64,000 bases of DNA. Origin: an archaeon. Its GTDB lineage: Archaea > Undinarchaeota > CAZHTU01 > JBDRCC01. The stretch's first letter is position 1. Each line of letters begins with the position of its first letter. Shown piece after piece: positions 1 through 64,000 of the stretch. The translations under genes and the position numbers were made by a program. The notes below the pieces were generated by a model. It saw nothing but the letters and a program-made list of their open reading frames with translations. It made no database searches and was not told the DNA's origin. The DNA lies in NCBI GenBank assembly GCA_043822065.1, contig JBDRCC010000006.1, forward strand, positions 9,673 through 73,672. Reading direction: 5' to 3'.

Positions 1-3000
1 GGCGCGACGACGAAGCCTACGATGTCGTAGTGGGCAACTTCAGCGGAACGCCGGTAATCTTTGCAGTTGGCACAACCGACCTCACGGCATTTATACAGGC
101 ATACACCTACTCCGGCGGCTCGCTTGTCGCGAAGAACTACGCCTTCCCAGATTTTTCAGCTGGCCGTGACGTCTTCCTCGCCGCTGCCGTTATGAATATC
201 CGGGGGGAGGATAAAATCGTCGTAACCGGCTACAGCGAGCCCTCGCCTGGCGCGTCAATCTATGACCTCCTTATCGCGGCATATTCGTATAACCTGACAA
301 CTGACACCATCACCGAGGACGGGCGGCTCACCCTAGACCGTGGCGGCACGGAAATTGGCAAGGGGATAGACTCCTTCACGCTTGGCGGCATGCCTATGCT
401 CGCAGTTACCGGGGGCGATGTCAACGTGAATACGAACCAGAGTGACATGGTAATCCGCGTTTTCTCATACCTGCACGGCTCGTTCACGCTCAAGACAATG
501 CTGCAGGAGAACCTCACCTCCTCTGACAGGGACATCGGCAGCGATATTCTCGCCTCAAATGACGGTGTCCTGAAATTCTTCGAGACAGGTGATATCTCCC
601 TATTCGACGGCGACATTTTTAAGGACAAGTATGCATACCGCCTCCACCTGTACAACTATTCCATCCCGCACTATGCCGGCACAACAATCAGGATTGGAAA
701 CGCCATCCTGAGCGACGGAAAGATGCTCGGCGACTTTGGGGCGACGCGGGTTTACAACCTCTCCCTGCCGCTGCTGGACTACGTGTCCTCCTCCGGCGCC
801 GCCTGCACCATGCTCTATTGCGACGTGCCGATTAACGTGACCAAGGGCATGGGCTACCGCGTGAACTTTGACACGCTGGCGATGGGCTACAACACGCCGC
901 CGGTTATCACTAGCCCCTCTGATTATGTGCTGTACGACAATGCGTGCGCCGGATTGCCGCTGGTCGTGCCAATAAACACTACTGACGTCGATGGCGACGC
1001 CATAACATTCAGCCTCGTTTTGGTATCCCCTCCTGCGCCGGTCGTAACCCTGAGCGAAACCGGCGTCCTGACGTTCCTTGCCCAGCCAGCGCAGGCAGGC
1101 ATATATACTATAATAGTGAGGGCAACGGACGAGCATGGCCTTTCTGACCCAGTCCTGTCCCAGCGGACGCTGACTTTCATGACTGGCGTGTGCCCCGGCC
1201 AAAGCGCCGGCAACTACACCTGCCCTAACTGCACAGGCGGCAACTCCAGCGGGTGGGGCGAGGGCGGCGTTGCCAACAACGAGACCATAGGCTACGGCTG
1301 CATCAAGCAGATATGCAGGTGGGACTACGCCGGCGGGGACTTCTGCATCTGCATGAACGACACGGACAGCTGCGTTCACGTGAACTCTACAGGCATGGCG
1401 CAGTTCTACCAGGAAACTGCCAGCGTGCCGCCTTTCCCGACCATCACTGCATTATGGTATGACGGCTACGAGCCAGACGATTTCGTGTGCCACGACGGCA
1501 GGTGGTCGGCCGACCCGCTGCATAACTTCGATACCTACGCCAGGGACTCGTTCCTCGCTGCAGGCTCTCACGAATCTGCAAGGATACTGGTCCCAAAAAA
1601 TGCCCTGCTAACGAATGCCACCCTCGACGTAAGGGTAGTTGCATGGTCTACCACAGGAGGGGAAAACCGAGTTGACTTGGATATCGGCTCGGACGGCGTG
1701 GTTGACTACTCAGTAGTCAAAAACAACCTAAACATCTCCAGCCGCCAGAGGCTTTACGTAACTCAGGTACTGCAAAACTACCTGGACAACATATGCGCCG
1801 CCGACCCCTGCACCATACCCCTGAACGTCACCATGCAGGACGCCGGCTATGTGGAATTCGATGTCAATTTCATAGAGTACAACCGCCCGCCGGTTATTGA
1901 TGCCCCCATACCCAACCAGACTGCGCTCGTAGGGGTGCCATTCCTGCTGAACCTTTTTGCTTACGACTACGAGGACAGTGCGACATTTGTTATGCGCACT
2001 GACCAGGAAGGCGTCGTAGGGCCGTTGTCCGCGTCGTGGGATTTCGCGGGCGACAGGTATTACCACAGCGGGCTGATAAGCTTCACGCCGGCGCTCGGCC
2101 AGAAGGGGGAATACGTTGTCTGGGTTACTGCCGAGGACAACCACCTGCGCAACGCCTCCTCAGACACCACAACATTCAACCTCAACATCGTGAGCGAAAC
2201 CATATGCAGCAGCGACGCCGACTGTGTGTCCGGCATCTGCAACTACGACTGGGACGGGCAGAAGTTCTGCTCAGACGCAAGGGATATATGCGTCACGAAC
2301 AATGACACTGCCAGCGTCATAAACATCTTCAAGGTCCCAAGCAAGTCTTATCCGCCATTTGCAACAAATGTTGCGGACGTTGACTATGGCACCCAAAACT
2401 ACGGCTATCCCTACGTGTGCTACAACGGCTGGTGGTCCGAGGACCCGTTCCAAAGCCAGCTGACCTTCAGTGACATCGGGTTTGCCTCCGCAGGCAGTGA
2501 CAACACCACCGCGGTGCTCATCCCGAGCGGGGTTCAGATTTTGGGGGCGATGATGGGCGTAGTGTCGAACGTAACCAGCGCGTCAATAAACTTTGGCGCG
2601 GACGGCACCACCGAGTTCACCGGCATTGCAGAGAATTATACCGAGCTTAACATAGCAGCTGCCCTGAACGCGTATCTTGCCTGCGCAGCCGCGGAATGTA
2701 CTATACCTATCGATGTGCAGAGCAGTTCCGGGGGTAACGTCATCCTCTATGCGCTCAGGGCAGAGTACAACCACCCGCCAGAGCTCCTGAACGTAGCAAA
2801 CCTCACCGCAGTGGTCAACCAGCCGTTTGCCTACCAGGTGCTGGCGTCTGACCCGGACGGGGACGCCCTGTCGTTCGACGACACTTCAAGCCTGCCTGCC
2901 AAGTACGGCGTCCTATCAAATGGCTCGTACGAATGGGCGAACACAGACCTCCAGGACGTCGGCACCTACAGCGTGAACATAACTGTTGTGGACCAGCACG

Positions 3001-6000
3001 GAATGCGCGCCAGTGCGGAGTTTACCCTCCGCATAACGAGCGACACGGTATGTGCGAAAGACACCGACTGCCTCTCAGGCTACTGCAGGAACGACTGGGA
3101 CGGCGACAAGTTCTGCGCCCTTAACGGCACGAAGTGCGTCTCCAACAACTACCACCAGCAGGGCGAGCTGGAGAACTTTGACAGCCAGGGGCTCTTCCCG
3201 GCGGATGCCGTGGATGCGGACATCGCTGGCTACCGCTGCAACATTGGCCACTGGTCGGAGGACCCCCTCGGGCACAACAGCGACACATTTGACAGCCACA
3301 CCTTCCCTTCGCCTGGCGACTACTCAGGCATTGCAATAAAACTGCCCCCCTACTCATCAATAATCAACAGCCCGCCGCCGGCAATCTGGACTGATTCTGA
3401 TGTCGCTGGAGCGATAACTATAGGCAACTACCTCCCGCACACAATCTCTGCAGGCTATCACGAGCATGCCATTGGCCCAGACCTGGCAGACTACCTCTCC
3501 CAAAACTGCGCGCCCGAAGCTTATTGCACTATACCCGTCACAGTGCACGCAAACGCGTCAGGGACAATCGACGTGGACAACCTGAAGATACGGCTGAACT
3601 GGCCCCCGTACTGGGACCCATACCCTCCTAACCTCACAACGGCTGAGGACACGCCAATATTTTTCCAAATTAATGCAGAGGACTTAAATGTAGGGGACAG
3701 CATAAGCTATTCGGCAAATAACTCGCAGGGGTTCCCGGATGCTGTGTGGTATGATAATGGCACAGAATGGACGCCGCCAGCTGACTTCTACGGCCCGTGG
3801 CGCCTAACCCTTTATGCCACAGACGGATATGCCCCGGTGCCCGCGTACATAACAATATACGTCACCCCAGTAAATGACTGCCCGGTTGTCGCCAACATAC
3901 CAAATGTCACCATCCTTGAGAGCAGCTTCAGCAATTCAACGACACTGGACAGCTATGTCACGGACCCCGACAACACAATGGACCAGATATCATGGGCTTA
4001 TTCAGGCAATGTGCACCTCAATGTTTCAATAGACCCGGCGGCGCCGAGGCGAGTCACGCTCGCGCCATTAACCCGCTGGAGCGACGAGTGGAACCCAGAA
4101 ACAATCACATTTACTGCATCCGACGGCGCCTGTTCATCAAACCAGAGCATCGGTGTGCGCGTGATACCTGTGAATTACATGCCAACTATCACAGACATCC
4201 CAGACGTCACGTTCTATGAGGATTCCTACAACGAAAGCATCCTTCTGGACGATTACATAGACGACCCCGAAACCCCCGACGCCCTGATAAGCTGGACTGC
4301 GAGCGGGGGCGTTTACGTGACACTTGGGCTGACTGCCTCCAGGTTTGCCCATATCAGCGCCACCCCCCACTGGAGCGGAACTGAAACATTAACACTGACG
4401 GCCACCGACGGGCAATACAACGTTTCTGACAGCCTTGCTGTAACCGTCCTGCCTGTAGATGATGCGCCAGTATTGCGGCCATATGGCGAGCAGACTGCCT
4501 ACATCCAGCGGGTGTTCCAGAGCTCTGTGGTGGCATTAGACCCGGATGTCCCGCCTGATGTACTTACTTTTACCGACAACACATCGCTATTTGTCATAAA
4601 CCCATCAACCGGCAGTATCTCCTTCACTCCGACGATGGAGCAGATGGGCAGCTATCCAGTCGAAATCTGCGTATCTGACTCTACGAACCTAACCGACTGC
4701 CTCCAGACAGTATTCCATATCAAGAGCAGCATACTCTGCGACCGAGACATGGACTGCGAGTCAGGCTACTGCAGGCAGGACATCGACGGCGAGAAGTACT
4801 GCGCCCACAACTCGACAGTCTGCGTCGTGGGCAACTACACCAGCGTCACTTTTGTTGGCTCCCAGCCGCTTTTCACAACCGACGTTTCAGACGGCGTTGG
4901 CGACCCGTATCGCTGCATAAACGGCTACTGGTCCCAGGACCCGTTCAAGTCATCCTCAACATCAAAGACGAAAGCATCAAGCATAACCTATGACCAGCTG
5001 GATCCGCAGTGGTTCTTCATGGAACGTGTGCTGAAGGAGGATGCAGGAACAATAATCGGGCCAACAGATTCGCACTTCGTAGACTTTGATGATTCCAACG
5101 GCGTAGATGTACTCTTTACAGACACTCTCGGCGGGGCAGTCACCCTTCTGCGGCAGGAGGGCATCAACAACAGAATTGCGAACTTCAGCGAGCGCACACT
5201 CTTTTTCGGGCTTGCCAATCCTTTCGGGCTAATGGCATGGAGCCATGAGTACGATGGTGACTATGATGACCTGCTGTTTGAGGAGATAAACTCAACCACC
5301 TTCCGCTGGTTTGAGAACACCGGCGACAACCAGAACTTCATCGAGCATGTAATCTCCGACAGCCTCACTTCGCCGGTAATCCCTGCCGACACGCACATAC
5401 AGCAGTTTGGCTCGACAGTGCGGTTTGTCACATTCCACCAGAACGGCGAGCTGGTCATTTGGGAGGGCAACCACCTCGCGAACAACACAATGGTTCCCCG
5501 CGTACTCATGTCGCTTGAGCCAGACCCGGCTGGATTGATGCGGAGAAACAACATATACCGCCTTGATTTCAATCATGCAGGCTCCCAGGATGATTATGTT
5601 GTTGCGAGGCAGAACAACATATCCTGGTATGAGAACGACGGCACGGACTCCTTCACTGAGCACCCAATTGCAGGAAGCGGGATCGTAGACGGAGTAGTCT
5701 ACGACATGGTCGTGACAGACTTCAACCTCGATAACAAATATGACGTAGTCTTTGCAACCGCGTCCAAGCTCGCGTGGTTGGAGAATGACGGGGACGGCAC
5801 CTTTACAACGCACCAGATTGCCACCCAAGGCCACAGCATGTACGGCATTCCAAAAAATATCGTTGTGCAGGATATACTGGGGCGGGCGATTTGTACCTCT
5901 TGTGCATACTACGACTTAGTCCTCGCGACTGACACCGCCTTATATCTCTACGCGAATGCTGACAATTCCATCTTCACCTCCTTCAAGATTACCGACTCGC

Positions 6001-9000
6001 ACCCGCCTGTGCTATCCTATGAAATAGACGCCATGCAGCTCGGGTCTAACTATGTTGACATTGGGATGACCTACTACTCGGAACACAAAGTCTCCGTTTG
6101 GGAGAACATGCGCCGCGAAGCCCTCCTTGGGGCTGGGGAGGCTACATCATTCCGAATTCCGAAGAATGCCTTGCTAACTTCGGCCAAGGTCGACGTGACA
6201 AGCACTGTGCAGTATGAGGGCCAGGGCAACAAGCCCCTGACTGCGGAAATCGACATAGGCGGCGACGGGCAGAATGTCTCCACGTGGACCGACCAGCTCA
6301 AAGGCCTGGACTTCACCCAGGCGAAGTCGCCCTGGACCATAGACTTCACTTCCGAGCTCCAGTCTATTCTAACCAATTGCACGGCAGACGCAGGCGTTTG
6401 CACAGTGCCTATAACTGTCTCAGCAGAGGGCGCTGGCGGGGTCGTGCTCGACAAGCTCAGGATTGTGTACGGCGCAAACCAGCCGCCATTTTTCCTGCCT
6501 ATCCAGGACCAGCTCCTTAATGTCGGAGAGCAGCTCACCCTCCTTGTCCATGCCGTCGATCCGGAGGGCAGCCAGGTGAACATAACCGACAACTCACCGC
6601 TGTTCAATGCCGAGATGCTGAACAAGACCACCGGCAGGATAGTCTTCAATGCGACACCTGAGCATGCTGGCGCTATCTATACTATTGGGCTGACCGCAAA
6701 AGACCCCGAGGGGCTGACTGCCACTGCATCCTTCAAGATAATCGTGGTTGCCCAGAACCGGCCGCCAGTGATAACCCCAATACTGGACCAGGTCGGATTC
6801 GAGAACGTCACCTTCCACTTGTTCGTGCTGGCCAGCGACCCGGACGGCGACCCGATAACCTTCGCAGACAACACTTCCCTCTTTGAAATCGGCGCCACAG
6901 GGCTTATCGAGTTCATCCCTCAGCGCGCCGATGTCGGCGAGCACTACATAATGGTAAGCGCCGCAGACCAGTACGGGCTGGCTGCATACGAGGACTTCAA
7001 GCTGACAATACGCAGGATAAACAATCCGCCGGTGCTCTCGCCGATACCGGACCTTGTTGCAGTTCCGGGGCAGGAGTTCTACTACAAGGTGACCGCAACC
7101 GACCCGGACGGCGACCCGCTGGCGTTTACCGACAACTCAACCATCTTTAACATATCTGCGGGCGGGATAATCAATTTCACTGCAACAGACGCCAACCTTG
7201 GCGAGCACCCGACGGAAATATCCGTTTCGGACGGCCAGTACTCCGACAAGGAGCAGTTCCGCCTCAAGGTGCAGAGCATCTCCTACTGCGTAAAGGACTC
7301 AGACTGCGTCTCCGGATACTGCAGGCATGACTGGGATGCTGAGAAGTTCTGCTCAGCCAACTCGACGGCATGCGTTTCCAACTATGAGACTGGGGCGGTA
7401 AAGAGCTACCCGAGCGGCTCGCTGTTCGACACGGACACTGCAGACAAGGATGGCGAGGGCTACAGGTGCAGTCTCGGCCACTGGTCAGAGGACCCGTTCT
7501 CCACCAAGGACACATTCTCCAAGATTGCCTTTAGCCATTCCGGGTATGACACGTCCACTCAGATAAAGCTGCCGCGCGGTGTTACGATAAGCGACGCCAG
7601 GCTGCTCACCGAGGCATACTCAGCGATGTCCATTGACGTAGGCGTAGACGGCACTGAGGAGTACACCAGCAGGTACGAAAACCTGATTGCGGGCTCTGGC
7701 GGGCAGTTTGGCTCAGCCCTTGCAGCAGCCGGCGACGTAAACCGGGACGGCTACGCAGACATACTAATCGGCGCAAGCCACGGCAACACTGCTTACCTCT
7801 ACTTCGGCTCGAAGACAGGTGCCACAGCCAAAGACTCAATCTCACTCACGAAGCTGTCCGGCTTCTTCGGCGCGTCAGTTGCTTCGGTCGGAGACATCGA
7901 CGGCAACAACCTCATAGACTTCATAGTCGGCGCACCTGGCAACAACTCCGCCTACATCTACCTGACGTATCCAAACCTAAGGTACAAGGACCACGAGTTC
8001 CGGCTAAGCGCCCAGACTGGGGACTTTGGCGCCGCAGTTTCCGGCGCAGGCGACGTGAACTCCGACAACTTCAAAGACTTCATTGTAGGCGCGCCTGCGG
8101 CAAACAAGGCGTATGTCTACTACGGCGTCTACAAGAGCGTAAGCACACAGCCAGCTGTCAATCTAACCGGTCCGGCAGGTTTCGGCTCAGCGCTTGCCGC
8201 GGCTGGGGACATAAACAATGACGGGTACGACGACATAGCCGTCAGCGCCCCAGATTCAAAGAAGGTCTTTATCTACTATGGCTCTTCCGCAGGAATACTC
8301 GCTGACTCCTACCAGGAACTTTCCGGCGAAGGGCTGTTCGGCTCGTCGGTGGCATCCGCAGGCGACGCCAACGGCGACGGATTCTCCGACCTAATCATCG
8401 GCGACCCGTTCTCGAACAAGGCATACATCTACTACGGCAACGCGACAATGCTTGCGCAGCCAACTATCCTCCAAAAGCTGTCCGGCTTCTTCGGAAGCAC
8501 GGTATTCAGCGCGGGCGACGTCAACAACGACGGCTACGGCGACGTAATCATCAGCGCATACCAGACTGAGAAGCTGTACGTATACTTCGGCAGCGCAAAT
8601 GGAATAGACCCATCCTCTGAAGTTATAATAGACAAGGCGACAATCGGCGCCTTCGGCGAGGCAATTTCGCCGGGCGGCGACATAAACTACGACGGCTTCG
8701 ACGACATAATATTCGGCTTCCCGCTCAACAATGAGGTTTATGTCTATTACCTGAACTCAGAGGGCGTGGACCTTGGCACCCCAATCGAAATAGTTGACAT
8801 AAAGGGCGCCCTCCAGGCCAATGTCGACTCCTGCTCGCAGGACGTATGTACTGTGCCTGTGAAGATTACTTCAGGCTTCCCGCGGAACGTCACTGTCGAC
8901 TCACTGCGCATTGTGTACTCCGTGCCTGGCGAAACCATTGTCATCGAGCAAAATGCAACTGCCAAACTGCCAGAGGGCGCAGGCTGCACAAGCCCTGAGA

Positions 9001-10511
9001 GCTGCCTGACTGGCACCTGCGTAATCTGCGGCAGCACTGGGCACTGCTCCGTCAGGAACTATCTTGTCGGGGACGGCTGCTGCCAGGCTGGCGAGGACGG
9101 GGCGAATTCTCCTGCCGACTGCTGCAAGACGGGGGACGGCGTCTGCACCTCCAACTGCCAGCTCTTCCAGGACTACGACTGCCTGGTCGCGGAGGAAGAG
9201 GAAGAGGTTTTCCAAAACGAGATACTCCTGCAATTTTCCTCGCTCCCAAAGGATGGCATCCGTTCCAAGGTGATAACCAAGAAGTACATTGACCTTACTT
9301 CATTCGCAATCGACGTGAGGAACGACCTTCAGGACGTTTCATTCAGGATAAAGTCCTACCGGGCGCTTGACGAGCCGTTCGTCAAGCCGGAGGGGATACC
9401 CGACGCCCCAGGCCTGGTCTACAGGTACTTCAGCATAACTCCATACGACATCGGCAACGCAGATATCGACACAATAGCTCTGACGCTGAAGGTTGCAAAG
9501 GACTGGATTGCTGCAAACAATATTGATGAGAGCAAAATAACCGTCTACGAATACGCCAACAGCTGGGTTCCGCTCACGACGGGCTACCTAACTTCCGACC
9601 TGAACTTTGCATATTACGCCACCTCCCTGGAGTCCCTCTCTTACTTTGCCATTTCCGGCGGGGAGCCAGGCATAACCGAGGCTGGCAAGGTGCCTGCCGA
9701 GGTCGACAAGGGCGCAAGGCTCACGCTTCCGATATTCTCCGTGCCGCGCGAAGCCAACATCCTTGAGATTTTCCCAGTCGACGTGCGCGTCGCCAATATC
9801 GAGGGCGCGACGCTCCAGGACATAAAGCTTGAGTTAGTGGCGCCTGACGGCTGGACTGTTTCAGAGCCGCAGACATTCCAGACGCTCTCGCCAGGCGACT
9901 TCATAGACACCAGGTTCAAGGTTGCGAGCAAGGTATACGAGGCGCAGACTCCAGTGTCATTGACTTTCCTGATGACCTCCGGCGGCGAAACCGTGCTTAC
10001 AAAGGAGGTTGAGCTCCAGGTGAATGTGCCTGACTTCCTGGTCGTGCCAGACCCGAAGATTCTCCTGGAAGGCAAGGGTCAGCTGAGGGTGTACACAATA
10101 ATCAACAGCGACAGGTATGAGGGCGAGGACCTGTCCATTGAAATGAACCTCAACGACCGCGGCAGCACAATCCTGACTGACGTGTACCGCCCGCAGGTAA
10201 CCAAGGGCCTGACAATCAAGTACCAGGACTACTCCCTCACAACTCCGCTGGAAGACAAGGACTACAAGGTCAAGGCAGTAATGTACCTCAGGGGCATACC
10301 TGTGGGCAGCTCCGAGACTTCCGTTGACCTGTCCAACATCGTGCCTGCGAAAGTTGCGATAAGCGCCCCGACGACAGTGCTTGTGGGTGTGTTTGCCGGA
10401 TTTGCTGTGCTGCTCTTGCTAGCATACGGTGCGATGAAGCGCGGCTACCTTGACAAACTCATTGCGTCATTTGGCAGGCTCCGCGAGCTTAGGAAGCCGA
10501 TATACAGCTAA
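1..10511 (+). CDS. Giant cell-surface adhesin-like (glyco)protein, 5' end cut by the window edge (>3,500 aa)
   Basis: The frame is open from nt 3 (RDDEAYDVVV-GNFSG, an FG-GAP-like blade), so the GTG at 30 is probably not the start. Stop is TAA at 10509-10511. It contains five Cys-rich modules (C-x2-D-x-DC-x-SGYC...HWSEDP) and cadherin/Ig-like PPxI...DPDGD...F.D domains. It also has W-x-EN-x-GD VCBS-like repeats (~5.0-5.9 kb) and seven integrin-type FG-GAP/DxNxDGxxD repeats (~7.70-8.72 kb). A region resembling PGF-pre-PGF lies at ~9.28-9.66 kb, and a C-terminal TM helix plus KRG at ~10.36-10.45 kb. N-x-S/T sequons are very frequent. Confidence 0.85.
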   Translation, partial: RDDEAYDVVVGNFSGTPVIFAVGTTDLTAFIQAYTYSGGSLVAKNYAFPDFSAGRDVFLAAAVMNIRGEDKIVVTGYSEPSPGASIYDLLIAAYSYNLTTDTITEDGRLTLDRGGTEIGKGIDSFTLGGMPMLAVTGGDVNVNTNQSDMVIRVFSYLHGSFTLKTMLQENLTSSDRDIGSDILASNDGVLKFFETGDISLFDGDIFKDKYAYRLHLYNYSIPHYAGTTIRIGNAILSDGKMLGDFGATRVYNLSLPLLDYVSSSGAACTMLYCDVPINVTKGMGYRVNFDTLAMGYNTPPVITSPSDYVLYDNACAGLPLVVPINTTDVDGDAITFSLVLVSPPAPVVTLSETGVLTFLAQPAQAGIYTIIVRATDEHGLSDPVLSQRTLTFMTGVCPGQSAGNYTCPNCTGGNSSGWGEGGVANNETIGYGCIKQICRWDYAGGDFCICMNDTDSCVHVNSTGMAQFYQETASVPPFPTITALWYDGYEPDDFVCHDGRWSADPLHNFDTYARDSFLAAGSHESARILVPKNALLTNATLDVRVVAWSTTGGENRVDLDIGSDGVVDYSVVKNNLNISSRQRLYVTQVLQNYLDNICAADPCTIPLNVTMQDAGYVEFDVNFIEYNRPPVIDAPIPNQTALVGVPFLLNLFAYDYEDSATFVMRTDQEGVVGPLSASWDFAGDRYYHSGLISFTPALGQKGEYVVWVTAEDNHLRNASSDTTTFNLNIVSETICSSDADCVSGICNYDWDGQKFCSDARDICVTNNDTASVINIFKVPSKSYPPFATNVADVDYGTQNYGYPYVCYNGWWSEDPFQSQLTFSDIGFASAGSDNTTAVLIPSGVQILGAMMGVVSNVTSASINFGADGTTEFTGIAENYTELNIAAALNAYLACAAAECTIPIDVQSSSGGNVILYALRAEYNHPPELLNVANLTAVVNQPFAYQVLASDPDGDALSFDDTSSLPAKYGVLSNGSYEWANTDLQDVGTYSVNITVVDQHGMRASAEFTLRITSDTVCAKDTDCLSGYCRNDWDGDKFCALNGTKCVSNNYHQQGELENFDSQGLFPADAVDADIAGYRCNIGHWSEDPLGHNSDTFDSHTFPSPGDYSGIAIKLPPYSSIINSPPPAIWTDSDVAGAITIGNYLPHTISAGYHEHAIGPDLADYLSQNCAPEAYCTIPVTVHANASGTIDVDNLKIRLNWPPYWDPYPPNLTTAEDTPIFFQINAEDLNVGDSISYSANNSQGFPDAVWYDNGTEWTPPADFYGPWRLTLYATDGYAPVPAYITIYVTPVNDCPVVANIPNVTILESSFSNSTTLDSYVTDPDNTMDQISWAYSGNVHLNVSIDPAAPRRVTLAPLTRWSDEWNPETITFTASDGACSSNQSIGVRVIPVNYMPTITDIPDVTFYEDSYNESILLDDYIDDPETPDALISWTASGGVYVTLGLTASRFAHISATPHWSGTETLTLTATDGQYNVSDSLAVTVLPVDDAPVLRPYGEQTAYIQRVFQSSVVALDPDVPPDVLTFTDNTSLFVINPSTGSISFTPTMEQMGSYPVEICVSDSTNLTDCLQTVFHIKSSILCDRDMDCESGYCRQDIDGEKYCAHNSTVCVVGNYTSVTFVGSQPLFTTDVSDGVGDPYRCINGYWSQDPFKSSSTSKTKASSITYDQLDPQWFFMERVLKEDAGTIIGPTDSHFVDFDDSNGVDVLFTDTLGGAVTLLRQEGINNRIANFSERTLFFGLANPFGLMAWSHEYDGDYDDLLFEEINSTTFRWFENTGDNQNFIEHVISDSLTSPVIPADTHIQQFGSTVRFVTFHQNGELVIWEGNHLANNTMVPRVLMSLEPDPAGLMRRNNIYRLDFNHAGSQDDYVVARQNNISWYENDGTDSFTEHPIAGSGIVDGVVYDMVVTDFNLDNKYDVVFATASKLAWLENDGDGTFTTHQIATQGHSMYGIPKNIVVQDILGRAICTSCAYYDLVLATDTALYLYANADNSIFTSFKITDSHPPVLSYEIDAMQLGSNYVDIGMTYYSEHKVSVWENMRREALLGAGEATSFRIPKNALLTSAKVDVTSTVQYEGQGNKPLTAEIDIGGDGQNVSTWTDQLKGLDFTQAKSPWTIDFTSELQSILTNCTADAGVCTVPITVSAEGAGGVVLDKLRIVYGANQPPFFLPIQDQLLNVGEQLTLLVHAVDPEGSQVNITDNSPLFNAEMLNKTTGRIVFNATPEHAGAIYTIGLTAKDPEGLTATASFKIIVVAQNRPPVITPILDQVGFENVTFHLFVLASDPDGDPITFADNTSLFEIGATGLIEFIPQRADVGEHYIMVSAADQYGLAAYEDFKLTIRRINNPPVLSPIPDLVAVPGQEFYYKVTATDPDGDPLAFTDNSTIFNISAGGIINFTATDANLGEHPTEISVSDGQYSDKEQFRLKVQSISYCVKDSDCVSGYCRHDWDAEKFCSANSTACVSNYETGAVKSYPSGSLFDTDTADKDGEGYRCSLGHWSEDPFSTKDTFSKIAFSHSGYDTSTQIKLPRGVTISDARLLTEAYSAMSIDVGVDGTEEYTSRYENLIAGSGGQFGSALAAAGDVNRDGYADILIGASHGNTAYLYFGSKTGATAKDSISLTKLSGFFGASVASVGDIDGNNLIDFIVGAPGNNSAYIYLTYPNLRYKDHEFRLSAQTGDFGAAVSGAGDVNSDNFKDFIVGAPAANKAYVYYGVYKSVSTQPAVNLTGPAGFGSALAAAGDINNDGYDDIAVSAPDSKKVFIYYGSSAGILADSYQELSGEGLFGSSVASAGDANGDGFSDLIIGDPFSNKAYIYYGNATMLAQPTILQKLSGFFGSTVFSAGDVNNDGYGDVIISAYQTEKLYVYFGSANGIDPSSEVIIDKATIGAFGEAISPGGDINYDGFDDIIFGFPLNNEVYVYYLNSEGVDLGTPIEIVDIKGALQANVDSCSQDVCTVPVKITSGFPRNVTVDSLRIVYSVPGETIVIEQNATAKLPEGAGCTSPESCLTGTCVICGSTGHCSVRNYLVGDGCCQAGEDGANSPADCCKTGDGVCTSNCQLFQDYDCLVAEEEEEVFQNEILLQFSSLPKDGIRSKVITKKYIDLTSFAIDVRNDLQDVSFRIKSYRALDEPFVKPEGIPDAPGLVYRYFSITPYDIGNADIDTIALTLKVAKDWIAANNIDESKITVYEYANSWVPLTTGYLTSDLNFAYYATSLESLSYFAISGGEPGITEAGKVPAEVDKGARLTLPIFSVPREANILEIFPVDVRVANIEGATLQDIKLELVAPDGWTVSEPQTFQTLSPGDFIDTRFKVASKVYEAQTPVSLTFLMTSGGETVLTKEVELQVNVPDFLVVPDPKILLEGKGQLRVYTIINSDRYEGEDLSIEMNLNDRGSTILTDVYRPQVTKGLTIKYQDYSLTTPLEDKDYKVKAVMYLRGIPVGSSETSVDLSNIVPAKVAISAPTTVLVGVFAGFAVLLLLAYGAMKRGYLDKLIASFGRLRELRKPIYS

Positions 10512-10569
10512 GAAACCAGGCTGAAACCAAAAGATTATATACTGTCTTTCTATATATCCCTCGAGGAAT

Positions 10570-10836
10570 ATGGTATACGTCTTTGGCATAGATATGCCCA
10601 TAATGGAGCTACTTCTTGTATATGCTGTCCTCTCTGGGATAAGCCTTCTTGTGCTTGTGTATGAGATCTTCAAGCTGAAATCCCTGCTGCTTACCGAGAA
10701 GAAGGCGCTGACCGAGTTTGAGACGGATATAAACCGGTTTGAAGCCGAGGAAAAGAAGCTAGAGGAAGAGGAAAGAAAGCTTGCAGAGGAAGAGGCAAGG
10801 CTTGCCCAGGACGAAGCCGCCCTTGAAGAGGCTTAA
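10570..10836 (+). CDS. Small membrane-anchored coiled-coil protein (88 aa), function unknown
   Basis: N-terminal hydrophobic helix (LLLVYAVLSGISLLVLVY) followed by an E/K/A-rich heptad-like tail. It lies directly 3' of the giant gene. Confidence 0.45.
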   Translation: MVYVFGIDMPIMELLLVYAVLSGISLLVLVYEIFKLKSLLLTEKKALTEFETDINRFEAEEKKLEEEERKLAEEEARLAQDEAALEEA

Positions 10837-10902
10837 GCCTAGCTGCTTTGGCAGTCCAACCCAGAAGCAAAATTAAATAAAGCCATCTAGCATTCCTCCG
10901 TT

Positions 10903-12153
10903 ATGGATGCGCTAATACTTGCCGCAGGCAAAGGGGAGCGGATGTGGCCCCTGACTGACACCCGCCCGAAAGTCCTGCTTCCTGCAGCCGGAAAGACATT
11001 TCTTGAGTGGAATATTCTCGCCCTGAAAGAGGCAGGAATCCGCTCCGCAGTCATAATCGTCTCTGACGACCGGATAGAAAAGGCGCTTGGAAAATCCTGT
11101 TATGGCGTACGGCTGCAGTATGTCCTGCAGTCCCCGCCTGCGGGCACAGGGGACGCCGTGCTCAAGGCAGAGGGCAAGGTCAAGCCGCCGTTCCTCTGCA
11201 TAAACGGGGACAGCCTCGTAAACGGCAAGGAGGTCTCAAGGATAATCGCCAGGCACAAGGCGTCAGGCAAGAACGTCCTCGGAGTCATGAAAGTGGACGA
11301 CATATCCCAATTTGGGGAGATACTCTTCTCCGACACAGGATTGGTCAGCGAAATCCGCGAAAAGCCGCCCGCTCCAACGAGCTCTTTTGCGTCATGCGGC
11401 ATATATGCCTTCACAAAGGAGGTATTCTCCGCGCTAAAGAGGATAAAAAAATCCCCCCGTGGCGAATACGAGCTCACCGACGCGCTTCAGCTGCTGGCTG
11501 ACGAAAAAAAGCTATACTCCGTCAAGGTAGCCTTCTGGAAGCACCTGTCATACCCCTGGGACCTTCTTGAAATCAACGAGCAGATATTATCCTCACTCAA
11601 GACAAAGGTCAACGGGACCGTCGAGAAGGGGGCGACTTTGAAGGGCGCGGTCTACGTGGGCAAAGGCGCACTTGTGAAATCCGGGGCGTACATCGAGGGT
11701 CCAGCCTACATAGGCGAAAATGCGACAGTGGGGCCCAACTGCTTCATCCGCAAATCAACTTCGCTCGGCAGCGGCGTCCGCATCGGAAACGCAGTTGAGA
11801 TAAAAAATTCCATAATCATGGACAACACCTATATCTCCCACCTTACATACGTCGGCGACTCAGTCATAGGCTCCAACTGCAATCTCGGCGCCGGGACAGT
11901 CTGCGCAAACCTCCGCCTCGACAACGGCACCTGTAAGGCCCCAGTAAAGGGCAAGCTCATCGACAGCAGGCGCAGAAAGCTCGGGCTAATAATGGGGGAC
12001 AACTCCCAGACCGGCATACACTCCGTTATAAACCCTGGAAAATTCATCGGGTCAAACTCAATAGTGGCTCCCGGCGTCCAAGTGACCAAAAACATCCCGT
12101 CCAATTCCTTTGTTTCAGTGACGCAGAATTTGGAGGTGAAAGAATGCTCATAG
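10903..12153 (+). CDS. Sugar-1-phosphate nucleotidylyltransferase fused to a left-handed beta-helix acetyltransferase (archaeal GlmU-like)
   Basis: N-terminal LILAAGKGERMWPLT..RPK nucleotidyltransferase signature and C-terminal imperfect hexapeptide repeats. A TATA-like AAATTAAATAAAG lies ~25 nt upstream of the ATG. Confidence 0.8.
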   Translation: MDALILAAGKGERMWPLTDTRPKVLLPAAGKTFLEWNILALKEAGIRSAVIIVSDDRIEKALGKSCYGVRLQYVLQSPPAGTGDAVLKAEGKVKPPFLCINGDSLVNGKEVSRIIARHKASGKNVLGVMKVDDISQFGEILFSDTGLVSEIREKPPAPTSSFASCGIYAFTKEVFSALKRIKKSPRGEYELTDALQLLADEKKLYSVKVAFWKHLSYPWDLLEINEQILSSLKTKVNGTVEKGATLKGAVYVGKGALVKSGAYIEGPAYIGENATVGPNCFIRKSTSLGSGVRIGNAVEIKNSIIMDNTYISHLTYVGDSVIGSNCNLGAGTVCANLRLDNGTCKAPVKGKLIDSRRRKLGLIMGDNSQTGIHSVINPGKFIGSNSIVAPGVQVTKNIPSNSFVSVTQNLEVKECS

Positions 12154-12728
12154 CAATAGAGGGCATTGACGGCTCCGGCAAGGGGACTCAGTGCGAACTT
12201 CTGAAAAAATGGCTGAAGAAAGAGGGTTACGATGTTGTTGTGACTGCTGAGCCGACGCGGGGATATGTCGGGCAGCTAATCCGGAAGATATTGCGGAACG
12301 ACCTCGACGTTGACCCAAAATCCCTGGCTCTGCTGTTCACAGCAGACAGGTTTGAGCACCAGGTAAAGGTGCTTGAGAAGCTTAAGGACCAGATAGTGAT
12401 AACCGACAGGTATTCCCTGAGCACGTATGCATACCAGGCAGCGCAGGGCGTGCCAGTCAGCTACCTGGAGAAGATACATGCCGGCATAATGAAGCCAGAC
12501 CTCCAGATACTCCTGGACGTCAAGCCGGAGAATGCCGTAAAGCGCCTAAGGACAAACCACAAGTTTGAGAAGCCGGACTTCCTGAAGCGCGTCCGGAGGA
12601 AATACCTTGAGCTTGCTGACGAGGACACATATGTCGTCTCCAGCGAGAAGAAGGTGCAGGACACATTCAAGGACATACAGAAAATAGTGAGGAACTACCT
12701 TAAACGCAGGTATCAATCTAAAAAATGA
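12144..12728 (+). CDS. tmk: Thymidylate kinase
   Basis: P-loop IAIEGIDGSGKGTQ in a 194-aa protein. GGAGGTGA SD upstream. 10-nt overlap with the upstream gene. Confidence 0.85.
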   Translation: MLIAIEGIDGSGKGTQCELLKKWLKKEGYDVVVTAEPTRGYVGQLIRKILRNDLDVDPKSLALLFTADRFEHQVKVLEKLKDQIVITDRYSLSTYAYQAAQGVPVSYLEKIHAGIMKPDLQILLDVKPENAVKRLRTNHKFEKPDFLKRVRRKYLELADEDTYVVSSEKKVQDTFKDIQKIVRNYLKRRYQSKK

Positions 12729-13255
12729 GCGAAAAAGCCGCCAGCGCCCTCCTTAGCACGGACAGGGCCATAGTCTTTGACGAGAAGGATGCGAGCAGGA
12801 TTTGGAACAAGGGCCACTTTGGCGAGTACCACGGCGGAAACCTTGAGCTTTCCATGCTCGAGGCGCTTTTCCTCATGGAGCAGGGGCGGCTTGCGCTCAC
12901 TGACGGTGCAGGGAAGGAAATAAGCTACAAGCAGCTTTACACGGACTGCACAAAAAAGTACGAAAACTTTGTTTCAACCTTCGACGCCTACAAGGACCTG
13001 CGCGCGCGGGGCTACATCGTCAAGACAGGCTTCAAGTTTGGCGCGCACTTCAGGCTTTACCCGAAGGGCACAAACCCTGGCGAGGGGCACAGCGACTTTC
13101 TTGTCAACGTCCTTTCGGAGGAGTACCCATTCTCCCTGCAGGATTTGTCCAGGTCGGTCCGCCTTTCCCACAGCGTGAAAAAGAAGATATGGTACGCCGT
13201 TGTTGATTCAGAGGGTGACCTGACCTACTATGAAATCGTCAGGGTCAAGCCTTAG
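12725..13255 (+). CDS. endA: tRNA-splicing endonuclease (short, homotetramer-size EndA)
   Basis: 176 aa with YKDLRARGYIVKTGFKFGAHFRLY and HSDFLV catalytic-domain motifs. ATGA overlap with tmk. Confidence 0.85.
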   Translation: MSEKAASALLSTDRAIVFDEKDASRIWNKGHFGEYHGGNLELSMLEALFLMEQGRLALTDGAGKEISYKQLYTDCTKKYENFVSTFDAYKDLRARGYIVKTGFKFGAHFRLYPKGTNPGEGHSDFLVNVLSEEYPFSLQDLSRSVRLSHSVKKKIWYAVVDSEGDLTYYEIVRVKP

Positions 13256-13260
13256 CCGCC

Positions 13261-13689
13261 TTAATACGCCTTGAAGTCCTTCACTACCCCGCTCGCCTGT
13301 TTTAGGTTGTCAACCGAGAACGCTATCTGCCCCCTGTTGTTCTCCTTGTTTTTCCCAAGCAGGTAGACTGACTCGACGTTAACCCCCGCCTCGGCAAGCT
13401 TTCCCGCGACCTTGGCGAGCTCCCCCGGCCTGTCTATGAGCTCAAGCACCATTATGTCGCTCTCGGTAAAATTTATGTTGTTTTTCTGGAGCGCGTTTCT
13501 CGTGGTCGAAAGGTCGTCAGTGACAACCTTGATTAAGCCGTTCTTCGGCTTCCCCTCCGCAGGGAGCTCGAAGGCGCAAACCGCTTCGGTGGCAATCGCC
13601 TTTATGTTCACCGCGCTTTTGGCGAGGCATCCGGTTACCTCCGCCAATGAACCAATCTTGTTTTTAACTATAATATTGAATTGCTTCAT
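13261..13689 (-). CDS. Tandem ACT-domain protein
   Basis: Two beta-alpha-beta-beta-alpha-beta ACT-like units (IVKNKIGSLAEVTGCLAKSAVNI and LELIDRPGELAKVAGKLAEAGVNV). Confidence 0.75.
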   Translation of the reverse strand: MKQFNIIVKNKIGSLAEVTGCLAKSAVNIKAIATEAVCAFELPAEGKPKNGLIKVVTDDLSTTRNALQKNNINFTESDIMVLELIDRPGELAKVAGKLAEAGVNVESVYLLGKNKENNRGQIAFSVDNLKQASGVVKDFKAY

Positions 13690-13728
13690 ACCCAGTATTA
13701 CGCGCTTGAGGCTTATATACCTTGGGCG

Positions 13729-14517
13729 TTATGGGAGGTGCATCAGCCAGTAGGCCACCTTTATCCCAAAAGCAGCCCCCATAATGGCAATCTGCCGGCC
13801 AAGCCGGTATTCCCTCAGCTTTCCGCTTAGCAGGAGGGCAAGCCACACCAAGAAGAGGTAGGGCGGCACTATCGACAGCAGGTGGACGCTCTTGTGCGTC
13901 CAGGCGCCGAGCGCTATCCCCGCAATCTCGTCAAAGCCGGTTATGAAACCCGTGATGTAGACCAGGAACCTGTCCCGCAGGTCTAACTCGTTGAAAGCCA
14001 GCATTATGGCCATGAGAAATAATAGGTTCATGCCGTACTCAAGGCTGAACCCTGAATAAAACACGTCAAACATGAACAGCATCAAAATCGTCCCAAACGC
14101 CAGCAGGCGGAAATTTATCTGCTGCAGGGTCTTTTCCTTTAGGTGCGCCCAGAAGTTCTCGGCTGCCCAGTATATTATCCCATACCCTGGCAAGAGGAAT
14201 ATCGGGACGCTAAAATAGTCGACAAAAGTGTACTCGAAGAGGCCTAGCCACACCCCCACTATCTCGTGCGTGAAGCCAACCACGGACGCCATCACCAGGA
14301 ATATTCTTCCAAGGCGGTCTGAGTTCCTCCAAAATATGACCCATAACACAACCAGCATCGAAAACATGACTTCCTCATAGCCGTTGACATACAGCCCGAG
14401 GGAAAGCATTATCATGAGGACGGAGAAGACCATGAAATGCCAGGGCTCCTCGAAGAACTTGCGCTCCCTGGGGGCTGGCTGCCCGAGCAGCTCCCAGATA
14501 TGCTTCTCACGTATCAT
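13729..14517 (-). CDS. Polytopic integral membrane protein, function unknown
   Basis: 262 aa with about 7 hydrophobic helices and no recognisable catalytic motif. Confidence 0.6.
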   Translation of the reverse strand: MIREKHIWELLGQPAPRERKFFEEPWHFMVFSVLMIMLSLGLYVNGYEEVMFSMLVVLWVIFWRNSDRLGRIFLVMASVVGFTHEIVGVWLGLFEYTFVDYFSVPIFLLPGYGIIYWAAENFWAHLKEKTLQQINFRLLAFGTILMLFMFDVFYSGFSLEYGMNLLFLMAIMLAFNELDLRDRFLVYITGFITGFDEIAGIALGAWTHKSVHLLSIVPPYLFLVWLALLLSGKLREYRLGRQIAIMGAAFGIKVAYWLMHLP

Positions 14518-14588
14518 GCATAGCCAAATCCAGCCAATTGTTAAATAATTTGCGAACTTATTTATCCTTTAGAGGAGTAGTCCCCTGT

Positions 14589-15347
14589 ATGCCGGCAGAC
14601 AAATTCAAAGAAAGCGCAAAAACTCTCCTTTCCCTCCTAGAAAAGAGCGCCGCTTCCTGTTCGGAAGGGCTCACGCGGGCGTCGCTTGCCTTTTCCGGCG
14701 GACTCGATTCCGCAATCTTTGCGGGCATACTCCGCAAGCGGATTGGGCTTGAGCTTGTTGCAACCGGGGTAGCCGGCTCCTATGACCTCTCAAATGCGGC
14801 ATCAGCCGCCTCGCAGCTTGGCATGCCCCTCAAACAGATAGTTCTGACAAAGGAGCAGATATGGGCTGCTGCGGATGCGGTTTCCAGGATTATAACGCCC
14901 GCGAATCGGCTGAACGTCGAAATTGCTGTCCCCTTCTACATACTGTCCAAACAGATAACTACCCGGCACCTCTTTGCAGGACAGGGCGCGGATGAGCTCT
15001 TTGGAGGGTACTCGCGCTACACGCGCTCCAAAAACGCTCTTAGGGACATGGACGCTGACACTTCCGCGCTCCCCTTGGTTATAAACCGCAGGGAAGCCCG
15101 CGTCTGCAATAAATTCGGGGTCGAACTGCTCCTTCCATACTTGGGCAAGGAGCTGGCACTTTATGCCCTGAGCCTGCCTGTCGAGTACAGAATCTCAGGC
15201 GAAAACCGGAAAGCAGTCCTTAGGGAAGCCGGCCGGCTTTTGGGTCTGCCGCCTGCCATTACAAACCAAAAGAAGAAGGCAATGCAGTACGGCTCTGGAA
15301 TCTCCAAGGCGCTGCGGGGCTACTGGACTGCTAATTCTGCATTATGA
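14589..15347 (+). CDS. Asparagine-synthase-like PP-loop ATPase (synthetase domain only)
   Basis: PP-loop SGGLDS and the AsnB C-domain motif GQGADELFGGYSRY, with no glutaminase domain. The ATG at 14589 is preferred to the TTG at 14538 used in the ORF track. Confidence 0.65.
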   Translation: MPADKFKESAKTLLSLLEKSAASCSEGLTRASLAFSGGLDSAIFAGILRKRIGLELVATGVAGSYDLSNAASAASQLGMPLKQIVLTKEQIWAAADAVSRIITPANRLNVEIAVPFYILSKQITTRHLFAGQGADELFGGYSRYTRSKNALRDMDADTSALPLVINRREARVCNKFGVELLLPYLGKELALYALSLPVEYRISGENRKAVLREAGRLLGLPPAITNQKKKAMQYGSGISKALRGYWTANSAL

Positions 15348-15645
15348 ATTTGCAGTCCGGCGTTACTTCTACAAAATGGTGTGCGTCGCCAAGCCTGTAC
15401 TGGGGGCACTGGTTGTCTGGGTTGTCGTCCACTTCCACCCTCGGGCTGTGCGCCACGTCGCACACCCAGTCCTCACCAATTTGCCCGAGGCAGGGTCCAG
15501 TCGAAAGGTCTGAACCTGCGTCCCGCCTGGCGATGCATGCCTGGAGGCACAGCTCCTTTTCGGTAAGCGGCTTTTCATGCCGGGAAATGCAGCCGAGCGA
15601 AATCAAAACAAGGCATAAAAGGCAAATCCATAGCGCTCGCTTCAT
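15331..15645 (-). CDS. Small secreted/lipoprotein-like Cys-rich protein
   Basis: Signal peptide with lipobox-like LISLGC and 8 Cys in the mature part. 17-nt convergent overlap with the neighbouring gene. Confidence 0.5.
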   Translation of the reverse strand: MKRALWICLLCLVLISLGCISRHEKPLTEKELCLQACIARRDAGSDLSTGPCLGQIGEDWVCDVAHSPRVEVDDNPDNQCPQYRLGDAHHFVEVTPDCKFIMQN

Positions 15646-15743
15646 GCTGATAGAAATCTCCTCAACTCTTATATAATTTGCTAAACCGCATCCTGAACTC
15701 CTTAGGAAACCTTAAAAAAGCCACCCGTACTAATCCATCGACT

Positions 15744-16988
15744 ATGCCAGAAATAGACCCATTCGAGGTTGCACTGAAACAGATAGATGCCGTTAAACCC
15801 TATCTAAAAGTACCAGACGACATTTTTGAGGTTATGAGGCATCCAAAACAGGTGCTTGAGGTCTCTGTGCCGGTTAAGATGGACGATGGCTCTATCAAGA
15901 CCTTCCAGGGATACAGGTGCCAGTATAACACTGCCCGGGGCCCGGCAAAGGGCGGTATACGGTACCACCCCGATGTGTCAAGGTCCGAAGTTATGGCCCT
16001 TGCCTGCTGGATGACCTGGAAGTGCTCCGTAGTCGGAATACCCTACGGCGGCGGAAAGGGCGGAATAATCTGCAACCCGCCTAAGATGTCCCAGACCGAG
16101 CTCGAGAAGCTCAGCAGGGGATACATCCGCGCAATTTATGATACTATTGGCGAAACCAAGGACGTGCCAGCCCCCGATGTATTCACCACACCCCAGATAA
16201 TGGCGTGGATGATGGACGAATACTCAATAATCGCAAGGCGCCAGGTGCCGGGCGTAATCACCGGCAAGCCACTCAGCCTCGGCGGCTCGGCAGGACGGAC
16301 GGAAGCAACAGCGATGGGCGGGCTCTACGTGACAAACATGACTATGAAGCACCTTGGCCTCAAGGCAAAGGGCGCGGACGTAGTCATACAGGGCTTTGGC
16401 AACGTCGGAAGCAACATGGCAGTCCTTATGCACAACGCAGGCTACAATGTAACTGCAATCAGCGACGTCTTCGGAGGAATTGAAGACCCGAAGGGCATTA
16501 ATGTGCCCCAGCTGATGGACCACTTCAAAAAGACAGGGACTGTCACGAAGTTCAAGGGCGCAAAAACAATCGACAACAAGGAAATCCTTGAGCGGAAGTG
16601 CGACATCCTCATCCCCGCAGCGATAGAGGGCGTCATAACCAAGAAAAACGTGGACAACCTCAAGGCGAAGGTCGTTGTCGAGCTTGCAAACGGCCCGACG
16701 ACTCCGGACGCCGACAAGGTGCTCTTCGACAAGGGCGTAACCCTCGTCCCGGACATCCTGGCAAACGCCGGCGGAGTCACGGTCTCGTACTTCGAGTGGG
16801 TGCAGAACCTCCAGAACTACTACTGGACCGTCGACGAAGTCAACACCAGGCTTGAGCGGATAATGACTGACGCTTTCAACGCGACAATCTACCGGAAGAA
16901 GAAGCATGAGGTTGACATGCGCCAGGCGGCATACGTCGTCGCCATGGGCCGGGTAGCAGAAGCTATCCAACTAAGGGGACTTTATTAA
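15744..16988 (+). CDS. gdhA: Glutamate dehydrogenase
   Basis: KGGIRYHP, PYGGGKGG and GFGNVG Rossmann motifs. The ATG at 15744 is preferred to the TTG at 15678. Confidence 0.9.
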   Translation: MPEIDPFEVALKQIDAVKPYLKVPDDIFEVMRHPKQVLEVSVPVKMDDGSIKTFQGYRCQYNTARGPAKGGIRYHPDVSRSEVMALACWMTWKCSVVGIPYGGGKGGIICNPPKMSQTELEKLSRGYIRAIYDTIGETKDVPAPDVFTTPQIMAWMMDEYSIIARRQVPGVITGKPLSLGGSAGRTEATAMGGLYVTNMTMKHLGLKAKGADVVIQGFGNVGSNMAVLMHNAGYNVTAISDVFGGIEDPKGINVPQLMDHFKKTGTVTKFKGAKTIDNKEILERKCDILIPAAIEGVITKKNVDNLKAKVVVELANGPTTPDADKVLFDKGVTLVPDILANAGGVTVSYFEWVQNLQNYYWTVDEVNTRLERIMTDAFNATIYRKKKHEVDMRQAAYVVAMGRVAEAIQLRGLY

Positions 16989-16993
16989 TCAGG

Positions 16994-17012
16994 GAAGGGG
17001 CTCTGCCCCTTC
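16994..17012. terminator. Bidirectional hairpin between convergent genes
   Basis: Perfect 8-bp stem GAAGGGGC/GCCCCTTC with a TCT loop, located between the gdhA stop (16988) and the CARDB-gene stop (17016). T-rich flanks follow. Confidence 0.5.
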
Positions 17013-17015
17013 TTT

Positions 17016-18809
17016 CTAATTTTTCAGCTGTTTCTGCGCAGGCAGGAACCCTTTTTTCTTGACACTTATAAGTGATTTTTTCCCAATTCCGCCGATTCCT
17101 ATTCTTCCATTCCTGTCGGTCTGCCCTACCGGCACATTATCGACCGCAACCAAGGCATCACTGACTGGTTTCTTTGAAAGCCCGGAGACCGCAAGCCTCA
17201 GCCTGCCCTGAGCTGCATCATGCTCGGCGATGTCCACGACAAGGCTCCTCGAAGCAATAAAGTATATGCTCCCCCCAAGGAGCAGGAGCATTAAGAGGAG
17301 CAGCCCGGCATTGCCAAAGCCCATTCCCCCAAGTGTCACTAAACCGGTCGGGCCTGCAGGCGCGGCTATGTCTATTTCCACTTGGTAGCTTATGTACCCT
17401 GCCTTGCCTGCCCATATCATGTCTCCGTCGTGTATGTCCGGGATGAGCATCTTACCGTCAGCGCCGGTTTTGCCCACGCTGGCGCCGTTCTTTCTGACCT
17501 CTGCTGCGTCTACGGGGCTTCCAGCCTCGTCAACGACCATTATCTCGATTATTCCGCCGTCCTCAATCTCTTCGGTAAGGACGTTTATCTTGAGCTGGGC
17601 CTTTTCACCGGTTGCCGGAGCAGTTGTGGCTTCTCCGCCGGTACCCGTCCTAACTACGCAGACATTCTCGTAGCAGACCTGCCCGCTTAAGCACTCGTCG
17701 TCGCTGTAGCACTCAAGTATGCTCGAGCTTCCTGACCACGAGCTTCCGCCTCCGCCGCCTGGGCTTCCGCCGTCGTCTCCGCCGTCGTCTCCGCCAGAGC
17801 TCCTGACGGTTAGCGTCCTCGCTGCAAAGTTGTCCGAGAGGTCGGTCTCCCCTGCGACGAAGTCAACAGTGGAGTTTAATGGGAAAGTACCTTCGGACCC
17901 AAAGTAGACACTTACCTGATAAGTTTGCGAGCTCCCAGGGGCAAGGTCTACGCTCTGGTTCCCAAGGTACCCCCCATTAACATTAAAGTGGATGTATGTG
18001 ACTGCCTGGACCTGGCCCTGGTTCTCAACGGTCGCCGTTATTGTCGCGTTGGTCCCTGGCGGCACCGGGTCCGGCGTGTATGCCAGGGCGGTTATTGCCA
18101 CATCCCTGACCAGCGGAGGCATAAGCAGCTCCTTCGTTATCTCCGCAAATACGTAATCCCCCTCTGCGTCGGACGCCACTACCCTGTAGGTGTGGAATCC
18201 TGGCGTCAGGCTTGTTATCGTGAAAGTCGGGTGGACGCTGTTGGCGCTGTAGAGCTGCGGGTAGATTCGCTCCAATCCCCCAGTCACCACAGTCTGCCCG
18301 TCGACCTGGAGGGTCGCATTTACGTTGTTCGCAGTCCCGCTTCCGACGTTTGTGACGTGCGCCGCAAGAGTGAATGTCTGGTTTGCGTAAATTGTGCCCG
18401 GGTCGGTTATGTTTACCTCAAGTTCCGGCGCGGTAGGAGCATTAACTACGACCTCAGTCCTTGCCTGGCAGGCTCCGCCGTCATGGGTCACATTCACAGT
18501 CATATTGTAAACCCCTGGCTGGACCGCAGTCACTGACCAGACCGAATTGTTCTGGTAGTACCAGTCCGCCTGAAGGAGGTTTCCGAGCCCCACTGGGTTG
18601 GTGTCTGCCGTAACAAATGCAACAGGAAGGTCAAGCATAGCCTGGACGTTGTTAATATCGCCGCCGAAAGTCCAGATTACGAGCGAGACTTGGTTCATGT
18701 CTCCAAGGTCTACCGGCGAATAATAGCTGATTTCTATGTCCTCCGGGTTGCAGGCGTATGCAAACCCTGCAGCGAGCACCAGTGCCAGCATCAGGTAGTT
18801 GAGCTTCAT
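17016..18809 (-). CDS. Secreted CARDB-domain surface protein with a membrane anchor
   Basis: Signal peptide MKLNYLMLALVLAAGFAYA and CARDB-like segment VAITALAYTPDPVPPGTNATITATVENQG. It also has a G/D/S linker, a Cys-rich segment and the TM helix LLLLMLLLLGG. 4-nt overlap with the upstream 1829-aa gene. Confidence 0.75.
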   Translation of the reverse strand: MKLNYLMLALVLAAGFAYACNPEDIEISYYSPVDLGDMNQVSLVIWTFGGDINNVQAMLDLPVAFVTADTNPVGLGNLLQADWYYQNNSVWSVTAVQPGVYNMTVNVTHDGGACQARTEVVVNAPTAPELEVNITDPGTIYANQTFTLAAHVTNVGSGTANNVNATLQVDGQTVVTGGLERIYPQLYSANSVHPTFTITSLTPGFHTYRVVASDAEGDYVFAEITKELLMPPLVRDVAITALAYTPDPVPPGTNATITATVENQGQVQAVTYIHFNVNGGYLGNQSVDLAPGSSQTYQVSVYFGSEGTFPLNSTVDFVAGETDLSDNFAARTLTVRSSGGDDGGDDGGSPGGGGGSSWSGSSSILECYSDDECLSGQVCYENVCVVRTGTGGEATTAPATGEKAQLKINVLTEEIEDGGIIEIMVVDEAGSPVDAAEVRKNGASVGKTGADGKMLIPDIHDGDMIWAGKAGYISYQVEIDIAAPAGPTGLVTLGGMGFGNAGLLLLMLLLLGGSIYFIASRSLVVDIAEHDAAQGRLRLAVSGLSKKPVSDALVAVDNVPVGQTDRNGRIGIGGIGKKSLISVKKKGFLPAQKQLKN

Positions 18810-21800
18810 GATACCGTCACCTGCCCGACATCAGTTACTTCCTGGTATATCGTGCCCCTGACGTTGAAAACGCCAGTCTGGCTGGTGGAGTTGACGTACC
18901 ACACCAGGCTCGTGGACTTGTTCACGTCTATGAATGGTATTATTCTCCAGTCAACGTCGTTGTTGCCGAATACGAGCCCGTTGTCGAGAGTTAGGTTGAC
19001 CGGGATGTTGTACTGCGCCTTCTTCGCAGTGTTCCAGACGTTTACCACCGAGACAAACGCCGAGTTCTGCGGCCTCTGCGACGGGACAAGGACGTCTATC
19101 GCCAGGACCTCGTCATACGAGTAAACCCTCTTCGAGAAGGGGTACTGGTTGTCGACAGTGTCAGTTTCCCCGCTGACCGGGTCGACGGATACCACAAAGC
19201 TGTGGTTGTACTGCGTTGATGCCCAGCTAAATGGCACATTGGTGGTTGCGCCTACTGCAAGGTTTGGTATCGTGTAGCTGTCCTTCTGTATTCCATCGAC
19301 AAACAGCCTGACGACGAGGCTGCTCTCAGCCCTCTCGCCCTCGTTCTTTATGGCTGCTGTGAAGTTCATGACATCCTTTTCGATTACAACGCTTGGGACA
19401 TACGTGACATTTACGACCCTTACGTCTGGTATCGGCGTCACTGTTACATTTATCCTGACTACTTTGGAGTCCTCAAGCCCCACAGTGTCCCTGACGCTTA
19501 TGTTGACCATGTGTATGCCTGCGTCCGCATGGACCGGCACGACTGATATTATTCCGCTGTTCTGGTCTATCGTGAAAAGCGGGCTGTTCGAGTAGAACCT
19601 GAGCGTGTCAAGCGGCATGTCCGGGTCGGTCGCGTTCACGTCAAGGTAGAACTGCTGGTACTCCCATGCGTAGTAGTCGCTTGCAAGGGTAGCCAGCACC
19701 GGCGGGTCGTTTACATTTATGACCGTTGCAACCGACATGTCCGAGTCGGTGTAGGTGCCGTCATTTGCAGTGAATGTTATCGTCTCAACGCCGTAGAAGT
19801 TAGGTGCCGGCGTCAGGGTCGCCACATGGGTGAGCGGGTCTATCGCAACAGCTATCTGGGCGTTTCCGCTTGCAGTCCAGGTTATGCTGGGGAGCGGAGT
19901 GTCCGCGTCAACGATATAATTGTCAAGGTCAATGCTGTTGTTGAACGAGTCCTCCATTATCCAGACGTTCGGTATGTCGCCGACATCAGGCCTTCCGGCT
20001 GCCGGAGCAACCGTTACCCGCATATAAGCAGTTATAACTGTCGTGCCGTCAGTCGCGTTGACAGTGACGTACCTGATGCCAGTATTTCCTATGCCAGGCG
20101 TCCAGGTCATCTGCCCTGTCGCCGGGTTGAACGTTATTGTGGTGTCGTTTATCCAGTAGGTTACTGCCTGCCCGTCCGGGTCTGTCGCATGGACTGTGTA
20201 GTCAAGGCTTGAGTCCTCGGCAATCGTCTGGTTTGCCGGGTACGGGTCCCAGTACGGCGCCTCTTCAACGCCGATAACTGTCACGGTTACGGTATCCGAG
20301 TCCGTCAGCCCGCCCGCGTCAGCTGCTGTGAACGTTATCGTCTCGCTTCCGGACCAGTTTGGAGCCGCTGTGAAATTGACCGTCCTGTCTGCCAGTATGG
20401 ACACCACGACATTCGTGTTTCCAGAATAGGTCCAGTTTATGTTCGCGTCAGGCGTCATGTCGTCGGTGACATACGCATCGAGACTTATTGTATCATTATA
20501 GAGGTCCTCAACGAACCAGACGTCCGGTATGTCTGTAACAACCGGCGCGTCGTTTACCTCGGTCACATTTACAAATATCTGGGCCCAGACTGCCTGCCCA
20601 GTGCTGTCGGTCGCATTGAACTCAACATGCCACATGCCGTTGAACCCTGCCGGCGCAGTCCAGCTCACGCCTCCGAGCGGCCCGACTGTGAACGTGGTGT
20701 CATTAACTCCATATGTTATCGCATCGCCATATTGAAGGTCTGCGTCCGATGCAAGGAGTAGCATCGAAAGGGTGCCCTCCTCAGCAATCGTTTGGTTCTG
20801 AGGGTATACCAACCAGAACGGGGCATCGTTTATCTGCTTGACATGAATAGTCAGGCTTGTCGTGTTCGCCAGCCCGTCCCCATCCATCGCCGTGAACGTT
20901 ATAGTCTCATTTCCAGCCCAGTCAGCATCTGCGGTCAGGTTCAGCTGCCTGTTCGAGTCAATCGTGGCGTGGACGTTGGTGCCCGTCCCAGTCCAGACTA
21001 TGTTCGCATCAGGTGTCATGTCGTCTGCGACATACGCATCCATATTCAGCGTGTCATTGTAAGCGTCCTCGTCGAACCAGACGTCCGGCATCGGGAAAGT
21101 CTCCGGCCTGTCGTTTACCGGGGTGACATTCACCCAGAAGTAGCCCCAAACAACTTCGCCAGCCGAGTCTGTGGCGTTGACCTCAAAGTACTCCATCCCA
21201 TTGAAGCCGCCAGCTGGCGTCCAGGCAATGTTTCCGCTTGAGTCAATAGTAGCTGTTCCGTTTATAGCGTAAGTTATGGCATCACCATATGGCAGGTCGG
21301 CGTCGCCAGCCTCAACCTGGAATGCTGCGGTCCCGCCCTCAGCTATCGTCTGGTTTGCCGGGTAGGTTACCCAGAACGGGGCGTCATTAACCTGAATCAC
21401 GCTGACCGTGAGCTGCGTCGTGTTCGCCAGCCCGTCCCCATCCATCGCCGTGAACGTTATAGTCTCATTTCCAGCCCAGTCAGCATCCGCTGTCAGGTTC
21501 AATATGCGAGTAGCAGAATCAATAACTGCGTGCACATTTGTCCCCGTACCCGTCCACACAATATCTGCATCTGCAGTCATATCATCTGTAACATAATCAT
21601 CCATCACGAGCGTGTCATTGTAAGTGTCCTCGTCAAACCAGACGTCCGGCATCGGGAAAGTCTCCGGCGGGTCGTTTACCGGGGTGACGTTCACCCAGAA
21701 GTAAGCCCAGGCAACCTCGCCTGCGAGGTCTGTCACGTTAACCTCAAAGTACTCATACCCGTTGAAGCTCCCTGGCGCAGTCCACTGGATGGTGCCGTTG

Positions 21801-24295
21801 GCATCAATCGTCGCCGTCCCGTTTATGCCGTATGCCAGGACATCACCATAGGGCGTGTCCACATCGCCGCCAGCCACCTGGAAGCCAACCGTTCCCCCCT
21901 CTTCGACAGTTTGGTTTGTGGGGTAGACGAGCCAGAACGGTGCGTCATTGACCTGAATAACATGCACCGTGAGCTGCGTCGTGTTAGTAAGCCCGCCCTC
22001 GTCAGCCGCAGTGAACGTTATAGTCTCATTTCCAGCCCAGTTTGCGTTTGCAGTCAGGTTAAGCTGCCTGTTTGAATCAATCGTGGCGTGGACGTTAGTC
22101 CCCGTACCAGTCCAGACTATGCTCGCGTCCGGCGTCATGTCGTCCTGGACGTAGGCGTCCATATTCAAGGTGTCATTGTAAGCATCCTCATCGAACCAGA
22201 CATCCGGCATCGGGAAAGTCTCCGGCGGGTCGTTTACCGGGGTGACGTTCACCCAGAAGTAAGCCCAGGCAACCTCGCCTGCGAGGTCTGTAACATTAAC
22301 TTCAAAGTATTCAATCCCGTTGAATCCCGCTGACGGGGTCCAGGTCACGAGGCCGTTTGCGTCAACAGCCGCAGTGCCGTTTATCGCGTAGGATATTGCG
22401 TCCCCGTAAGCCAAATCCGGGTCAGACCCATACAACTGATAAATCAGCTGGGTCTCCTCCTGTGTCTCAGTGTTGTTCGGGTAGGCAAGCCAGAATGGGG
22501 CGTCATTTACGTTCAGCACGCTGACATTCACGGCTTCCGAGTCAGTCAGCCCGCCCTCGTCTGTTGCAGTCAGTATTATACTCTCGTTCCCGGACCAGTT
22601 GCCTGCCGGCGTGAGTGTCAGTACGCGGGTAAGCGGGTCGACGGAAACCTGGACGTTTGCCCCGTTTCCGCTCCAGACTATGTCTGCGTCGGCGGATTCA
22701 AGGTCTGCGACGTAATCGTCAAGGCCAATCGTGTTGTTAAGCATGTCCTCGTCAATCCATATCGCAGGGAATGGGTCTACGACCGGCGGGTCGTTTACCG
22801 GGACAATGGTCACGAGCGTGCCGTCCGAGCCAATTCCGCCCTTTCCGTCGTCGGCCTGGAAAGTTATGGTCTCTGCGCCCGTCCAGTCTGCAGGCGGAGT
22901 GAAAGTGACAATGTTGTCCACGTCAACCGCGACGTTTATGTTTACGTTCCCGCTCCAGGTCCATGTCGGGACGTCGCCGTCTGGGTCTACGTAGCAGTCG
23001 TCAAGGTTAATCGAGTTGTTGAACGAATCCTCATCGGCGAACACGTCAGGGACATCCACGACCGGGGCGTCATTTCCGCACAGGACCTCAACGCCCATCG
23101 CCCCATAGTCGCTCAGCCCGCCCTCGTCTGTTGCAGTAAATATTATAGTCGCGTTTCCGCACCAGTCTGCGGCTGGCGTAAGCGTGAGCATGCCGTCAGC
23201 TGCAACTGTGGCCGTGACGTTGGCTCCGTTGTTTGTCCAGACAATGTCTGCGTCAGCGGTCTCCTCGTCAGCAACATAATCATCCATGTCGACGCTTGTG
23301 TCCGGCGTGTCCTCTGCCAGAGTCATCGCGGGCAGCGGGTCTACGACCGGCAGGTCGTTTACCTCTATAACATACATATTAAAGCTTGAGTTCGCCTGTG
23401 CGCCCTTCGAGTCGACAATCCAGACTGTTGTCCAGTACGGGCTGCCCGGGAGGTCTGCATTAACCGGAGTGAAGCTGAACTGCCCCGTGGCAAGGCCTAT
23501 GTCAAATAGGGTAGAATCGTCATAATACTGGAGCGGGAGGTTGTTTTCAGGGTCGGTTGCACTTACTGTGTAGCTGAAAAGAACGTCCTCTGTTGAGTAC
23601 AGGGTTGGGATTCCAGCGCCGCCATTCACAATTGGCGCCTTATTATAATAGACTAATACATCCTGCCAGTCGATAAGGTTCGTGCTGTCCTTTGCCCAAA
23701 ACCGCACCTGCGCAGGGCTTGAGGGGAAATCCCCATTTTGGGGCACATAATTTATCTCGCCAGTCACCAAATTGAGTTTGGATTTCATGAATGTGTTGTC
23801 GACATTAAACGACAGTATGTCGCCGAGGATGCTATCCTCATCCGTCGCAGTCAGGAAGTAGGTAAAAACCTGCCCCACATTCACGTAAAAGTCAGAAATT
23901 GCGCCAAGTACTGGCGCCTCGTTCACGTTCGTTACCGTTATCTGGATTGGCTGGCTTACCGGCGGGTTGACGCCGTCATTGACTGTGATACTGACAGTAA
24001 TCGGGCTTGCAAGGACCTCCGGGTCATCCCCGAAAAAGCTCACATAGAACCTAACGTCCTTCTTCCCATTGTCTGCGGCTTCCTTAGTTACGGTCACCCA
24101 AGGGTTATCCGCTGAAAAGCTGAGGATGTCCTTGTCGTCGTCATACGCCCAAAAAGTCGTGCTGTATGTATGCTCCTCGTTGGTCGTAATATCGTTAAGA
24201 ACCGTGAAGTATGGTGCTGAGTTCGCAGCAAACGCAAAGCTCGAGCTCAACAGTAATGCTAGGAACAACCAACCAACCTTACCCCTGGAACCCAT
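18806..24295 (-). CDS. Large secreted cadherin/Ig-like repeat surface protein (1829 aa)
   Basis: Signal peptide GWLFLALLLSSSFAFA. At least 8 alternating ~95-aa domains (VNDxPxV..IPDV...ED..N.T..LD.YV.D) and C-terminal CARDB-like domains. Dense N-x-S/T sequons. TATA TTTATATA lies ~35 nt upstream of the ATG. Confidence 0.85.
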   Translation of the reverse strand: MGSRGKVGWLFLALLLSSSFAFAANSAPYFTVLNDITTNEEHTYSTTFWAYDDDKDILSFSADNPWVTVTKEAADNGKKDVRFYVSFFGDDPEVLASPITVSITVNDGVNPPVSQPIQITVTNVNEAPVLGAISDFYVNVGQVFTYFLTATDEDSILGDILSFNVDNTFMKSKLNLVTGEINYVPQNGDFPSSPAQVRFWAKDSTNLIDWQDVLVYYNKAPIVNGGAGIPTLYSTEDVLFSYTVSATDPENNLPLQYYDDSTLFDIGLATGQFSFTPVNADLPGSPYWTTVWIVDSKGAQANSSFNMYVIEVNDLPVVDPLPAMTLAEDTPDTSVDMDDYVADEETADADIVWTNNGANVTATVAADGMLTLTPAADWCGNATIIFTATDEGGLSDYGAMGVEVLCGNDAPVVDVPDVFADEDSFNNSINLDDCYVDPDGDVPTWTWSGNVNINVAVDVDNIVTFTPPADWTGAETITFQADDGKGGIGSDGTLVTIVPVNDPPVVDPFPAIWIDEDMLNNTIGLDDYVADLESADADIVWSGNGANVQVSVDPLTRVLTLTPAGNWSGNESIILTATDEGGLTDSEAVNVSVLNVNDAPFWLAYPNNTETQEETQLIYQLYGSDPDLAYGDAISYAINGTAAVDANGLVTWTPSAGFNGIEYFEVNVTDLAGEVAWAYFWVNVTPVNDPPETFPMPDVWFDEDAYNDTLNMDAYVQDDMTPDASIVWTGTGTNVHATIDSNRQLNLTANANWAGNETITFTAADEGGLTNTTQLTVHVIQVNDAPFWLVYPTNQTVEEGGTVGFQVAGGDVDTPYGDVLAYGINGTATIDANGTIQWTAPGSFNGYEYFEVNVTDLAGEVAWAYFWVNVTPVNDPPETFPMPDVWFDEDTYNDTLVMDDYVTDDMTADADIVWTGTGTNVHAVIDSATRILNLTADADWAGNETITFTAMDGDGLANTTQLTVSVIQVNDAPFWVTYPANQTIAEGGTAAFQVEAGDADLPYGDAITYAINGTATIDSSGNIAWTPAGGFNGMEYFEVNATDSAGEVVWGYFWVNVTPVNDRPETFPMPDVWFDEDAYNDTLNMDAYVADDMTPDANIVWTGTGTNVHATIDSNRQLNLTADADWAGNETITFTAMDGDGLANTTSLTIHVKQINDAPFWLVYPQNQTIAEEGTLSMLLLASDADLQYGDAITYGVNDTTFTVGPLGGVSWTAPAGFNGMWHVEFNATDSTGQAVWAQIFVNVTEVNDAPVVTDIPDVWFVEDLYNDTISLDAYVTDDMTPDANINWTYSGNTNVVVSILADRTVNFTAAPNWSGSETITFTAADAGGLTDSDTVTVTVIGVEEAPYWDPYPANQTIAEDSSLDYTVHATDPDGQAVTYWINDTTITFNPATGQMTWTPGIGNTGIRYVTVNATDGTTVITAYMRVTVAPAAGRPDVGDIPNVWIMEDSFNNSIDLDNYIVDADTPLPSITWTASGNAQIAVAIDPLTHVATLTPAPNFYGVETITFTANDGTYTDSDMSVATVINVNDPPVLATLASDYYAWEYQQFYLDVNATDPDMPLDTLRFYSNSPLFTIDQNSGIISVVPVHADAGIHMVNISVRDTVGLEDSKVVRINVTVTPIPDVRVVNVTYVPSVVIEKDVMNFTAAIKNEGERAESSLVVRLFVDGIQKDSYTIPNLAVGATTNVPFSWASTQYNHSFVVSVDPVSGETDTVDNQYPFSKRVYSYDEVLAIDVLVPSQRPQNSAFVSVVNVWNTAKKAQYNIPVNLTLDNGLVFGNNDVDWRIIPFIDVNKSTSLVWYVNSTSQTGVFNVRGTIYQEVTDVGQVTVS
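20863..22291. repeat. 558-bp tandem repeats inside the 1829-aa gene (3 near-identical units plus diverged flanks)
   Basis: A 67-nt identical string (TGTTCGCCAGCCCGTCCCCATCC...CAGCATC) occurs at 20863-20929 and 21421-21487. A 73-nt identical string (TCTCCGGCGGGTCGTTTACC...GAGGTCTGT) occurs at 21661-21733 and 22219-22291. Both pairs are offset by 558 nt (186 aa). Confidence 0.85.
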
Positions 24296-24358
24296 TTTTA
24301 CAAGGTAGTATTGGCTCTTTTAAGTATATAAATGTTACCATCGCACAGTGGTATATAC

Positions 24359-26089
24359 CTACTCCATCGCGTTCTGATACGCGTGTATTATGTCATGATG
24401 CGTGAAGGCTCCGATGAGCTTCTTCTCGCCCAGCCTCTCGACAACCGGTATGAATGGGAGGTGCTTCTGGTGCATGAGGTCAAGGGCTTCGCGGACGGTG
24501 TTATCAGGGTAGATGACGTCAAATTCCACTTGCATGATGTCGTGCACTCTCTTTTCCTTGTCCCTATACGTTACGCGCTCGATATCCCGCAGCCTCACGA
24601 TTCCGGTTACATTCCCCTTTTCCGTGACAGGATAATACGCCCTGGCCCGGACTTTTTTGTCCCTGACCGCACGCCTGAGCTCTCCTGCAAGCCTTATCCC
24701 TGCCACGCTGTCAACCTGCTTATTCATGACATCGCCAACCTTAATCGTCGTAAGTATGTCCAGCTTCTCGCTCGGCGGCTTCAGCCCCTTGAGCCTGAGC
24801 CTCTTGGTGTAGATGTTATCCTCGCTGAAAATCGAGAATATGAAATAGCTCAGGGCGCAGGAGAACATCAGCGGAATCAAAAGCTGGTAGTTCCCGCTTA
24901 CCTCGCTCGCGAATACTATCCCCGTCAGTGGCGCCTTGTTGACTGCAGTGAAAAACGCACCCATGCCCACCAATGCGAATACCATGGGGTTTTCAACACC
25001 TATATTGAACGTGTTGACAAACGCAAGGCCCATCGCACCTCCGACCATGGTGCCGATGAATATTGTCGGGGAGAGGACACCCCCGCTCCCGCCGGAGCCA
25101 AGAGTGAATCCGGTCGCTAAGATTTTCATAAATACAAGCGCCGCAAGAAGCCCGATGGAGAAACCGCCAAATAGCACCGCTTCAACCGTCTTATATCCGA
25201 CACCCATGACCTGCGGGAACCAAAGGCCTATTGCGCCGACAAGAAACCCTCCGAAGGCGGCTTTGTACGGGGTCGGCAGCTTCAGCTTCTCGAATCCATG
25301 CTCTATTCCATAATACGCCTTAACCCATAAGACGCCGGCAATCCCGCAAATTGCGCCAAGCAGCATGTACCCGAACAGCGAGTTTATATCTTGGAACACA
25401 AACGGCGGGGACGTGAATGCGTGCCCCTTGCCGAGCAGCTGCTCGCCAATCGAGGCTCCAAGGACCGAGGACAAAATTACCGGTATCAGGGTTTCTCGCC
25501 CCATCCTGCAGTGCAGGACTTCCACTGCGAAAAGCGCCCCTCCCAGCGGGGCATCAAAACTGCCCGCAATACCCGCCGCAAGCCCGCATGTCGCGAGAAG
25601 CTTTTTTTCCTCTGTGCCCATTTTGAATAGCTTGCCTATCCCTGAGCCGACGCCAGCGCCTATTTGCGCAATCGGCCCCTCCCGCCCAGAGCTTCCGCCG
25701 GAGCCAAGCGTGATTGCTGAAACAAGAGCTTTTACGACCGGAACCCTGAAGCGGATCTCGCCCTTCCTGTGCAAGACTGCCTCCATAACCTCAGGGATGC
25801 CGTGCCCAGCAGTCTCCTTCGCGAGATAGTAGGTTACTGTCCCAACAATAAGCCCTCCAATCGCAGGAATGAAGACTTTTCCGTACGCCCCAAGCTGCAG
25901 CACCAGGAGCCCGCCGACAACCTCCCTGAAAAAATACTCGTTAATCCTTATTATCGACTCAAAAAAGACGGCAGCAAGCCCCCCTGCAACGCCGACAAAC
26001 ATCGCAAAGGCATAAAGTATGAACGTCTCCCGGTGTGGGACTATTTTTTGGATATTCCGTCTTACGGCTGCGATCGCTTTACGGTGCAT
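24359..26089 (-). CDS. ClC-family chloride channel/antiporter with C-terminal CBS pair
   Basis: GHGIPEV and GSGGSSGREGP ClC motifs, multiple TM helices, and two CBS-like repeats at the C-terminus. Confidence 0.9.
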   Translation of the reverse strand: MHRKAIAAVRRNIQKIVPHRETFILYAFAMFVGVAGGLAAVFFESIIRINEYFFREVVGGLLVLQLGAYGKVFIPAIGGLIVGTVTYYLAKETAGHGIPEVMEAVLHRKGEIRFRVPVVKALVSAITLGSGGSSGREGPIAQIGAGVGSGIGKLFKMGTEEKKLLATCGLAAGIAGSFDAPLGGALFAVEVLHCRMGRETLIPVILSSVLGASIGEQLLGKGHAFTSPPFVFQDINSLFGYMLLGAICGIAGVLWVKAYYGIEHGFEKLKLPTPYKAAFGGFLVGAIGLWFPQVMGVGYKTVEAVLFGGFSIGLLAALVFMKILATGFTLGSGGSGGVLSPTIFIGTMVGGAMGLAFVNTFNIGVENPMVFALVGMGAFFTAVNKAPLTGIVFASEVSGNYQLLIPLMFSCALSYFIFSIFSEDNIYTKRLRLKGLKPPSEKLDILTTIKVGDVMNKQVDSVAGIRLAGELRRAVRDKKVRARAYYPVTEKGNVTGIVRLRDIERVTYRDKEKRVHDIMQVEFDVIYPDNTVREALDLMHQKHLPFIPVVERLGEKKLIGAFTHHDIIHAYQNAME

Positions 26090-26106
26090 TTGACCGAGAA
26101 ATCCCC

Positions 26107-26262
26107 CTATAGCGTGTGAAGGTAAAACTCGGCAAGAATCGTTATCACGCAGAGCGCAACGACGACCTCAGGGGGTATGTGGAGCCCTCCCTTAGTTTCA
26201 TCTGAATATCTCGTCAGCCCTGCCGCGGACGGCGGCAGAAGCACTCTCTTTTTGCTTGACAT
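26107..26262 (-). CDS. Sec61-beta (archaeal preprotein translocase small subunit), 51 aa
   Basis: Not in the ORF track because it is under 60 aa. MSSKKRVLLPPSAAGLTRYSDETKGGLHIPPEVVVALCVITILAEFYLHTL matches the SAGL-RY-DE...I-PE...TM pattern of archaeal Sec61-beta. TATA AAGTATATAAC lies ~30 nt upstream. Confidence 0.7.
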   Translation of the reverse strand: MSSKKRVLLPPSAAGLTRYSDETKGGLHIPPEVVVALCVITILAEFYLHTL

Positions 26263-26309
26263 CGGACTAAATACTGTTTCTAGAAGTTATATACTTTGTC
26301 CTGCGAACC

Positions 26310-27515
26310 TCAAAGCCCGAAGCCAAAGGCGGCAAGCGCGAAAATAATTGCCAGCGAAACAAGGGTTGGGGCGCCCAATGTCCGGAGGTAATCCTTCAGC
26401 CCGACCCTGAAATACTCCAGAGTCACGGAAACGCAGGCATGCGCCGGCGAGACCAGGCTCCCTAGGAACATGCTCGTGTACATATACGCAAATTGCGGGA
26501 TTCCTATGCTGCCCTGCGTAGCAACCACTACTGGGGCGACTATCGCAAACGGCAGCTGTGTTTCGCCCGCGGCTACGCCGAGAAGGAACCCCAAGATAAC
26601 TGCCAGCAGGGGAAACGGCAGGGACAGGGATGAAATCAGCGCCGGCATCTCAGATGCCCTGAGTATGTTTATGAAGACAAATATCGAGATGATTATCAGC
26701 GAGAATTTCCACGGCTTCGCGCCGGCTGCGACAGACCTTAGGCGTCTCAAATCAAATTTTCCAAGCCAGCATGCGAGAATGAGGCTTATCGTGACTGCAG
26801 CCAGAGTTGCGATTTCAAGGTAAGGCAGCGGCAATGTCCGCCGGAGCGTAACGTCAATAAGCGGGGCGCTTAGAAGTATCCCGAGCGGCATCGCAAGGTA
26901 TTTTGGCGAGAACGCCCCAGTGTATTCCATACTGCCTTTCACCTGCCGAAGGAAGAACACTTGCCCGACAGCCAGGAGGAAAACGAACGGCAGGATGAGA
27001 AACGGTATTACGCTGTAAAGCTCCAGCCCAGCCATTTTCGCCTCTGCAAGGAGCGCCGGGTCGAGCGGATAAATCAAATGCGCAACGTGCCTGTACCAGA
27101 CGTTCGACGCCGCCTTGACGTTGTCGGAGACGCCCGTCTCCACTTTCTTCAGCAGAGGGGCTGAAAATAATGCGCCGCCGGGCACAGGGAGCATGCCCAA
27201 AACTGCTGGCGCGAAGGCAACAAAGCCCTTCTTCCCGATTCTCATGTTTTGGACGAGATGGTCCATCATGCCAGAGCCCTCAAGGACCCCGCCGATTATG
27301 GGTATCATTCCCACCGCCGCAGCCAGAAGCAGAATCGACGGGTCTGTCAGGGTGATTGCCACCCTTTCCGCGACAGTCCTAATGGGCAGCGCGAGAAACC
27401 CAAACGTGAAGCTCCCTAAAAGAAGCCCTGCCGGAAGGTTTTTTCTTCCGACCCAGAGGACAATCGAGACGCCTAATACAAAAGAGATTCCAAGGCGGAT
27501 GGTCTGTATATCCAT
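26310..27515 (-). CDS. Polytopic membrane protein, putative transporter (DUF401-like, tentative)
   Basis: 401 aa with about 10-12 hydrophobic helices. The family assignment is from memory only. Confidence 0.55.
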   Translation of the reverse strand: MDIQTIRLGISFVLGVSIVLWVGRKNLPAGLLLGSFTFGFLALPIRTVAERVAITLTDPSILLLAAAVGMIPIIGGVLEGSGMMDHLVQNMRIGKKGFVAFAPAVLGMLPVPGGALFSAPLLKKVETGVSDNVKAASNVWYRHVAHLIYPLDPALLAEAKMAGLELYSVIPFLILPFVFLLAVGQVFFLRQVKGSMEYTGAFSPKYLAMPLGILLSAPLIDVTLRRTLPLPYLEIATLAAVTISLILACWLGKFDLRRLRSVAAGAKPWKFSLIIISIFVFINILRASEMPALISSLSLPFPLLAVILGFLLGVAAGETQLPFAIVAPVVVATQGSIGIPQFAYMYTSMFLGSLVSPAHACVSVTLEYFRVGLKDYLRTLGAPTLVSLAIIFALAAFGFGL

Positions 27516-27539
27516 CGTTGTGGCAGCAGCAGCTTATCC

Positions 27540-28949
27540 TTATTCGTCCGCCGCCCACCTGCCTTTTTTCAGCACCTTGGCAGCCATCTTCGCGCCGTTC
27601 CTTTTCTCGTTATCAAGCTCCCGCGTAATCGTTCTGGGGTCGATGTACCCCCATGTCTTGAGCGCCTGCGCAAGCTCCTTGTGCGTCTTGGCATACTCCT
27701 TCGCAGGGATGCCTTTCACCGTAGCATCTATTGCCTGGCGCATTGACATCGCGCCCTTAACCGTCCCGCCCGGGTGCCCGTGGACGCCGGCGCCTGCCTG
27801 GATGTTCACATCCTTGCCATGGAGCCGTACCAGCGCGTCCACCCTCCCTGCGTCAAGCCCGCCGGAGGCAATGGCCAGCATTGGCTTTATGTGGCTTGCA
27901 AATTCCATTTTCAGCGAGCCGTACTGCAATTTCTCGCCGACTTTCATCTGGTCTGCAATGTCATGGTACCTCTTTATCACAAGCGGCGAGCCCTCCATCT
28001 TGCCTACTCCCGTTCCGATGTGAAGCTGGTCTATGCCCAGCATCCTGTAGAACTTTTCGTACACCTGGAAGTTTATTCCGTACGAGCCCCTGTTCGGAGC
28101 AGCATACCCTGCTCTGTGCCCGTGGGTTGCGAAGCCATATTTCCGCGTCAGCTCAAGGGTGTCCTGCAGCGCGCTCATGCCCATCACGTAAACATCAAGC
28201 ATCACAATGATGTTCTTCTGGAGCCCCATCTCGTTCAGGTAGTCAATCCGCTCGGCCATCCTCGAGTACCTGTCGCTCACGTTGCATGAATAAAGGTGGT
28301 TCTGCCCCGTCTCCCCGCCCGCCTTTTCAATCGCCTTTACGACATTGTGGAGCCTATCCGTCCACCTGCAGAAGTCCTGGTCCACGAGGTTCTCGTCATC
28401 CTTGACAAGGTCAAGCCCGCCGGCGAATGAATTGTAAGCGACGTTCGCCCACTCCTTCGCGGTAAGCCCGACTTTAGGCTTGACAATGGTTCCGACGTGC
28501 GGTCGCCGGCTCTTTGTGGTCCCTGCCAGCTTTCGTATGCCCTCCAATCCGGCATACGGGCCCTTGAACCACTTCTGGTACTTCTTCGGGAATGCAATGT
28601 CAAAGACATACAGCTCTTCAAGCTCCTTCAGCCCGAAGAGGTTCCCAAGCACTGACGCCTGAAACTGGCTTACGTTCTTCGCGTCGAAGTGCTCGACAGG
28701 ATATGCGACCCAGACAAACCCGCTGTTTTTCGTGACCTTGTCAATCCTGAAAATCCTAGCGCGGTAATGGTCCCAGACGTGCTGGTTCATGGTCGATAAT
28801 TTCGTCCACGAGCCGACGCTGCTTTCCGCGGCAATCGCCTCCGCGGTCTTTTCCAGGGTCATCTGGCTCTTTGTCCAGATGAGGACTACGAAGTCGTCCT
28901 GTGTTGGTTTGTACTTTAAGTCGATATAACTGTATCCGCCGTAAGCCAT
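27540..28949 (-). CDS. rbcL: RuBisCO large subunit, form III-like (archaeal)
   Basis: GLDLVKDDEN (carbamyl-Lys and Mg ligands), GTIVKPK, HRAG, LHIGTGVGKMEG (loop-6 Lys) and ASGG. No small-subunit gene is adjacent. Confidence 0.9.
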   Translation of the reverse strand: MAYGGYSYIDLKYKPTQDDFVVLIWTKSQMTLEKTAEAIAAESSVGSWTKLSTMNQHVWDHYRARIFRIDKVTKNSGFVWVAYPVEHFDAKNVSQFQASVLGNLFGLKELEELYVFDIAFPKKYQKWFKGPYAGLEGIRKLAGTTKSRRPHVGTIVKPKVGLTAKEWANVAYNSFAGGLDLVKDDENLVDQDFCRWTDRLHNVVKAIEKAGGETGQNHLYSCNVSDRYSRMAERIDYLNEMGLQKNIIVMLDVYVMGMSALQDTLELTRKYGFATHGHRAGYAAPNRGSYGINFQVYEKFYRMLGIDQLHIGTGVGKMEGSPLVIKRYHDIADQMKVGEKLQYGSLKMEFASHIKPMLAIASGGLDAGRVDALVRLHGKDVNIQAGAGVHGHPGGTVKGAMSMRQAIDATVKGIPAKEYAKTHKELAQALKTWGYIDPRTITRELDNEKRNGAKMAAKVLKKGRWAADE

Positions 28950-28978
28950 GGTATCACCCCTTACCCTAAATGCTCGAG

Positions 28979-28990
28979 ATTATATAATAC
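28979..28990 (-). promoter_or_regulatory. TATA box for rbcL; a GGGGTGAT SD lies just upstream of the ATG
   Basis: The minus-strand sense reads GTATTATATAATC ~30-35 nt upstream of the ATG at 28949, and GGGGTGATACC immediately precedes the ATG. Confidence 0.4.
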
Positions 28991-29004
28991 TTAATGGCGC
29001 GCGC

Positions 29005-30042
29005 CTATACTGCTAAGTCTTTGTAGGTCCTGACGACTTCCTTCAGCTTCGGCGAGTCAAAAACATCCCGTCCAAGGAACGCGTTGGCGGTCGAGGTGTA
29101 CATCTGCCCTATTATCCTCTTCAGCTCAGGGTGCAGCTTCGGCGGCTTGGACCTGCAAAGCGCTTTCCAGTCCGTGACCTTTTTTTCCTCGGCAGCGTTC
29201 TTTGCCTTCTCGACGTCCGAATACCACGCAGTCTTCCTGTAGAATTTCCTTGCCACTTCCTTGCTAACTGGAAGCCCGTTGTATGTAAACCTGCACTCGT
29301 CCAGGGTGCCAAGGATGTCGACGAGCATAAGCTCCCTCATTGGCCCGTAAGCAAGTTCTATCTTTCCATCCTCATTTACGAGGTCTGCCGTCGCCCCAAT
29401 TTCAGTTATAAGACCGTTTGCCTTCCGCAGGACGCCCTTGAGTTCGCCAAGCTCGGCATCACTCATGCAAGAAATCTCCTGCGCCTCCTCCCAGGTCATG
29501 TACCGATCCCTTACTTCAAGCTTTGTGCTCACGTCAAATATAGGATTGTCAAGCACCGCGCCAGGCTTTGGATAGTGGTCCAGCCCAAGCGCCTGGTAGG
29601 TCGTGTCACCCCGTTCAAGCCTCTTGAAAACGCTAGAGCCCTCCGGCAGGCGGTTCCTGTAAATTACCTCAAGCGGAATAAGGAAGTTTTCCAGTTTTGG
29701 AGTATAAGCTGAATAATCATACCTGCCGCCCTTGAACGGCGGCCTGATGACGTTAACGATTGACACTTCCATCACGTTCGACGGCTCTTCGAGCTCGTCC
29801 AGCCTGTGCGGCTTGCCGTCCTTGCCGACCAAGCCCTTGTAATGCGTTTTAATCCCGCGCCGCTCAATCTCCTCAAAACAGAAGGACCCCATTATGCACA
29901 GCGCGGCGCCCTTGTTCGGGATGTGGTCCGGCATCTCGCCCCAGTCGAACACAGAGTACCTGTCCGAGAAAACAAACCTGCCTACGCCCATCTTCCCCTT
30001 AGTGGGCTTTTTCAGAATTTGAAGGTCCTTTACGCTTCCCAT
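29005..30042 (-). CDS. purC: SAICAR synthetase (long form)
   Basis: GSVKDL...GRFVFSDRYSVFDWG N-terminal signature in a 345-aa protein. TATA CTATTTATATCCC lies ~27 nt upstream. Confidence 0.9.
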   Translation of the reverse strand: MGSVKDLQILKKPTKGKMGVGRFVFSDRYSVFDWGEMPDHIPNKGAALCIMGSFCFEEIERRGIKTHYKGLVGKDGKPHRLDELEEPSNVMEVSIVNVIRPPFKGGRYDYSAYTPKLENFLIPLEVIYRNRLPEGSSVFKRLERGDTTYQALGLDHYPKPGAVLDNPIFDVSTKLEVRDRYMTWEEAQEISCMSDAELGELKGVLRKANGLITEIGATADLVNEDGKIELAYGPMRELMLVDILGTLDECRFTYNGLPVSKEVARKFYRKTAWYSDVEKAKNAAEEKKVTDWKALCRSKPPKLHPELKRIIGQMYTSTANAFLGRDVFDSPKLKEVVRTYKDLAV

Positions 30043-30090
30043 CGGCTTTCCTAAGAATCAGGGATATAAATAGATTTACTCAAACAAAAA

Positions 30091-30132
30091 GCGAGAGGCG
30101 GCAGTTCCCCGAATAAATGGGGCTTACTACAC
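30091..30132 (+). repeat. rnpB-3'-end-derived repeat, copy 1
   Basis: GCGAGAG-GCGGCAGTTCCCC-GAATAAAT-GGGGCTTAC-TACAC, located 24 nt 3' of the HEPN stop. Confidence 0.85.
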
Positions 30133-30155
30133 AAAAATACTTCTTCTGGATAAAA

Positions 30156-30587
30156 CTAGCCGGTGTTCTTTTTCAATTCGTTTTTGATTTTCGGCAGAAA
30201 TTCTGTTAGGAACTCCAGTGCATCCTGGCATTCAGCAATGCTCACCGCTTCGGCGCTGTAAATGGCGTTGTTTCTCAACTTTCTTAATCTGTCAAAGGTT
30301 TCAGCATCCTGGTTGGGGATCTCTGTGAACTCCTTTAGGAATGCCACGAGAACTGTGTGGGAATACGGCTTGTACCCTACGTTAGACATCAACGCCTGAA
30401 CGGCCTCACGCATGCACTCATAGATGTCTTCGAAAATGAAGTCAGCGTTTTCTTCTGAAATCTCTTGAGTCTTTATATATTTCAAACGATTACTCGCTTT
30501 CGTAATAAGGGAGTTTGCTTCTGCAGGGTCCGCTGTTTTTCTTACTACTTCCTGTTTGTCCAGATAGTACTCAAATTCCTCTATCAT
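30156..30587 (-). CDS. HEPN-domain protein (toxin-like partner of MNT)
   Basis: 143-aa all-helical protein with the HEPN-type LRKLRNNAIYS motif. ATGA overlap with the upstream MNT gene. Confidence 0.8.
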   Translation of the reverse strand: MIEEFEYYLDKQEVVRKTADPAEANSLITKASNRLKYIKTQEISEENADFIFEDIYECMREAVQALMSNVGYKPYSHTVLVAFLKEFTEIPNQDAETFDRLRKLRNNAIYSAEAVSIAECQDALEFLTEFLPKIKNELKKNTG

Positions 30588-31114
30588 CTTAGCGCTCTTA
30601 GATATCCGCTCAAAACTACTCCATTCGCCAGGTCATTTAGGAACTCTGGGTTTGACTTGCTGAGGTCCACGTCATGTATGTTTATTTTCCGTCCTAGAAT
30701 CCCCTCAAACTTCTTTGCACTAAACTCAATGCTCCTTTTTGTCACAATTGCCAAATCAACATCACTCTTTATAGTGTCCTCGCCGCGCGAGTAGGAGCCA
30801 AAAAGCACAACTGCCTCTGGCTCATTGTACTTTCTTACAATTTCTGAGACAAGTCCAGACCTTTGAAGCATATATAAATTGAAAAACCTCTTGAGGGGGA
30901 AAAACTCGCCACCGTCAAAATCTGGATAATAGTTCAGTACTGCTTTTCCCCTCTCAGACTTCAGAATTTTCTCAGATTCGAGCTTCTTTAGAATGCTGGA
31001 AACAGCAGGAAGTGACAAGCCAGTGAGCCGGCTTAATTCACGAATATGAAACTTCCCAGTGGGATTATTAAAGAACGGTTTCAATAGCTTAAACCGGTTA
31101 TCTTTTTCTAACAT
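30584..31114 (-). CDS. wHTH-fused minimal nucleotidyltransferase (MNT, antitoxin-like)
   Basis: N-terminal wHTH (HIRELSRLTGLSLPAVSSILKKLE) plus the GSYSRGEDTIKSDVDL pol-beta NTase motif. TATA TTTATATA lies ~30 nt upstream. Confidence 0.85.
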   Translation of the reverse strand: MLEKDNRFKLLKPFFNNPTGKFHIRELSRLTGLSLPAVSSILKKLESEKILKSERGKAVLNYYPDFDGGEFFPLKRFFNLYMLQRSGLVSEIVRKYNEPEAVVLFGSYSRGEDTIKSDVDLAIVTKRSIEFSAKKFEGILGRKINIHDVDLSKSNPEFLNDLANGVVLSGYLRALR

Positions 31115-31177
31115 CTGTTATAAAATAGTAACAAGTGTTATATAAACCTAACGGTTGAAGTAACACGAGCTCCCGTT

Positions 31178-31235
31178 GCATGCGAGAGTAAACGGGGGCA
31201 GTTCCCAAATAAATGGGGCTTACTATACACTCGCA
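31178..31235 (+). repeat. rnpB-3'-end-derived repeat, copy 2
   Basis: GCATGCGAGAGTAAAC-GGGGGCAGTTCCC-AAATAAAT-GGGGCTTAC-TATAC, enclosed by a 6-bp inverted repeat (TGCGAG/CTCGCA). Confidence 0.85.
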
Positions 31236-31287
31236 GAGGGCGATTAACTAACAGTCCAAATCCATTCCTTGTTGTTTTTATTTCACC

Positions 31288-31833
31288 TCAATCGAAGTAG
31301 TTTTCAGGTTTTAGTCTTTCTGCGGCAGCTGTTTGTTCCTTTTTCATTCTTCTGATGTTTTTTCTGCCAATCTCTTTTATACCATCTTTCATTAACTCTT
31401 CATAGCCCTCCGTGTCAAGTTCGAGGTAGCAAAGTCTGCCATCATAGGCAACAATTCTATATCCTAACTTAAGGTGCAGAAAAGTAGAAGCGTCGAAGTC
31501 CTCGGTCTCTCTTTTGACTTTGGATACGGCAGCTATGACTCTGCGAACTCCATATTTCCCATATAGGCATTTTAGAACTTGGAATTCAAAGGACTGACCA
31601 CAGCGTCTCCCCTTGAATTTTATGTGCAGCCCATGGATAAATGCAATGTTCCCGTCTAGGGTACACATTATCTCTCCGACTTGATTTTCTTCGTTGTGCT
31701 TGCCCTTCTCATAAAACAAAAACTGAATAGTTTTTGTAAGGCCCTTTCGACAATAAGGATAGTCTACTGGGAAGGGGCGCTGGTACATAATCAAAAGCAT
31801 TCTTTCCTTGGAGTTTATTTTTATCTCTTCCAT
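31288..31833 (-). CDS. Hypothetical protein, possibly GNAT-like acetyltransferase
   Basis: 181 aa. The segment IAFIHGLHIKFKGRRCGQSFEFQVL...FLHLKLGYRIV loosely fits GNAT motif A/B. The call is weak. Confidence 0.35.
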   Translation of the reverse strand: MEEIKINSKERMLLIMYQRPFPVDYPYCRKGLTKTIQFLFYEKGKHNEENQVGEIMCTLDGNIAFIHGLHIKFKGRRCGQSFEFQVLKCLYGKYGVRRVIAAVSKVKRETEDFDASTFLHLKLGYRIVAYDGRLCYLELDTEGYEELMKDGIKEIGRKNIRRMKKEQTAAAERLKPENYFD

Positions 31834-31911
31834 CTTATATCAATGCCCTTCCTGCTCCACATCGCATCATTTTTGAGCATGACTTTTCTGATGCTTTCTC
31901 CTTATAAAAAT

Positions 31912-31998
31912 GTAAGCGCCGGGCGCGGGAGCATAACCAGCAGTTCAAACCACATAATTGATACGAAACAGTAAGCCGGTAAAATGAGCTTACTAACC
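31912..31998 (+). repeat. Decayed copy of the rnpB-derived repeat
   Basis: GTAAGCGCC ... CCAGCAGTTCAAACC ... AAAATGAGCTTACTAAC has the same order of parts as copy 3 but with many substitutions. It overlaps the stop of the 113-aa membrane-protein gene. Confidence 0.45.
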
Positions 31999-32334
31999 TG
32001 CTAACAGCTTTACTACCTCTAGCACAATTATTACTGGTAGCAAATAGAAAACAATACTGCCCAAAACAATATGCCCAATCAACGACTTAATCAGGAGTAT
32101 TCCAGCAATCAGCCCTACTGCTACTGCTGGCAGTCCGATTGGCGACATTCCGTGGTGGACAACATGGATTACTTGTGCAAGTATTAGCAGCATGCCCAAC
32201 GCCCACAGCGCTGCTATGTTCGGAGTCGCACTTGAAATGTGGACCTTGAAAATCAGGCCAGCAAGTATTACCAAAAGAGTTGACGGAAGCACACATACTG
32301 GGTCTATATGGCCCCTATTTGACATTTTAAACAT
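31993..32334 (-). CDS. Small His-containing membrane protein (113 aa)
   Basis: Three to four hydrophobic helices and a VIHVVHHG motif. It is divergent from the Fur-family gene. Confidence 0.5.
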   Translation of the reverse strand: MFKMSNRGHIDPVCVLPSTLLVILAGLIFKVHISSATPNIAALWALGMLLILAQVIHVVHHGMSPIGLPAVAVGLIAGILLIKSLIGHIVLGSIVFYLLPVIIVLEVVKLLAG

Positions 32335-32365
32335 AAGTTCAATTTGTCAGATATATTTAAATATG

Positions 32366-32388
32366 TTATTGATTTCCATTATCAATAA
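32366..32388. promoter_or_regulatory. Perfect 8-7-8 palindrome, candidate Fur-family operator
   Basis: TTATTGAT-TTCCATT-ATCAATAA lies between the TATA ATATATTTAAATAT (32351-32364) and the fur-like ATG (32393), in the divergent intergenic region. Confidence 0.35.
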
Positions 32389-32392
32389 GCAA

Positions 32393-32761
32393 ATGCCAAG
32401 AAAAACTAGGCAGAAAGAGCTCCTCCTGTCAGAGGTGGAAAAACTTGATGTCATCTTCTCTGCAGATGACCTGTTCAAGCTGGCTAGGGAAAAGGACACA
32501 AAGATTGGGATTGCAACGGTATACCGCTTTCTTAGAAACCTAATGGCAAAGCAGCAGCTCCATTCCTACCTATGCAACCGGCGCATGGTATACTCCAAGG
32601 ATATGAACAGCCACTGCCACTTTATATGCCAAAAATGCGGAAAAGTTGCTCACTTCAAAGTTGAGGATATCGGATTTATAAAAGAGAAAATAGACGGCCA
32701 GCTCTGCCATTTCCAGATAGATGTGCACGGGCTCTGCAGAGGCTGTCTAAAAGCCGAGTAG
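32393..32761 (+). CDS. Fur-family metalloregulator (Fur/Zur/PerR type)
   Basis: IGIATVYRFLRNL wHTH, HCHFICQKCG and CRGC metal-site motifs in a 122-aa protein. The ATG at 32393 is preferred to the long ORF starting at 32192. Confidence 0.8.
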   Translation: MPRKTRQKELLLSEVEKLDVIFSADDLFKLAREKDTKIGIATVYRFLRNLMAKQQLHSYLCNRRMVYSKDMNSHCHFICQKCGKVAHFKVEDIGFIKEKIDGQLCHFQIDVHGLCRGCLKAE

Positions 32762-32776
32762 ATATTTTTTGCATGG

Positions 32777-32845
32777 CAAGCCCCTTAGCATGTGAAAGTA
32801 AAATCGAGAGGGGGCAGTCCCCCGACTAAATGGGGCTTACTATAC
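32777..32845 (+). repeat. rnpB-3'-end-derived repeat, copy 3 (full length, 69 nt)
   Basis: GCAAGCCCC-TTAGCA-TGTGAAAGTAAAATCGAGAG-GGGGCAGTCCCCC-GACTAAAT-GGGGCTTAC-TATAC. The outer 9-mers are inverted repeats. Confidence 0.9.
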
Positions 32846-32866
32846 AAATCCTTAACGACATGAAGA

Positions 32867-33412
32867 TTATTCTCCAGATTCGGTTAGAAGAGCATCAATT
32901 TTATCTACGAAATCATTTGCGTCCTTTACCAATAAATCTGCTGCCTCTCTTTCTATCCCCACTTCAGCCGAGTACTGCGCAGTTTCCCTTTCCCTCCTTG
33001 CTCGCCGGAGCTTCATGACATACTCTTCTTCAAGTTTTTTCGCCTCTCTCAGCGTCTCAAGGTGCTTCTTCTCCAGCAGCCCTTTTCTGACATAATAGCA
33101 CTCGAGGGCCATACTCGTAGCGGCATGATTCTTGCTCCAGAAACCCAATTTACCTATCGCCGCTAAAGCGGCATGGTACATGGCGTAGTAGGAACAGACG
33201 ACAACCCAGTCGTTAGCTTTGAAATCGTGAAGCTTGAGAATATCCTGCGCATTCTTAGACTTGTCCAGCAATCTTAGAACCTTTGCAACCAACAGATTAT
33301 GTCTTGCTTTTTCTATGTGGTTTGGAACTAACCTCGCAATGTGAAATCCTTTTCCGAACGTACCTTCTTCTTCAAACTTCCTAAGTTTTTTCTTAAGCTC
33401 TTCCGCTTTCAT
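32867..33412 (-). CDS. HEPN-domain protein (second pair)
   Basis: Helical protein with the HEPN-type RRARRERETAQYS motif. The start at ATG 33412 is supported by an ATGA overlap with the MNT stop and a GAGGTGA SD. Confidence 0.8.
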   Translation of the reverse strand: MKAEELKKKLRKFEEEGTFGKGFHIARLVPNHIEKARHNLLVAKVLRLLDKSKNAQDILKLHDFKANDWVVVCSYYAMYHAALAAIGKLGFWSKNHAATSMALECYYVRKGLLEKKHLETLREAKKLEEEYVMKLRRARRERETAQYSAEVGIEREAADLLVKDANDFVDKIDALLTESGE

Positions 33413-34032
33413 AACTTCACCTCGAACACAATATCCCAAAATCTCTTATGGCCAAAAATAATTATGCCATCTGTCAACGCTTCGGTACCGACAGTGGATG
33501 TTTCAGAGGCAAGCATTTTTTTCATACTTTCCAAATCTGCGACAACAGTCGAAATACTCTTGCCATAGCGCATCTCTATAGTACTTGCAATTCTATCAAC
33601 CACCCCCTTATCCTTTAACGAGGACGATAGAGTGAGCAAATCAATATCACTTCTTTCGGTTCCCCCCCCTCTCGCATATGAGCCAAACAACACAACAGAC
33701 TGTAGTCGTTCGCCAAGTTCTTCTTTAACGCCTGATAAAAATTCGTCAACTATTTTCCCTGCACTTGACTTTCTCCCAAAGAGCTCCTCCCGCTCTTCTT
33801 CCGTGAGGAGGGACAGATAAGTCTTAGTTTTTTCAGTGTCCTTCAAGCCAATTTCATACGCCTTTCCAACTCTATTCTTCCCAAGGACCCCTTCCGCGAC
33901 CAAAGAGTTAACATGCCGGTGCGTCGGCTCATATGATAATCCAATTCTTTCCGAAAGTTCGCGGATAGTGTAAGTCGCACCAATGTCCCTTCTGTAAGCT
34001 TTCAATACTCTAAAGATGTTTTCTAACTTCAT
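33409..34032 (-). CDS. wHTH-fused minimal nucleotidyltransferase (second pair)
   Basis: wHTH (YTIRELSERIGLSYEPTHRHVNSL) plus the GSYARGGGTERSDIDL motif. The ATG at 34032 (MKLENIF) is preferred; the longer ORF runs into repeat copy 4. Confidence 0.85.
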   Translation of the reverse strand: MKLENIFRVLKAYRRDIGATYTIRELSERIGLSYEPTHRHVNSLVAEGVLGKNRVGKAYEIGLKDTEKTKTYLSLLTEEEREELFGRKSSAGKIVDEFLSGVKEELGERLQSVVLFGSYARGGGTERSDIDLLTLSSSLKDKGVVDRIASTIEMRYGKSISTVVADLESMKKMLASETSTVGTEALTDGIIIFGHKRFWDIVFEVKL

Positions 34033-34094
34033 ATTGGATTTTCCAATAATGTTATTGGATTTCCAAATATAAACTTTTCGCTCCATGAAATCAA

Positions 34095-34129
34095 GGGGCA
34101 GTTCCCCGAACAAATGGGGCTTACCTAAC
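34095..34129 (+). repeat. rnpB-3'-end-derived repeat, copy 4
   Basis: GGGGCAGTTCCCC-GAACAAAT-GGGGCTTAC-CTAAC, located 23 nt 3' of the ferritin-like ORF stop. Confidence 0.85.
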
Positions 34130-34151
34130 AGTCAAAGTCCATCTGCCGGAT

Positions 34152-34600
34152 TTACTCTATCCTGTCAATTAGGTCTGAGATGTCCTGTGCGTGTTTCTTC
34201 TTCCCTGCGATAAGGGTATGGAACGTGTCCCTTTGCAGCTTGCTGGAAGCAAGGCGTGCGCCCTTTTCATACATCTCTGCCGCCTTTACCTCTCCTATCA
34301 ATCCTTCAGTCAGTTTCGCGACAAGTTTTGAGGTGGCAGGGGTGGCGCGTTTCACCTTTTTGCCAAAGAACTCACGGGATAATAGTTCCAGTACCTTGAC
34401 ATGCTGCTCACTCTCCGCAATAATCTTTTCAACGATAGCTCGTGCACTCTTTTTGTTTTCTGCGGGGATGTTCGCCCCCCCCCCAGTTCGGTTAACAGTT
34501 TTTTGTAGAAATCTATGGACGATAATTCCCCCGTTATAGCGACTTTGTTGATTAGTGTGATTAATTCTTTGTCCTGAATTCTCTTTTTGTAGTCCATCAT
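34152..34600 (-). pseudogene. Four-helix-bundle (ferritin-like, tentative) gene split by a frameshift in a G10 run
   Basis: The N-terminal part (MMDYKKRIQDKELITLINKVAITGELSSIDFYKKLLTELGGG) is in one frame. The rest (ANIPAENKKSARAIVEKIIAESEQHVKVL...DRIE) is in another. The switch is at the C10/G10 homopolymer at 34475-34484. Confidence 0.5.
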
Positions 34601-34711
34601 CTTTAGCCCCCCCTTTTTTTTGGGCATATCCCCTTAAGAAAAACAAGTATTTAACACATACGTCTAAACAAACAAAGCCCTAAAATTAAGTAAAGATGCG
34701 CCGAGGGGGCG

Positions 34712-35491
34712 TCATCCTTTTTCACGCAAGGCTTGATTTAACCAGTCAGAGGCATACTCCGCTATTTCTTGCCAGCCCGGTTCCCCAATGACCCAGTGGG
34801 CATGGTTCGCGAATTCCTTGTAAGTTGAAACAGCCTTATATTTATCTGCAACTTTCCGAACAACTGAAGCAGGAGTGATCCTATCCTCGGCTCCGGCAAC
34901 AACCAGAACAGGACAAGTAACCTTTGATTCATCAACGTTTGCCGCCCCCTTGGAATCAAGAAGCCAGAATCCGATTTCGTATGCTGCCCGCCCTGACTCG
35001 TAAACAAATTTGTCAAAAGCCTCCTTTTGCTCATCGGCCGTGAGTAAATGCATCATCGAATACGCCGCATCATCAAAACCTTGCCGCATTGGCTTTCTCC
35101 AAAAGCCCCATTTTGTGAATACGCCCCAAAAACTTTTTATCACCGATGGCGTTAAGGCTATAATCCCCCGTGGTGATGCGGGAGTTAACAAAACAAGGGC
35201 TTTAGCCAATCCCCGGCTCCCAAGGATTTGTGCGAGAAGCCCGCCCATTGAGTGTCCCATCAGGATAGGGGTCGCGTCAAGCTCTCTAATTTTGTTCTCA
35301 AGGTCTTCAGCATAATCCAATATGCTGGTTGTTCCCAATAGGGGATTGGGGGTTTCACCCGGGCCCATATCATGAAAGCGCAGAGTGGGGTTAATACAAT
35401 GATAACCATTCTCCTCGAAAAATTTCTTGTAGTTCTCCCAACACCATCCGCCACCCCACATACCATGAATCATTATTATTGTTTCAGTCAT
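34712..35491 (-). CDS. Alpha/beta-fold hydrolase
   Basis: IIMIHGMWGGG oxyanion region, nucleophile elbow GHSMGG, and C-terminal D and H. ATG 35491 with a GGAGG SD. Confidence 0.8.
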   Translation of the reverse strand: MTETIIMIHGMWGGGWCWENYKKFFEENGYHCINPTLRFHDMGPGETPNPLLGTTSILDYAEDLENKIRELDATPILMGHSMGGLLAQILGSRGLAKALVLLTPASPRGIIALTPSVIKSFWGVFTKWGFWRKPMRQGFDDAAYSMMHLLTADEQKEAFDKFVYESGRAAYEIGFWLLDSKGAANVDESKVTCPVLVVAGAEDRITPASVVRKVADKYKAVSTYKEFANHAHWVIGEPGWQEIAEYASDWLNQALREKG

Positions 35492-35599
35492 GATTTGCCT
35501 CCGTTCGTTCAGCAATTTTGCATAATGCCCTATGCAGATATTTTTATATGCAATTGTTTATATAAAATATATTTGGTCACTACTGAACCTTTTCCTACG

Positions 35600-35626
35600 G
35601 TAAGCCCCACCTATTGTGCGAAAGTA
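35600..35626 (+). repeat. Direct extra copy of the 9-mer GTAAGCCCC just beyond the rnpB 3' end
   Basis: GTAAGCCCC at 35600-35608 repeats the CR-V 9-mer at 35643-35651 in the same orientation, 43 nt apart. The segment 35600-35636 is the template of the left arm of repeat copy 3. Confidence 0.7.
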
Positions 35627-35938
35627 AAATCGAGAGGAGGTAGTAAGCCCCATTCTGTTCAGGCCGCGGAAAACTTCACGCAAGGCCCTCTACGGCATTA
35701 GACTGAGCGTCTTAGACTTGCACCCGCCGGGGCCATGGCCGTTTCATTCCCATCCGCCGCCTCAGGTTTTCCATCATCACAAGGCGGAAAGGATATCGTT
35801 TCTGATCCTGGCCCTGCCAGTCTCCCGGCAGCGCTTGCGCGCCAGTTTCGGCAGGATAGATTCCAGCCGAGGTGTGGGGACTTTCCTCGCCCCTTCGCGT
35901 TTGAATGCTTAGGGACGGCGGCCGTTCTCCCCCTCTCA
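35627..35938 (-). ncRNA. rnpB: RNase P RNA (~312 nt)
   Basis: The sense strand carries CR-I GAGGAAAGUCCCCAC (35874-35888), GGCAGGGCCAGGAUCAGAAAC (CR-II/III-like), GGAUGGGAAUGA (CR-IV-like) and CR-V ACAGAAUGGGGCUUA (35644-35658). AAAGUCCCC and GGGGCUU can form P4. The 5' GAGAGGGGG (35929-35937) pairs with the 3' CCUCCUCUC (35632-35640). A TATA lies 26 nt upstream and U-runs follow the 3' helix. Confidence 0.8.
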
Positions 35939-35957
35939 CTATAGATAGGGCTCCCTG

Positions 35958-35969
35958 CTTTTAAAAACC
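35958..35969 (-). promoter_or_regulatory. TATA box of rnpB
   Basis: GGTTTTTAAAAG (minus sense) is centred ~26 nt upstream of the predicted 5' end at 35937/8. Confidence 0.5.
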
Positions 35970-36008
35970 TTTCGCCAAGCCCCCTGGGCTCAGCCCCATG
36001 ACAGTTAG

Positions 36009-36020
36009 CTTTATAAAAAT
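36009..36020 (+). promoter_or_regulatory. TATA box for the Kef-type transporter gene (near-leaderless)
   Basis: CTTTATAAAAAT lies ~25 nt upstream of the ATG cluster at 36036-36046. Confidence 0.4.
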
Positions 36021-36040
36021 TCGTAGCATAGTCACATGGC

Positions 36041-37762
36041 ATGGATGTTCCGTTCTTCGCAGAGCTAACTGCAATCATCGTAACTACGTTGGCAGTCTCA
36101 GGCGCCCTCCGCCTGCTGAAGCAGCCGCTGATAATAGGCTATATCCTCTCCGGGGCCATAATCGGCCCTGCGGCGCTGAACCTTGTGCGCTCCCACGACG
36201 CTATTGCGAACTTTTCCCAGTTGGGCGTAGTCTTCCTGCTGTTCATCGTCGGGCTCAACCTGAACCCAAGGGTGATACGGGACGTGGGGAAAGTCGCGCT
36301 TGTGACGGGCGTGGGGCAGGTGGCATTTACAGTCGCCTTCGCACTTCTGCTCTGCAAGCTCATAGGTTTCACCCTCATCGAGTCCCTTTATGTCTCAATA
36401 GCCCTTGCCTTCAGCAGCACAATCATCATAATGAAGCTGCTCTCGGACAAGAAGGAGATGGAGACCCTTTTTGCAAGAATCTCCATAGGGTTCCTTATAG
36501 TCCAAGACATCATCGCGATTGTCCTGCTTGTCGCCATCTCCTCGCTTGCAGGCGGGGCGAACGTTACCCTCCTCATTACGGAGACTCTTTTCAGGGGCCT
36601 TTTGATAATGATTGCCCTTGTTGCAGTCAGCCTGTACGCCCTGCCCAAAATAGTGGCAGAAGTTGCCAAGTCGCAGGAGTTCCTGTTCCTGTTCTCCCTA
36701 GGGTGGTGCCTGTCCGTTGCGACCGCATTCCACTACGCGAATTTCTCCATTGAGGCTGGGGCGCTCTTAGCCGGAATTGCGCTCTCTATCAGCCCCTACC
36801 ACTACGAGATAAGCTCCAGGATGCGGCCCCTGCGGGACTTTTTCATAATCCTCTTCTTCATATGGCTTGGCTCCCAGATGCAGTTTGCGAACTTTGCCGC
36901 GCAGGTGCCCATCGGCATCGCCCTCTCAGCACTTGTGCTCTTCGGGAACCCGCTCATAGTCATGACCCTGATGGGCCTGCTCAACTACACCAAGCGGAAC
37001 AGCTTCAAGGCAGGCCTAACGGTTGCGCAGATAAGCGAGTTCTCTCTTATAATAGTCGCGCTCGGGGTGAAGCTGGGGCACCTATCCGCAGAATTTCTGT
37101 CGCTACTCACTTTTGTCGGGTTGCTGACGATGGGCGGCTCGACCTACATGATACTCTACTCCGACCGGCTTTACGGCATTCTGTCCAAGCGCCTCTCAAT
37201 TTTTGAACGGAAGGGGAGGAAGATTGACGAGCACAGGTACCACAAGGACCATAGCTACGACATAATCCTCTTCGGGTATGACCGCATCGGGTATGACATC
37301 CTCGAGTCCCTCAAGAAGATAAAGCGGACCTTCCTCGTGATTGACTATGACCCGGAACTAATCGTGAAGCTCTCGAAGGAAGGGTATGACTGCAAGTATG
37401 GGGACGCAAACGACTCCGAGCTCCTAAACGACCTCAATATGTCTGACACGAAGATGGTAGTTTCAACCATACCAACCATCGACACAAACCTCCTGATTAT
37501 AAACAAGGTCAAGGAAGCGAACGACCGCACGATTATCGCAATCGTTTCCCACCAGATTGATGACGCACTGAGGCTCTATGACGCAGGTGCGACCTATGTC
37601 ATACTGCCGCATTTCCTCGGCGGCCGGTACCTCTCGACAATGATCGAGCGCAACAAGCTCGACATAAACAAGTTCCTCCGGGAGCGCGCCCTCCACATCT
37701 CCGACATCAAGGCGAGGAAAGAAAGGGGGCACGAGCATCCAAGGCACGAGAAGCACCATTGA
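36041..37762 (+). CDS. CPA2 (Kef-type) cation:proton antiporter with C-terminal RCK/TrkA-N domain
   Basis: About 12 TM helices beginning ...PLIIGYILSGAIIGP, and a C-terminal Rossmann-like DIILFGYDRIGYDI region. Confidence 0.85.
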   Translation: MDVPFFAELTAIIVTTLAVSGALRLLKQPLIIGYILSGAIIGPAALNLVRSHDAIANFSQLGVVFLLFIVGLNLNPRVIRDVGKVALVTGVGQVAFTVAFALLLCKLIGFTLIESLYVSIALAFSSTIIIMKLLSDKKEMETLFARISIGFLIVQDIIAIVLLVAISSLAGGANVTLLITETLFRGLLIMIALVAVSLYALPKIVAEVAKSQEFLFLFSLGWCLSVATAFHYANFSIEAGALLAGIALSISPYHYEISSRMRPLRDFFIILFFIWLGSQMQFANFAAQVPIGIALSALVLFGNPLIVMTLMGLLNYTKRNSFKAGLTVAQISEFSLIIVALGVKLGHLSAEFLSLLTFVGLLTMGGSTYMILYSDRLYGILSKRLSIFERKGRKIDEHRYHKDHSYDIILFGYDRIGYDILESLKKIKRTFLVIDYDPELIVKLSKEGYDCKYGDANDSELLNDLNMSDTKMVVSTIPTIDTNLLIINKVKEANDRTIIAIVSHQIDDALRLYDAGATYVILPHFLGGRYLSTMIERNKLDINKFLRERALHISDIKARKERGHEHPRHEKHH

Positions 37763-37814
37763 GATGCCGCGGGCGCCACAATAACTACTTATAAGCCCCA
37801 GTAATTTTACCCAT

Positions 37815-38171
37815 ATGATAAGCCTAAAAAAAGCAAAACCCCAGAAAAAGAAGCCGAAAACCGCAGCAAAGCTGCCGCCAAAAAAGGCGCTAACCCTCCC
37901 GTACGAGGAGTTCAAGAACCTTATAGCCAAGCTCATTGTCCTGGACATCGCGGTGGAGAACGTCTTCAACCACGGCCCGACGCCGCGGATAGTCGCAAAC
38001 CTCTCCGCAGACAAGATAAACCTCCGCCAGGCGCTCAACTCCCTGAACGGGTCTTGCCCCGACTGCAAGCGGCTCTTTATAACCGTCGTTGACGAGCACA
38101 ACAAGCGCGCAGAGAACATCCAGAAGGAGAAGAAGAAAGAGGAGATGAAGTTCGACAGGCGCGTCTACTGA
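37815..38171 (+). CDS. Hypothetical basic protein (118 aa)
   Basis: Lys-rich N- and C-termini with a CPDC pair. No family recognised. Confidence 0.4.
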   Translation: MISLKKAKPQKKKPKTAAKLPPKKALTLPYEEFKNLIAKLIVLDIAVENVFNHGPTPRIVANLSADKINLRQALNSLNGSCPDCKRLFITVVDEHNKRAENIQKEKKKEEMKFDRRVY

Positions 38172-38902
38172 TGGTTGAGCCGTCTGTCTTAGCGATATCT
38201 ATACTTGTAATCCTGGTTGCCTACACTGTCAAAGGGTTCACAGGGTTCGGACCAGCCCTGATAAGTGTCCCCCTCCTCAGCATATTTTTGGACATCAAGT
38301 TTGTCCTTCCTGTCGTCCTCCTCCTCGACCTTGTTTCGTCTTCAATAATCCTCTGGCAGGAGCGCGGGAAAGTCCAGCTCAGGGGAGCCCTCCCGATCCT
38401 CCTTTTCTATGTCCTGGGCACCCTTGCTGGCTATTTTATCCTTGTCTCCATTTCAGCATCTGTGCTTGAGGCAGCCCTCGGGGCATTCATTATCATTTTT
38501 GCCATCAGGATTTTCCTCCGCAAAAACACGTCCAAGCTAAGCCGCAGGCTCGACACTTATGCGAAATCCGCAGCAGGGCTTGGAAGCGGAATTCTCGGCT
38601 CCCTGTTCGGCACGAACGGCCCGCCGCTTGTCATATACTACTCCCGCACCCTGGAGGACAAAAAGCAAATCCGCGCGGCTACAGCCCCGTTCTTTGTGAT
38701 AGACTGCCTTTGGAGGGGAGGGATGTACGCCTTTATCGGCATGTTCAGCGCGTCCACATTCGAGTTTTTTGGCTATCTCCTAATCCCGCTTCTCATTGGG
38801 GTGTTTATCGGCTCAAAACTGCACCTAAGAGTAGGCAAAGAAGCCTTCACAAAAGCGGTTGCTCTGATTTTAATAATCGCAGGGCTCAGGCTCCTGCTCT
38901 GA
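38171..38902 (+). CDS. TauE/SafE-family anion exporter
   Basis: 243 aa with 7-8 TM helices and a duplicated KGFTGFG / GLGSGILGSLFG pattern. Confidence 0.75.
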   Translation: MVEPSVLAISILVILVAYTVKGFTGFGPALISVPLLSIFLDIKFVLPVVLLLDLVSSSIILWQERGKVQLRGALPILLFYVLGTLAGYFILVSISASVLEAALGAFIIIFAIRIFLRKNTSKLSRRLDTYAKSAAGLGSGILGSLFGTNGPPLVIYYSRTLEDKKQIRAATAPFFVIDCLWRGGMYAFIGMFSASTFEFFGYLLIPLLIGVFIGSKLHLRVGKEAFTKAVALILIIAGLRLLL

Positions 38903-39856
38903 TCACTTCATGTAGATGTACCTGTCGAGCATCTTGTCGAAGACCCACGTCTCGCCGGTGTCCTCTATCTCAAGGAACGCCTTCACCTGGGAGTCGAAAT
39001 AGTCAGCGTAATGCAGGGTGGCTGCTTCCGGAATCTTCGGCCTCCTTGGCGAGCCCCATTCCAGCTCGCCATGGTGGCTTACCAGCATGTGGTCCAGCTT
39101 CATCTTCAGGTCTTCCGGGAAATTGCCAATTTTCTTTATCTTTTCCTGGAGCATTTCAGACCCTATTGAGATGTGCCCCCTGAGCCTTCCTTCGTCAGTG
39201 AACTCGATGCTTGTGGTAACCACATACTCCCGCATCTTCCCAATGTCGTGGAGAACCGCGCCAGCCATGAGCAGGTCCTTGTCCATCCAGGGGTAATAGC
39301 TTGAGCATGCCTCGCAAAGCTCAATGACGCCGACCGTGTGCTCCAAAAGCCCGCCAATGTACCCGTGGTGCCTCTTTTTTGAGCCAGGGCACCTTTTGAA
39401 GTCCTCTGCAAATTTCGGGTCGCTGAAAAACGCCTCGAGGAGCCTCCTCAGGTGCTCGTTCTTTATCGCAGCCTTTACCTCAAGCAAGTACTTGTAAAGG
39501 GCGTCCAGGTCGCGGGCGGACGTCTCGACGAAGTCCTCCGTTTCGTAATCCGTGGTCTTTTCGAGCGTGTTGTAGTTAGCATCAACAGCCAGCTGGGCTT
39601 CGCCCTGGTAGTCCTTGACGCTCCCGCTGACGTTTATGACATCGCCTACGTTCAGGCTGCTATAGAGGCTCTTTGTCTGCCCCGAGTCTTTTCCCCAGTA
39701 CCGCAGGCTTACGTCGCCGGTCGCATCCCCGACGGTCAGCCCGAACCAGTACCCTTCCTTGTCCTTGTACTTGTTCAGCCCCGCCTTGTGGCGGACGGCA
39801 TACTTCGAGTTGGTGTCCATCCCCACCGTAAGCTCTTTTATGAATTCGCGTTTCAT
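38903..39856 (-). CDS. OB-fold plus HD-domain nuclease/phosphohydrolase (YhaM/Cbf1-like)
   Basis: N-terminal OB-like region (FGLTVGDATGDVSLRYWG) and the HD motif AVLHDIGK. Confidence 0.75.
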   Translation of the reverse strand: MKREFIKELTVGMDTNSKYAVRHKAGLNKYKDKEGYWFGLTVGDATGDVSLRYWGKDSGQTKSLYSSLNVGDVINVSGSVKDYQGEAQLAVDANYNTLEKTTDYETEDFVETSARDLDALYKYLLEVKAAIKNEHLRRLLEAFFSDPKFAEDFKRCPGSKKRHHGYIGGLLEHTVGVIELCEACSSYYPWMDKDLLMAGAVLHDIGKMREYVVTTSIEFTDEGRLRGHISIGSEMLQEKIKKIGNFPEDLKMKLDHMLVSHHGELEWGSPRRPKIPEAATLHYADYFDSQVKAFLEIEDTGETWVFDKMLDRYIYMK

Positions 39857-39922
39857 CCGAGGGTACTAAGCGCTTCCCCTATTTATTTATATCCCCCTTC
39901 CATCTAGTTGTGGGGGTGCATC

Positions 39923-40513
39923 ATGCCTCACAAGAAACCCATGCCGAAATCCCAGCAGAAAAGGATTCTAATGGTAATCGCCCCATCTGGCTACAGGCCT
40001 GCCGAGCTTTACGAGCCGAAGAACATACTGGAGGGCTATGGCGCCTCAGTCGTTGTTGCTTCAAAAAATGCAGGGGTCATCCACGGGATGCCTGTCGACG
40101 AGCCGGAGTGGCAGACTGCAGTCGCGGACGTCAGCCTTGGCGACGTCAGCGTCTCGGATTATGACGCAGTCCTCTTCATAGGCGGCGCAGGGGTGCGCGA
40201 GATATGGAACGACCGCCAGTACACCAGCCTGGCAAGGGCGGCGGCTGACGCAGGCATACTGATAGGCGCAATATGCATCGCGCCGATGATACTCGCGAAC
40301 GCAAACCTCCTCTCCGGCAAGAAGTCCACAATCCACGGAAGCGAGGCATCGACTTTCATCTCGAAGGGGCCAAATTATGTTGACTCTGACGTCGTCCGGT
40401 CAGGGAACATAATAACTGCAGCAGGGCCGCACGCCGCCTCAGATTTTGCCGAAGCCGTGGCAGAGGCTATCGGGCTTGCAAAGTCCCTAAAAACAGACAG
40501 GGATGCTAGCTGA
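39923..40513 (+). CDS. DJ-1/PfpI-family protein
   Basis: KRILMVIAPSGYRPAELYEP..., nucleophile elbow AICIAP, and GGAG. ATG 39923 with a GGGGGTG SD. It shares a TATA region with the divergent gene. Confidence 0.85.
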   Translation: MPHKKPMPKSQQKRILMVIAPSGYRPAELYEPKNILEGYGASVVVASKNAGVIHGMPVDEPEWQTAVADVSLGDVSVSDYDAVLFIGGAGVREIWNDRQYTSLARAAADAGILIGAICIAPMILANANLLSGKKSTIHGSEASTFISKGPNYVDSDVVRSGNIITAAGPHAASDFAEAVAEAIGLAKSLKTDRDAS

Positions 40514-40568
40514 CCGCATTTGTTAAGAATATCACGGGCATAGTCCTGATTGAAACGGGGATGACAAG

Positions 40569-41926
40569 TTGACGTCGCTCACATTTTACGGAGGGGTCAG
40601 GGAGATAGGCGGAAACAAGATACTGCTCGAGGGCGGCGACGCCCGCGTGTTCTTTGATTTCGGCCAGTCCTTTGACTTCGGGAAAAAATGGTTTATAGAC
40701 TGGCTCCAGCCAAGGCAGAATACCGGGCTAAAAGACTACTTCGAGTTCGGGCTGATGCCGAGGATACCCGGGCTTTACTCCAAGGAGAACCTTGGTCCGA
40801 CAGACCTCCTCTACAAGGAGCCGGAATTCGACGGAATCTTCCTGAGCCACGCCCACATGGACCACGTCGACCACATCAAGTTTGCAGACCCAAAAATCCC
40901 AATCCACTGCGGCGAGGCGACAGAGGCGTTCATCAAGGCGCACGAGGCGACGTCTCCCTTCGCTTCCTACGGCGCCCATGAGTACAGGACATTCCGCACC
41001 GGCAAAAAAATCAAGGTCCACGGGCTTGAGGTTGTCCCGGTTCACGTCGACCACTCAATACCAGGCGCCTATGCCTACATAATCCACGCCCCGGACCTGA
41101 CATTGGCATACACCGGAGACTTCCGCCTCCACGGGCCAAAAAGCGGGCTGTCCGCCGATTTCATCAAATCTGCGGCAGAAGAGAAAATAGACGTCCTTAT
41201 ATCTGAGGGCACCCGCATGGCGCCAGCCGAAACGAGGCAGAACTTCACCGAGCAGAAAGTTTCGGAAATCGTGGACGGGACAATCGGCGCCCAGAAGAAG
41301 CTCGTCGTCACCACCTGCTATTCCCGCGACCTGACAGGTTCCAGACCTACTACAATGCGTCAAAAAAGCACGGAAGGACATACGTCATCCTGCCGAGGAT
41401 GGCCTACCTGATAGACAACGTCAGGAAGTTCCTCCCCCACCTGCCGGACATATTCGATGACGGCAACAACGTCAAAGTCTACTTCAAGAAAAAGAAGTCC
41501 GGGAACTATGACGAAAAGGACTACTACAAATGGGAGCGCCCCTACCTCGACCAGCTCGTGGGCTCTGAGGAAATCAGCGGGAACCAGGGCAAGTACGTGC
41601 TTTACCTCACATTCTATCAGTTCGCACAGCTCATAGACATCCGCCCAGAGCCAGGCAGCGATTTCATCCGCTCGCTTAGCGAGCCGTTCAGCGAGGAGGA
41701 CCTTGAGGAGCCGATTCTCCACAGGTGGATTGAGCACTTCAAGCTGAAATTCACACAGGCGCACGCTTCAGGGCACATTGCCGCGAAGGAGCTTGAAGAG
41801 GCAATAGGCAAAATCTCGCCAAAAAAGCTGATTCCAATCCACACGGAACACCCGGAAATGTTCAATAAGTTCCATCCCGATGTCCTTTCCGTGAAATTTG
41901 GGACTAAATACGACCTAAGCCCCTAG
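40569..41926 (+). pseudogene. RNase J-like beta-CASP metallo-beta-lactamase, interrupted by a 1-nt frameshift
   Basis: N-terminal GGVREIGGN, SHAHMDHVDH and VLISEG motifs (ORF 40569-41411). The C-terminal part with HASGH...LIPIHTE is in the -1/+1 frame (open from ~41320 to 41926). The frames meet at CGCGACCTGACAGG (~41331-41336); one extra G would restore ...SRDLDRFQTYYNASKKHGRTYVILPRMAYL... Confidence 0.7.
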
Positions 41927-42387
41927 TTGAAGTGGTACGACAGGGACTTGTTTCCCCCGTACTTCTGCTCGATTTGGCTTTTGAGCCTCTTCTGCTCGCC
42001 GCTTCCGATTATTATGCTCTTAAAATGCGGGAAATACCTCTTCCTCCAGCACCATGCATCCTTGGTGAACGGTATCCAGCTCTTTACGTAGAATGTGTAC
42101 CCTTTGCCATCAGACTCACGCTCAAGATAGCTCATCAGGGACGCTAATATGACTGAGGCTATGCCGTTGCCCCTCTCGCTGTCCTTTATCATGACCTCCT
42201 TGACAAGGGCAGACCTGTAGTTCACCATCTTTACGTAGCTCCCAATTGCCCGCCTCTTTCCAATAAAAACTAGAAGGTACCCCACCTTGCCGCCGTCCTT
42301 GTAGCAGACAAACCGGTGCCTGTCCCAGATTGGCCTGCTAATGGTGCTTTCCCTTGCGATTATGTACCTATCCATCCTATAATACAC
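41923..42387 (-). CDS. GNAT-family N-acetyltransferase
   Basis: Motif A-like VMIKDSERGNGIASVILASLMSYL in a 154-aa protein. Confidence 0.6.
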   Translation of the reverse strand: MYYRMDRYIIARESTISRPIWDRHRFVCYKDGGKVGYLLVFIGKRRAIGSYVKMVNYRSALVKEVMIKDSERGNGIASVILASLMSYLERESDGKGYTFYVKSWIPFTKDAWCWRKRYFPHFKSIIIGSGEQKRLKSQIEQKYGGNKSLSYHFN

Positions 42388-42419
42388 TACTCAGACTGGA
42401 ATATAAACTTAATCCCGAA

Positions 42420-42707
42420 TCAGGCTTTCGGCGGCTCAGGCTTGCAGCGGAAGTGCACCTTCTCATCCTTGGCGCTTTCGACAATTGTCCTCGTCACTTT
42501 GCCAAGCTTGCCCTCAGACGCGTCGTTTTTTGGGTTCACGTCCAGGATAAATGCAATGCTGTGGGTTTTCTCCATCTGCATCGTCATGTTCATTACCGGG
42601 TCGTCTTCCTTTTCCGGGGTAGGCATATTCTTGTCTATTATACCCTTCAGCTTATGCAGGCTGTTTTGGTCAAACAGGCTGACCACCAGCCGGTATGCTC
42701 CACCCAT
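42420..42707 (-). CDS. Hypothetical protein (95 aa)
   Basis: The ORF is in the same orientation as its neighbours. No motif recognised. Confidence 0.35.
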   Translation of the reverse strand: MGGAYRLVVSLFDQNSLHKLKGIIDKNMPTPEKEDDPVMNMTMQMEKTHSIAFILDVNPKNDASEGKLGKVTRTIVESAKDEKVHFRCKPEPPKA

Positions 42708-42744
42708 AAAATAGCTAAGTCTCGCGGAAAATAAAAACCTATGC

Positions 42745-42951
42745 CTAAGGCACCTTTATGTCAAAATACTTCTCGAGGACGTCCCCGTTTGGCATCATCC
42801 CGCTGGGGATTGGATGGTTCTTTTCTATCAGCTTCCTGCGCTCGCAGTCATAGCAGTTCCCCTCGCAGTAGTTGCATATCCACAGCCTGCCGTTTTTGGA
42901 GTCTTTCAGCTGTTTGTACAACTCGCAGGCACCGGCATAGCTGCACTTCAT
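42745..42951 (-). CDS. Small Cys-rich putative metal-binding protein (68 aa, 7 Cys)
   Basis: C-x5-C ... C-x2-C-x3-C-x2-C pattern (MKCSYAGACELY...WICNYCEGNCYDCERR). It is divergent from the methyltransferase gene. Confidence 0.45.
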   Translation of the reverse strand: MKCSYAGACELYKQLKDSKNGRLWICNYCEGNCYDCERRKLIEKNHPIPSGMMPNGDVLEKYFDIKVP

Positions 42952-43045
42952 GCCAAGAAAATATCATAAATCCGTAAATACCTTCCGTATTAGAGGTATA
43001 TACGCACTCCAAAAAATTCTTTAACAGCAAAGCCATTACTGTCTT

Positions 43046-43903
43046 GTGAAAACCTCGCACCACATCTACTTCAAAGACGCGTCCTGCATGGAGGATGTCC
43101 CTGACGAAAGCGTCAACTTGGTAATTACCTCCCCACCTTATCCCATGATTGAGATGTGGGACGATATGTTCACCAAGGCAGACCCGGCGATAGGCTCGCT
43201 CTTCCGCTCCCTCGAGTCGAGCCAGTCTGAGGATGACGTCTCAAAAATCTACTCGCGCATGCACCTGTATCTTGGCAAGGTGTGGAGCGAGTGCTTCCGC
43301 GTCCTTGCGAACGGCGGGATTGCATGCATCAACATCGGCGACGCCACGAGAAACATCAACGGAAACTACCGCCTTTTCCCAAACCATTCGAGAATACTTC
43401 ACGCATTCGACAACCTTGGCTTCATCACCCTGCCTTATGTCCTCTGGAGCAAGCCGACAAACAAGCCGAACGCGTTCCTTGGCTCAGGCTTCCTGCCGCC
43501 GAATGCCTATGTCACAGTTGATGCGGAGTACATCCTGATATTCCGCAAGGGCGGGCTGCGCCATTTTACGCCCCACCATAGGATACGGTATGCCAGCAAG
43601 TTCACAAAAGCAGAGCGGGACACTTGGTTCAGCCAGATATGGACGCTGAAGGGGGCAAAACAGCAGAATCCAGCCATCCTGCGCAGGACTGGCGCCTACC
43701 CCCAGGAGATATCCGACCGCCTCGTGAAGATGTTTTCAATAGCCGGCGACACCATCCTCGACCCATTTCTGGGCACAGGCACGACAATCAAAAGCGCGAT
43801 AGCCCACGGCCGCAGCTCAATCGGCTACGAAATAGACAAGTCGCTCAAGCCAGTGATAAAGCAAAAGCTCGGAATCAGCGCAGAAGTCGGCCTCTCGGAT
43901 TGA
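43046..43903 (+). CDS. Beta-class DNA methyltransferase (SPPY motif; N4-cytosine or N6-adenine)
   Basis: Motif IV LVITSPPYP precedes motif I DPFLGTGTT, which is the beta-class order. GTG start. No recognisable endonuclease is adjacent. Confidence 0.85.
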   Translation: MKTSHHIYFKDASCMEDVPDESVNLVITSPPYPMIEMWDDMFTKADPAIGSLFRSLESSQSEDDVSKIYSRMHLYLGKVWSECFRVLANGGIACINIGDATRNINGNYRLFPNHSRILHAFDNLGFITLPYVLWSKPTNKPNAFLGSGFLPPNAYVTVDAEYILIFRKGGLRHFTPHHRIRYASKFTKAERDTWFSQIWTLKGAKQQNPAILRRTGAYPQEISDRLVKMFSIAGDTILDPFLGTGTTIKSAIAHGRSSIGYEIDKSLKPVIKQKLGISAEVGLSD

Positions 43904-43933
43904 TTTTTATATCCTGCCTGCCATAGATAGGAT

Positions 43934-44569
43934 ATGACGCGGATAAAGCACGGCGGAGTCATCGTCGAGCACTATGCCTTTGACTACAACGAGCCGAACG
44001 GCGACGAGAAAAAGTTTCTGCTGCGCAAGGCTGCGCTCCTAGAACTGCTCCTCCAGAACTTCTATTCGACAAAGGGCATCTTTCCACACATTCCAGTCCA
44101 GGGCCCGATAAGCTTCGAGACAATGCTGCAAACCAACGACGACGAATTCATCAAGCGCCTTATATTCGACCACACCCTTCGCGGCGGGAGCATGGGGAAG
44201 TACTGCGACGAGGCATGGCTCCTCTACTACAAGGGAAAAGTCGCCGGCTTCTCTTCGATAATAACTAACTGGTACAACTATCCAGACACCTGCGAGCGTG
44301 CCAGCCACGACTTTCCAAAAGCTACGAAGGGCTTCAGGCTCGCAGACCACGCAATGGTCCTCGACATCTGCGTGCACCCGGATTATGCGGGTATCGGGCT
44401 CGGCACTGCCCTGCTTGATGCAGTATTCCACAGGATAAAGCTCCTTAAAAGAAAGCCCGTCGCATATATCCGCGAAGGCCTGAAGTCCAAAGGGCTGTTC
44501 GAGAAGGCAGGCGGGAAAATAAAGGAAAGCGACTCTGAAAACGGCTTGTTCACAGTCTGCTTCCAGTAG
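43934..44569 (+). CDS. GNAT-family N-acetyltransferase
   Basis: VLDICVHPDYAGIGLGTALLDAVFHRI motif A in a 211-aa protein. Confidence 0.6.
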   Translation: MTRIKHGGVIVEHYAFDYNEPNGDEKKFLLRKAALLELLLQNFYSTKGIFPHIPVQGPISFETMLQTNDDEFIKRLIFDHTLRGGSMGKYCDEAWLLYYKGKVAGFSSIITNWYNYPDTCERASHDFPKATKGFRLADHAMVLDICVHPDYAGIGLGTALLDAVFHRIKLLKRKPVAYIREGLKSKGLFEKAGGKIKESDSENGLFTVCFQ

Positions 44570-44570
44570 C

Positions 44571-46235
44571 CTATTTTACCTGGTCAATAAAGCCGAGGCT
44601 CTCAGGAAGCGCCTTGCTGAGTATCCTTACTCCTTCCGCGATATTCTCAATCGTCGGCTTGCTGAAGTTTACCCTTGCCGTGTTCTTGTGCGTTTCAGGG
44701 TTTAGCGCGTAAAAGTCCTCACCTGGGACGATTGCCACACGGTTAAGGAACTCTTTGAAATCAGGATTGTCACTCTTCAGGGCGTCGTTCAAGTTCGTCA
44801 TGTATTCCTTGTCCAAAAGCCTCTTGTTGACGACCTCATTGGCGTCAAAGTTGTCCGGTCCCGTAAGCCAGAGGAACATGCCGCCTTCCGGCTTCGTCCA
44901 CCTGAAGCCAAACCTCTGGAGCCCGCTCTCCTCCAGCGCGTCAAGCATGGCGTCCCGCTTCCCTTTGTACATCTTTTTTATGTTTTTGATATGCCCGCTG
45001 ACAATGTCTCCTTCCATCAGGAACTCATATGCGAGCCACTGGCTTAGGCTTGAGGAGTGCAGGTCGTAGGACTGCTTAGCCTGGACAAGCTTGTCGACGA
45101 TGTCTTTTCTGGCAATCATGCAGCCAAGCCTAATCCCCGGTGCAAAAATCTTAGAGAATGAGCCTAGGTAGACGACAATATCCTCAGTGTCAAACGACTT
45201 TATTGGCGGCAGATATTTGCCTTCATACCGCAGTGAGCCGTACGGGTCGTCCTCGATTATCAACGTCTTATACTTCGACTCAAGCCCCTTGAACTGTGAA
45301 TTGTGCTCGCAAACGACTGCATATATCTCCTTTCGGGCGTCGAGGGAAGTTGTAACTCCCGCTGGGTTCTGGAAATTTGGGATAAGGTAAACGAACTTCG
45401 GGTGATGCTTTTCAAGGACTTTCTTAAGGTCAGACGGCTTAGGGCCATCCATCCCAAGCTCAAGCTCGTGGAACTTTGAAGTATGCATCCTGAACGGCCC
45501 AAGGGCGCCAGTGTATGTCGGCGCCTCGACCACAATCGAGTCCCATTTGTTGACAAGTATGTGCGCAAGCCCGAAAAGCGCCTGCTGGGAGCCTGCAGTA
45601 ATCATGATGTTGTGCGGCGTCTGGTCCTTTATCTTAAGCGTCTTTTCCGCAACTTCCAGCGTCTTCAGCCTGAGCTCCTCAAGCCCTGATGTCTCGTCGT
45701 ACTGGAGCGCCCGCCTCGCCTTTGCAAAGTCGTTCTGCTTCAGTAGTATCTTATCGTTTAGGAGAGAGCCTATGACCTCAATCGGGAAGGACTTCGGGTC
45801 GGGGATGCCGCCTGCGAAGGAGATTATGTCCTTTTCCTTCAGGACTGCCAAAAGCTGCCTTATCACGCTTGACCTCATGTTCTGGGCGGTCACGGAAAAC
45901 AGCGAGTTGAAGTTTATGCTCTCTATGTTCGGGACGAACATGTCGACAATGCTCCTGTCGAATGGCCTCCAGCCATCTATCTCCTTCTTCTGCTCTAGTT
46001 TGTTGAAATGGCCCCTAATGAACTGCTTTATCTCCTCCTCGGTCATTGGATTGGTCAGGTCCAGGAAAAACCTGTCGCCCGCGCCAAAATCCTGCACCCA
46101 GTACTTCTCAAAGATTTCCCAGCTTTTCGTCAGCTCTAGTATGCGCTCTAGGACATGGTACGGGTGCCTGTCGTCTGCACGGTCAACATGGAAATAAACC
46201 TCAATCGTCTTGAATTTCGGTGCGTCTCTCGCCAT
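44571..46235 (-). CDS. Class I/II (ARO8/LysN-type) PLP aminotransferase with a ~130-aa N-terminal extension
   Basis: IISFAGGIPDPKSFP, the SFSKIFAPGIRLG Lys motif and overall colinearity with the 412-aa paralog at 51776-53014. The first ~130 aa have no counterpart in the paralog. Confidence 0.85.
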   Translation of the reverse strand: MARDAPKFKTIEVYFHVDRADDRHPYHVLERILELTKSWEIFEKYWVQDFGAGDRFFLDLTNPMTEEEIKQFIRGHFNKLEQKKEIDGWRPFDRSIVDMFVPNIESINFNSLFSVTAQNMRSSVIRQLLAVLKEKDIISFAGGIPDPKSFPIEVIGSLLNDKILLKQNDFAKARRALQYDETSGLEELRLKTLEVAEKTLKIKDQTPHNIMITAGSQQALFGLAHILVNKWDSIVVEAPTYTGALGPFRMHTSKFHELELGMDGPKPSDLKKVLEKHHPKFVYLIPNFQNPAGVTTSLDARKEIYAVVCEHNSQFKGLESKYKTLIIEDDPYGSLRYEGKYLPPIKSFDTEDIVVYLGSFSKIFAPGIRLGCMIARKDIVDKLVQAKQSYDLHSSSLSQWLAYEFLMEGDIVSGHIKNIKKMYKGKRDAMLDALEESGLQRFGFRWTKPEGGMFLWLTGPDNFDANEVVNKRLLDKEYMTNLNDALKSDNPDFKEFLNRVAIVPGEDFYALNPETHKNTARVNFSKPTIENIAEGVRILSKALPESLGFIDQVK

Positions 46236-46314
46236 CGCTCTAATATTTGCACTCCTCTTATTTAAATCCTTCTACCAGGATATGTTTTTATAATTCTGCC
46301 GCCTTAGTACTACC

Positions 46315-47061
46315 ATGGAAATCAAAAAGCAGTTCGAGCCGGCATACACCTCCGTTACAGTATCACTCGCCGAAGGCGAGTCAATACGCGCCGAAGGCGG
46401 CGCCATGATGTCCCATTCGCCCCACGTAAAGATGGAGACCCAGATGCGGGACAAGTCCGTGCTGAAGTCCCTCAAGGTAATGGTCCTCGGGGCGGAGACC
46501 TTTTTCCTAAACAAGTTTACCGCCACAAATGGCCCTGGCGACGTCACCCTTGCGCCTGCCTTCCCTGGCGATATCACTACAATCGACCTCAATGGGAACG
46601 GCTATATCATCCAGTCCGGCTCCTACATGGCAAGCGAAAATGGCGTCGACATCGACACCAAATGGCAGGGGCTGAAGGGAATCCTTGCCGAAGGCGACCT
46701 TTTCTTCCTGCACGCTACCGGAAACGGAAATGTTCTCATCGCTTCCTTTGGCGGCATGGAGGCTTTCCAGCTAAACAAAGGCGAGGAGTACATCGTCGAC
46801 AGCGGGCACCTCGTCGCTTTTGAGGACTCGATACAGTACGACGTCGAACTCGTCAAAGGGTTAAAATCAATAGCATTCTCCGGCGAGGGGCTAATCTGCA
46901 GGATGCGGGGGCCCGGCTGGGTAATTACCCAGTCCAGGTCTGTCGGCTCGTTCATCTCCTGGCTGATGCCATACCTGCCAAAGCAGTCCACAAAAATGAA
47001 CGAGCGGGGCGATGCGGCCGCGCTTGCCGGAAGCATGATCGGCAGGCGGATGGGGATATAG
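46315..47061 (+). CDS. AIM24/TIGR00266-family protein
   Basis: Typical ...GESIRAEGGAMM...GPGDVTLAP.FPGDI...GSYMAS...GEGLF..RMRGPGWV pattern. Confidence 0.75.
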   Translation: MEIKKQFEPAYTSVTVSLAEGESIRAEGGAMMSHSPHVKMETQMRDKSVLKSLKVMVLGAETFFLNKFTATNGPGDVTLAPAFPGDITTIDLNGNGYIIQSGSYMASENGVDIDTKWQGLKGILAEGDLFFLHATGNGNVLIASFGGMEAFQLNKGEEYIVDSGHLVAFEDSIQYDVELVKGLKSIAFSGEGLICRMRGPGWVITQSRSVGSFISWLMPYLPKQSTKMNERGDAAALAGSMIGRRMGI

Positions 47062-47075
47062 CACGGATAGTTGCA

Positions 47076-49265
47076 ATGGGTTCGAAGATTGTAAAGGGCG
47101 CAATTTCGGCTGGAAGTGAATACCTCAGCGAGGCAGAGGGATACCAACTTCTGAAGGAGTATGGCATTAAATTCCCCCCGTATGGCCTGGCCAAGAGCGA
47201 TGCGGAGGCAGTCCGCATAGCAAAAAGGCTCGGCTTCCCCGTGGTCATGAAGGTTGCGTCCCCTCAGCTGCTTCACAAGGCAGAGATAGGGGGGGTAGCC
47301 CTTGGTCTGGACTCAGAACGAGAGGCGAGGCTTGCCTTTAAATCGCTCATGAAAAGAGCCAGAGAATGGGCTGGAAAGAGAAAGGGCAGGACGATTGAAG
47401 GCATTTTGGTCCAGAAGCAGTGCGCAGGCTACTCCCTCCCCCTCCTGGTGGGTGCCGTGACCGACCTGGTGATGGGAAAGGCGCTTGCACTGAGCATCGG
47501 CGGGGATGCTGCTGATGTCTACACGAAGGACTTCGGCGACATTCAGTTCAGGGTACTTCCTGCGGACGATTCGGAGATACAGAGCATGCGGGAAAGCCTG
47601 CATGCAAAGCGGTTCTTCATGGAGTTCAGGGGAAATCCGAAACGGGATGCCTCAGCCCTCGACCAGACCCTCAAGAAGCTTTCAAGGATGGTCCTCGAGA
47701 ATCCGGAGATAGAAAACATCGAGCTGAACCCCCTTCTGCTTTTTGGCAAGGCGGCTGCCGCAGTTGATGTCGTGACAGTTCTCAGGCGCAGGGTGAAAAA
47801 GCCAGAGGCGGGCAGGAAGCGCTGCCTTGATGCGCTCGCGCTTCTCAACAGGGATTCAAAGATAGGCATCGTTGGCTCCTTTTCCCAGGAGCCGGACCAG
47901 TCAGGAAAGCCGAAGGGCAGGTACGCGAGGATGGTAGTTGACAACCTCATTGCACTCGGCTACAAGGGGATAGTTCCCGTCTGGTTCAATGCTGGGGATG
48001 GGGAGAGGTACCGCGGATTCGAGTACTGCAAAAACGCGTCAGACACCAAGCTTGACATTGCAATAATCGTTGTTTCTGCGAAAAAAGTTGCTGGCGTCTT
48101 TGATGAATGCGTGAAATCCGGCGCCAAGCTCGTCGTTATCCAGTCCGCAGGCTTTGCAGAGACCGGGCCCATCGGGAGACGGGCGGAGGAGGAAATCCTG
48201 AAAACGGCAAAGGCCGCTGGCGTCGCCGTCATGGGCCCGAACTGCCTTGGAATATTCGCCCCGAAATCAAAAATAGACACTATGTTCACTGACAAGATTT
48301 ATGCTGGGCGGGCCAGGGGGGGCTTTTCGCTCATCTCCCAGAGCGGCGGCGTCGGGACCTCAATAATAGATGAGCTCTCCAAGAGGAGGCTGGGGGTGAG
48401 CCACGCCTTCTGCTACGGCAATGCCATGGACATAAACGAGACAGACCTCCTGGAGTACCTTGTGAACGACAGCGGCACGAAGATTCTTGCAATATACCTT
48501 GAGCAGATACGGGGAAAGCCAGAGCGGTTCAAAGCCTGCGTAAAAAAGCTCATGAAGAGAAGGGTCCCCATCGTCGTCCTCACCCCAAGCGTAAGCGAGA
48601 GGGGGGCGGCTGAGATAAGTACCCACACCGGCTCGGTCGCAGGGCGCGGAAAAATCCTGGAAGACTTCCTCAGGCACCAGTGCGGTGCGGTCCTCGCGGC
48701 TGACATAGAAGACCTCTTCCAGGCGAGCTACTCCCTCCACCTGAACAACAAGCACTGCGGCCTTATGAAGGGGAACAGGGTCGCGCTTGTGAGCAATGCG
48801 GGCTCGGACAAGACGCTCATATCCATGAACCTTGAGAAGAACGGCCTCGCCCAGGCAAGGTTCTCGGCGGCGCAGAGGGAAGAGTTCTTCAGCCTGATAA
48901 CGGGGAGCGAGATAGACGGCATAGCAACGGTCGACGAAGAGAACAACATAGTCCTTGACCTGACGGGGAGCGTCCAGAAGGGCACCTTCAACAAGGCGCT
49001 CGAGTTCGTCTTCTCGTGCAAAAATGTGGACGCTGTCGCCATGGGCGCCGCCATAAACACGGGCATAGAGTGGGAGGAGCTCGCCAAGAAGGCCTACCAG
49101 CTGAGGGAGAAGTACAGGAAGCCCGTCGTCTACCTCGAGTGGTTTGAGAACTCGGAGATTATCCGGAGCAAGTATGAAATCCCCGCTGGAAGGAGCCACG
49201 AGCGGTGCACGCGGGACCTAAAGAACTTCTTCGAGTTTTCAAAAGGCGCGAGGCAAGTTTTATAA
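47076..49265 (+). CDS. ADP-forming acyl/acetyl-CoA synthetase, single polypeptide with beta-alpha domain order
   Basis: The N-terminal ATP-grasp (LSEAEGYQLLKEYGI...PVVMKVASPQLLHKAEIGGV) precedes the CoA-binding domain (IGIVGS...), the SQSGG motif and the phosphohistidine loop STHTGSVAG. Confidence 0.85.
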   Translation: MGSKIVKGAISAGSEYLSEAEGYQLLKEYGIKFPPYGLAKSDAEAVRIAKRLGFPVVMKVASPQLLHKAEIGGVALGLDSEREARLAFKSLMKRAREWAGKRKGRTIEGILVQKQCAGYSLPLLVGAVTDLVMGKALALSIGGDAADVYTKDFGDIQFRVLPADDSEIQSMRESLHAKRFFMEFRGNPKRDASALDQTLKKLSRMVLENPEIENIELNPLLLFGKAAAAVDVVTVLRRRVKKPEAGRKRCLDALALLNRDSKIGIVGSFSQEPDQSGKPKGRYARMVVDNLIALGYKGIVPVWFNAGDGERYRGFEYCKNASDTKLDIAIIVVSAKKVAGVFDECVKSGAKLVVIQSAGFAETGPIGRRAEEEILKTAKAAGVAVMGPNCLGIFAPKSKIDTMFTDKIYAGRARGGFSLISQSGGVGTSIIDELSKRRLGVSHAFCYGNAMDINETDLLEYLVNDSGTKILAIYLEQIRGKPERFKACVKKLMKRRVPIVVLTPSVSERGAAEISTHTGSVAGRGKILEDFLRHQCGAVLAADIEDLFQASYSLHLNNKHCGLMKGNRVALVSNAGSDKTLISMNLEKNGLAQARFSAAQREEFFSLITGSEIDGIATVDEENNIVLDLTGSVQKGTFNKALEFVFSCKNVDAVAMGAAINTGIEWEELAKKAYQLREKYRKPVVYLEWFENSEIIRSKYEIPAGRSHERCTRDLKNFFEFSKGARQVL

Positions 49266-49278
49266 CGTTCCAGGACAT

Positions 49279-49488
49279 TTGTCGCGTATGGCAGTTAAGA
49301 TAGAGCGGGACAGGTGCAAAGGGTGCGGCCTGTGCATCCATTTCTGCCCAGTAAAGATACTAAAGCGGTCGGGCAGGCTCAACAAGCGCGGGCAGTACCC
49401 AGCCGAGATAACCGACCAGAAGAAGTGCATCTCCTGCAAGATGTGCGCAATCATCTGCCCTGACACCGCAATAGAGGTGTTCAAATGA
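49279..49488 (+). CDS. 2-oxoacid:ferredoxin oxidoreductase delta subunit (2x[4Fe-4S])
   Basis: CKGCGLCIHFCP and CISCKMCAIICP motifs. Confidence 0.85.
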   Translation: MSRMAVKIERDRCKGCGLCIHFCPVKILKRSGRLNKRGQYPAEITDQKKCISCKMCAIICPDTAIEVFK

Positions 49489-50515
49489 AGGGGCTCATGG
49501 CTGGGAATGAGGCACTGGCGGAAGCCGCAATCCGCGCAGGCTGCAAGTTTTACTTCGGCTACCCCATAACCCCCCAGAGCGAAATCCCAGAATACCTCGC
49601 GAAGAACTTCCAGAAGCGCGGCGGCCACTTTCTCCAGACTGAGAGCGAGGTCGCAACAATAAACATGGTGATGGGCGCTTCAGCCGCCGGCGCCAGGGCC
49701 ATGACGTCTTCCTCAAGCCCGGGCATAAGCCTGATGCAGGAGGGGATTTCCTACATGGTCGGCTGTGAGCTCCCTGCAGTCATTGTTGATGTGATGCGGG
49801 GGGGACCTGGCCTCGGGAACATCGCCCCTGCCCAGGGCGACTACTTCCAGATGGTCAAGGGCGGCGGCCACGGCGACTACAACCTAATAGTCCTTGCCCC
49901 GAACTCGGTCCAGGAAATGGCAGACCTTACCCACCTTGCATTCGACCTTGCGGACAAGTACCGCAACCCGGCGGTGATACTCGCAGACGGCCTTCTCGGC
50001 CAGATGATTGAGCCGGTCACCTTCAAAAAACACACCAAGAAAAAAGCCAGGAAGCCCTGGGCGCTCACCGGCGCAAAAAGCCGCAAGCCAAACATCATAA
50101 ACTCCCTCTACCTCGCGCCCGAAGGCCTTGAGGCCCACAACAAGGACCTCCAGAAAAAATTCAAATCCATGAGGACGGAAGCCCGCTACGAATCATTCAG
50201 GGCAGATGATGCCGACATCATCCTCGTCGCCTACGGCACCTGCTCCCGCTTAGCCAAGACCGTCGTCGAGGACGGCAGAAAAGAGGGGTTAAAGCTCGGT
50301 CTCATCCGCCCCATAACCCTCTGGCCATTCCCTTCGGAGGCAATCAGAAAAGCGGCAGGGAGGGCAAGGGCGCTTCTTGTCGTCGAGCTGAGTGCGGGGC
50401 AGATGGTTGAGGACGTCCGCCTGGCAGTCAACGGAAAGAAGCCAGTCCACTTTTTCGGCAGGATGGGCGGGATGGTGCCTTTCCCCGAAGACATACTCAA
50501 GGAGGCCAAAAAGAT

Positions 50516-50519
<4 letters not shown>
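49485..50519 (+). CDS. 2-oxoacid:ferredoxin oxidoreductase alpha subunit
   Basis: [28 protein letters not shown] signature. 4-nt overlap with the delta gene. Confidence 0.9.
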
Positions 50520-51242
<723 letters not shown>

Positions 51243-51250
<8 letters not shown>

Positions 51251-51779
51251 GCAGAAGGTTGTCGTCGCCGGCTTCGGAGGTCAGGGCATCCTCCTCATCG
51301 GCCGCCTCCTCGCCCGCGCCGCCATGCTCGAGGGGCATCACATAACCTGGATATCGTCTTACGGTCCTGAAATGCGCGGGGGGACTGCAAACTGCTCCGT
51401 CGTGATATCCAGAAAGGAGATAGGCTCCCCCCTCGTCCCGAACCCGGACGCTGCAATCGTCATGAACCTGCCTTCCTTCGACAAGTTCGCGCCGTGCGTC
51501 AAAAGAGGAGGCATCCTTCTCATCGACGGCTCCCTCGTCACGAGGAAGTCCCCTCGGAAGGACATCTCCCAGTTCACGGTAAACGCAAACGACATCGCAA
51601 AAGGGCTCGGCGACCCGATTGCCGCAAACATGGTCATGCTTGGCGCCTACCTCAAGCTGACAAAGGCGGTCTCTTTAAGCAGCGTCATGAAGGCGATGAA
51701 GGAGATGCTCCCGCCCCACCGCCAGAAGCTAATCCCGCTCAACAAAAAAGCAGTCGAAGCTGGCATGGGCGCCGTCTAA
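51243..51779 (+). CDS. 2-oxoacid:ferredoxin oxidoreductase gamma subunit
   Basis: [22 protein letters not shown] signature. Overlaps the beta gene. Confidence 0.9.
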
Positions 51780-53014
51780 CCCTCCGCCAGGACCTCGGAC
51801 AGTATCCGTATCCCCTCTTCTATCTCCCCAACCGTCGGCTTGCTGAAGTTTATCCGCATGGTGTTCCTCTTGGGGTTCTCCGCGTAGAACCCGTCGCCTG
51901 GCACGTATGCAACCCTCCGGTCATACCCTTTGGACTTCATGTATTTCTTGTCCAGCAGCCTTTCCTCAAGGGTCTTCCTGGCGTCAAAACCCTCTGGCCC
52001 GGTCATCCACAGGAACATCCCGCCGTCAGGCCTGGTCCACGTAAACCCGCTATCCTCCGGGAACTCCCGCTCAAGCGCGTCCAGCATGGACAGCATCTTT
52101 TTCTTGTAGAATTCCACAGTTGCCTTAATGTGCCCCGGCATATCCCCCCGCTCTAGGTACTTCCATATCAGCCACTGGCCAAGGGAGTTCGTCTGCAGGT
52201 CGTACGACTGCTTTGCAAGCGTGAACTTGGACACTATGTCCTCCCGCGCAATCATGAACCCGACCCTCGTCCCGGGCGTAAAAACCTTGGAAAACGACCC
52301 CAGGTGCATCACCCTCTCCTCGTCATCGAAAGACTTTATCGACGGGATGTCCTTCCCCCTGTACCTGAGCCTCCAGTAAGGGTCGTCCTCCAGTATGAGG
52401 AAGTCGTGCTCGCATGCCAGCTCGTAAATCTGCTTCCTCTTTTTCAGGGACGTCGTTACTCCAGACGGGTTCTCGAAATTTGGGATTATGTACAGGAACT
52501 TGGGCCGCACGCCGCTCTCCAGGTGCCCCTTTAATTCTTCAATCTTCATCCCATCCTGCTCAAGCTCCACGGTGGCAAACTTCCCCCTGCGCATCCTAAC
52601 CGGCCCTATCAGCCCCAGGTAGGTCGGAGAGCCTACTACAACCGCGTCCCCCGGGTTTATGAACATGTCCGCCGCAGCGTAAAGCGCCTGCTGGGAGCCG
52701 CTGGTCAACAGGATGTTCTTCACATCCGCGCGTATGCCTATCTCGCCGACATACTCGACGAGCTCCTTCCTGAAGCCAGGAATCCCCTCGGTCGGCCTGT
52801 ACTGGAAGGCTTCCTCAAACATCCTGTCATCCGCAACCATCTCATCAAAAATGCTCACGAGCTCCTTCCGCGGGAAAGTCAACGGGTCCGGTATCCCGCC
52901 AGCAAAAGAAATGACGTCCGGCTCAGTCAAAATCTTCAAAAGCTCGCGGACGTCGCTGGCTTTGACCCCCCCTGCGGCGTCGGAAAAAAACTTTGACATG
53001 TCAGGCTTCTTCAT
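51776..53014 (-). CDS. Class I/II (ARO8/LysN-type) PLP aminotransferase
   Basis: VISFAGGIPDPLTFP and SFSKVFTPGTRVG motifs. TATA GTTTTTATAG upstream. Confidence 0.85.
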   Translation of the reverse strand: MKKPDMSKFFSDAAGGVKASDVRELLKILTEPDVISFAGGIPDPLTFPRKELVSIFDEMVADDRMFEEAFQYRPTEGIPGFRKELVEYVGEIGIRADVKNILLTSGSQQALYAAADMFINPGDAVVVGSPTYLGLIGPVRMRRGKFATVELEQDGMKIEELKGHLESGVRPKFLYIIPNFENPSGVTTSLKKRKQIYELACEHDFLILEDDPYWRLRYRGKDIPSIKSFDDEERVMHLGSFSKVFTPGTRVGFMIAREDIVSKFTLAKQSYDLQTNSLGQWLIWKYLERGDMPGHIKATVEFYKKKMLSMLDALEREFPEDSGFTWTRPDGGMFLWMTGPEGFDARKTLEERLLDKKYMKSKGYDRRVAYVPGDGFYAENPKRNTMRINFSKPTVGEIEEGIRILSEVLAEG

Positions 53015-53103
53015 GCCAGATATAACGTCCAGCCGCTATAAAAACTTTAGAATACGGTTACCGGCAAGGGAGCTCGCTGTCCGGAGGAAGAATGGGGATC
53101 TAA

Positions 53104-53631
53104 TCAGATTTCAACTTCAGTCTCAAAGAACAGGCTGTCTTCCTTGCCCCTGCGCGCCTCGAGGTCGGAATATGAATACTTCCTGTCAGGTGTCTGGTCC
53201 AAGCTGAGCAGAAGGTGGAGGTCCTCCTGGTGCTTCCCCCTGAACCTCTTGTTGAACTGTTCGACCAAATCCTCCACTGCCTTCTCAAGTGTGCGGCGGT
53301 TGAGCTTGTCCGGCTTTATCGCCTCGTTTATCTGGTAGTTGAGCAGCGGCACTATCTGGCGCCTGTCATCCAAGTCGATGACCCGCACGCCAACCCTGCC
53401 GTCCGCGGGCCTGAAGACTCCGTCGTCGCCCCTCACAGCCACCATCGATATCACCTTGGGTATGGTCGGGACGACCGCCTCGGCGATAATCCTGCCCGAT
53501 TCATCGAACGCCCAAAAAACGATGTGCGGCTTCAGGCTTATGGACGTGTCCTTGGGCTTGTTTTTCTCCCACCACGTCTGCGTGAAGAGGATTTTGCCGT
53601 GGAGGCAGGCTATTCTTATTTTCATGCGCAT
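53104..53631 (-). CDS. Hypothetical protein (175 aa)
   Basis: Beta-rich N-terminal half and helical, charged C-terminal half. It is co-directional with and 54 nt downstream of the AbrB-ACT gene. TATA-like TTATTTAT lies ~24 nt upstream. Confidence 0.45.
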   Translation of the reverse strand: MRMKIRIACLHGKILFTQTWWEKNKPKDTSISLKPHIVFWAFDESGRIIAEAVVPTIPKVISMVAVRGDDGVFRPADGRVGVRVIDLDDRRQIVPLLNYQINEAIKPDKLNRRTLEKAVEDLVEQFNKRFRGKHQEDLHLLLSLDQTPDRKYSYSDLEARRGKEDSLFFETEVEI

Positions 53632-53685
53632 TGCTATTGGTCGAAGGGATAAATAACCCTTTTGGCGGGCGGAGAAGGCATAGGG

Positions 53686-54084
53686 CTATAAAAGCTTAGC
53701 CTCAACCCTTGCCGCAAGCCCCTTGGAAACCAGGCCTTTCCTTATTTCTGCGAGCGGATGCTTGCACTTCGAAACGTCTGCCACAACCTCCCAGCGGGCC
53801 GTCTTAGTCCGCCTGGTCGACTTCGACTGCGTCCTGACGAGGTCGACACCCTCATTGAACAGGTACGTAGCTGCTTTCGATAGGGCTCCCGGCTTGTCGG
53901 AGAACTCAATAACTAACTTGACCAACTTCTTACCCGCTTCAGCAACCGGGTGGACGACTATGCTCTCGCCGTCTTCCGAAAGGCCGACCATCACGCGGTC
54001 GCCTTCCTTAAGGTCTAGCTCCTCGCGGATGGAATTCGGTATCACAAGCCTTCCCCGCGTGTCAAGCCGGATGACGGAAGCCAT
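53686..54084 (-). CDS. AbrB/SpoVT-type DNA-binding domain fused to an ACT-like domain
   Basis: VIRLDTRGRLVIPNSIREELDLKEGDRVMV (swapped-hairpin AbrB fold) followed by KLVIEFSDKPGALSKAATYLFNEGVDLV (ACT-like). The ATG at 54084 is preferred to 54156. Confidence 0.7.
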   Translation of the reverse strand: MASVIRLDTRGRLVIPNSIREELDLKEGDRVMVGLSEDGESIVVHPVAEAGKKLVKLVIEFSDKPGALSKAATYLFNEGVDLVRTQSKSTRRTKTARWEVVADVSKCKHPLAEIRKGLVSKGLAARVEAKLL

Positions 54085-54105
54085 GCTCCCACTTAATTCC
54101 CGCAA

Positions 54106-54141
54106 GTTTATAATCGTTCTCCAAAAAGATTTATAAACTCC
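54106..54141. promoter_or_regulatory. Back-to-back TATA boxes for AbrB-ACT (minus) and PIN (plus)
   Basis: GTTTATAATC (54106-54115) and GATTTATAAAC (54131-54141) are each ~22-27 nt from the respective ATG (54084 and 54160). Confidence 0.4.
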
Positions 54142-54159
54142 GAAACCCGCCAGCAATTC

Positions 54160-54576
54160 ATGGAAAAGCTATACATCGACACAAATGTCTATGTTTCTTA
54201 TCTCGAAGGGGAGTTCGGCGGCATAACTAAAAATCTCGGCCTCTACTCGGAGCAGCTTTTTAAGAGGGCATTCTCATGCGAATTCGTCATCGTCGCATCA
54301 GAAATGGTGGTGAAAGAGCTGCTTGGCGTAATAGACGACAAGAACGCAGTTTCAGAAATCTTTGCAGAACTCCATAAAGCAGGAAAGCTGGAATGGGTTT
54401 TTGAAACAGAGAAGATGGCAAGAGATGCGAATAGGATTGCGGCTTTGTACGCTTCACACCCGAGCGATGCACTTCATTCGCTTCTTGCAAAAAAGGCTGG
54501 CGTGCCGCTCATAACCTGGAACATAAAAGACTTCGCCAACCTAAACCTTGCTGTCTATAGCCCCGCGTCCATTTAG
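54160..54576 (+). CDS. PIN-domain (VapC-like) nuclease
   Basis: LYIDTNV at the N-terminus, and acidic residues in SEMVVKE, PSDALH and WNIKDF typical of PIN. 138 aa. Confidence 0.8.
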   Translation: MEKLYIDTNVYVSYLEGEFGGITKNLGLYSEQLFKRAFSCEFVIVASEMVVKELLGVIDDKNAVSEIFAELHKAGKLEWVFETEKMARDANRIAALYASHPSDALHSLLAKKAGVPLITWNIKDFANLNLAVYSPASI

Positions 54577-54833
54577 TCTAGCTTGTAGCCCTTTTCCTCA
54601 CAGTACTCCTTCCAGATCTTGTCCTTAAGGGCTTTGTCCAGCGGCTTTGTTTTTCCGGTGAATGCCCCCCTGTACTTCAGGATGCCCTGCAGGCACGAGT
54701 CCCTGATGGCTTCGGACCTGTTTGCATAAATCCCGTCGGCGACCATCCTGTCGAACTCGTCGAGCTGCCTCTTCGTGAACCTCACGCCGACAATCTCAGT
54801 CCGGTTGGCCTCGGTGACATTTTTCTGCGGCAT
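54573..54833 (-). CDS. Ribbon-helix-helix (CopG-like) DNA-binding protein
   Basis: IVGVRFTKRQLDEFDRMVADGIYANRSEAIRDS RHH pattern. The ATG at 54833 is preferred because TTATATAA at 54855-54862 sits 25 nt upstream. 4-nt convergent overlap with the PIN gene. Confidence 0.7.
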   Translation of the reverse strand: MPQKNVTEANRTEIVGVRFTKRQLDEFDRMVADGIYANRSEAIRDSCLQGILKYRGAFTGKTKPLDKALKDKIWKEYCEEKGYKLD

Positions 54834-54872
54834 AATACACTTGTATAACACTTGTTATATAAGGATTTCGGT

Positions 54873-55451
54873 CTACTTCCGCCTCTCCCTGAGCTCTTTT
54901 CGGACTTCCTTCCATTCAATGCCCCTGTTTCCCAGCGCCACCATGCAGAAGAAAATGACGTCAGCGACTTCGTGCACCAGGTTCCCGTCCGGCTCCCCCT
55001 TGAGAGCCTTTACGACCTCTTCCGCCTCCTCCATTATTTTCTCTGCGATTTTCGCTTTGTCACCGATGATTTCTGCAACATAGCTGCCCTTGGGCTTGTC
55101 CCTCTTCCGCTGGGCGATGACGTCCATCACTTCCGCGAAGATGTCTTCCTGGTTTCCTTCGCCCCAGACCTTGGTGAAGCAGGTCTCAGTCCCCTTGTGG
55201 CACGCCGGCCCTGCTGGCTTGACCAAATACATCAGCGCGTCCCTGTCGCAGTCCTCGTATATTGCCTTGAGCTCCATGGTGTTGCCTGACTCCTCGCCCT
55301 TCATCCAGAGCTTTTTCCTGCCCCTTGACCAGAACCATGCCTTCTTTGTCTCTTTGGATTTTTTGAGGGCTTCCTGGTTGGCATAGGCGAGCATGAGCAC
55401 CTTGCCCGAATCTGCGTCCTTGACAACCACAGGTTTCAGTTCATCCTTCAT
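54873..55451 (-). CDS. hisI: Bifunctional phosphoribosyl-AMP cyclohydrolase / phosphoribosyl-ATP pyrophosphatase
   Basis: HisI motif [19 protein letters not shown]...DCDRDAL...[12 protein letters not shown] and a C-terminal HisE helical domain ([16 protein letters not shown]). Confidence 0.9.
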
Positions 55452-56203
55452 CTCACTTCAACCCCCCTTTCTCTCAGGTACTTCTTCACATCAGCCACTT
55501 CGTACTCTCCAAAGTGGAATATGCTCGCCGCAAGCGCAGCATCCGCCTTTCCCTCCGTCAGGGCATTGAAGATGGCGTCCAGGCTCCCCGCGCCGCCAGA
55601 GGCGATTATCGGGATGTTGACTGCTTCCGCAATCGCCCGCGTCAGCCCGATGTCATAGCCTTTCTTTGTCCCGTCCGCGTCCCAGGAGGTCAGCAGTATC
55701 TCCCCTGCGCCGAGCCTCTCGGCTTCCTTCGCCCATTCAATGGCGTCCCTGCCAGTCGGCTCCCTCCCGCCGTTGACCAGGACCTCCCAGGAGGCGCCTT
55801 TTTTCCTGGCGTCGATTGCCAGGACGACGCACTGGCTCCCGAACCTCTTGGACGCTTGGCGGATTAGCTCAGGGTTCTTCACAGCTGCAGTGTTTATCGA
55901 GACCTTGTCCGCGCCATTCTTCAGGAGCCTCTCCATGTCTTCGACCTTCCTGATCCCCCCTCCGACCGTGAGCGGGATGAGGGCTTCGGACGCGGCTCTC
56001 CTGACGACGCCGACCATGGTCTCGCGGTTCTCCGGCGAGGCACCTATGTCCAGGAAGACGATTTCATCCGCCCCCTGCCTGCCGTACTCCTTGGCCAGCT
56101 CGACGGGGTCCCCGCTGTCGCGAAGATTCTGGAATTTCACACCCTTCACAACCCTTCCGTCTAGAACGTCAAGGCACGGGATTATCCGCTTCGCCAGCAT
56201 CAC
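55448..56203 (-). CDS. hisF: Imidazole glycerol phosphate synthase, cyclase subunit
   Basis: KRIIPCLDV...GADE...DI, SGGAG and LAASIFHF motifs. ATGA overlaps on both sides. Confidence 0.95.
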
Positions 56204-56784
56204 AGCACCCCTTTTGTGGACGGCAAATCATAGCTCCCGCTCTTTGAGGCTGCCACTTTCAACGACTTTGCCAGCGCCTTGAACACGGCTTCGACCTTGT
56301 GGTGGTCGTTTTTTCCCTCAGCTTTGACGCAGAGGTTGAACTTCCCGTTCAGGGCAAACGACTCAAGGAAGTGCTCGATGTTCTCCTTAGACACATCCCC
56401 TACCATTTTCTCGTCGAACTCCGAGAACGGAAGCTCGATTTTGAAGTAGGGCCGCCCGGACAAATCAACTGCCACAGTTGCCACTGCATCGTCCATCGGC
56501 AGAATCCAGTAGCCGAACCTTTCAATCCCTTTCTTGTCTCCGAGGGCTTTCAGCAGGGCTTCGCCTAAGCAGATTCCAACGTCTTCAGCGATGTGGTGCT
56601 CGTCCCCGTCCCTGCTCTCTGCGGTTACCTTCAAACCGAATCCGGAGTGCTTCCCGAGGGACTGGAGCATGTGGCTCAAAAACCGCAGCGGAGTCTTTAC
56701 ATCTGCTTTTCCTTTTCCGTCCAGATTAAGCTCCACGCTGACCCTCGTCTCCGCCGTTTCCCTAACCACCTTAGCTTTTCTCAT
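56200..56784 (-). CDS. hisB: Imidazoleglycerol-phosphate dehydratase (monofunctional)
   Basis: [36 protein letters not shown] and PSTKG motifs. ATG 56784 with a GGAGGGAG SD. The longer ORF start overlaps hisA. Confidence 0.9.
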
Positions 56785-57454
56785 CAAACTCCCTCCTGTA
56801 AAGGTATGTCCCAACGACGACCGCTTCCGCGCCGGCTTTCCCGGCGGCTTCAATGTCCTGCGCCGAGGAAATGCCGCCGGCGTATACTACTGGGACGCTC
56901 AATCCGCCCGCCAGCTCCTTCAGCAATGCAAGGTTCGGGCCCCTGAGTTTTCCCTCCTTCTCGACTGCGGTGTAAAGGACCCTCCCGACAAGCTTTTGGA
57001 ATTTCAGGGCGAGGTCAAGCGGCGAAATTTCTGTCTTCACCTTCCACCCATCTACAGAAACTTTGTTCTGCCTTGAGTCCACAGCCAGGACCAGCCTCTC
57101 TTTCCCGAACTCCATGCTCAATTGATTGAGTAGCCGGGGGTTCCTCACCGCCGCGGTGCCGACGACAAGCCTGTCTGCGAAGGCGAGCTTCCTTGCCCGC
57201 CCTAAGCTCCTTATCCCGCCCCCAACCTGGACGAACAGGCCGGTCTCTTCCTTTATGCTCTTTATCATCTTGGTATTCCCGCCCCTCCCAAACGCGGCGT
57301 CAAGGTCGATGACGTGCAGCACCGAATATCCTTTATCCTTCCAGAACCTTGCAATTTCCAGGGGACTGTCCGAGCTGAAGAGGACTTTGTTTGGATTCCC
57401 CCCTTCAAGCTGGACGCACTTGCCGTTTAGGATGTCGATTGCCGGAATTATCAT
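56771..57454 (-). CDS. hisA: ProFAR isomerase
   Basis: MIIPAIDILNGKCVQL..., GGGIRS and YAGGISS motifs. Confidence 0.9.
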   Translation of the reverse strand: MIIPAIDILNGKCVQLEGGNPNKVLFSSDSPLEIARFWKDKGYSVLHVIDLDAAFGRGGNTKMIKSIKEETGLFVQVGGGIRSLGRARKLAFADRLVVGTAAVRNPRLLNQLSMEFGKERLVLAVDSRQNKVSVDGWKVKTEISPLDLALKFQKLVGRVLYTAVEKEGKLRGPNLALLKELAGGLSVPVVYAGGISSAQDIEAAGKAGAEAVVVGTYLYRREFDEKS

Positions 57455-58116
57455 CAGAAAACACCCCTCAGGTCGTCCACCTTTTCCAGGACGTAGTCCG
57501 CCCCGGCTTCCAGGAGCCTGTCCGTCAGCCCTTTTTTGTCCCCGCAGGTTTCAACGACTCCGACCGCCACATACCCGCCTCTCTTGGCTGCGAGTATGTC
57601 ATCCACACAGTCGCCGACGTACGCCATCTCCTTTCCAATCTCGCCGGCGACGAGGTCCAGCGCCTCGGAGTCAGGCTTCTCTTTGCTCGCGTCCTCCATG
57701 CACTTGAGCGACGAGAAGTAATCCCTCACGCCAAACCGCTTTAGGACGAACTCCGCTTCCGCCCGCGGCCTGCCGGTGGCTATGCCAAGCTTGTACCTTT
57801 TTCTAAGGTACGCAAGAACCTCCTTTCCGACCAGCATCCGCTCGTTGAGTATATAGCCATTCCATTTGTCGCCGAGGTAAATTTTCTGGAACTCTTCGAT
57901 GACCTTCCCGCGGCTGGGTTTCTTTCCAGACTTCCTCCTGATTAGCTCGCAGGCCGCGTCCCAGTCGTTGTTGAACCCGCCGGAGTTTTTTATCTCCTGG
58001 ACATCCCCTGTGGTGCCTTTCACGCCAAATTTCGCCGCAGTCTCCAGTATGGCTTTCCTGTACGACTCCCTGACGTCGACCAGCACCCCGTCCATGTCAA
58101 AGGCTACCGCTTCCAT
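57454..58116 (-). CDS. HAD-superfamily phosphatase embedded in the his operon (candidate histidinol-phosphatase)
   Basis: HAD motif I AFDMDGVLVD, motif II IATG, and motif III/IV K...GDCVDD. It overlaps hisH by 13 nt and hisA by 1 nt. Confidence 0.7.
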   Translation of the reverse strand: MEAVAFDMDGVLVDVRESYRKAILETAAKFGVKGTTGDVQEIKNSGGFNNDWDAACELIRRKSGKKPSRGKVIEEFQKIYLGDKWNGYILNERMLVGKEVLAYLRKRYKLGIATGRPRAEAEFVLKRFGVRDYFSSLKCMEDASKEKPDSEALDLVAGEIGKEMAYVGDCVDDILAAKRGGYVAVGVVETCGDKKGLTDRLLEAGADYVLEKVDDLRGVF

Positions 58117-58646
58117 CTTTCAGCCTCCCGCACGAAATTCCTGAGGACCTGCAGCCCCTGCTCCCCCGACTTTTCAGGGTGGAACTGGACGCCGAAAAGG
58201 TTCTTGTACTCAAGGATTGAGCAGAAGCGCACGCCGTAGTCCGTCCATCCGACACTTCCCTTCTCCGGCTTGCAGTAGTAGGAGTTTGCAAAGTAGAAGT
58301 ATGCCTTCCCCTTGAGCAGCCTTCCGTCCGACTCGACTTCGTTCCAGCCCATCTGCGGCCGCTTCACGCCGTCCGGGAACCTGACCACCCTGCCTGGCAC
58401 CAGCCCGAAGCCCTTGCCGCCCTCCTCGCTTTTCTCAAGCAGGAGCTGCATCCCGAGGCAGATCCCGAGAACAGGGACGTTAGGAAGCTTGACTCCCGAT
58501 ACTGCAGAATAATTGCCGACCCCGGGGAGCACGACAGCGTCCGCGTTTTCAAGGTCCTTCCCAATTCTGACCTCGGCTCCAATCCTCTCAAACGCCTTCC
58601 TGACGCTGTACAGGTTGCCGACGCCGTAGTCGTAAATGAGTATCAT
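58104..58646 (-). CDS. hisH: Imidazole glycerol phosphate synthase, glutaminase subunit
   Basis: LPGVGN, the nucleophile GICLGMQLL, and FHPEKS. Confidence 0.9.
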   Translation of the reverse strand: MILIYDYGVGNLYSVRKAFERIGAEVRIGKDLENADAVVLPGVGNYSAVSGVKLPNVPVLGICLGMQLLLEKSEEGGKGFGLVPGRVVRFPDGVKRPQMGWNEVESDGRLLKGKAYFYFANSYYCKPEKGSVGWTDYGVRFCSILEYKNLFGVQFHPEKSGEQGLQVLRNFVREAERWKR

Positions 58647-59677
58647 TTCATTTCCTCCAGAGCCGCGACCAGCCTCTTGTTCTGCTCCTCAGTCCCGACG
58701 CTTATCCGGATGTACTCCTTTTCAAATCCTCTCAGCTTCCCGTATTTGCGGATTGATATCCCCTTTGCCATCAGCCGCAAGGAAATTCCCTTCGCGTCAT
58801 CGACCTGGACGAACACGAAGTTCCCGCCGGACGGGTATGCCTTGAGCCCAAGCCGCTTTAGCTCCCTTTCAAGATACGTTCTCCCGCCCTTCACGGCCCT
58901 GACAGTCTTTTGGATAAACTCATCGTCCTCCAGCGCGCCAGCCGCCGCCCTCTGGGCGTACTCGTTGACGCTGTACGGCAGGCGGACCTTGTACATCTGC
59001 CCTACCACTTTCTCAGAGGCAATCGCGTACCCGACCCTCGCCCCAGCCAAGCCATAATCTTTTCCAAGGGACCGCGCAATTATGACATTGTCATACTCAT
59101 CGACAAGCTCCGAAGCGCCGCACCCGGCGAACAGGTAATACGTCTCGTCCACGATGAGGGCGTTCGCCTTTTCCGCTATTTTCCTCAGGTCGCCCATGCC
59201 GACCACCGTCCCTGTCGGGTTGTTCGGGTTGCAGACGACTGCCAGCTTCGTTTTATCCGAGATGGCATCGAGATAGCGCCCCGCGTCGAAGCTGAAGCCC
59301 TTCCCCAATGGGACCTCTGCCAGCTTCAATTCCCTCACTTCCGCCAGCTGCCTGTAAATCGGGAAAGTCGGGTACTGCGTGACCAGCCCGTCGCCCTCGC
59401 CGCAGAAGACCTGGAACAGTATCTGCAGGATGTCGTCGCAGCCGTTCCCGACGATTAGCCTCTTCTCTTCAATGCCAAGCTTCTTAGCCAGGGCCGCCCT
59501 CAGTTTCCTGCACTCGACGTCGGGGTAAAGCGCCAGGCTCCCGACGCCTTTCGCAGCCTCAATCGCCCTCCTGCTCGTCCCGAGGGGGTTCTCGTTGTTC
59601 GAAAGCCTGACGACGTCCCTCCTCTCCGAGCCGCCGATGTACGGCGTTATCCTCTCGATGTTTTTCCTGAACTTCAT
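58643..59677 (-). CDS. hisC: Histidinol-phosphate aminotransferase
   Basis: RLSNNENPLG, NPNNPTG and the SLGKDYGLAGARVGY Lys motif. ATG 59677 forms an ATGA with the hisD stop. The 95-codon upstream extension in the ORF track overlaps hisD. Confidence 0.9.
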   Translation of the reverse strand: MKFRKNIERITPYIGGSERRDVVRLSNNENPLGTSRRAIEAAKGVGSLALYPDVECRKLRAALAKKLGIEEKRLIVGNGCDDILQILFQVFCGEGDGLVTQYPTFPIYRQLAEVRELKLAEVPLGKGFSFDAGRYLDAISDKTKLAVVCNPNNPTGTVVGMGDLRKIAEKANALIVDETYYLFAGCGASELVDEYDNVIIARSLGKDYGLAGARVGYAIASEKVVGQMYKVRLPYSVNEYAQRAAAGALEDDEFIQKTVRAVKGGRTYLERELKRLGLKAYPSGGNFVFVQVDDAKGISLRLMAKGISIRKYGKLRGFEKEYIRISVGTEEQNKRLVAALEEMK

Positions 59678-60921
59678 TTCAGCCTCTCCCATACCGACCT
59701 TGCGTGCTCCGGCAGCCCTTCGGCGTCCGCCAGCGTCACAATCGCCCTCCCAATCCTGTTCAAGCCCTCCTTCGATACCTTCTGCCAGGTCACCTTCTTC
59801 AGGAACATATCGACCGACACCCCTGAGCAGAACTTCGCCCCCCCGCCGGTCGGGAGGATGTGGTTCGTGCCTGAGCAGTAGTCCCCAGCCGCGACCGGGC
59901 TGTACTCGCCGACGAAAATCGAGCCTGCGTTCCTTATCCTGCCGAGGATGTCCTTCCGGCACACTATCTCCAGGTGCTCCGGCGCATACCTGTTAGCGAA
60001 CTTCACTGCGTCGTCGATGGACTTGACTATGAGGATGTAGCTGTACCTCTCAAGCGACTTCTCGAGCATGTCCCTCCTCGGGCTCTCCCTGACCAGCTCG
60101 TCCACCCTCCTGCCCACCCTTTCCGCCAGGTTCCTGTCCGGCGTGACCAGGACAGCAGCCGAGTCCGGGCCGTGCTCCGCCTGGGCGAGAAGGTCGCACG
60201 CGATAAAGTCCGGGTTCGCCGAGTTGTCCGCGATAATCAATACCTCGCTCGGTCCCGCGAAGAAGTCAATCCCCACCGGCACCATCCCCTTCGCGGCTGA
60301 GACGTAGACGTTCCCCGGGCCGACTATCTTGTCAACCTTGGGGACGGTTTCCGTGCCGTACGCCATCGCGCCAATCGCCTGCACTCCGCCCACTGCAAAG
60401 ACCCTGTCCGCGCCGGCAATCTCGCACGCCGCAAGCGTTACGTCGTTGACCTTCCCGTCGGAGTTCGGCGGGGTGCAGACGATGACCTCCTCCACGCCGG
60501 CGACCTTGGCAGGCACGACGCCCATCAGGACTGTCGAGGGGTAGAACGCCCTCCCGCCCGGGACGTAGCACCCGACCCTCCTCAGCGGGATTACCTTTGT
60601 CCCGAGCTCGATGCCCTTCTTCCCCATGTAATCAGCTTTAGGCATCTGGACTTCGGCGAAGCTCCTTATGCTCCCTGCCGCAAACCTGAGCGAGTCGAGG
60701 ATGTCCTTTGGAATCCGCTTCACGGAGGCTCTTACGTCCTTCCGCCCGACCTCAATGCCAGCAGGCTCCACGCCGTCAAACTTTTGCGTGTATTTCCTCA
60801 GGGCGGAATCGCCGCCCTTTTGGACGTCATCGAGAATGCCTTGGACGCCCTTCTTGATGCCTTCCAAATCCGCGTCCGCCCGCTTCAGGAGCCCGTCGCC
60901 TATTTTCTCGACCACCTTCAT
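59674..60921 (-). CDS. hisD: Histidinol dehydrogenase
   Basis: GGVQAIGAMAYGT, AGPSEVLIIAD, LLAQAEHGPDS and GDYCSGTNHILPT motifs. ATG 60921 forms an ATGA with the hisG stop. Confidence 0.9.
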   Translation of the reverse strand: MKVVEKIGDGLLKRADADLEGIKKGVQGILDDVQKGGDSALRKYTQKFDGVEPAGIEVGRKDVRASVKRIPKDILDSLRFAAGSIRSFAEVQMPKADYMGKKGIELGTKVIPLRRVGCYVPGGRAFYPSTVLMGVVPAKVAGVEEVIVCTPPNSDGKVNDVTLAACEIAGADRVFAVGGVQAIGAMAYGTETVPKVDKIVGPGNVYVSAAKGMVPVGIDFFAGPSEVLIIADNSANPDFIACDLLAQAEHGPDSAAVLVTPDRNLAERVGRRVDELVRESPRRDMLEKSLERYSYILIVKSIDDAVKFANRYAPEHLEIVCRKDILGRIRNAGSIFVGEYSPVAAGDYCSGTNHILPTGGGAKFCSGVSVDMFLKKVTWQKVSKEGLNRIGRAIVTLADAEGLPEHARSVWERLK

Positions 60922-61505
60922 AGCAGCCCCTCCAGCTTCCTTGCGAACGCAGAAGCCTCTTTCCCGTTCCCCCTGGAGACCAGCCTCGCGCTCGACTCCA
61001 GCAGGGTGTCCAAAACGACCAGCCTGTTCTCCATCAGCGTCCTCCCCGAGCTCGTCAGGTCCACGATATAATCCGCCATCCCGAGCCTGATAGTGTTCTC
61101 GACCGCGCCTGAGACCCTCACTATACGCGCTTCGATGCCCTTCTGCCTGAAGTATTTCCTCGCGAGGTTGGGGAAGCTCGTCGCAACCCTCGGCTTCTGC
61201 CCAATCCCCGCAAGGCTTGAGCCTATCTGCCCCGCCAGCACCAGCCTGCACTTCCCGAAGCCCAGGTCCAGCAGGCTCCTGAGCCTGACGCCGCTCTCCC
61301 TTGCCACGTCGTAGCCGGTTATACCTAGCTGCGCCGCCCCCTCCTCCAGGACGACGGGCACGTCCTGCGCCCTGACCAGCGCCGCCTCGTAGTTCCCGGC
61401 ATAGGAGAAGAGCTTCCTGCCGCTGAAGGAAAACCCCAGCCTCTCGAGCAGCCTCTTCGAAGGCTCGCAAAGCACGCCCTTGTTCGGAATCGCAACCCTA
61501 ATCAT
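60918..61505 (-). CDS. hisG: ATP phosphoribosyltransferase, short form (~195 aa)
   Basis: IRVAIPNKG...LVRAQDVPVVLEEGAAQLGITG.D...VDLTSSGRTL. It lacks the C-terminal regulatory domain. ATG 61505 with an AGGTGGT SD. Confidence 0.85.
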   Translation of the reverse strand: MIRVAIPNKGVLCEPSKRLLERLGFSFSGRKLFSYAGNYEAALVRAQDVPVVLEEGAAQLGITGYDVARESGVRLRSLLDLGFGKCRLVLAGQIGSSLAGIGQKPRVATSFPNLARKYFRQKGIEARIVRVSGAVENTIRLGMADYIVDLTSSGRTLMENRLVVLDTLLESSARLVSRGNGKEASAFARKLEGLL

Positions 61506-61542
61506 AGTACCACCTAACAGTGAACGCAACCACCCGTTTGGT

Positions 61543-61549
61543 AAAAAAA
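61543..61549 (-). terminator. T7 run immediately 3' of tRNA-His
   Basis: The minus sense reads ...CCGGCC-CTTCG-TTTTTTT-ACC, 5 nt after the discriminator base. This is an archaeal-type oligo-T terminator, and it could also act as a weak TATA for hisG. Confidence 0.4.
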
Positions 61550-61554
61550 CGAAG

Positions 61555-61626
61555 GGCCGGAGGCGGGAGTCGAACCCGCGTCACCGGATCCACAGTCCGG
61601 TAGGATACCGCTACCCCACTCCAGCC
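61555..61626 (-). tRNA. tRNA-His (anticodon GUG) with genome-encoded G-1
   Basis: Manual fold: G(-1) GCUGGAG UG GGGU-AGCGGUA-UCCU A CCGGA-CUGUGGA-UCCGG UGAC GCGGG-UUCGACU-CCCGC CUCCGGC C. The acceptor stem has 7 bp with one G-U, and C73 lies opposite G-1. CCA is not encoded and there is no intron. Confidence 0.85.
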
Positions 61627-61782
61627 ACCTGACCGTAAGGGAGCAATCCGTCAAAAACAGTTCCCACTGTATGCGCCCCCCTTCAATGAAGGCAATCACA
61701 TCTAGTGTAGCTTATTAGTTTCGCCATTTTCTTGTGGGAAAAACGTGGGAATATATTTGGGGCAGGTTGTATATAAATGTTT

Positions 61783-62622
61783 CTAGAGCTCACGCCTTTC
61801 TGCCGGCGTCGCGGCGTCAAGCGATTGTGCAACCTCAACAAGGTGCTTGACCAAATCCTTCTCCGACTCAAGGAATTTGTGCGCCAGGTAGTAAACCCCG
61901 TCCGTTTTCTCTTTTAGGTGGATGTGCCTGAGCTCGTGCTCTGCGTTTTCAATAGCGCCCCTGAACCGGGAAAACGCTTCATGGTCGTAAAGCCTGTGCT
62001 TGGCTTGGTGGTATACTAGCGCCATCATATCCTTGTAGAACTGCCTGCCCTCATGATGGAAACGGTTCCCAAACAGGTAGGGCCACCTATGCATTATCAG
62101 CCCCTTCATGGCATTCTTATCCGCATGCTTTAGCATGCTGCCGATAAACCCGACGGCAAATCCCTTGTGCAGCTCATAGAGGCCCTTTCTCCCTATCCTG
62201 TCGCAGAGGAGCGATATCGTGCTGTACTCGTTTGTCAGCTCGACATACATGTTGTAGGCGAATCCAAACACGGGCGAGCCTTCGGGCACAATCGTGTGTA
62301 AAACGTATGGTCCCTCATGATGCGCTTTCCCAAAAACTGTGTCTTGCTTCAGGTGGCCGACCTCGTGGTAGATCTGGTATTCCATATTGGCCCAGAACTG
62401 CTTGTCCCCCTCCTTACTGAAGTCCTGGTGCTGGTCAGCAAGGTAGGTGTTTACTACCAAGGACTTTTCGCCGTCCGAAATGTTAACCTGCGCAAAGGTG
62501 CTCTCCCTGTCCCGCCCTATCTCCTTGAACTCCATCGGGGCGATGCCACTTTGGGCGAGCTTCCAGTCCCTTACCGCTCTGCTATAGAATCCTCTTGTGA
62601 GCTCCTTCAGCCCGTCATTCAT
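61783..62622 (-). CDS. Hypothetical protein with an HExxH motif (possible metallopeptidase)
   Basis: A single YHEVGH motif in a 279-aa soluble protein. No further family assignment. Confidence 0.45.
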   Translation of the reverse strand: MNDGLKELTRGFYSRAVRDWKLAQSGIAPMEFKEIGRDRESTFAQVNISDGEKSLVVNTYLADQHQDFSKEGDKQFWANMEYQIYHEVGHLKQDTVFGKAHHEGPYVLHTIVPEGSPVFGFAYNMYVELTNEYSTISLLCDRIGRKGLYELHKGFAVGFIGSMLKHADKNAMKGLIMHRWPYLFGNRFHHEGRQFYKDMMALVYHQAKHRLYDHEAFSRFRGAIENAEHELRHIHLKEKTDGVYYLAHKFLESEKDLVKHLVEVAQSLDAATPAERREL

Positions 62623-62766
62623 AGTAGCTACTTGTCGAAAGAGGTATAAAAAGACTTCTGGCGGGGCTCACGCTGCCCTTGCCCTATGCTGACGGCTCGG
62701 GCGCCTCTTTATTTTCCATATTGAAAATATTTCCTGAAAAACCCCCCGAGAACCATTATAAACATT

Positions 62767-63378
62767 ATGCCCCTAAACAGCCCCATGCCAAAGCCCAAGA
62801 AACCCGAAAAGAAGCCAAAGAGCCCGCTCATCGCGGCTATACTCAGCTTCCTAATCCCCGGGCTCGGCCAGCTCTACAAGGGCGAGGGCAGGCTGGCGCT
62901 CCTCATGTTCCTGGCATGGGCGGCAGTCACCCTCGTTGCCAGGGTGGGCATTGTGGTTTCCATAATATGCGCCTGGGACGCCTACACGGGGCGGATATCC
63001 GGCTCCTTCTACGGCAGGAAGACGGCGCCCGCGGAAAGGCGCGCGGAAAGGGCGCCGGCAAAGCCGACGCCGAAGAGGCTCAAGGTCTCCAAGCCCAAGC
63101 CCGCCGCGGAAGAGAGCCCGGAGAAGGTCCTCGTCCGGACGCTCCTCGACGTCGCCGTGGAAAACGACTACTACAAGGTCCAGCTGATAACCAACAGGAT
63201 GGCCGAGAGGTACCCGGAGGAGCAGGATTGGCTTAATACTAAGTGGGTCGGCAGGGCGCTGAACGAGCTCGGCTTCACGGAGAGGCGGAGGCAGCGCTCG
63301 GGGATGCAGGTCAGGCTGTCGCCGGAGACGGTCAGGGAGACGGCGCGGAAACTTGGGGTGCTCGTTTATAGACAGTAG
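62767..63378 (+). CDS. Membrane protein with a basic linker and C-terminal helical domain
   Basis: N-terminal two-helix membrane module (LIAAILSFLIPGLGQLYKG...), a K/P/A-rich linker and a C-terminal ~90-aa globular part. Confidence 0.5.
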   Translation: MPLNSPMPKPKKPEKKPKSPLIAAILSFLIPGLGQLYKGEGRLALLMFLAWAAVTLVARVGIVVSIICAWDAYTGRISGSFYGRKTAPAERRAERAPAKPTPKRLKVSKPKPAAEESPEKVLVRTLLDVAVENDYYKVQLITNRMAERYPEEQDWLNTKWVGRALNELGFTERRRQRSGMQVRLSPETVRETARKLGVLVYRQ

Positions 63379-63467
63379 TTATGTATAATTTACTACCTCA
63401 TATCGGGCATTCTTCGAGAGGGTCATAGGAAAACTTATTAAGTACAAAACAATAACTCAGATAAGAT

Positions 63468-64000
63468 ATGTACCTTAGAATAAATTCGGTTAGCAATGAG
63501 ATTCGCTTCAAGGAGAGTATACTAAAGAATTTTAATTACTGGCTAAAGCACAATAATAAATTCGCAGAGTTTTTCAATCCAGCGAAGTGTCATCCACTAA
63601 CACTAGATCTGAAACTTGTCAAATTAGTAACCTTCGTATCACGCGATTTAAATATCCCTATCTCATGGAGCTGGTATAAATATGGTCCCGCTGTTGTTAG
63701 AACTAGTAAGATCTCTGTTGAAAGTCTATTGACGTTAGGCAGTTCCAAGGAATTCATTAAAGACATGGGTCCTTCATTTGAGACGAACTATAGCGAGTTT
63801 ATTAAATACCCAGATATTTTCTCTTATCTAAACTTCGTTTACTCTGAAAAAGATGAAAACGAGATGTATCTATCAAAATTACAACTATTTAATGCATTTG
63901 ATACTGCAAAATCAAATATATACGGGTCTAAAAAAATAGAGTATGATACCATCTCAGATCTAACCTCTCAATTTCATTTGGATCTACATAGTACTGTTGT
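63468..64000 (+). CDS. Hypothetical protein, 3'-truncated by the window edge, in a ~30 % GC segment
   Basis: The frame is open from ATG 63468 to the window end (177 codons: MYLRINSVSNEIRFKESILKNFNYWLKHNN...). It is absent from the ORF track because no stop is reached. Confidence 0.5.
   Translation, partial: MYLRINSVSNEIRFKESILKNFNYWLKHNNKFAEFFNPAKCHPLTLDLKLVKLVTFVSRDLNIPISWSWYKYGPAVVRTSKISVESLLTLGSSKEFIKDMGPSFETNYSEFIKYPDIFSYLNFVYSEKDENEMYLSKLQLFNAFDTAKSNIYGSKKIEYDTISDLTSQFHLDLHSTV

Follow-up and report, generated by a model that had tools for sequence, protein, structure and literature searches.

The Locus Between purC and rnpB

The DNA analysed here, hereafter the window, is a 64,000-nt stretch from an archaeon of the Undinarchaeota (GCA_043822065.1, contig JBDRCC010000006.1, positions 9,673 to 73,672 of the forward strand). 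Between purC and rnpB, the gene for RNase P RNA, lie four cassettes of ~1.0-1.5 kb each, none with a recombinase, together with the repeat sites described below (Table 1). The interval from the purC promoter to rnpB measures 5.5 kb and is compositionally foreign: its GC content is 0.434 vs. 0.548 for the remainder of the window, windowed GC is 0.40-0.47 across 30.0-35.6 kb and 0.52-0.58 in the flanks, and GC3 is 0.43-0.57 in cassette genes vs. 0.62-0.74 in neighbouring host genes. The GC content of cassette 1 is 0.456. An earlier note, made without database searches, had described a lower-GC block bounded by the purC promoter and, on the opposite side, by rnpB; the GC and GC3 values bear out the first point, and a match to the full RF00373 model (positions 1-288, 131 bits) the second.

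TABLE 1. Genes, cassettes and sites of the purC-rnpB interval and its borders, in window coordinates.
Feature	Positions	Strand	Evidence or composition
purC (SAICAR synthetase), host gene, left boundary of array	29005-30042	minus	Pfam; synteny with L001 (see text)
Site c1, distal, attR-like	30091-30135	minus	Inverted CR-V arm and core ACUGCCGCCUCUCG; covariance model 81.7 bits
Cassette 4, distal	30136-31166	minus	Pfam
HEPN, cassette 4	30156-30587
wHTH-MNT, cassette 4	30584-31114
Site c2	31167-31231	minus	Covariance model 63 bits
Cassette 3	31232-32775	mixed	Pfam
181-aa protein, no assigned function, cassette 3	31288-31833	minus
Small membrane protein, cassette 3	31993-32334	minus
Fur-family regulator, cassette 3	32393-32761	plus
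Site c3, fullest copy (~72 nt)	32776-32848	minus	Covariance model 74.9 bits
Cassette 2	32849-34078	minus	Pfam, translation
HEPN, cassette 2	32867-33439
wHTH-MNT nucleotidyltransferase, cassette 2, probable ATG start	33409-34032
Site c4	34079-34133	minus	Inverted CR-V arm, core with 3-nt deletion, degenerate tail; covariance model 60.9 bits
Cassette 1, adjoins rnpB	34134-35598	minus	Pfam, translation
Frameshifted rubrerythrin/ferritin-like ORF, cassette 1	34152-34646		G10 run at ~34476-34486
Alpha/beta hydrolase, cassette 1	34712-35515		Pfam
rnpB-proximal tail	35599-35631	minus	rnpB sense GAUUUUACUUUCGCAC...GGUGGGGCUUACC
Target region (attB/attI-like, putative) at rnpB end	35632-35663	minus	CR-V/P4 3' strand and terminal P1 strand
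Terminal P1 strand of rnpB, 13 nt	35632-35644		ACUACCUCCUCUC
Native CR-V/P4 3' strand of rnpB	35640-35663		CCUGAACAGAAUGGGGCUUACUAC
rnpB, archaeal RNase P RNA gene, complete	35632-35937	minus	Rfam RF00373, 131.1 bits, E=1.7e-36, model 1-288

The MNT proteins of cassettes 2 and 4 share 25% identity and their HEPN proteins are unrelated, so these two cassettes are not duplications of one another; they are independent acquisitions, and the array did not grow by duplication. The MNT/HEPN genes of cassette 4 have their own promoter/operator region. Their nearest homologue (L038, 59%) has the genes in common and, judged by eye, a homologous promoter, but no flanking sites, and the site is thus a separable add-on. 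As for the earlier assignments of cargo, the two MNT/HEPN pairs, the Fur regulator and the hydrolase were confirmed by Pfam, whereas two labels had been over-read. The name 'GNAT-like' for the 181-aa protein of cassette 3 found no significant support, and 'ferritin-like pseudogene' is only weakly supported, since the cassette 1 ORF, once stitched over its G10 homopolymer frameshift, matches Rubrerythrin at E=1e-3, below the Pfam cut-off.

Anatomy of the Repeat Sites

Four co-oriented copies of the repeat are present, at 30098-30132, 31195-31228 (with a 1-nt deletion), 32811-32845 and 34095-34129. The sequence AATGGGGCTTAC occurs five times in the 64 kb, in these four copies and in rnpB on the opposite strand, against a chance expectation of 0.33. 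A covariance model run with filters off found no further site in the window or in the 21 kb of the relative L001, and exact-pattern scans of genome, metagenome and viral collections gave no matches or chance matches only.

In every site, a reverse-complement CR-V arm precedes a 13-nt stretch copied in direct orientation from the very end of rnpB. Read in the rnpB sense, the full ~70-nt site has a left arm (GUAGUAAGCCCCAUUUAUUCGGGGA), a 13-nt core (ACURCCNCCUCUC) copied from the terminal P1 strand, and a right arm comprising a T-rich tail and a direct CR-V-like GGGGCUURC; this additional tail, with its second motif, is carried by the internal sites. In site c3 the inverted arm is followed by the core ACUGCCCCCUCUC, the tail and the direct motif (GGGGCUUGC), and the outer arms GUAAGCCCC and GGGGCUUGC are able to pair. 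Site c2 has a 1-nt deletion in its inverted arm, its core is shortened, and the motif in its tail (CGGGAGCUCG) is degenerate; both c4 and c2 have suffered deletions in core or tail. Site c1 is without a tail and runs into host sequence, namely the T-rich trailer GCUUUUUGUUU and then the purC promoter. Beside rnpB itself, a T-rich trailer precedes a direct CR-V-like motif (GTAAGCCCC, plus strand, 35600-35608), and from sequence alone we infer that this rnpB-proximal tail may be the right arm delivered by the newest cassette. Two mismatches separate the cores found in the window (ACUGCC[C/G]CC) from the rnpB end as it now stands (ACUACCUCC), and exact core identity therefore extends over only ~6 nt.

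The inverted match of the copies to CR-V gave local alignment scores of 27-31, as compared with null maxima of 20-25, and none of the ~4500 genomic 44-mers and 5000 shuffles per copy attained the observed score. The left extension of the repeat matches the rnpB tail in the same orientation over 28 nt at 89% (32791-32818 against 35617-35644). Thus, the earlier claims of four intact co-oriented repeats, of a core ending in an inverted copy of CR-V, and of a left extension copied from the rnpB 3' tail all held. Two outcomes that had been named as refuting them, namely a generic dispersed element and a CR-V match no better than chance, were not observed, as the copies are confined to the block within the 64 kb and no control reached the observed scores. 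A decayed fifth copy, proposed at 31912-31998, found no support: the covariance model gives no match there at E<=10, and its alignment score is unremarkable, being reached by 31 of 2000 shuffles and by 27 of the 370 windows taken from the block.

Comparison With a Related Genome

GCA_042565525.1 (L001) is the only relative found with purC-rnpB synteny, in a 21-kb locus whose purC is 74% identical to that of the window and whose 118-aa neighbour protein is 59% identical. The order of purC, a variable segment and rnpB is kept, but the cargo differs (AP_endonuc_2 and OmdA/DUF8412). Between the two cargo genes sits a copy of the same site that scores 71.7 bits, its core identical to the genome's own rnpB end (13/13), and the same tail with a direct CR-V motif is found downstream of rnpB. 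The third refuting outcome of the earlier note, a related genome with the same genes at this position but no repeats, is therefore not what L001 presents: it has different genes and the same site. Gene orientation relative to the site is variable, the Fur gene of the window and both cargo genes of L001 being reversed. AP_endonuc_2 of L001 may be either a cassette or a resident gene.

The tails of the rnpB-proximal sites of the window and L001 and those of the internal sites c3 and c2 are mutually similar (p<=0.007), whereas the distal sites of the two genomes (W_c1 and L1_c1) are dissimilar to these tails (p>0.17) and only marginally similar to each other (p=0.06). In both genomes, a tail is common to rnpB-proximal and internal sites, and the distal site lacks it and abuts host sequence. 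These classes match the attL, hybrid and attR pattern expected of serial site-specific insertion.

An assembly chimera, in which a low-GC segment of another organism was joined at short shared repeats, could be invoked in view of the sharp GC step at both borders and the proximity of block GC (0.43) to the genome GC of the relative (0.405). This is very unlikely, however: the same architecture occupies the same place in the independent assembly of L001, both flanks are syntenic with it, and the copies differ every 15-20 nt or less, which leaves shared stretches too short for a mis-join.

The repeat could also be a functional RNA or transcription signal, for example a hairpin for termination or processing that originated from the end of rnpB, or an RNA that mimics RNase P RNA or is antisense to it. 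It would then have spread locally by duplication or gene conversion, with cargo differences due to ordinary rearrangement. In favour of this reading, a minus-strand ORF stop lies 21-59 nt upstream of each of the four window copies, which are followed by a T-rich run (the earlier note had put them 22-60 nt 3' of minus-strand transcription units, in agreement with this), a small hairpin is predicted in every copy, and the minus-sense copy holds a perfect 15-nt complement of CR-V/P1. Against it, the hairpins are thermodynamically modest, and no compensatory changes were seen in them among the copies. Only the full 74-nt copy 3 (c3) stands out when folded as RNA (-27.6 kcal/mol, z=-3.3). Furthermore, the L001 cargo reads the opposite way, such that the site is not at the 3' end of the cassette gene adjoining rnpB, and the foreign GC, the unrelated cargo and the proximal, internal and distal site classes are left unexplained. 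We hold this reading to be very improbable.

A Proposed Mechanism of Cassette Insertion

The site anatomy, the foreign composition, the different cargo of L001 and the three site classes are established by the data. They are best read as an integron-like array at the rnpB 3' end with an unidentified trans-acting recombinase, a reading that we favour by a modest margin and that rests on two genomes only. With similarly guarded preference, the four small foreign cassettes may be regarded as having been inserted serially by site-specific recombination at this position. The earlier interpretation of serial, integron-like capture is supported, with its mechanism inferred.

In this view, each cassette would bring its own ~70-nt recombination site, and its chromosomal partner would be the end of rnpB, where a native CR-V motif, the core and the terminator of rnpB are at hand. 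The crossover would fall within or beside the core, probably in its CUCUCG part. Since this exchange would restore the core, and a new T-rich terminator would come with the cassette tail, rnpB would remain intact. A new cassette would enter between rnpB and the preceding cassette, and the outcome would be three kinds of site: an rnpB-proximal hybrid, complete internal sites, and a distal hybrid beside the old host trailer. A recombinase would most likely bind the conserved CR-V-like motif, which is found at the two cassette ends as well as in the target. The reaction, the crossover position and the trans-acting enzyme are all inferred, as no recombinase, empty site, circular form or second array has been seen. 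No integrase or transposase Pfam domain was detected in any ORF of at least 70 aa in the window, as the earlier note had maintained, and neither the window nor the precomputed Pfam lists of the 21-kb L001 locus show a recombinase, transposase or Cas1 domain. The gene for the recombinase would lie at another place in the genome or on a helper element.

A possible alternative is that the units are eroded integrative elements: plasmids or viruses with an integrase would have integrated repeatedly at rnpB, as happens at tRNA genes, and would then have lost their integrases and most of their genes through deletions, so that att repeats and a few captured genes are what is left. Such a history would correspond to the 'gene capture' of She et al., 2001 (cited in PMC8371274). 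Direct core repeats of the end of an RNA gene that is itself restored are the classical signature of such integration, and the absence of an integrase, the one frameshifted cassette gene and the two sites with deletions agree with it. However, all units (four in the window, one or two in L001) measure 0.7-1.5 kb and are tightly packed, with intact genes except the frameshifted ORF of cassette 1, and no space or ORF was seen for an integrase remnant. The retention of both arms at internal sites is also unexpected of random erosion across units and in two genomes.

Non-autonomous transposon cassettes (MIC/MITE-like, with cargo) are an unlikely alternative, for which Bacillus MIC231 is the model. 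Here, a transposase from elsewhere would bind the CR-V-like inverted repeats and insert the cassette beside end-like sequences, with the native rnpB CR-V as a pseudo-end and the core, with or without the tail, as a target-site duplication. Consistent with this, inverted GGGGCTTAC-centred matches of 11-15 nt lie at the ends of three of five cassettes, the c4 arm (GGGGCTTACCTAAC) is identical to the proximal arm of L001, the same motif is present in the target, and a core duplicated over 13 nt would fit a long target-site duplication. On the other hand, the repeats are subterminal, their distance from the core varies, the left ends are degenerate in two cassettes, and the window has no transposase or Cas1. 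The tails are unlike the host trailer (p>0.17), and fit an element-borne arm better than a duplicated target.

Relation to Known Mobile Systems

Serial cassette insertion at rnpB, our preferred reading, has among its closest known counterparts the integrons and CALINs, including the archaeal integrons of Ghaly et al., 2022 (PMC9668308), a paper in which the phrase 'RNase P RNA' does not occur. As in those systems, the cassettes are small (0.7-1.5 kb), hold one to three genes, some of them toxin-antitoxin genes, and have no recombinase, the sites between them are co-oriented, imperfectly palindromic and ~60-70 nt long, and insertion is inferred at one proximal site. However, the array does not qualify as a true integron or CALIN, because two defining features are missing: there is no nearby IntI and there are no RYYYAAC/GTTRRRY attC core motifs. 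The term 'integron-like' is therefore meant as an analogy only, as it was in the earlier note. Its sites are also sequence-conserved and rnpB-derived, the proximal one is the end of an essential RNA gene rather than an attI beside intI, the shared core lies between the palindrome arms and not at the outer end, and the cassettes bring promoters of their own and hold genes in both orientations. No description of such an integron-like cassette arrangement at rnpB was found in the literature searched.

Integrative islands at tRNA and tmRNA 3' ends (Islander-type, PMC4383910), with archaeal 'gene capture', likewise target the 3' end of a structured, essential RNA gene. The element supplies the sequence that restores this gene, the far border carries a directly repeated gene end, and elements can accumulate in tandem. 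In the present array the target is instead rnpB, for whose use as an attB no report was found in the literature searched, the units are about ten times smaller and without integrase, and the site has an extra inverted copy of the target region.

MIC231 mobile insertion cassettes and cargo-bearing MITEs carry passenger genes flanked by inverted repeats and depend on mobilisation in trans. The rnpB array shares this placement of passenger genes, but its inverted repeats are subterminal and imperfect, it has one specific insertion point, and no parent IS is known.

Finally, Xer-dependent modules (IMEX elements and the pdif modules of Acinetobacter plasmids) are small, often carry toxin-antitoxin or single accessory genes, and depend on short sites and a host enzyme acting in trans. 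The rnpB cassettes resemble them as small units with short recombination sites and no recombinase of their own. Whereas pdif sites are 28 bp long (11-6-11) and alternate in orientation, the sites of the rnpB array are ~70 nt, co-oriented and derived from rnpB.

The cassette array and its cargo

The sole conspicuous low-GC island in the 64 kb is the 5.5 kb that extends from the purC promoter to the last base of rnpB, with a GC content of 0.434 versus 0.548 for the rest of the 64 kb. GC3 is 0.43-0.57 in the genes of this block, versus 0.62-0.74 in neighboring host genes. The gene for RNase P RNA is intact to model position 288, and the block begins at its last base. Four co-oriented sites, numbered c1 (on the purC side) to c4 (nearest rnpB), bound cassette units of 1.0-1.5 kb. 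The Fur gene lies on the strand opposite to the other cassette genes, which gives the array a mixed gene orientation.

The cargo claimed in an earlier note holds for the clear cases, in which Pfam identifies two wHTH-MNT/HEPN pairs, a Fur-family regulator, and an alpha/beta hydrolase. Its GNAT-like label lacks significant support, and its ferritin-like pseudogene is weak, being a rubrerythrin-like ORF that a G10 run interrupts, with a Pfam match (E=1e-3) below the cut-off. The MNT proteins of the two MNT/HEPN cassettes are only 25% identical and the HEPN proteins are unrelated; tandem duplication is therefore not how the array grew. The G10/C10 homopolymer that breaks the rubrerythrin/ferritin-like ORF of cassette 1, the one next to rnpB, may reflect a genuine frameshift, a tract subject to phase variation, or a sequencing error in the homopolymer. 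A C7T8 run also occurs in the window.

Coordinates of features in the window, in the relative's locus (L001), and in loci retrieved as MNT relatives
Feature	Sequence	Coordinates	Strand	Basis or remark
Giant ORF	window	30-10511	plus	3493 aa
Giant ORF	window	18806-24295	minus	1829 aa
purC (SAICAR synthetase)	window	29005-30042	minus	Pfam
Repeats c1, c2, c3, c4	window	starts 30098, 31195, 32811, 34095		co-oriented
Antisense stretches in transcripts	window	30116-30130, 31212-31225, 32829-32842	minus	
G10/C10 homopolymer	window	34476-34486		cassette 1
C7T8 run	window	near 34606-34620		
rnpB, archaeal RNase P RNA	window	35632-35937	minus	Rfam, 131 bits, model 1-288, complete
Direct CR-V repeat vs native motif	window	35600-35611 vs 35643-35654		
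Direct CR-V repeat vs native motif	L001	8400-8411 vs 8442-8453		
Na+/H+ exchanger-TrkA_N gene	window	36041-37762		
MazE-like/PIN pair	window	53686-54576		divergent
tRNA-His (GTG)	window	61554-61625		
ORFs without family match	window	61783-62622, 62767-63378		flank tRNA-His
Last kb	window	63001-64000		
Unit repeats/overlaps	L032	1-79 + 1927-2005		
Unit repeats/overlaps	L036	1-127 + 1927-2053		
Unit repeats/overlaps	L034	202-383 + 2128-2309		
Unit repeats/overlaps	L039	1-79 + 1929-2007		

The repeats resemble the 3′ end of rnpB

The 12-mer AATGGGGCTTAC is found in the four repeats of the block and, on the other strand, in rnpB, and occurs nowhere else in the 64 kb (chance expectation 0.33). In rnpB sense, that is, read on the minus strand, the end of rnpB is CCUGAACAGAAUGGGGCUU-ACUACCUCCUCUC-GAUUUUACUUUCGCAC..GGUGGGGCUUACC and the repeat is GUAGUAAGCCCCAUUUAUUCGGGGA-ACUGCCNCCUCUC-(tail). 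The resemblance has two parts in opposite orientations, an inverted left arm and a direct core. The left arm is the reverse complement of CR-V, a conserved strand at the RNase P RNA 3′ end; it is perfect over 14-15 nt in three window copies and over 12 nt in c4, and matches at about 20/24 positions overall in the best copies. Alignments of the inverted arm score 27-31, versus null maxima of 20-25 from ~4500 genomic 44-mers and 5000 shuffles per copy. The 13-nt core repeats the terminal P1 strand of rnpB in direct orientation, and at c1 it matches the window rnpB at 11/13 positions, plus GGGG upstream. The resemblance of the repeats to rnpB is thus real and well beyond chance.

In c3 and c2 the direct similarity runs on past the end of rnpB (28 nt at 89% in c3), and the tail closes with a second GGGGCUURC motif in direct orientation. 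The internal site, of about 70 nt, therefore has inverted CR-V-like arms of 9-13 nt placed 40-47 nt apart around the core, with an inner GGGG-N4-5-CCCC also present; equivalently, inverted CR-V-like motifs mark both ends of the cassettes. The four window copies and the relative's copy were used to build a covariance model. Run with filters off over the window and 21 kb of the relative, it returned, beyond the known copies, only a weak match to the window rnpB end. A fifth, decayed copy proposed in the earlier note proved indistinguishable from chance, and a candidate decayed copy at the L001 purC promoter was rejected as not significant.

A direct CR-V repeat, GGGGCUUAC, lies 42-43 nt (about four helical turns) downstream of the native motif in both genomes. 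This spacing could matter for protein binding at the proximal site.

Every copy is predicted to fold into a 9-bp interrupted stem, GUAGU..CCCC-loop-GGGG.ACURC. The complete 74-nt c3 alone stands out as RNA (-27.6 kcal/mol, z=-3.3), and the hairpins are otherwise modest. Since no compensatory changes exist among the five site sequences, an RNA structure is neither supported nor refuted. A rival reading takes the repeat as an RNA or terminator motif; it has the predicted stem in its favor, is without covariation to support it, and is considered very unlikely. As a separate observation, the 3′ UTRs of the minus-strand cassette genes would contain perfect 14-15-nt antisense matches to the RNase P RNA CR-V/P4-P1 strand (GUAGUAAGCCCCAUU). 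A conserved antisense role seems unlikely because the orientation of the site relative to the cargo genes is reversed in the relative.

A relative keeps the site and not the cargo

A purC protein search found one close relative only (74% identical), on contig JBHORJ010000001.1 of GCA_042565525.1, labeled Candidatus Undinarchaeota archaeon; its locus is referred to as L001. The gene order common to both is RuBisCO, purC, a variable interval, rnpB, a 118/129-aa protein (59% identical between the two), TauE, and an HD protein. The L001 interval carries AP_endonuc_2 and OmdA/DUF8412 genes, both opposite in direction to those of the window and reading towards rnpB. Between them lies a site (GUAGUAAGUCCCAUUCAUUCGGGGA-ACUACCUCCUCUC, 71.7 bits) whose core is identical to the end of its own rnpB at 13/13 positions, and a tail of the same kind, ending ACAGAAUGGGGCUUACC, is found downstream of the L001 rnpB. 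The two genomes, whose overall GC is 13 points apart, therefore keep the site and its location with no cargo in common. An assembly chimera, in which the low-GC block would be an artifact, has against it this same site at the same place in a second genome; it is very unlikely, and the least likely of the rivals.

The earlier note had read the block as serial capture of cassettes at the rnpB 3′ end and had named three results that would refute it. The match to CR-V is not at chance level, since the scores exceed all null maxima; the repeat is not a generic dispersed element, as no further copies are found in the window or the 21 kb of the relative; and the related genome does not have the same genes without repeats, having different genes with the same site. 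The interpretation survives all three, and the second genome adds support. The capture reading is nonetheless limited to two genomes, with no enzyme identified, no direct sign of mobility, and a crossover that is inferred.

Other purC relatives, at <=69% identity, show purE-purC synteny or a different gene order, or have too short an upstream stretch; scans of L024, L025, and L028 among these loci (L041 was left out) detected no rnpB. A protein search with the 118-aa rnpB neighbor returned only the query itself.

A Na+/H+ exchanger-TrkA_N gene adjoins the promoter side of rnpB and is missing at the syntenic L001 position, so variation extends to the other flank of rnpB. The two giant ORFs of the window contain Big_9, cadherin-like, FG-GAP, He_PIG, and CARDB repeats and probably encode surface adhesins; a similar giant gene lies at the syntenic end of L001.

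Site classes and proposed serial insertion

The 26 nt 3′ of the core were compared at every site in both genomes. The rnpB-proximal tails of both genomes and those of the internal c3 and c2 are mutually similar (p<=0.007), and the c4 tail is degenerate. The distal sites of both genomes have no similarity to the proximal and internal tails (p>0.17) and are followed by T-rich sequence of the host (GCUUUUUGUUU in the window, GCUUUUCAUUUUC in L001), with marginal similarity to each other (p=0.06).

In the proposed mechanism, a recombinase encoded elsewhere would recognize the CR-V-like motif and insert circular cassettes at the rnpB end in trans. The core would be regenerated and the cassette tail would replace the terminator, so that the essential rnpB would stay functional, and repeated insertion would build the array. 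The proximal site would then consist of the target left half and a cassette right arm, an internal site of one cassette's left arm and the previous cassette's right arm, and the distal site of a left arm and the original rnpB trailer. The three site classes observed are the exact prediction of serial site-specific insertion at the rnpB end. All window cores have ACUGCC[C/G]CC where rnpB has ACUACCUCC, and these mismatches suggest that the exchange takes place 3′ of those positions, in CUCUCG, a crossover inferred from sequence alone. A trans-acting recombinase with serial insertion of circular cassettes at rnpB is favored, with moderate confidence.

The closest MNT-HEPN relative (59%) has the same genes and, by eye, the same promoter/operator as MNT1, but its borders lack the site. 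This makes the site a separable module added to ordinary gene units. No site copies occur around the closest cassette-MNT homologues (L029-L040), and where these loci were scanned with Rfam, rnpB was absent as well.

The MNT homologues that are 54-55% identical to the MNT of cassette 4 (the distal one) sit in a 1926-1928-bp unit that comprises MNT, HEPN, an 82-aa ORF, and an AAA gene (minus strand) and adjoins an RFC gene. Exact 79-nt direct repeats lie at both ends of the unit, and some contigs wrap around it with terminal overlaps of 127-182 nt. These repeats and overlaps suggest that it may be a small circular or tandem element without an integrase; the rnpB-type site is absent from it.

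Search for a recombinase and for further copies

No integrase, transposase, Cas1, or other recombinase Pfam domain is present in any ORF of >=70 aa in the 64-kb window, where ORFs without a Pfam match were re-checked at relaxed thresholds and most were also compared with PHROGs. The precomputed Pfam lists for L001 likewise contain no recombinase-type domains. One rival holds that the cassettes are eroded remains of ordinary integrase-bearing elements. It would fit the absence of an enzyme, and set against it is the block's near lack of non-coding space for an integrase remnant; it is possible, and less likely than the favored reading.

A second rival invokes transposon cassettes, bounded by inverted repeats and mobilized in trans, whose targets look like their own ends. 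The duplicated 13-nt core is compatible with a target-site duplication. MIC/MITE-type elements have terminal inverted repeats, a fixed-length duplication, and an autonomous partner. The inverted matches here (11-15 nt) are subterminal and occur in three of five cassettes. No partner element with the same ends was found by the covariance-model search of the window and the L001 locus or by pattern scans of the collections, and this rival is unlikely. Both the erosion and the transposon-cassette rivals also hold that insertion at rnpB was serial; they differ in the enzyme and in the past autonomy of the units.

Exact-pattern scans for the repeat in genome, viral, and metagenome contig collections gave 0 matches. 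A looser pattern covering rnpB CR-V and the repeats gave six bacterial matches in genome contigs and 16 in metagenome contigs, all due to chance (Rfam detected no rnpB on the metagenome loci), and none in the viral scan; the full-site pattern gave 0 in viral contigs. Since neither the repeat nor this rnpB occurs in these collections, the lineage is rare and absent from them. Searches of the block against plasmid and phage collections with blastn gave no match. In the literature searched, which is not complete, rnpB is nowhere described as an attachment or cassette site; given that coverage, this amounts to no more than an absence of evidence.

Comparison with known systems

The array resembles integrons and CALINs in its small cassettes, co-oriented palindromic sites, and toxin-antitoxin cargo. 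It differs from integrons in having no adjacent IntI-type tyrosine recombinase gene (window Pfam and L001 Pfam lists). Integron cassettes are mostly promoterless and co-oriented for Pc, whereas the array has mixed orientation and cassette-borne promoters. CALINs lack IntI but have canonical attC sites, in which a core pair, R″ (RYYYAAC) and R′ (GTTRRRY), flanks an imperfect palindrome. Canonical attC was rejected, as a regex search of both strands of 30001-35700 found 0 core pairs (1.3 expected by chance); c4 alone has one R″-like heptamer.

Islands at tRNA and tmRNA genes also target the 3′ end of an essential RNA gene, regenerate it, and leave a displaced direct repeat at the distal border, but the array and L001 have no integrase gene and the units are about ten times smaller. 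Xer/pdif modules (IMEX) similarly have no recombinase of their own; their 28-bp dif-like site has an 11-6-11 geometry that differs from the array's arms, and the host dif/XerA lies outside the window. Casposons encode Cas1 (the casposase), end in terminal inverted repeats, and insert at the 3′ end of a tRNA or EF-2 gene with a 14-15-bp duplication of the target site. A casposon was rejected because the window has no Cas1 domain and the units are far smaller. A Tn7-like att site was also rejected, as no tns genes are present and RNase P goes unmentioned in the archaeal Tn7 paper.

A bolder reading, slightly less likely than not, is that this is an undescribed archaeal gene-capture platform. The rnpB 3′ end would be its fixed insertion site, equivalent to attI; mobile cassettes of 1-3 genes would carry a ~70-nt palindromic attC equivalent made of inverted and direct CR-V/P4 copies; and a dedicated recombinase encoded elsewhere, itself inferred, would read the CR-V motif. 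Because CR-V is nearly invariant, the cassettes could move between distant hosts under this reading; cassettes of ~43% GC do sit in a 55% GC genome.

If true, this would be a third recombinase-less cassette system beside integrons and Xer/pdif modules, in archaea, and RNase P RNA would join the few RNA genes that serve as integration targets. Few known RNA sequences are more conserved than the P4/CR-V strand, so a recombinase able to read it would find a nearly universal landing pad. Such a system would bear on horizontal gene flow in the poorly known archaea of the Undinarchaeota/DPANN neighborhood and might serve as a genome-engineering tool. Inverted copies of CR-V that lie no more than a few kb downstream of rnpB provide a search image for more arrays and for the missing enzyme.

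Other features of the window

Among histidine-biosynthesis genes, a local GC dip of 0.498 holds a divergent MazE-like/PIN toxin-antitoxin pair. Near the window's end, a tRNA-His (GTG) gene is flanked by two ORFs without a family match, and GC falls to 0.45 in the last kb, where a further island may begin.
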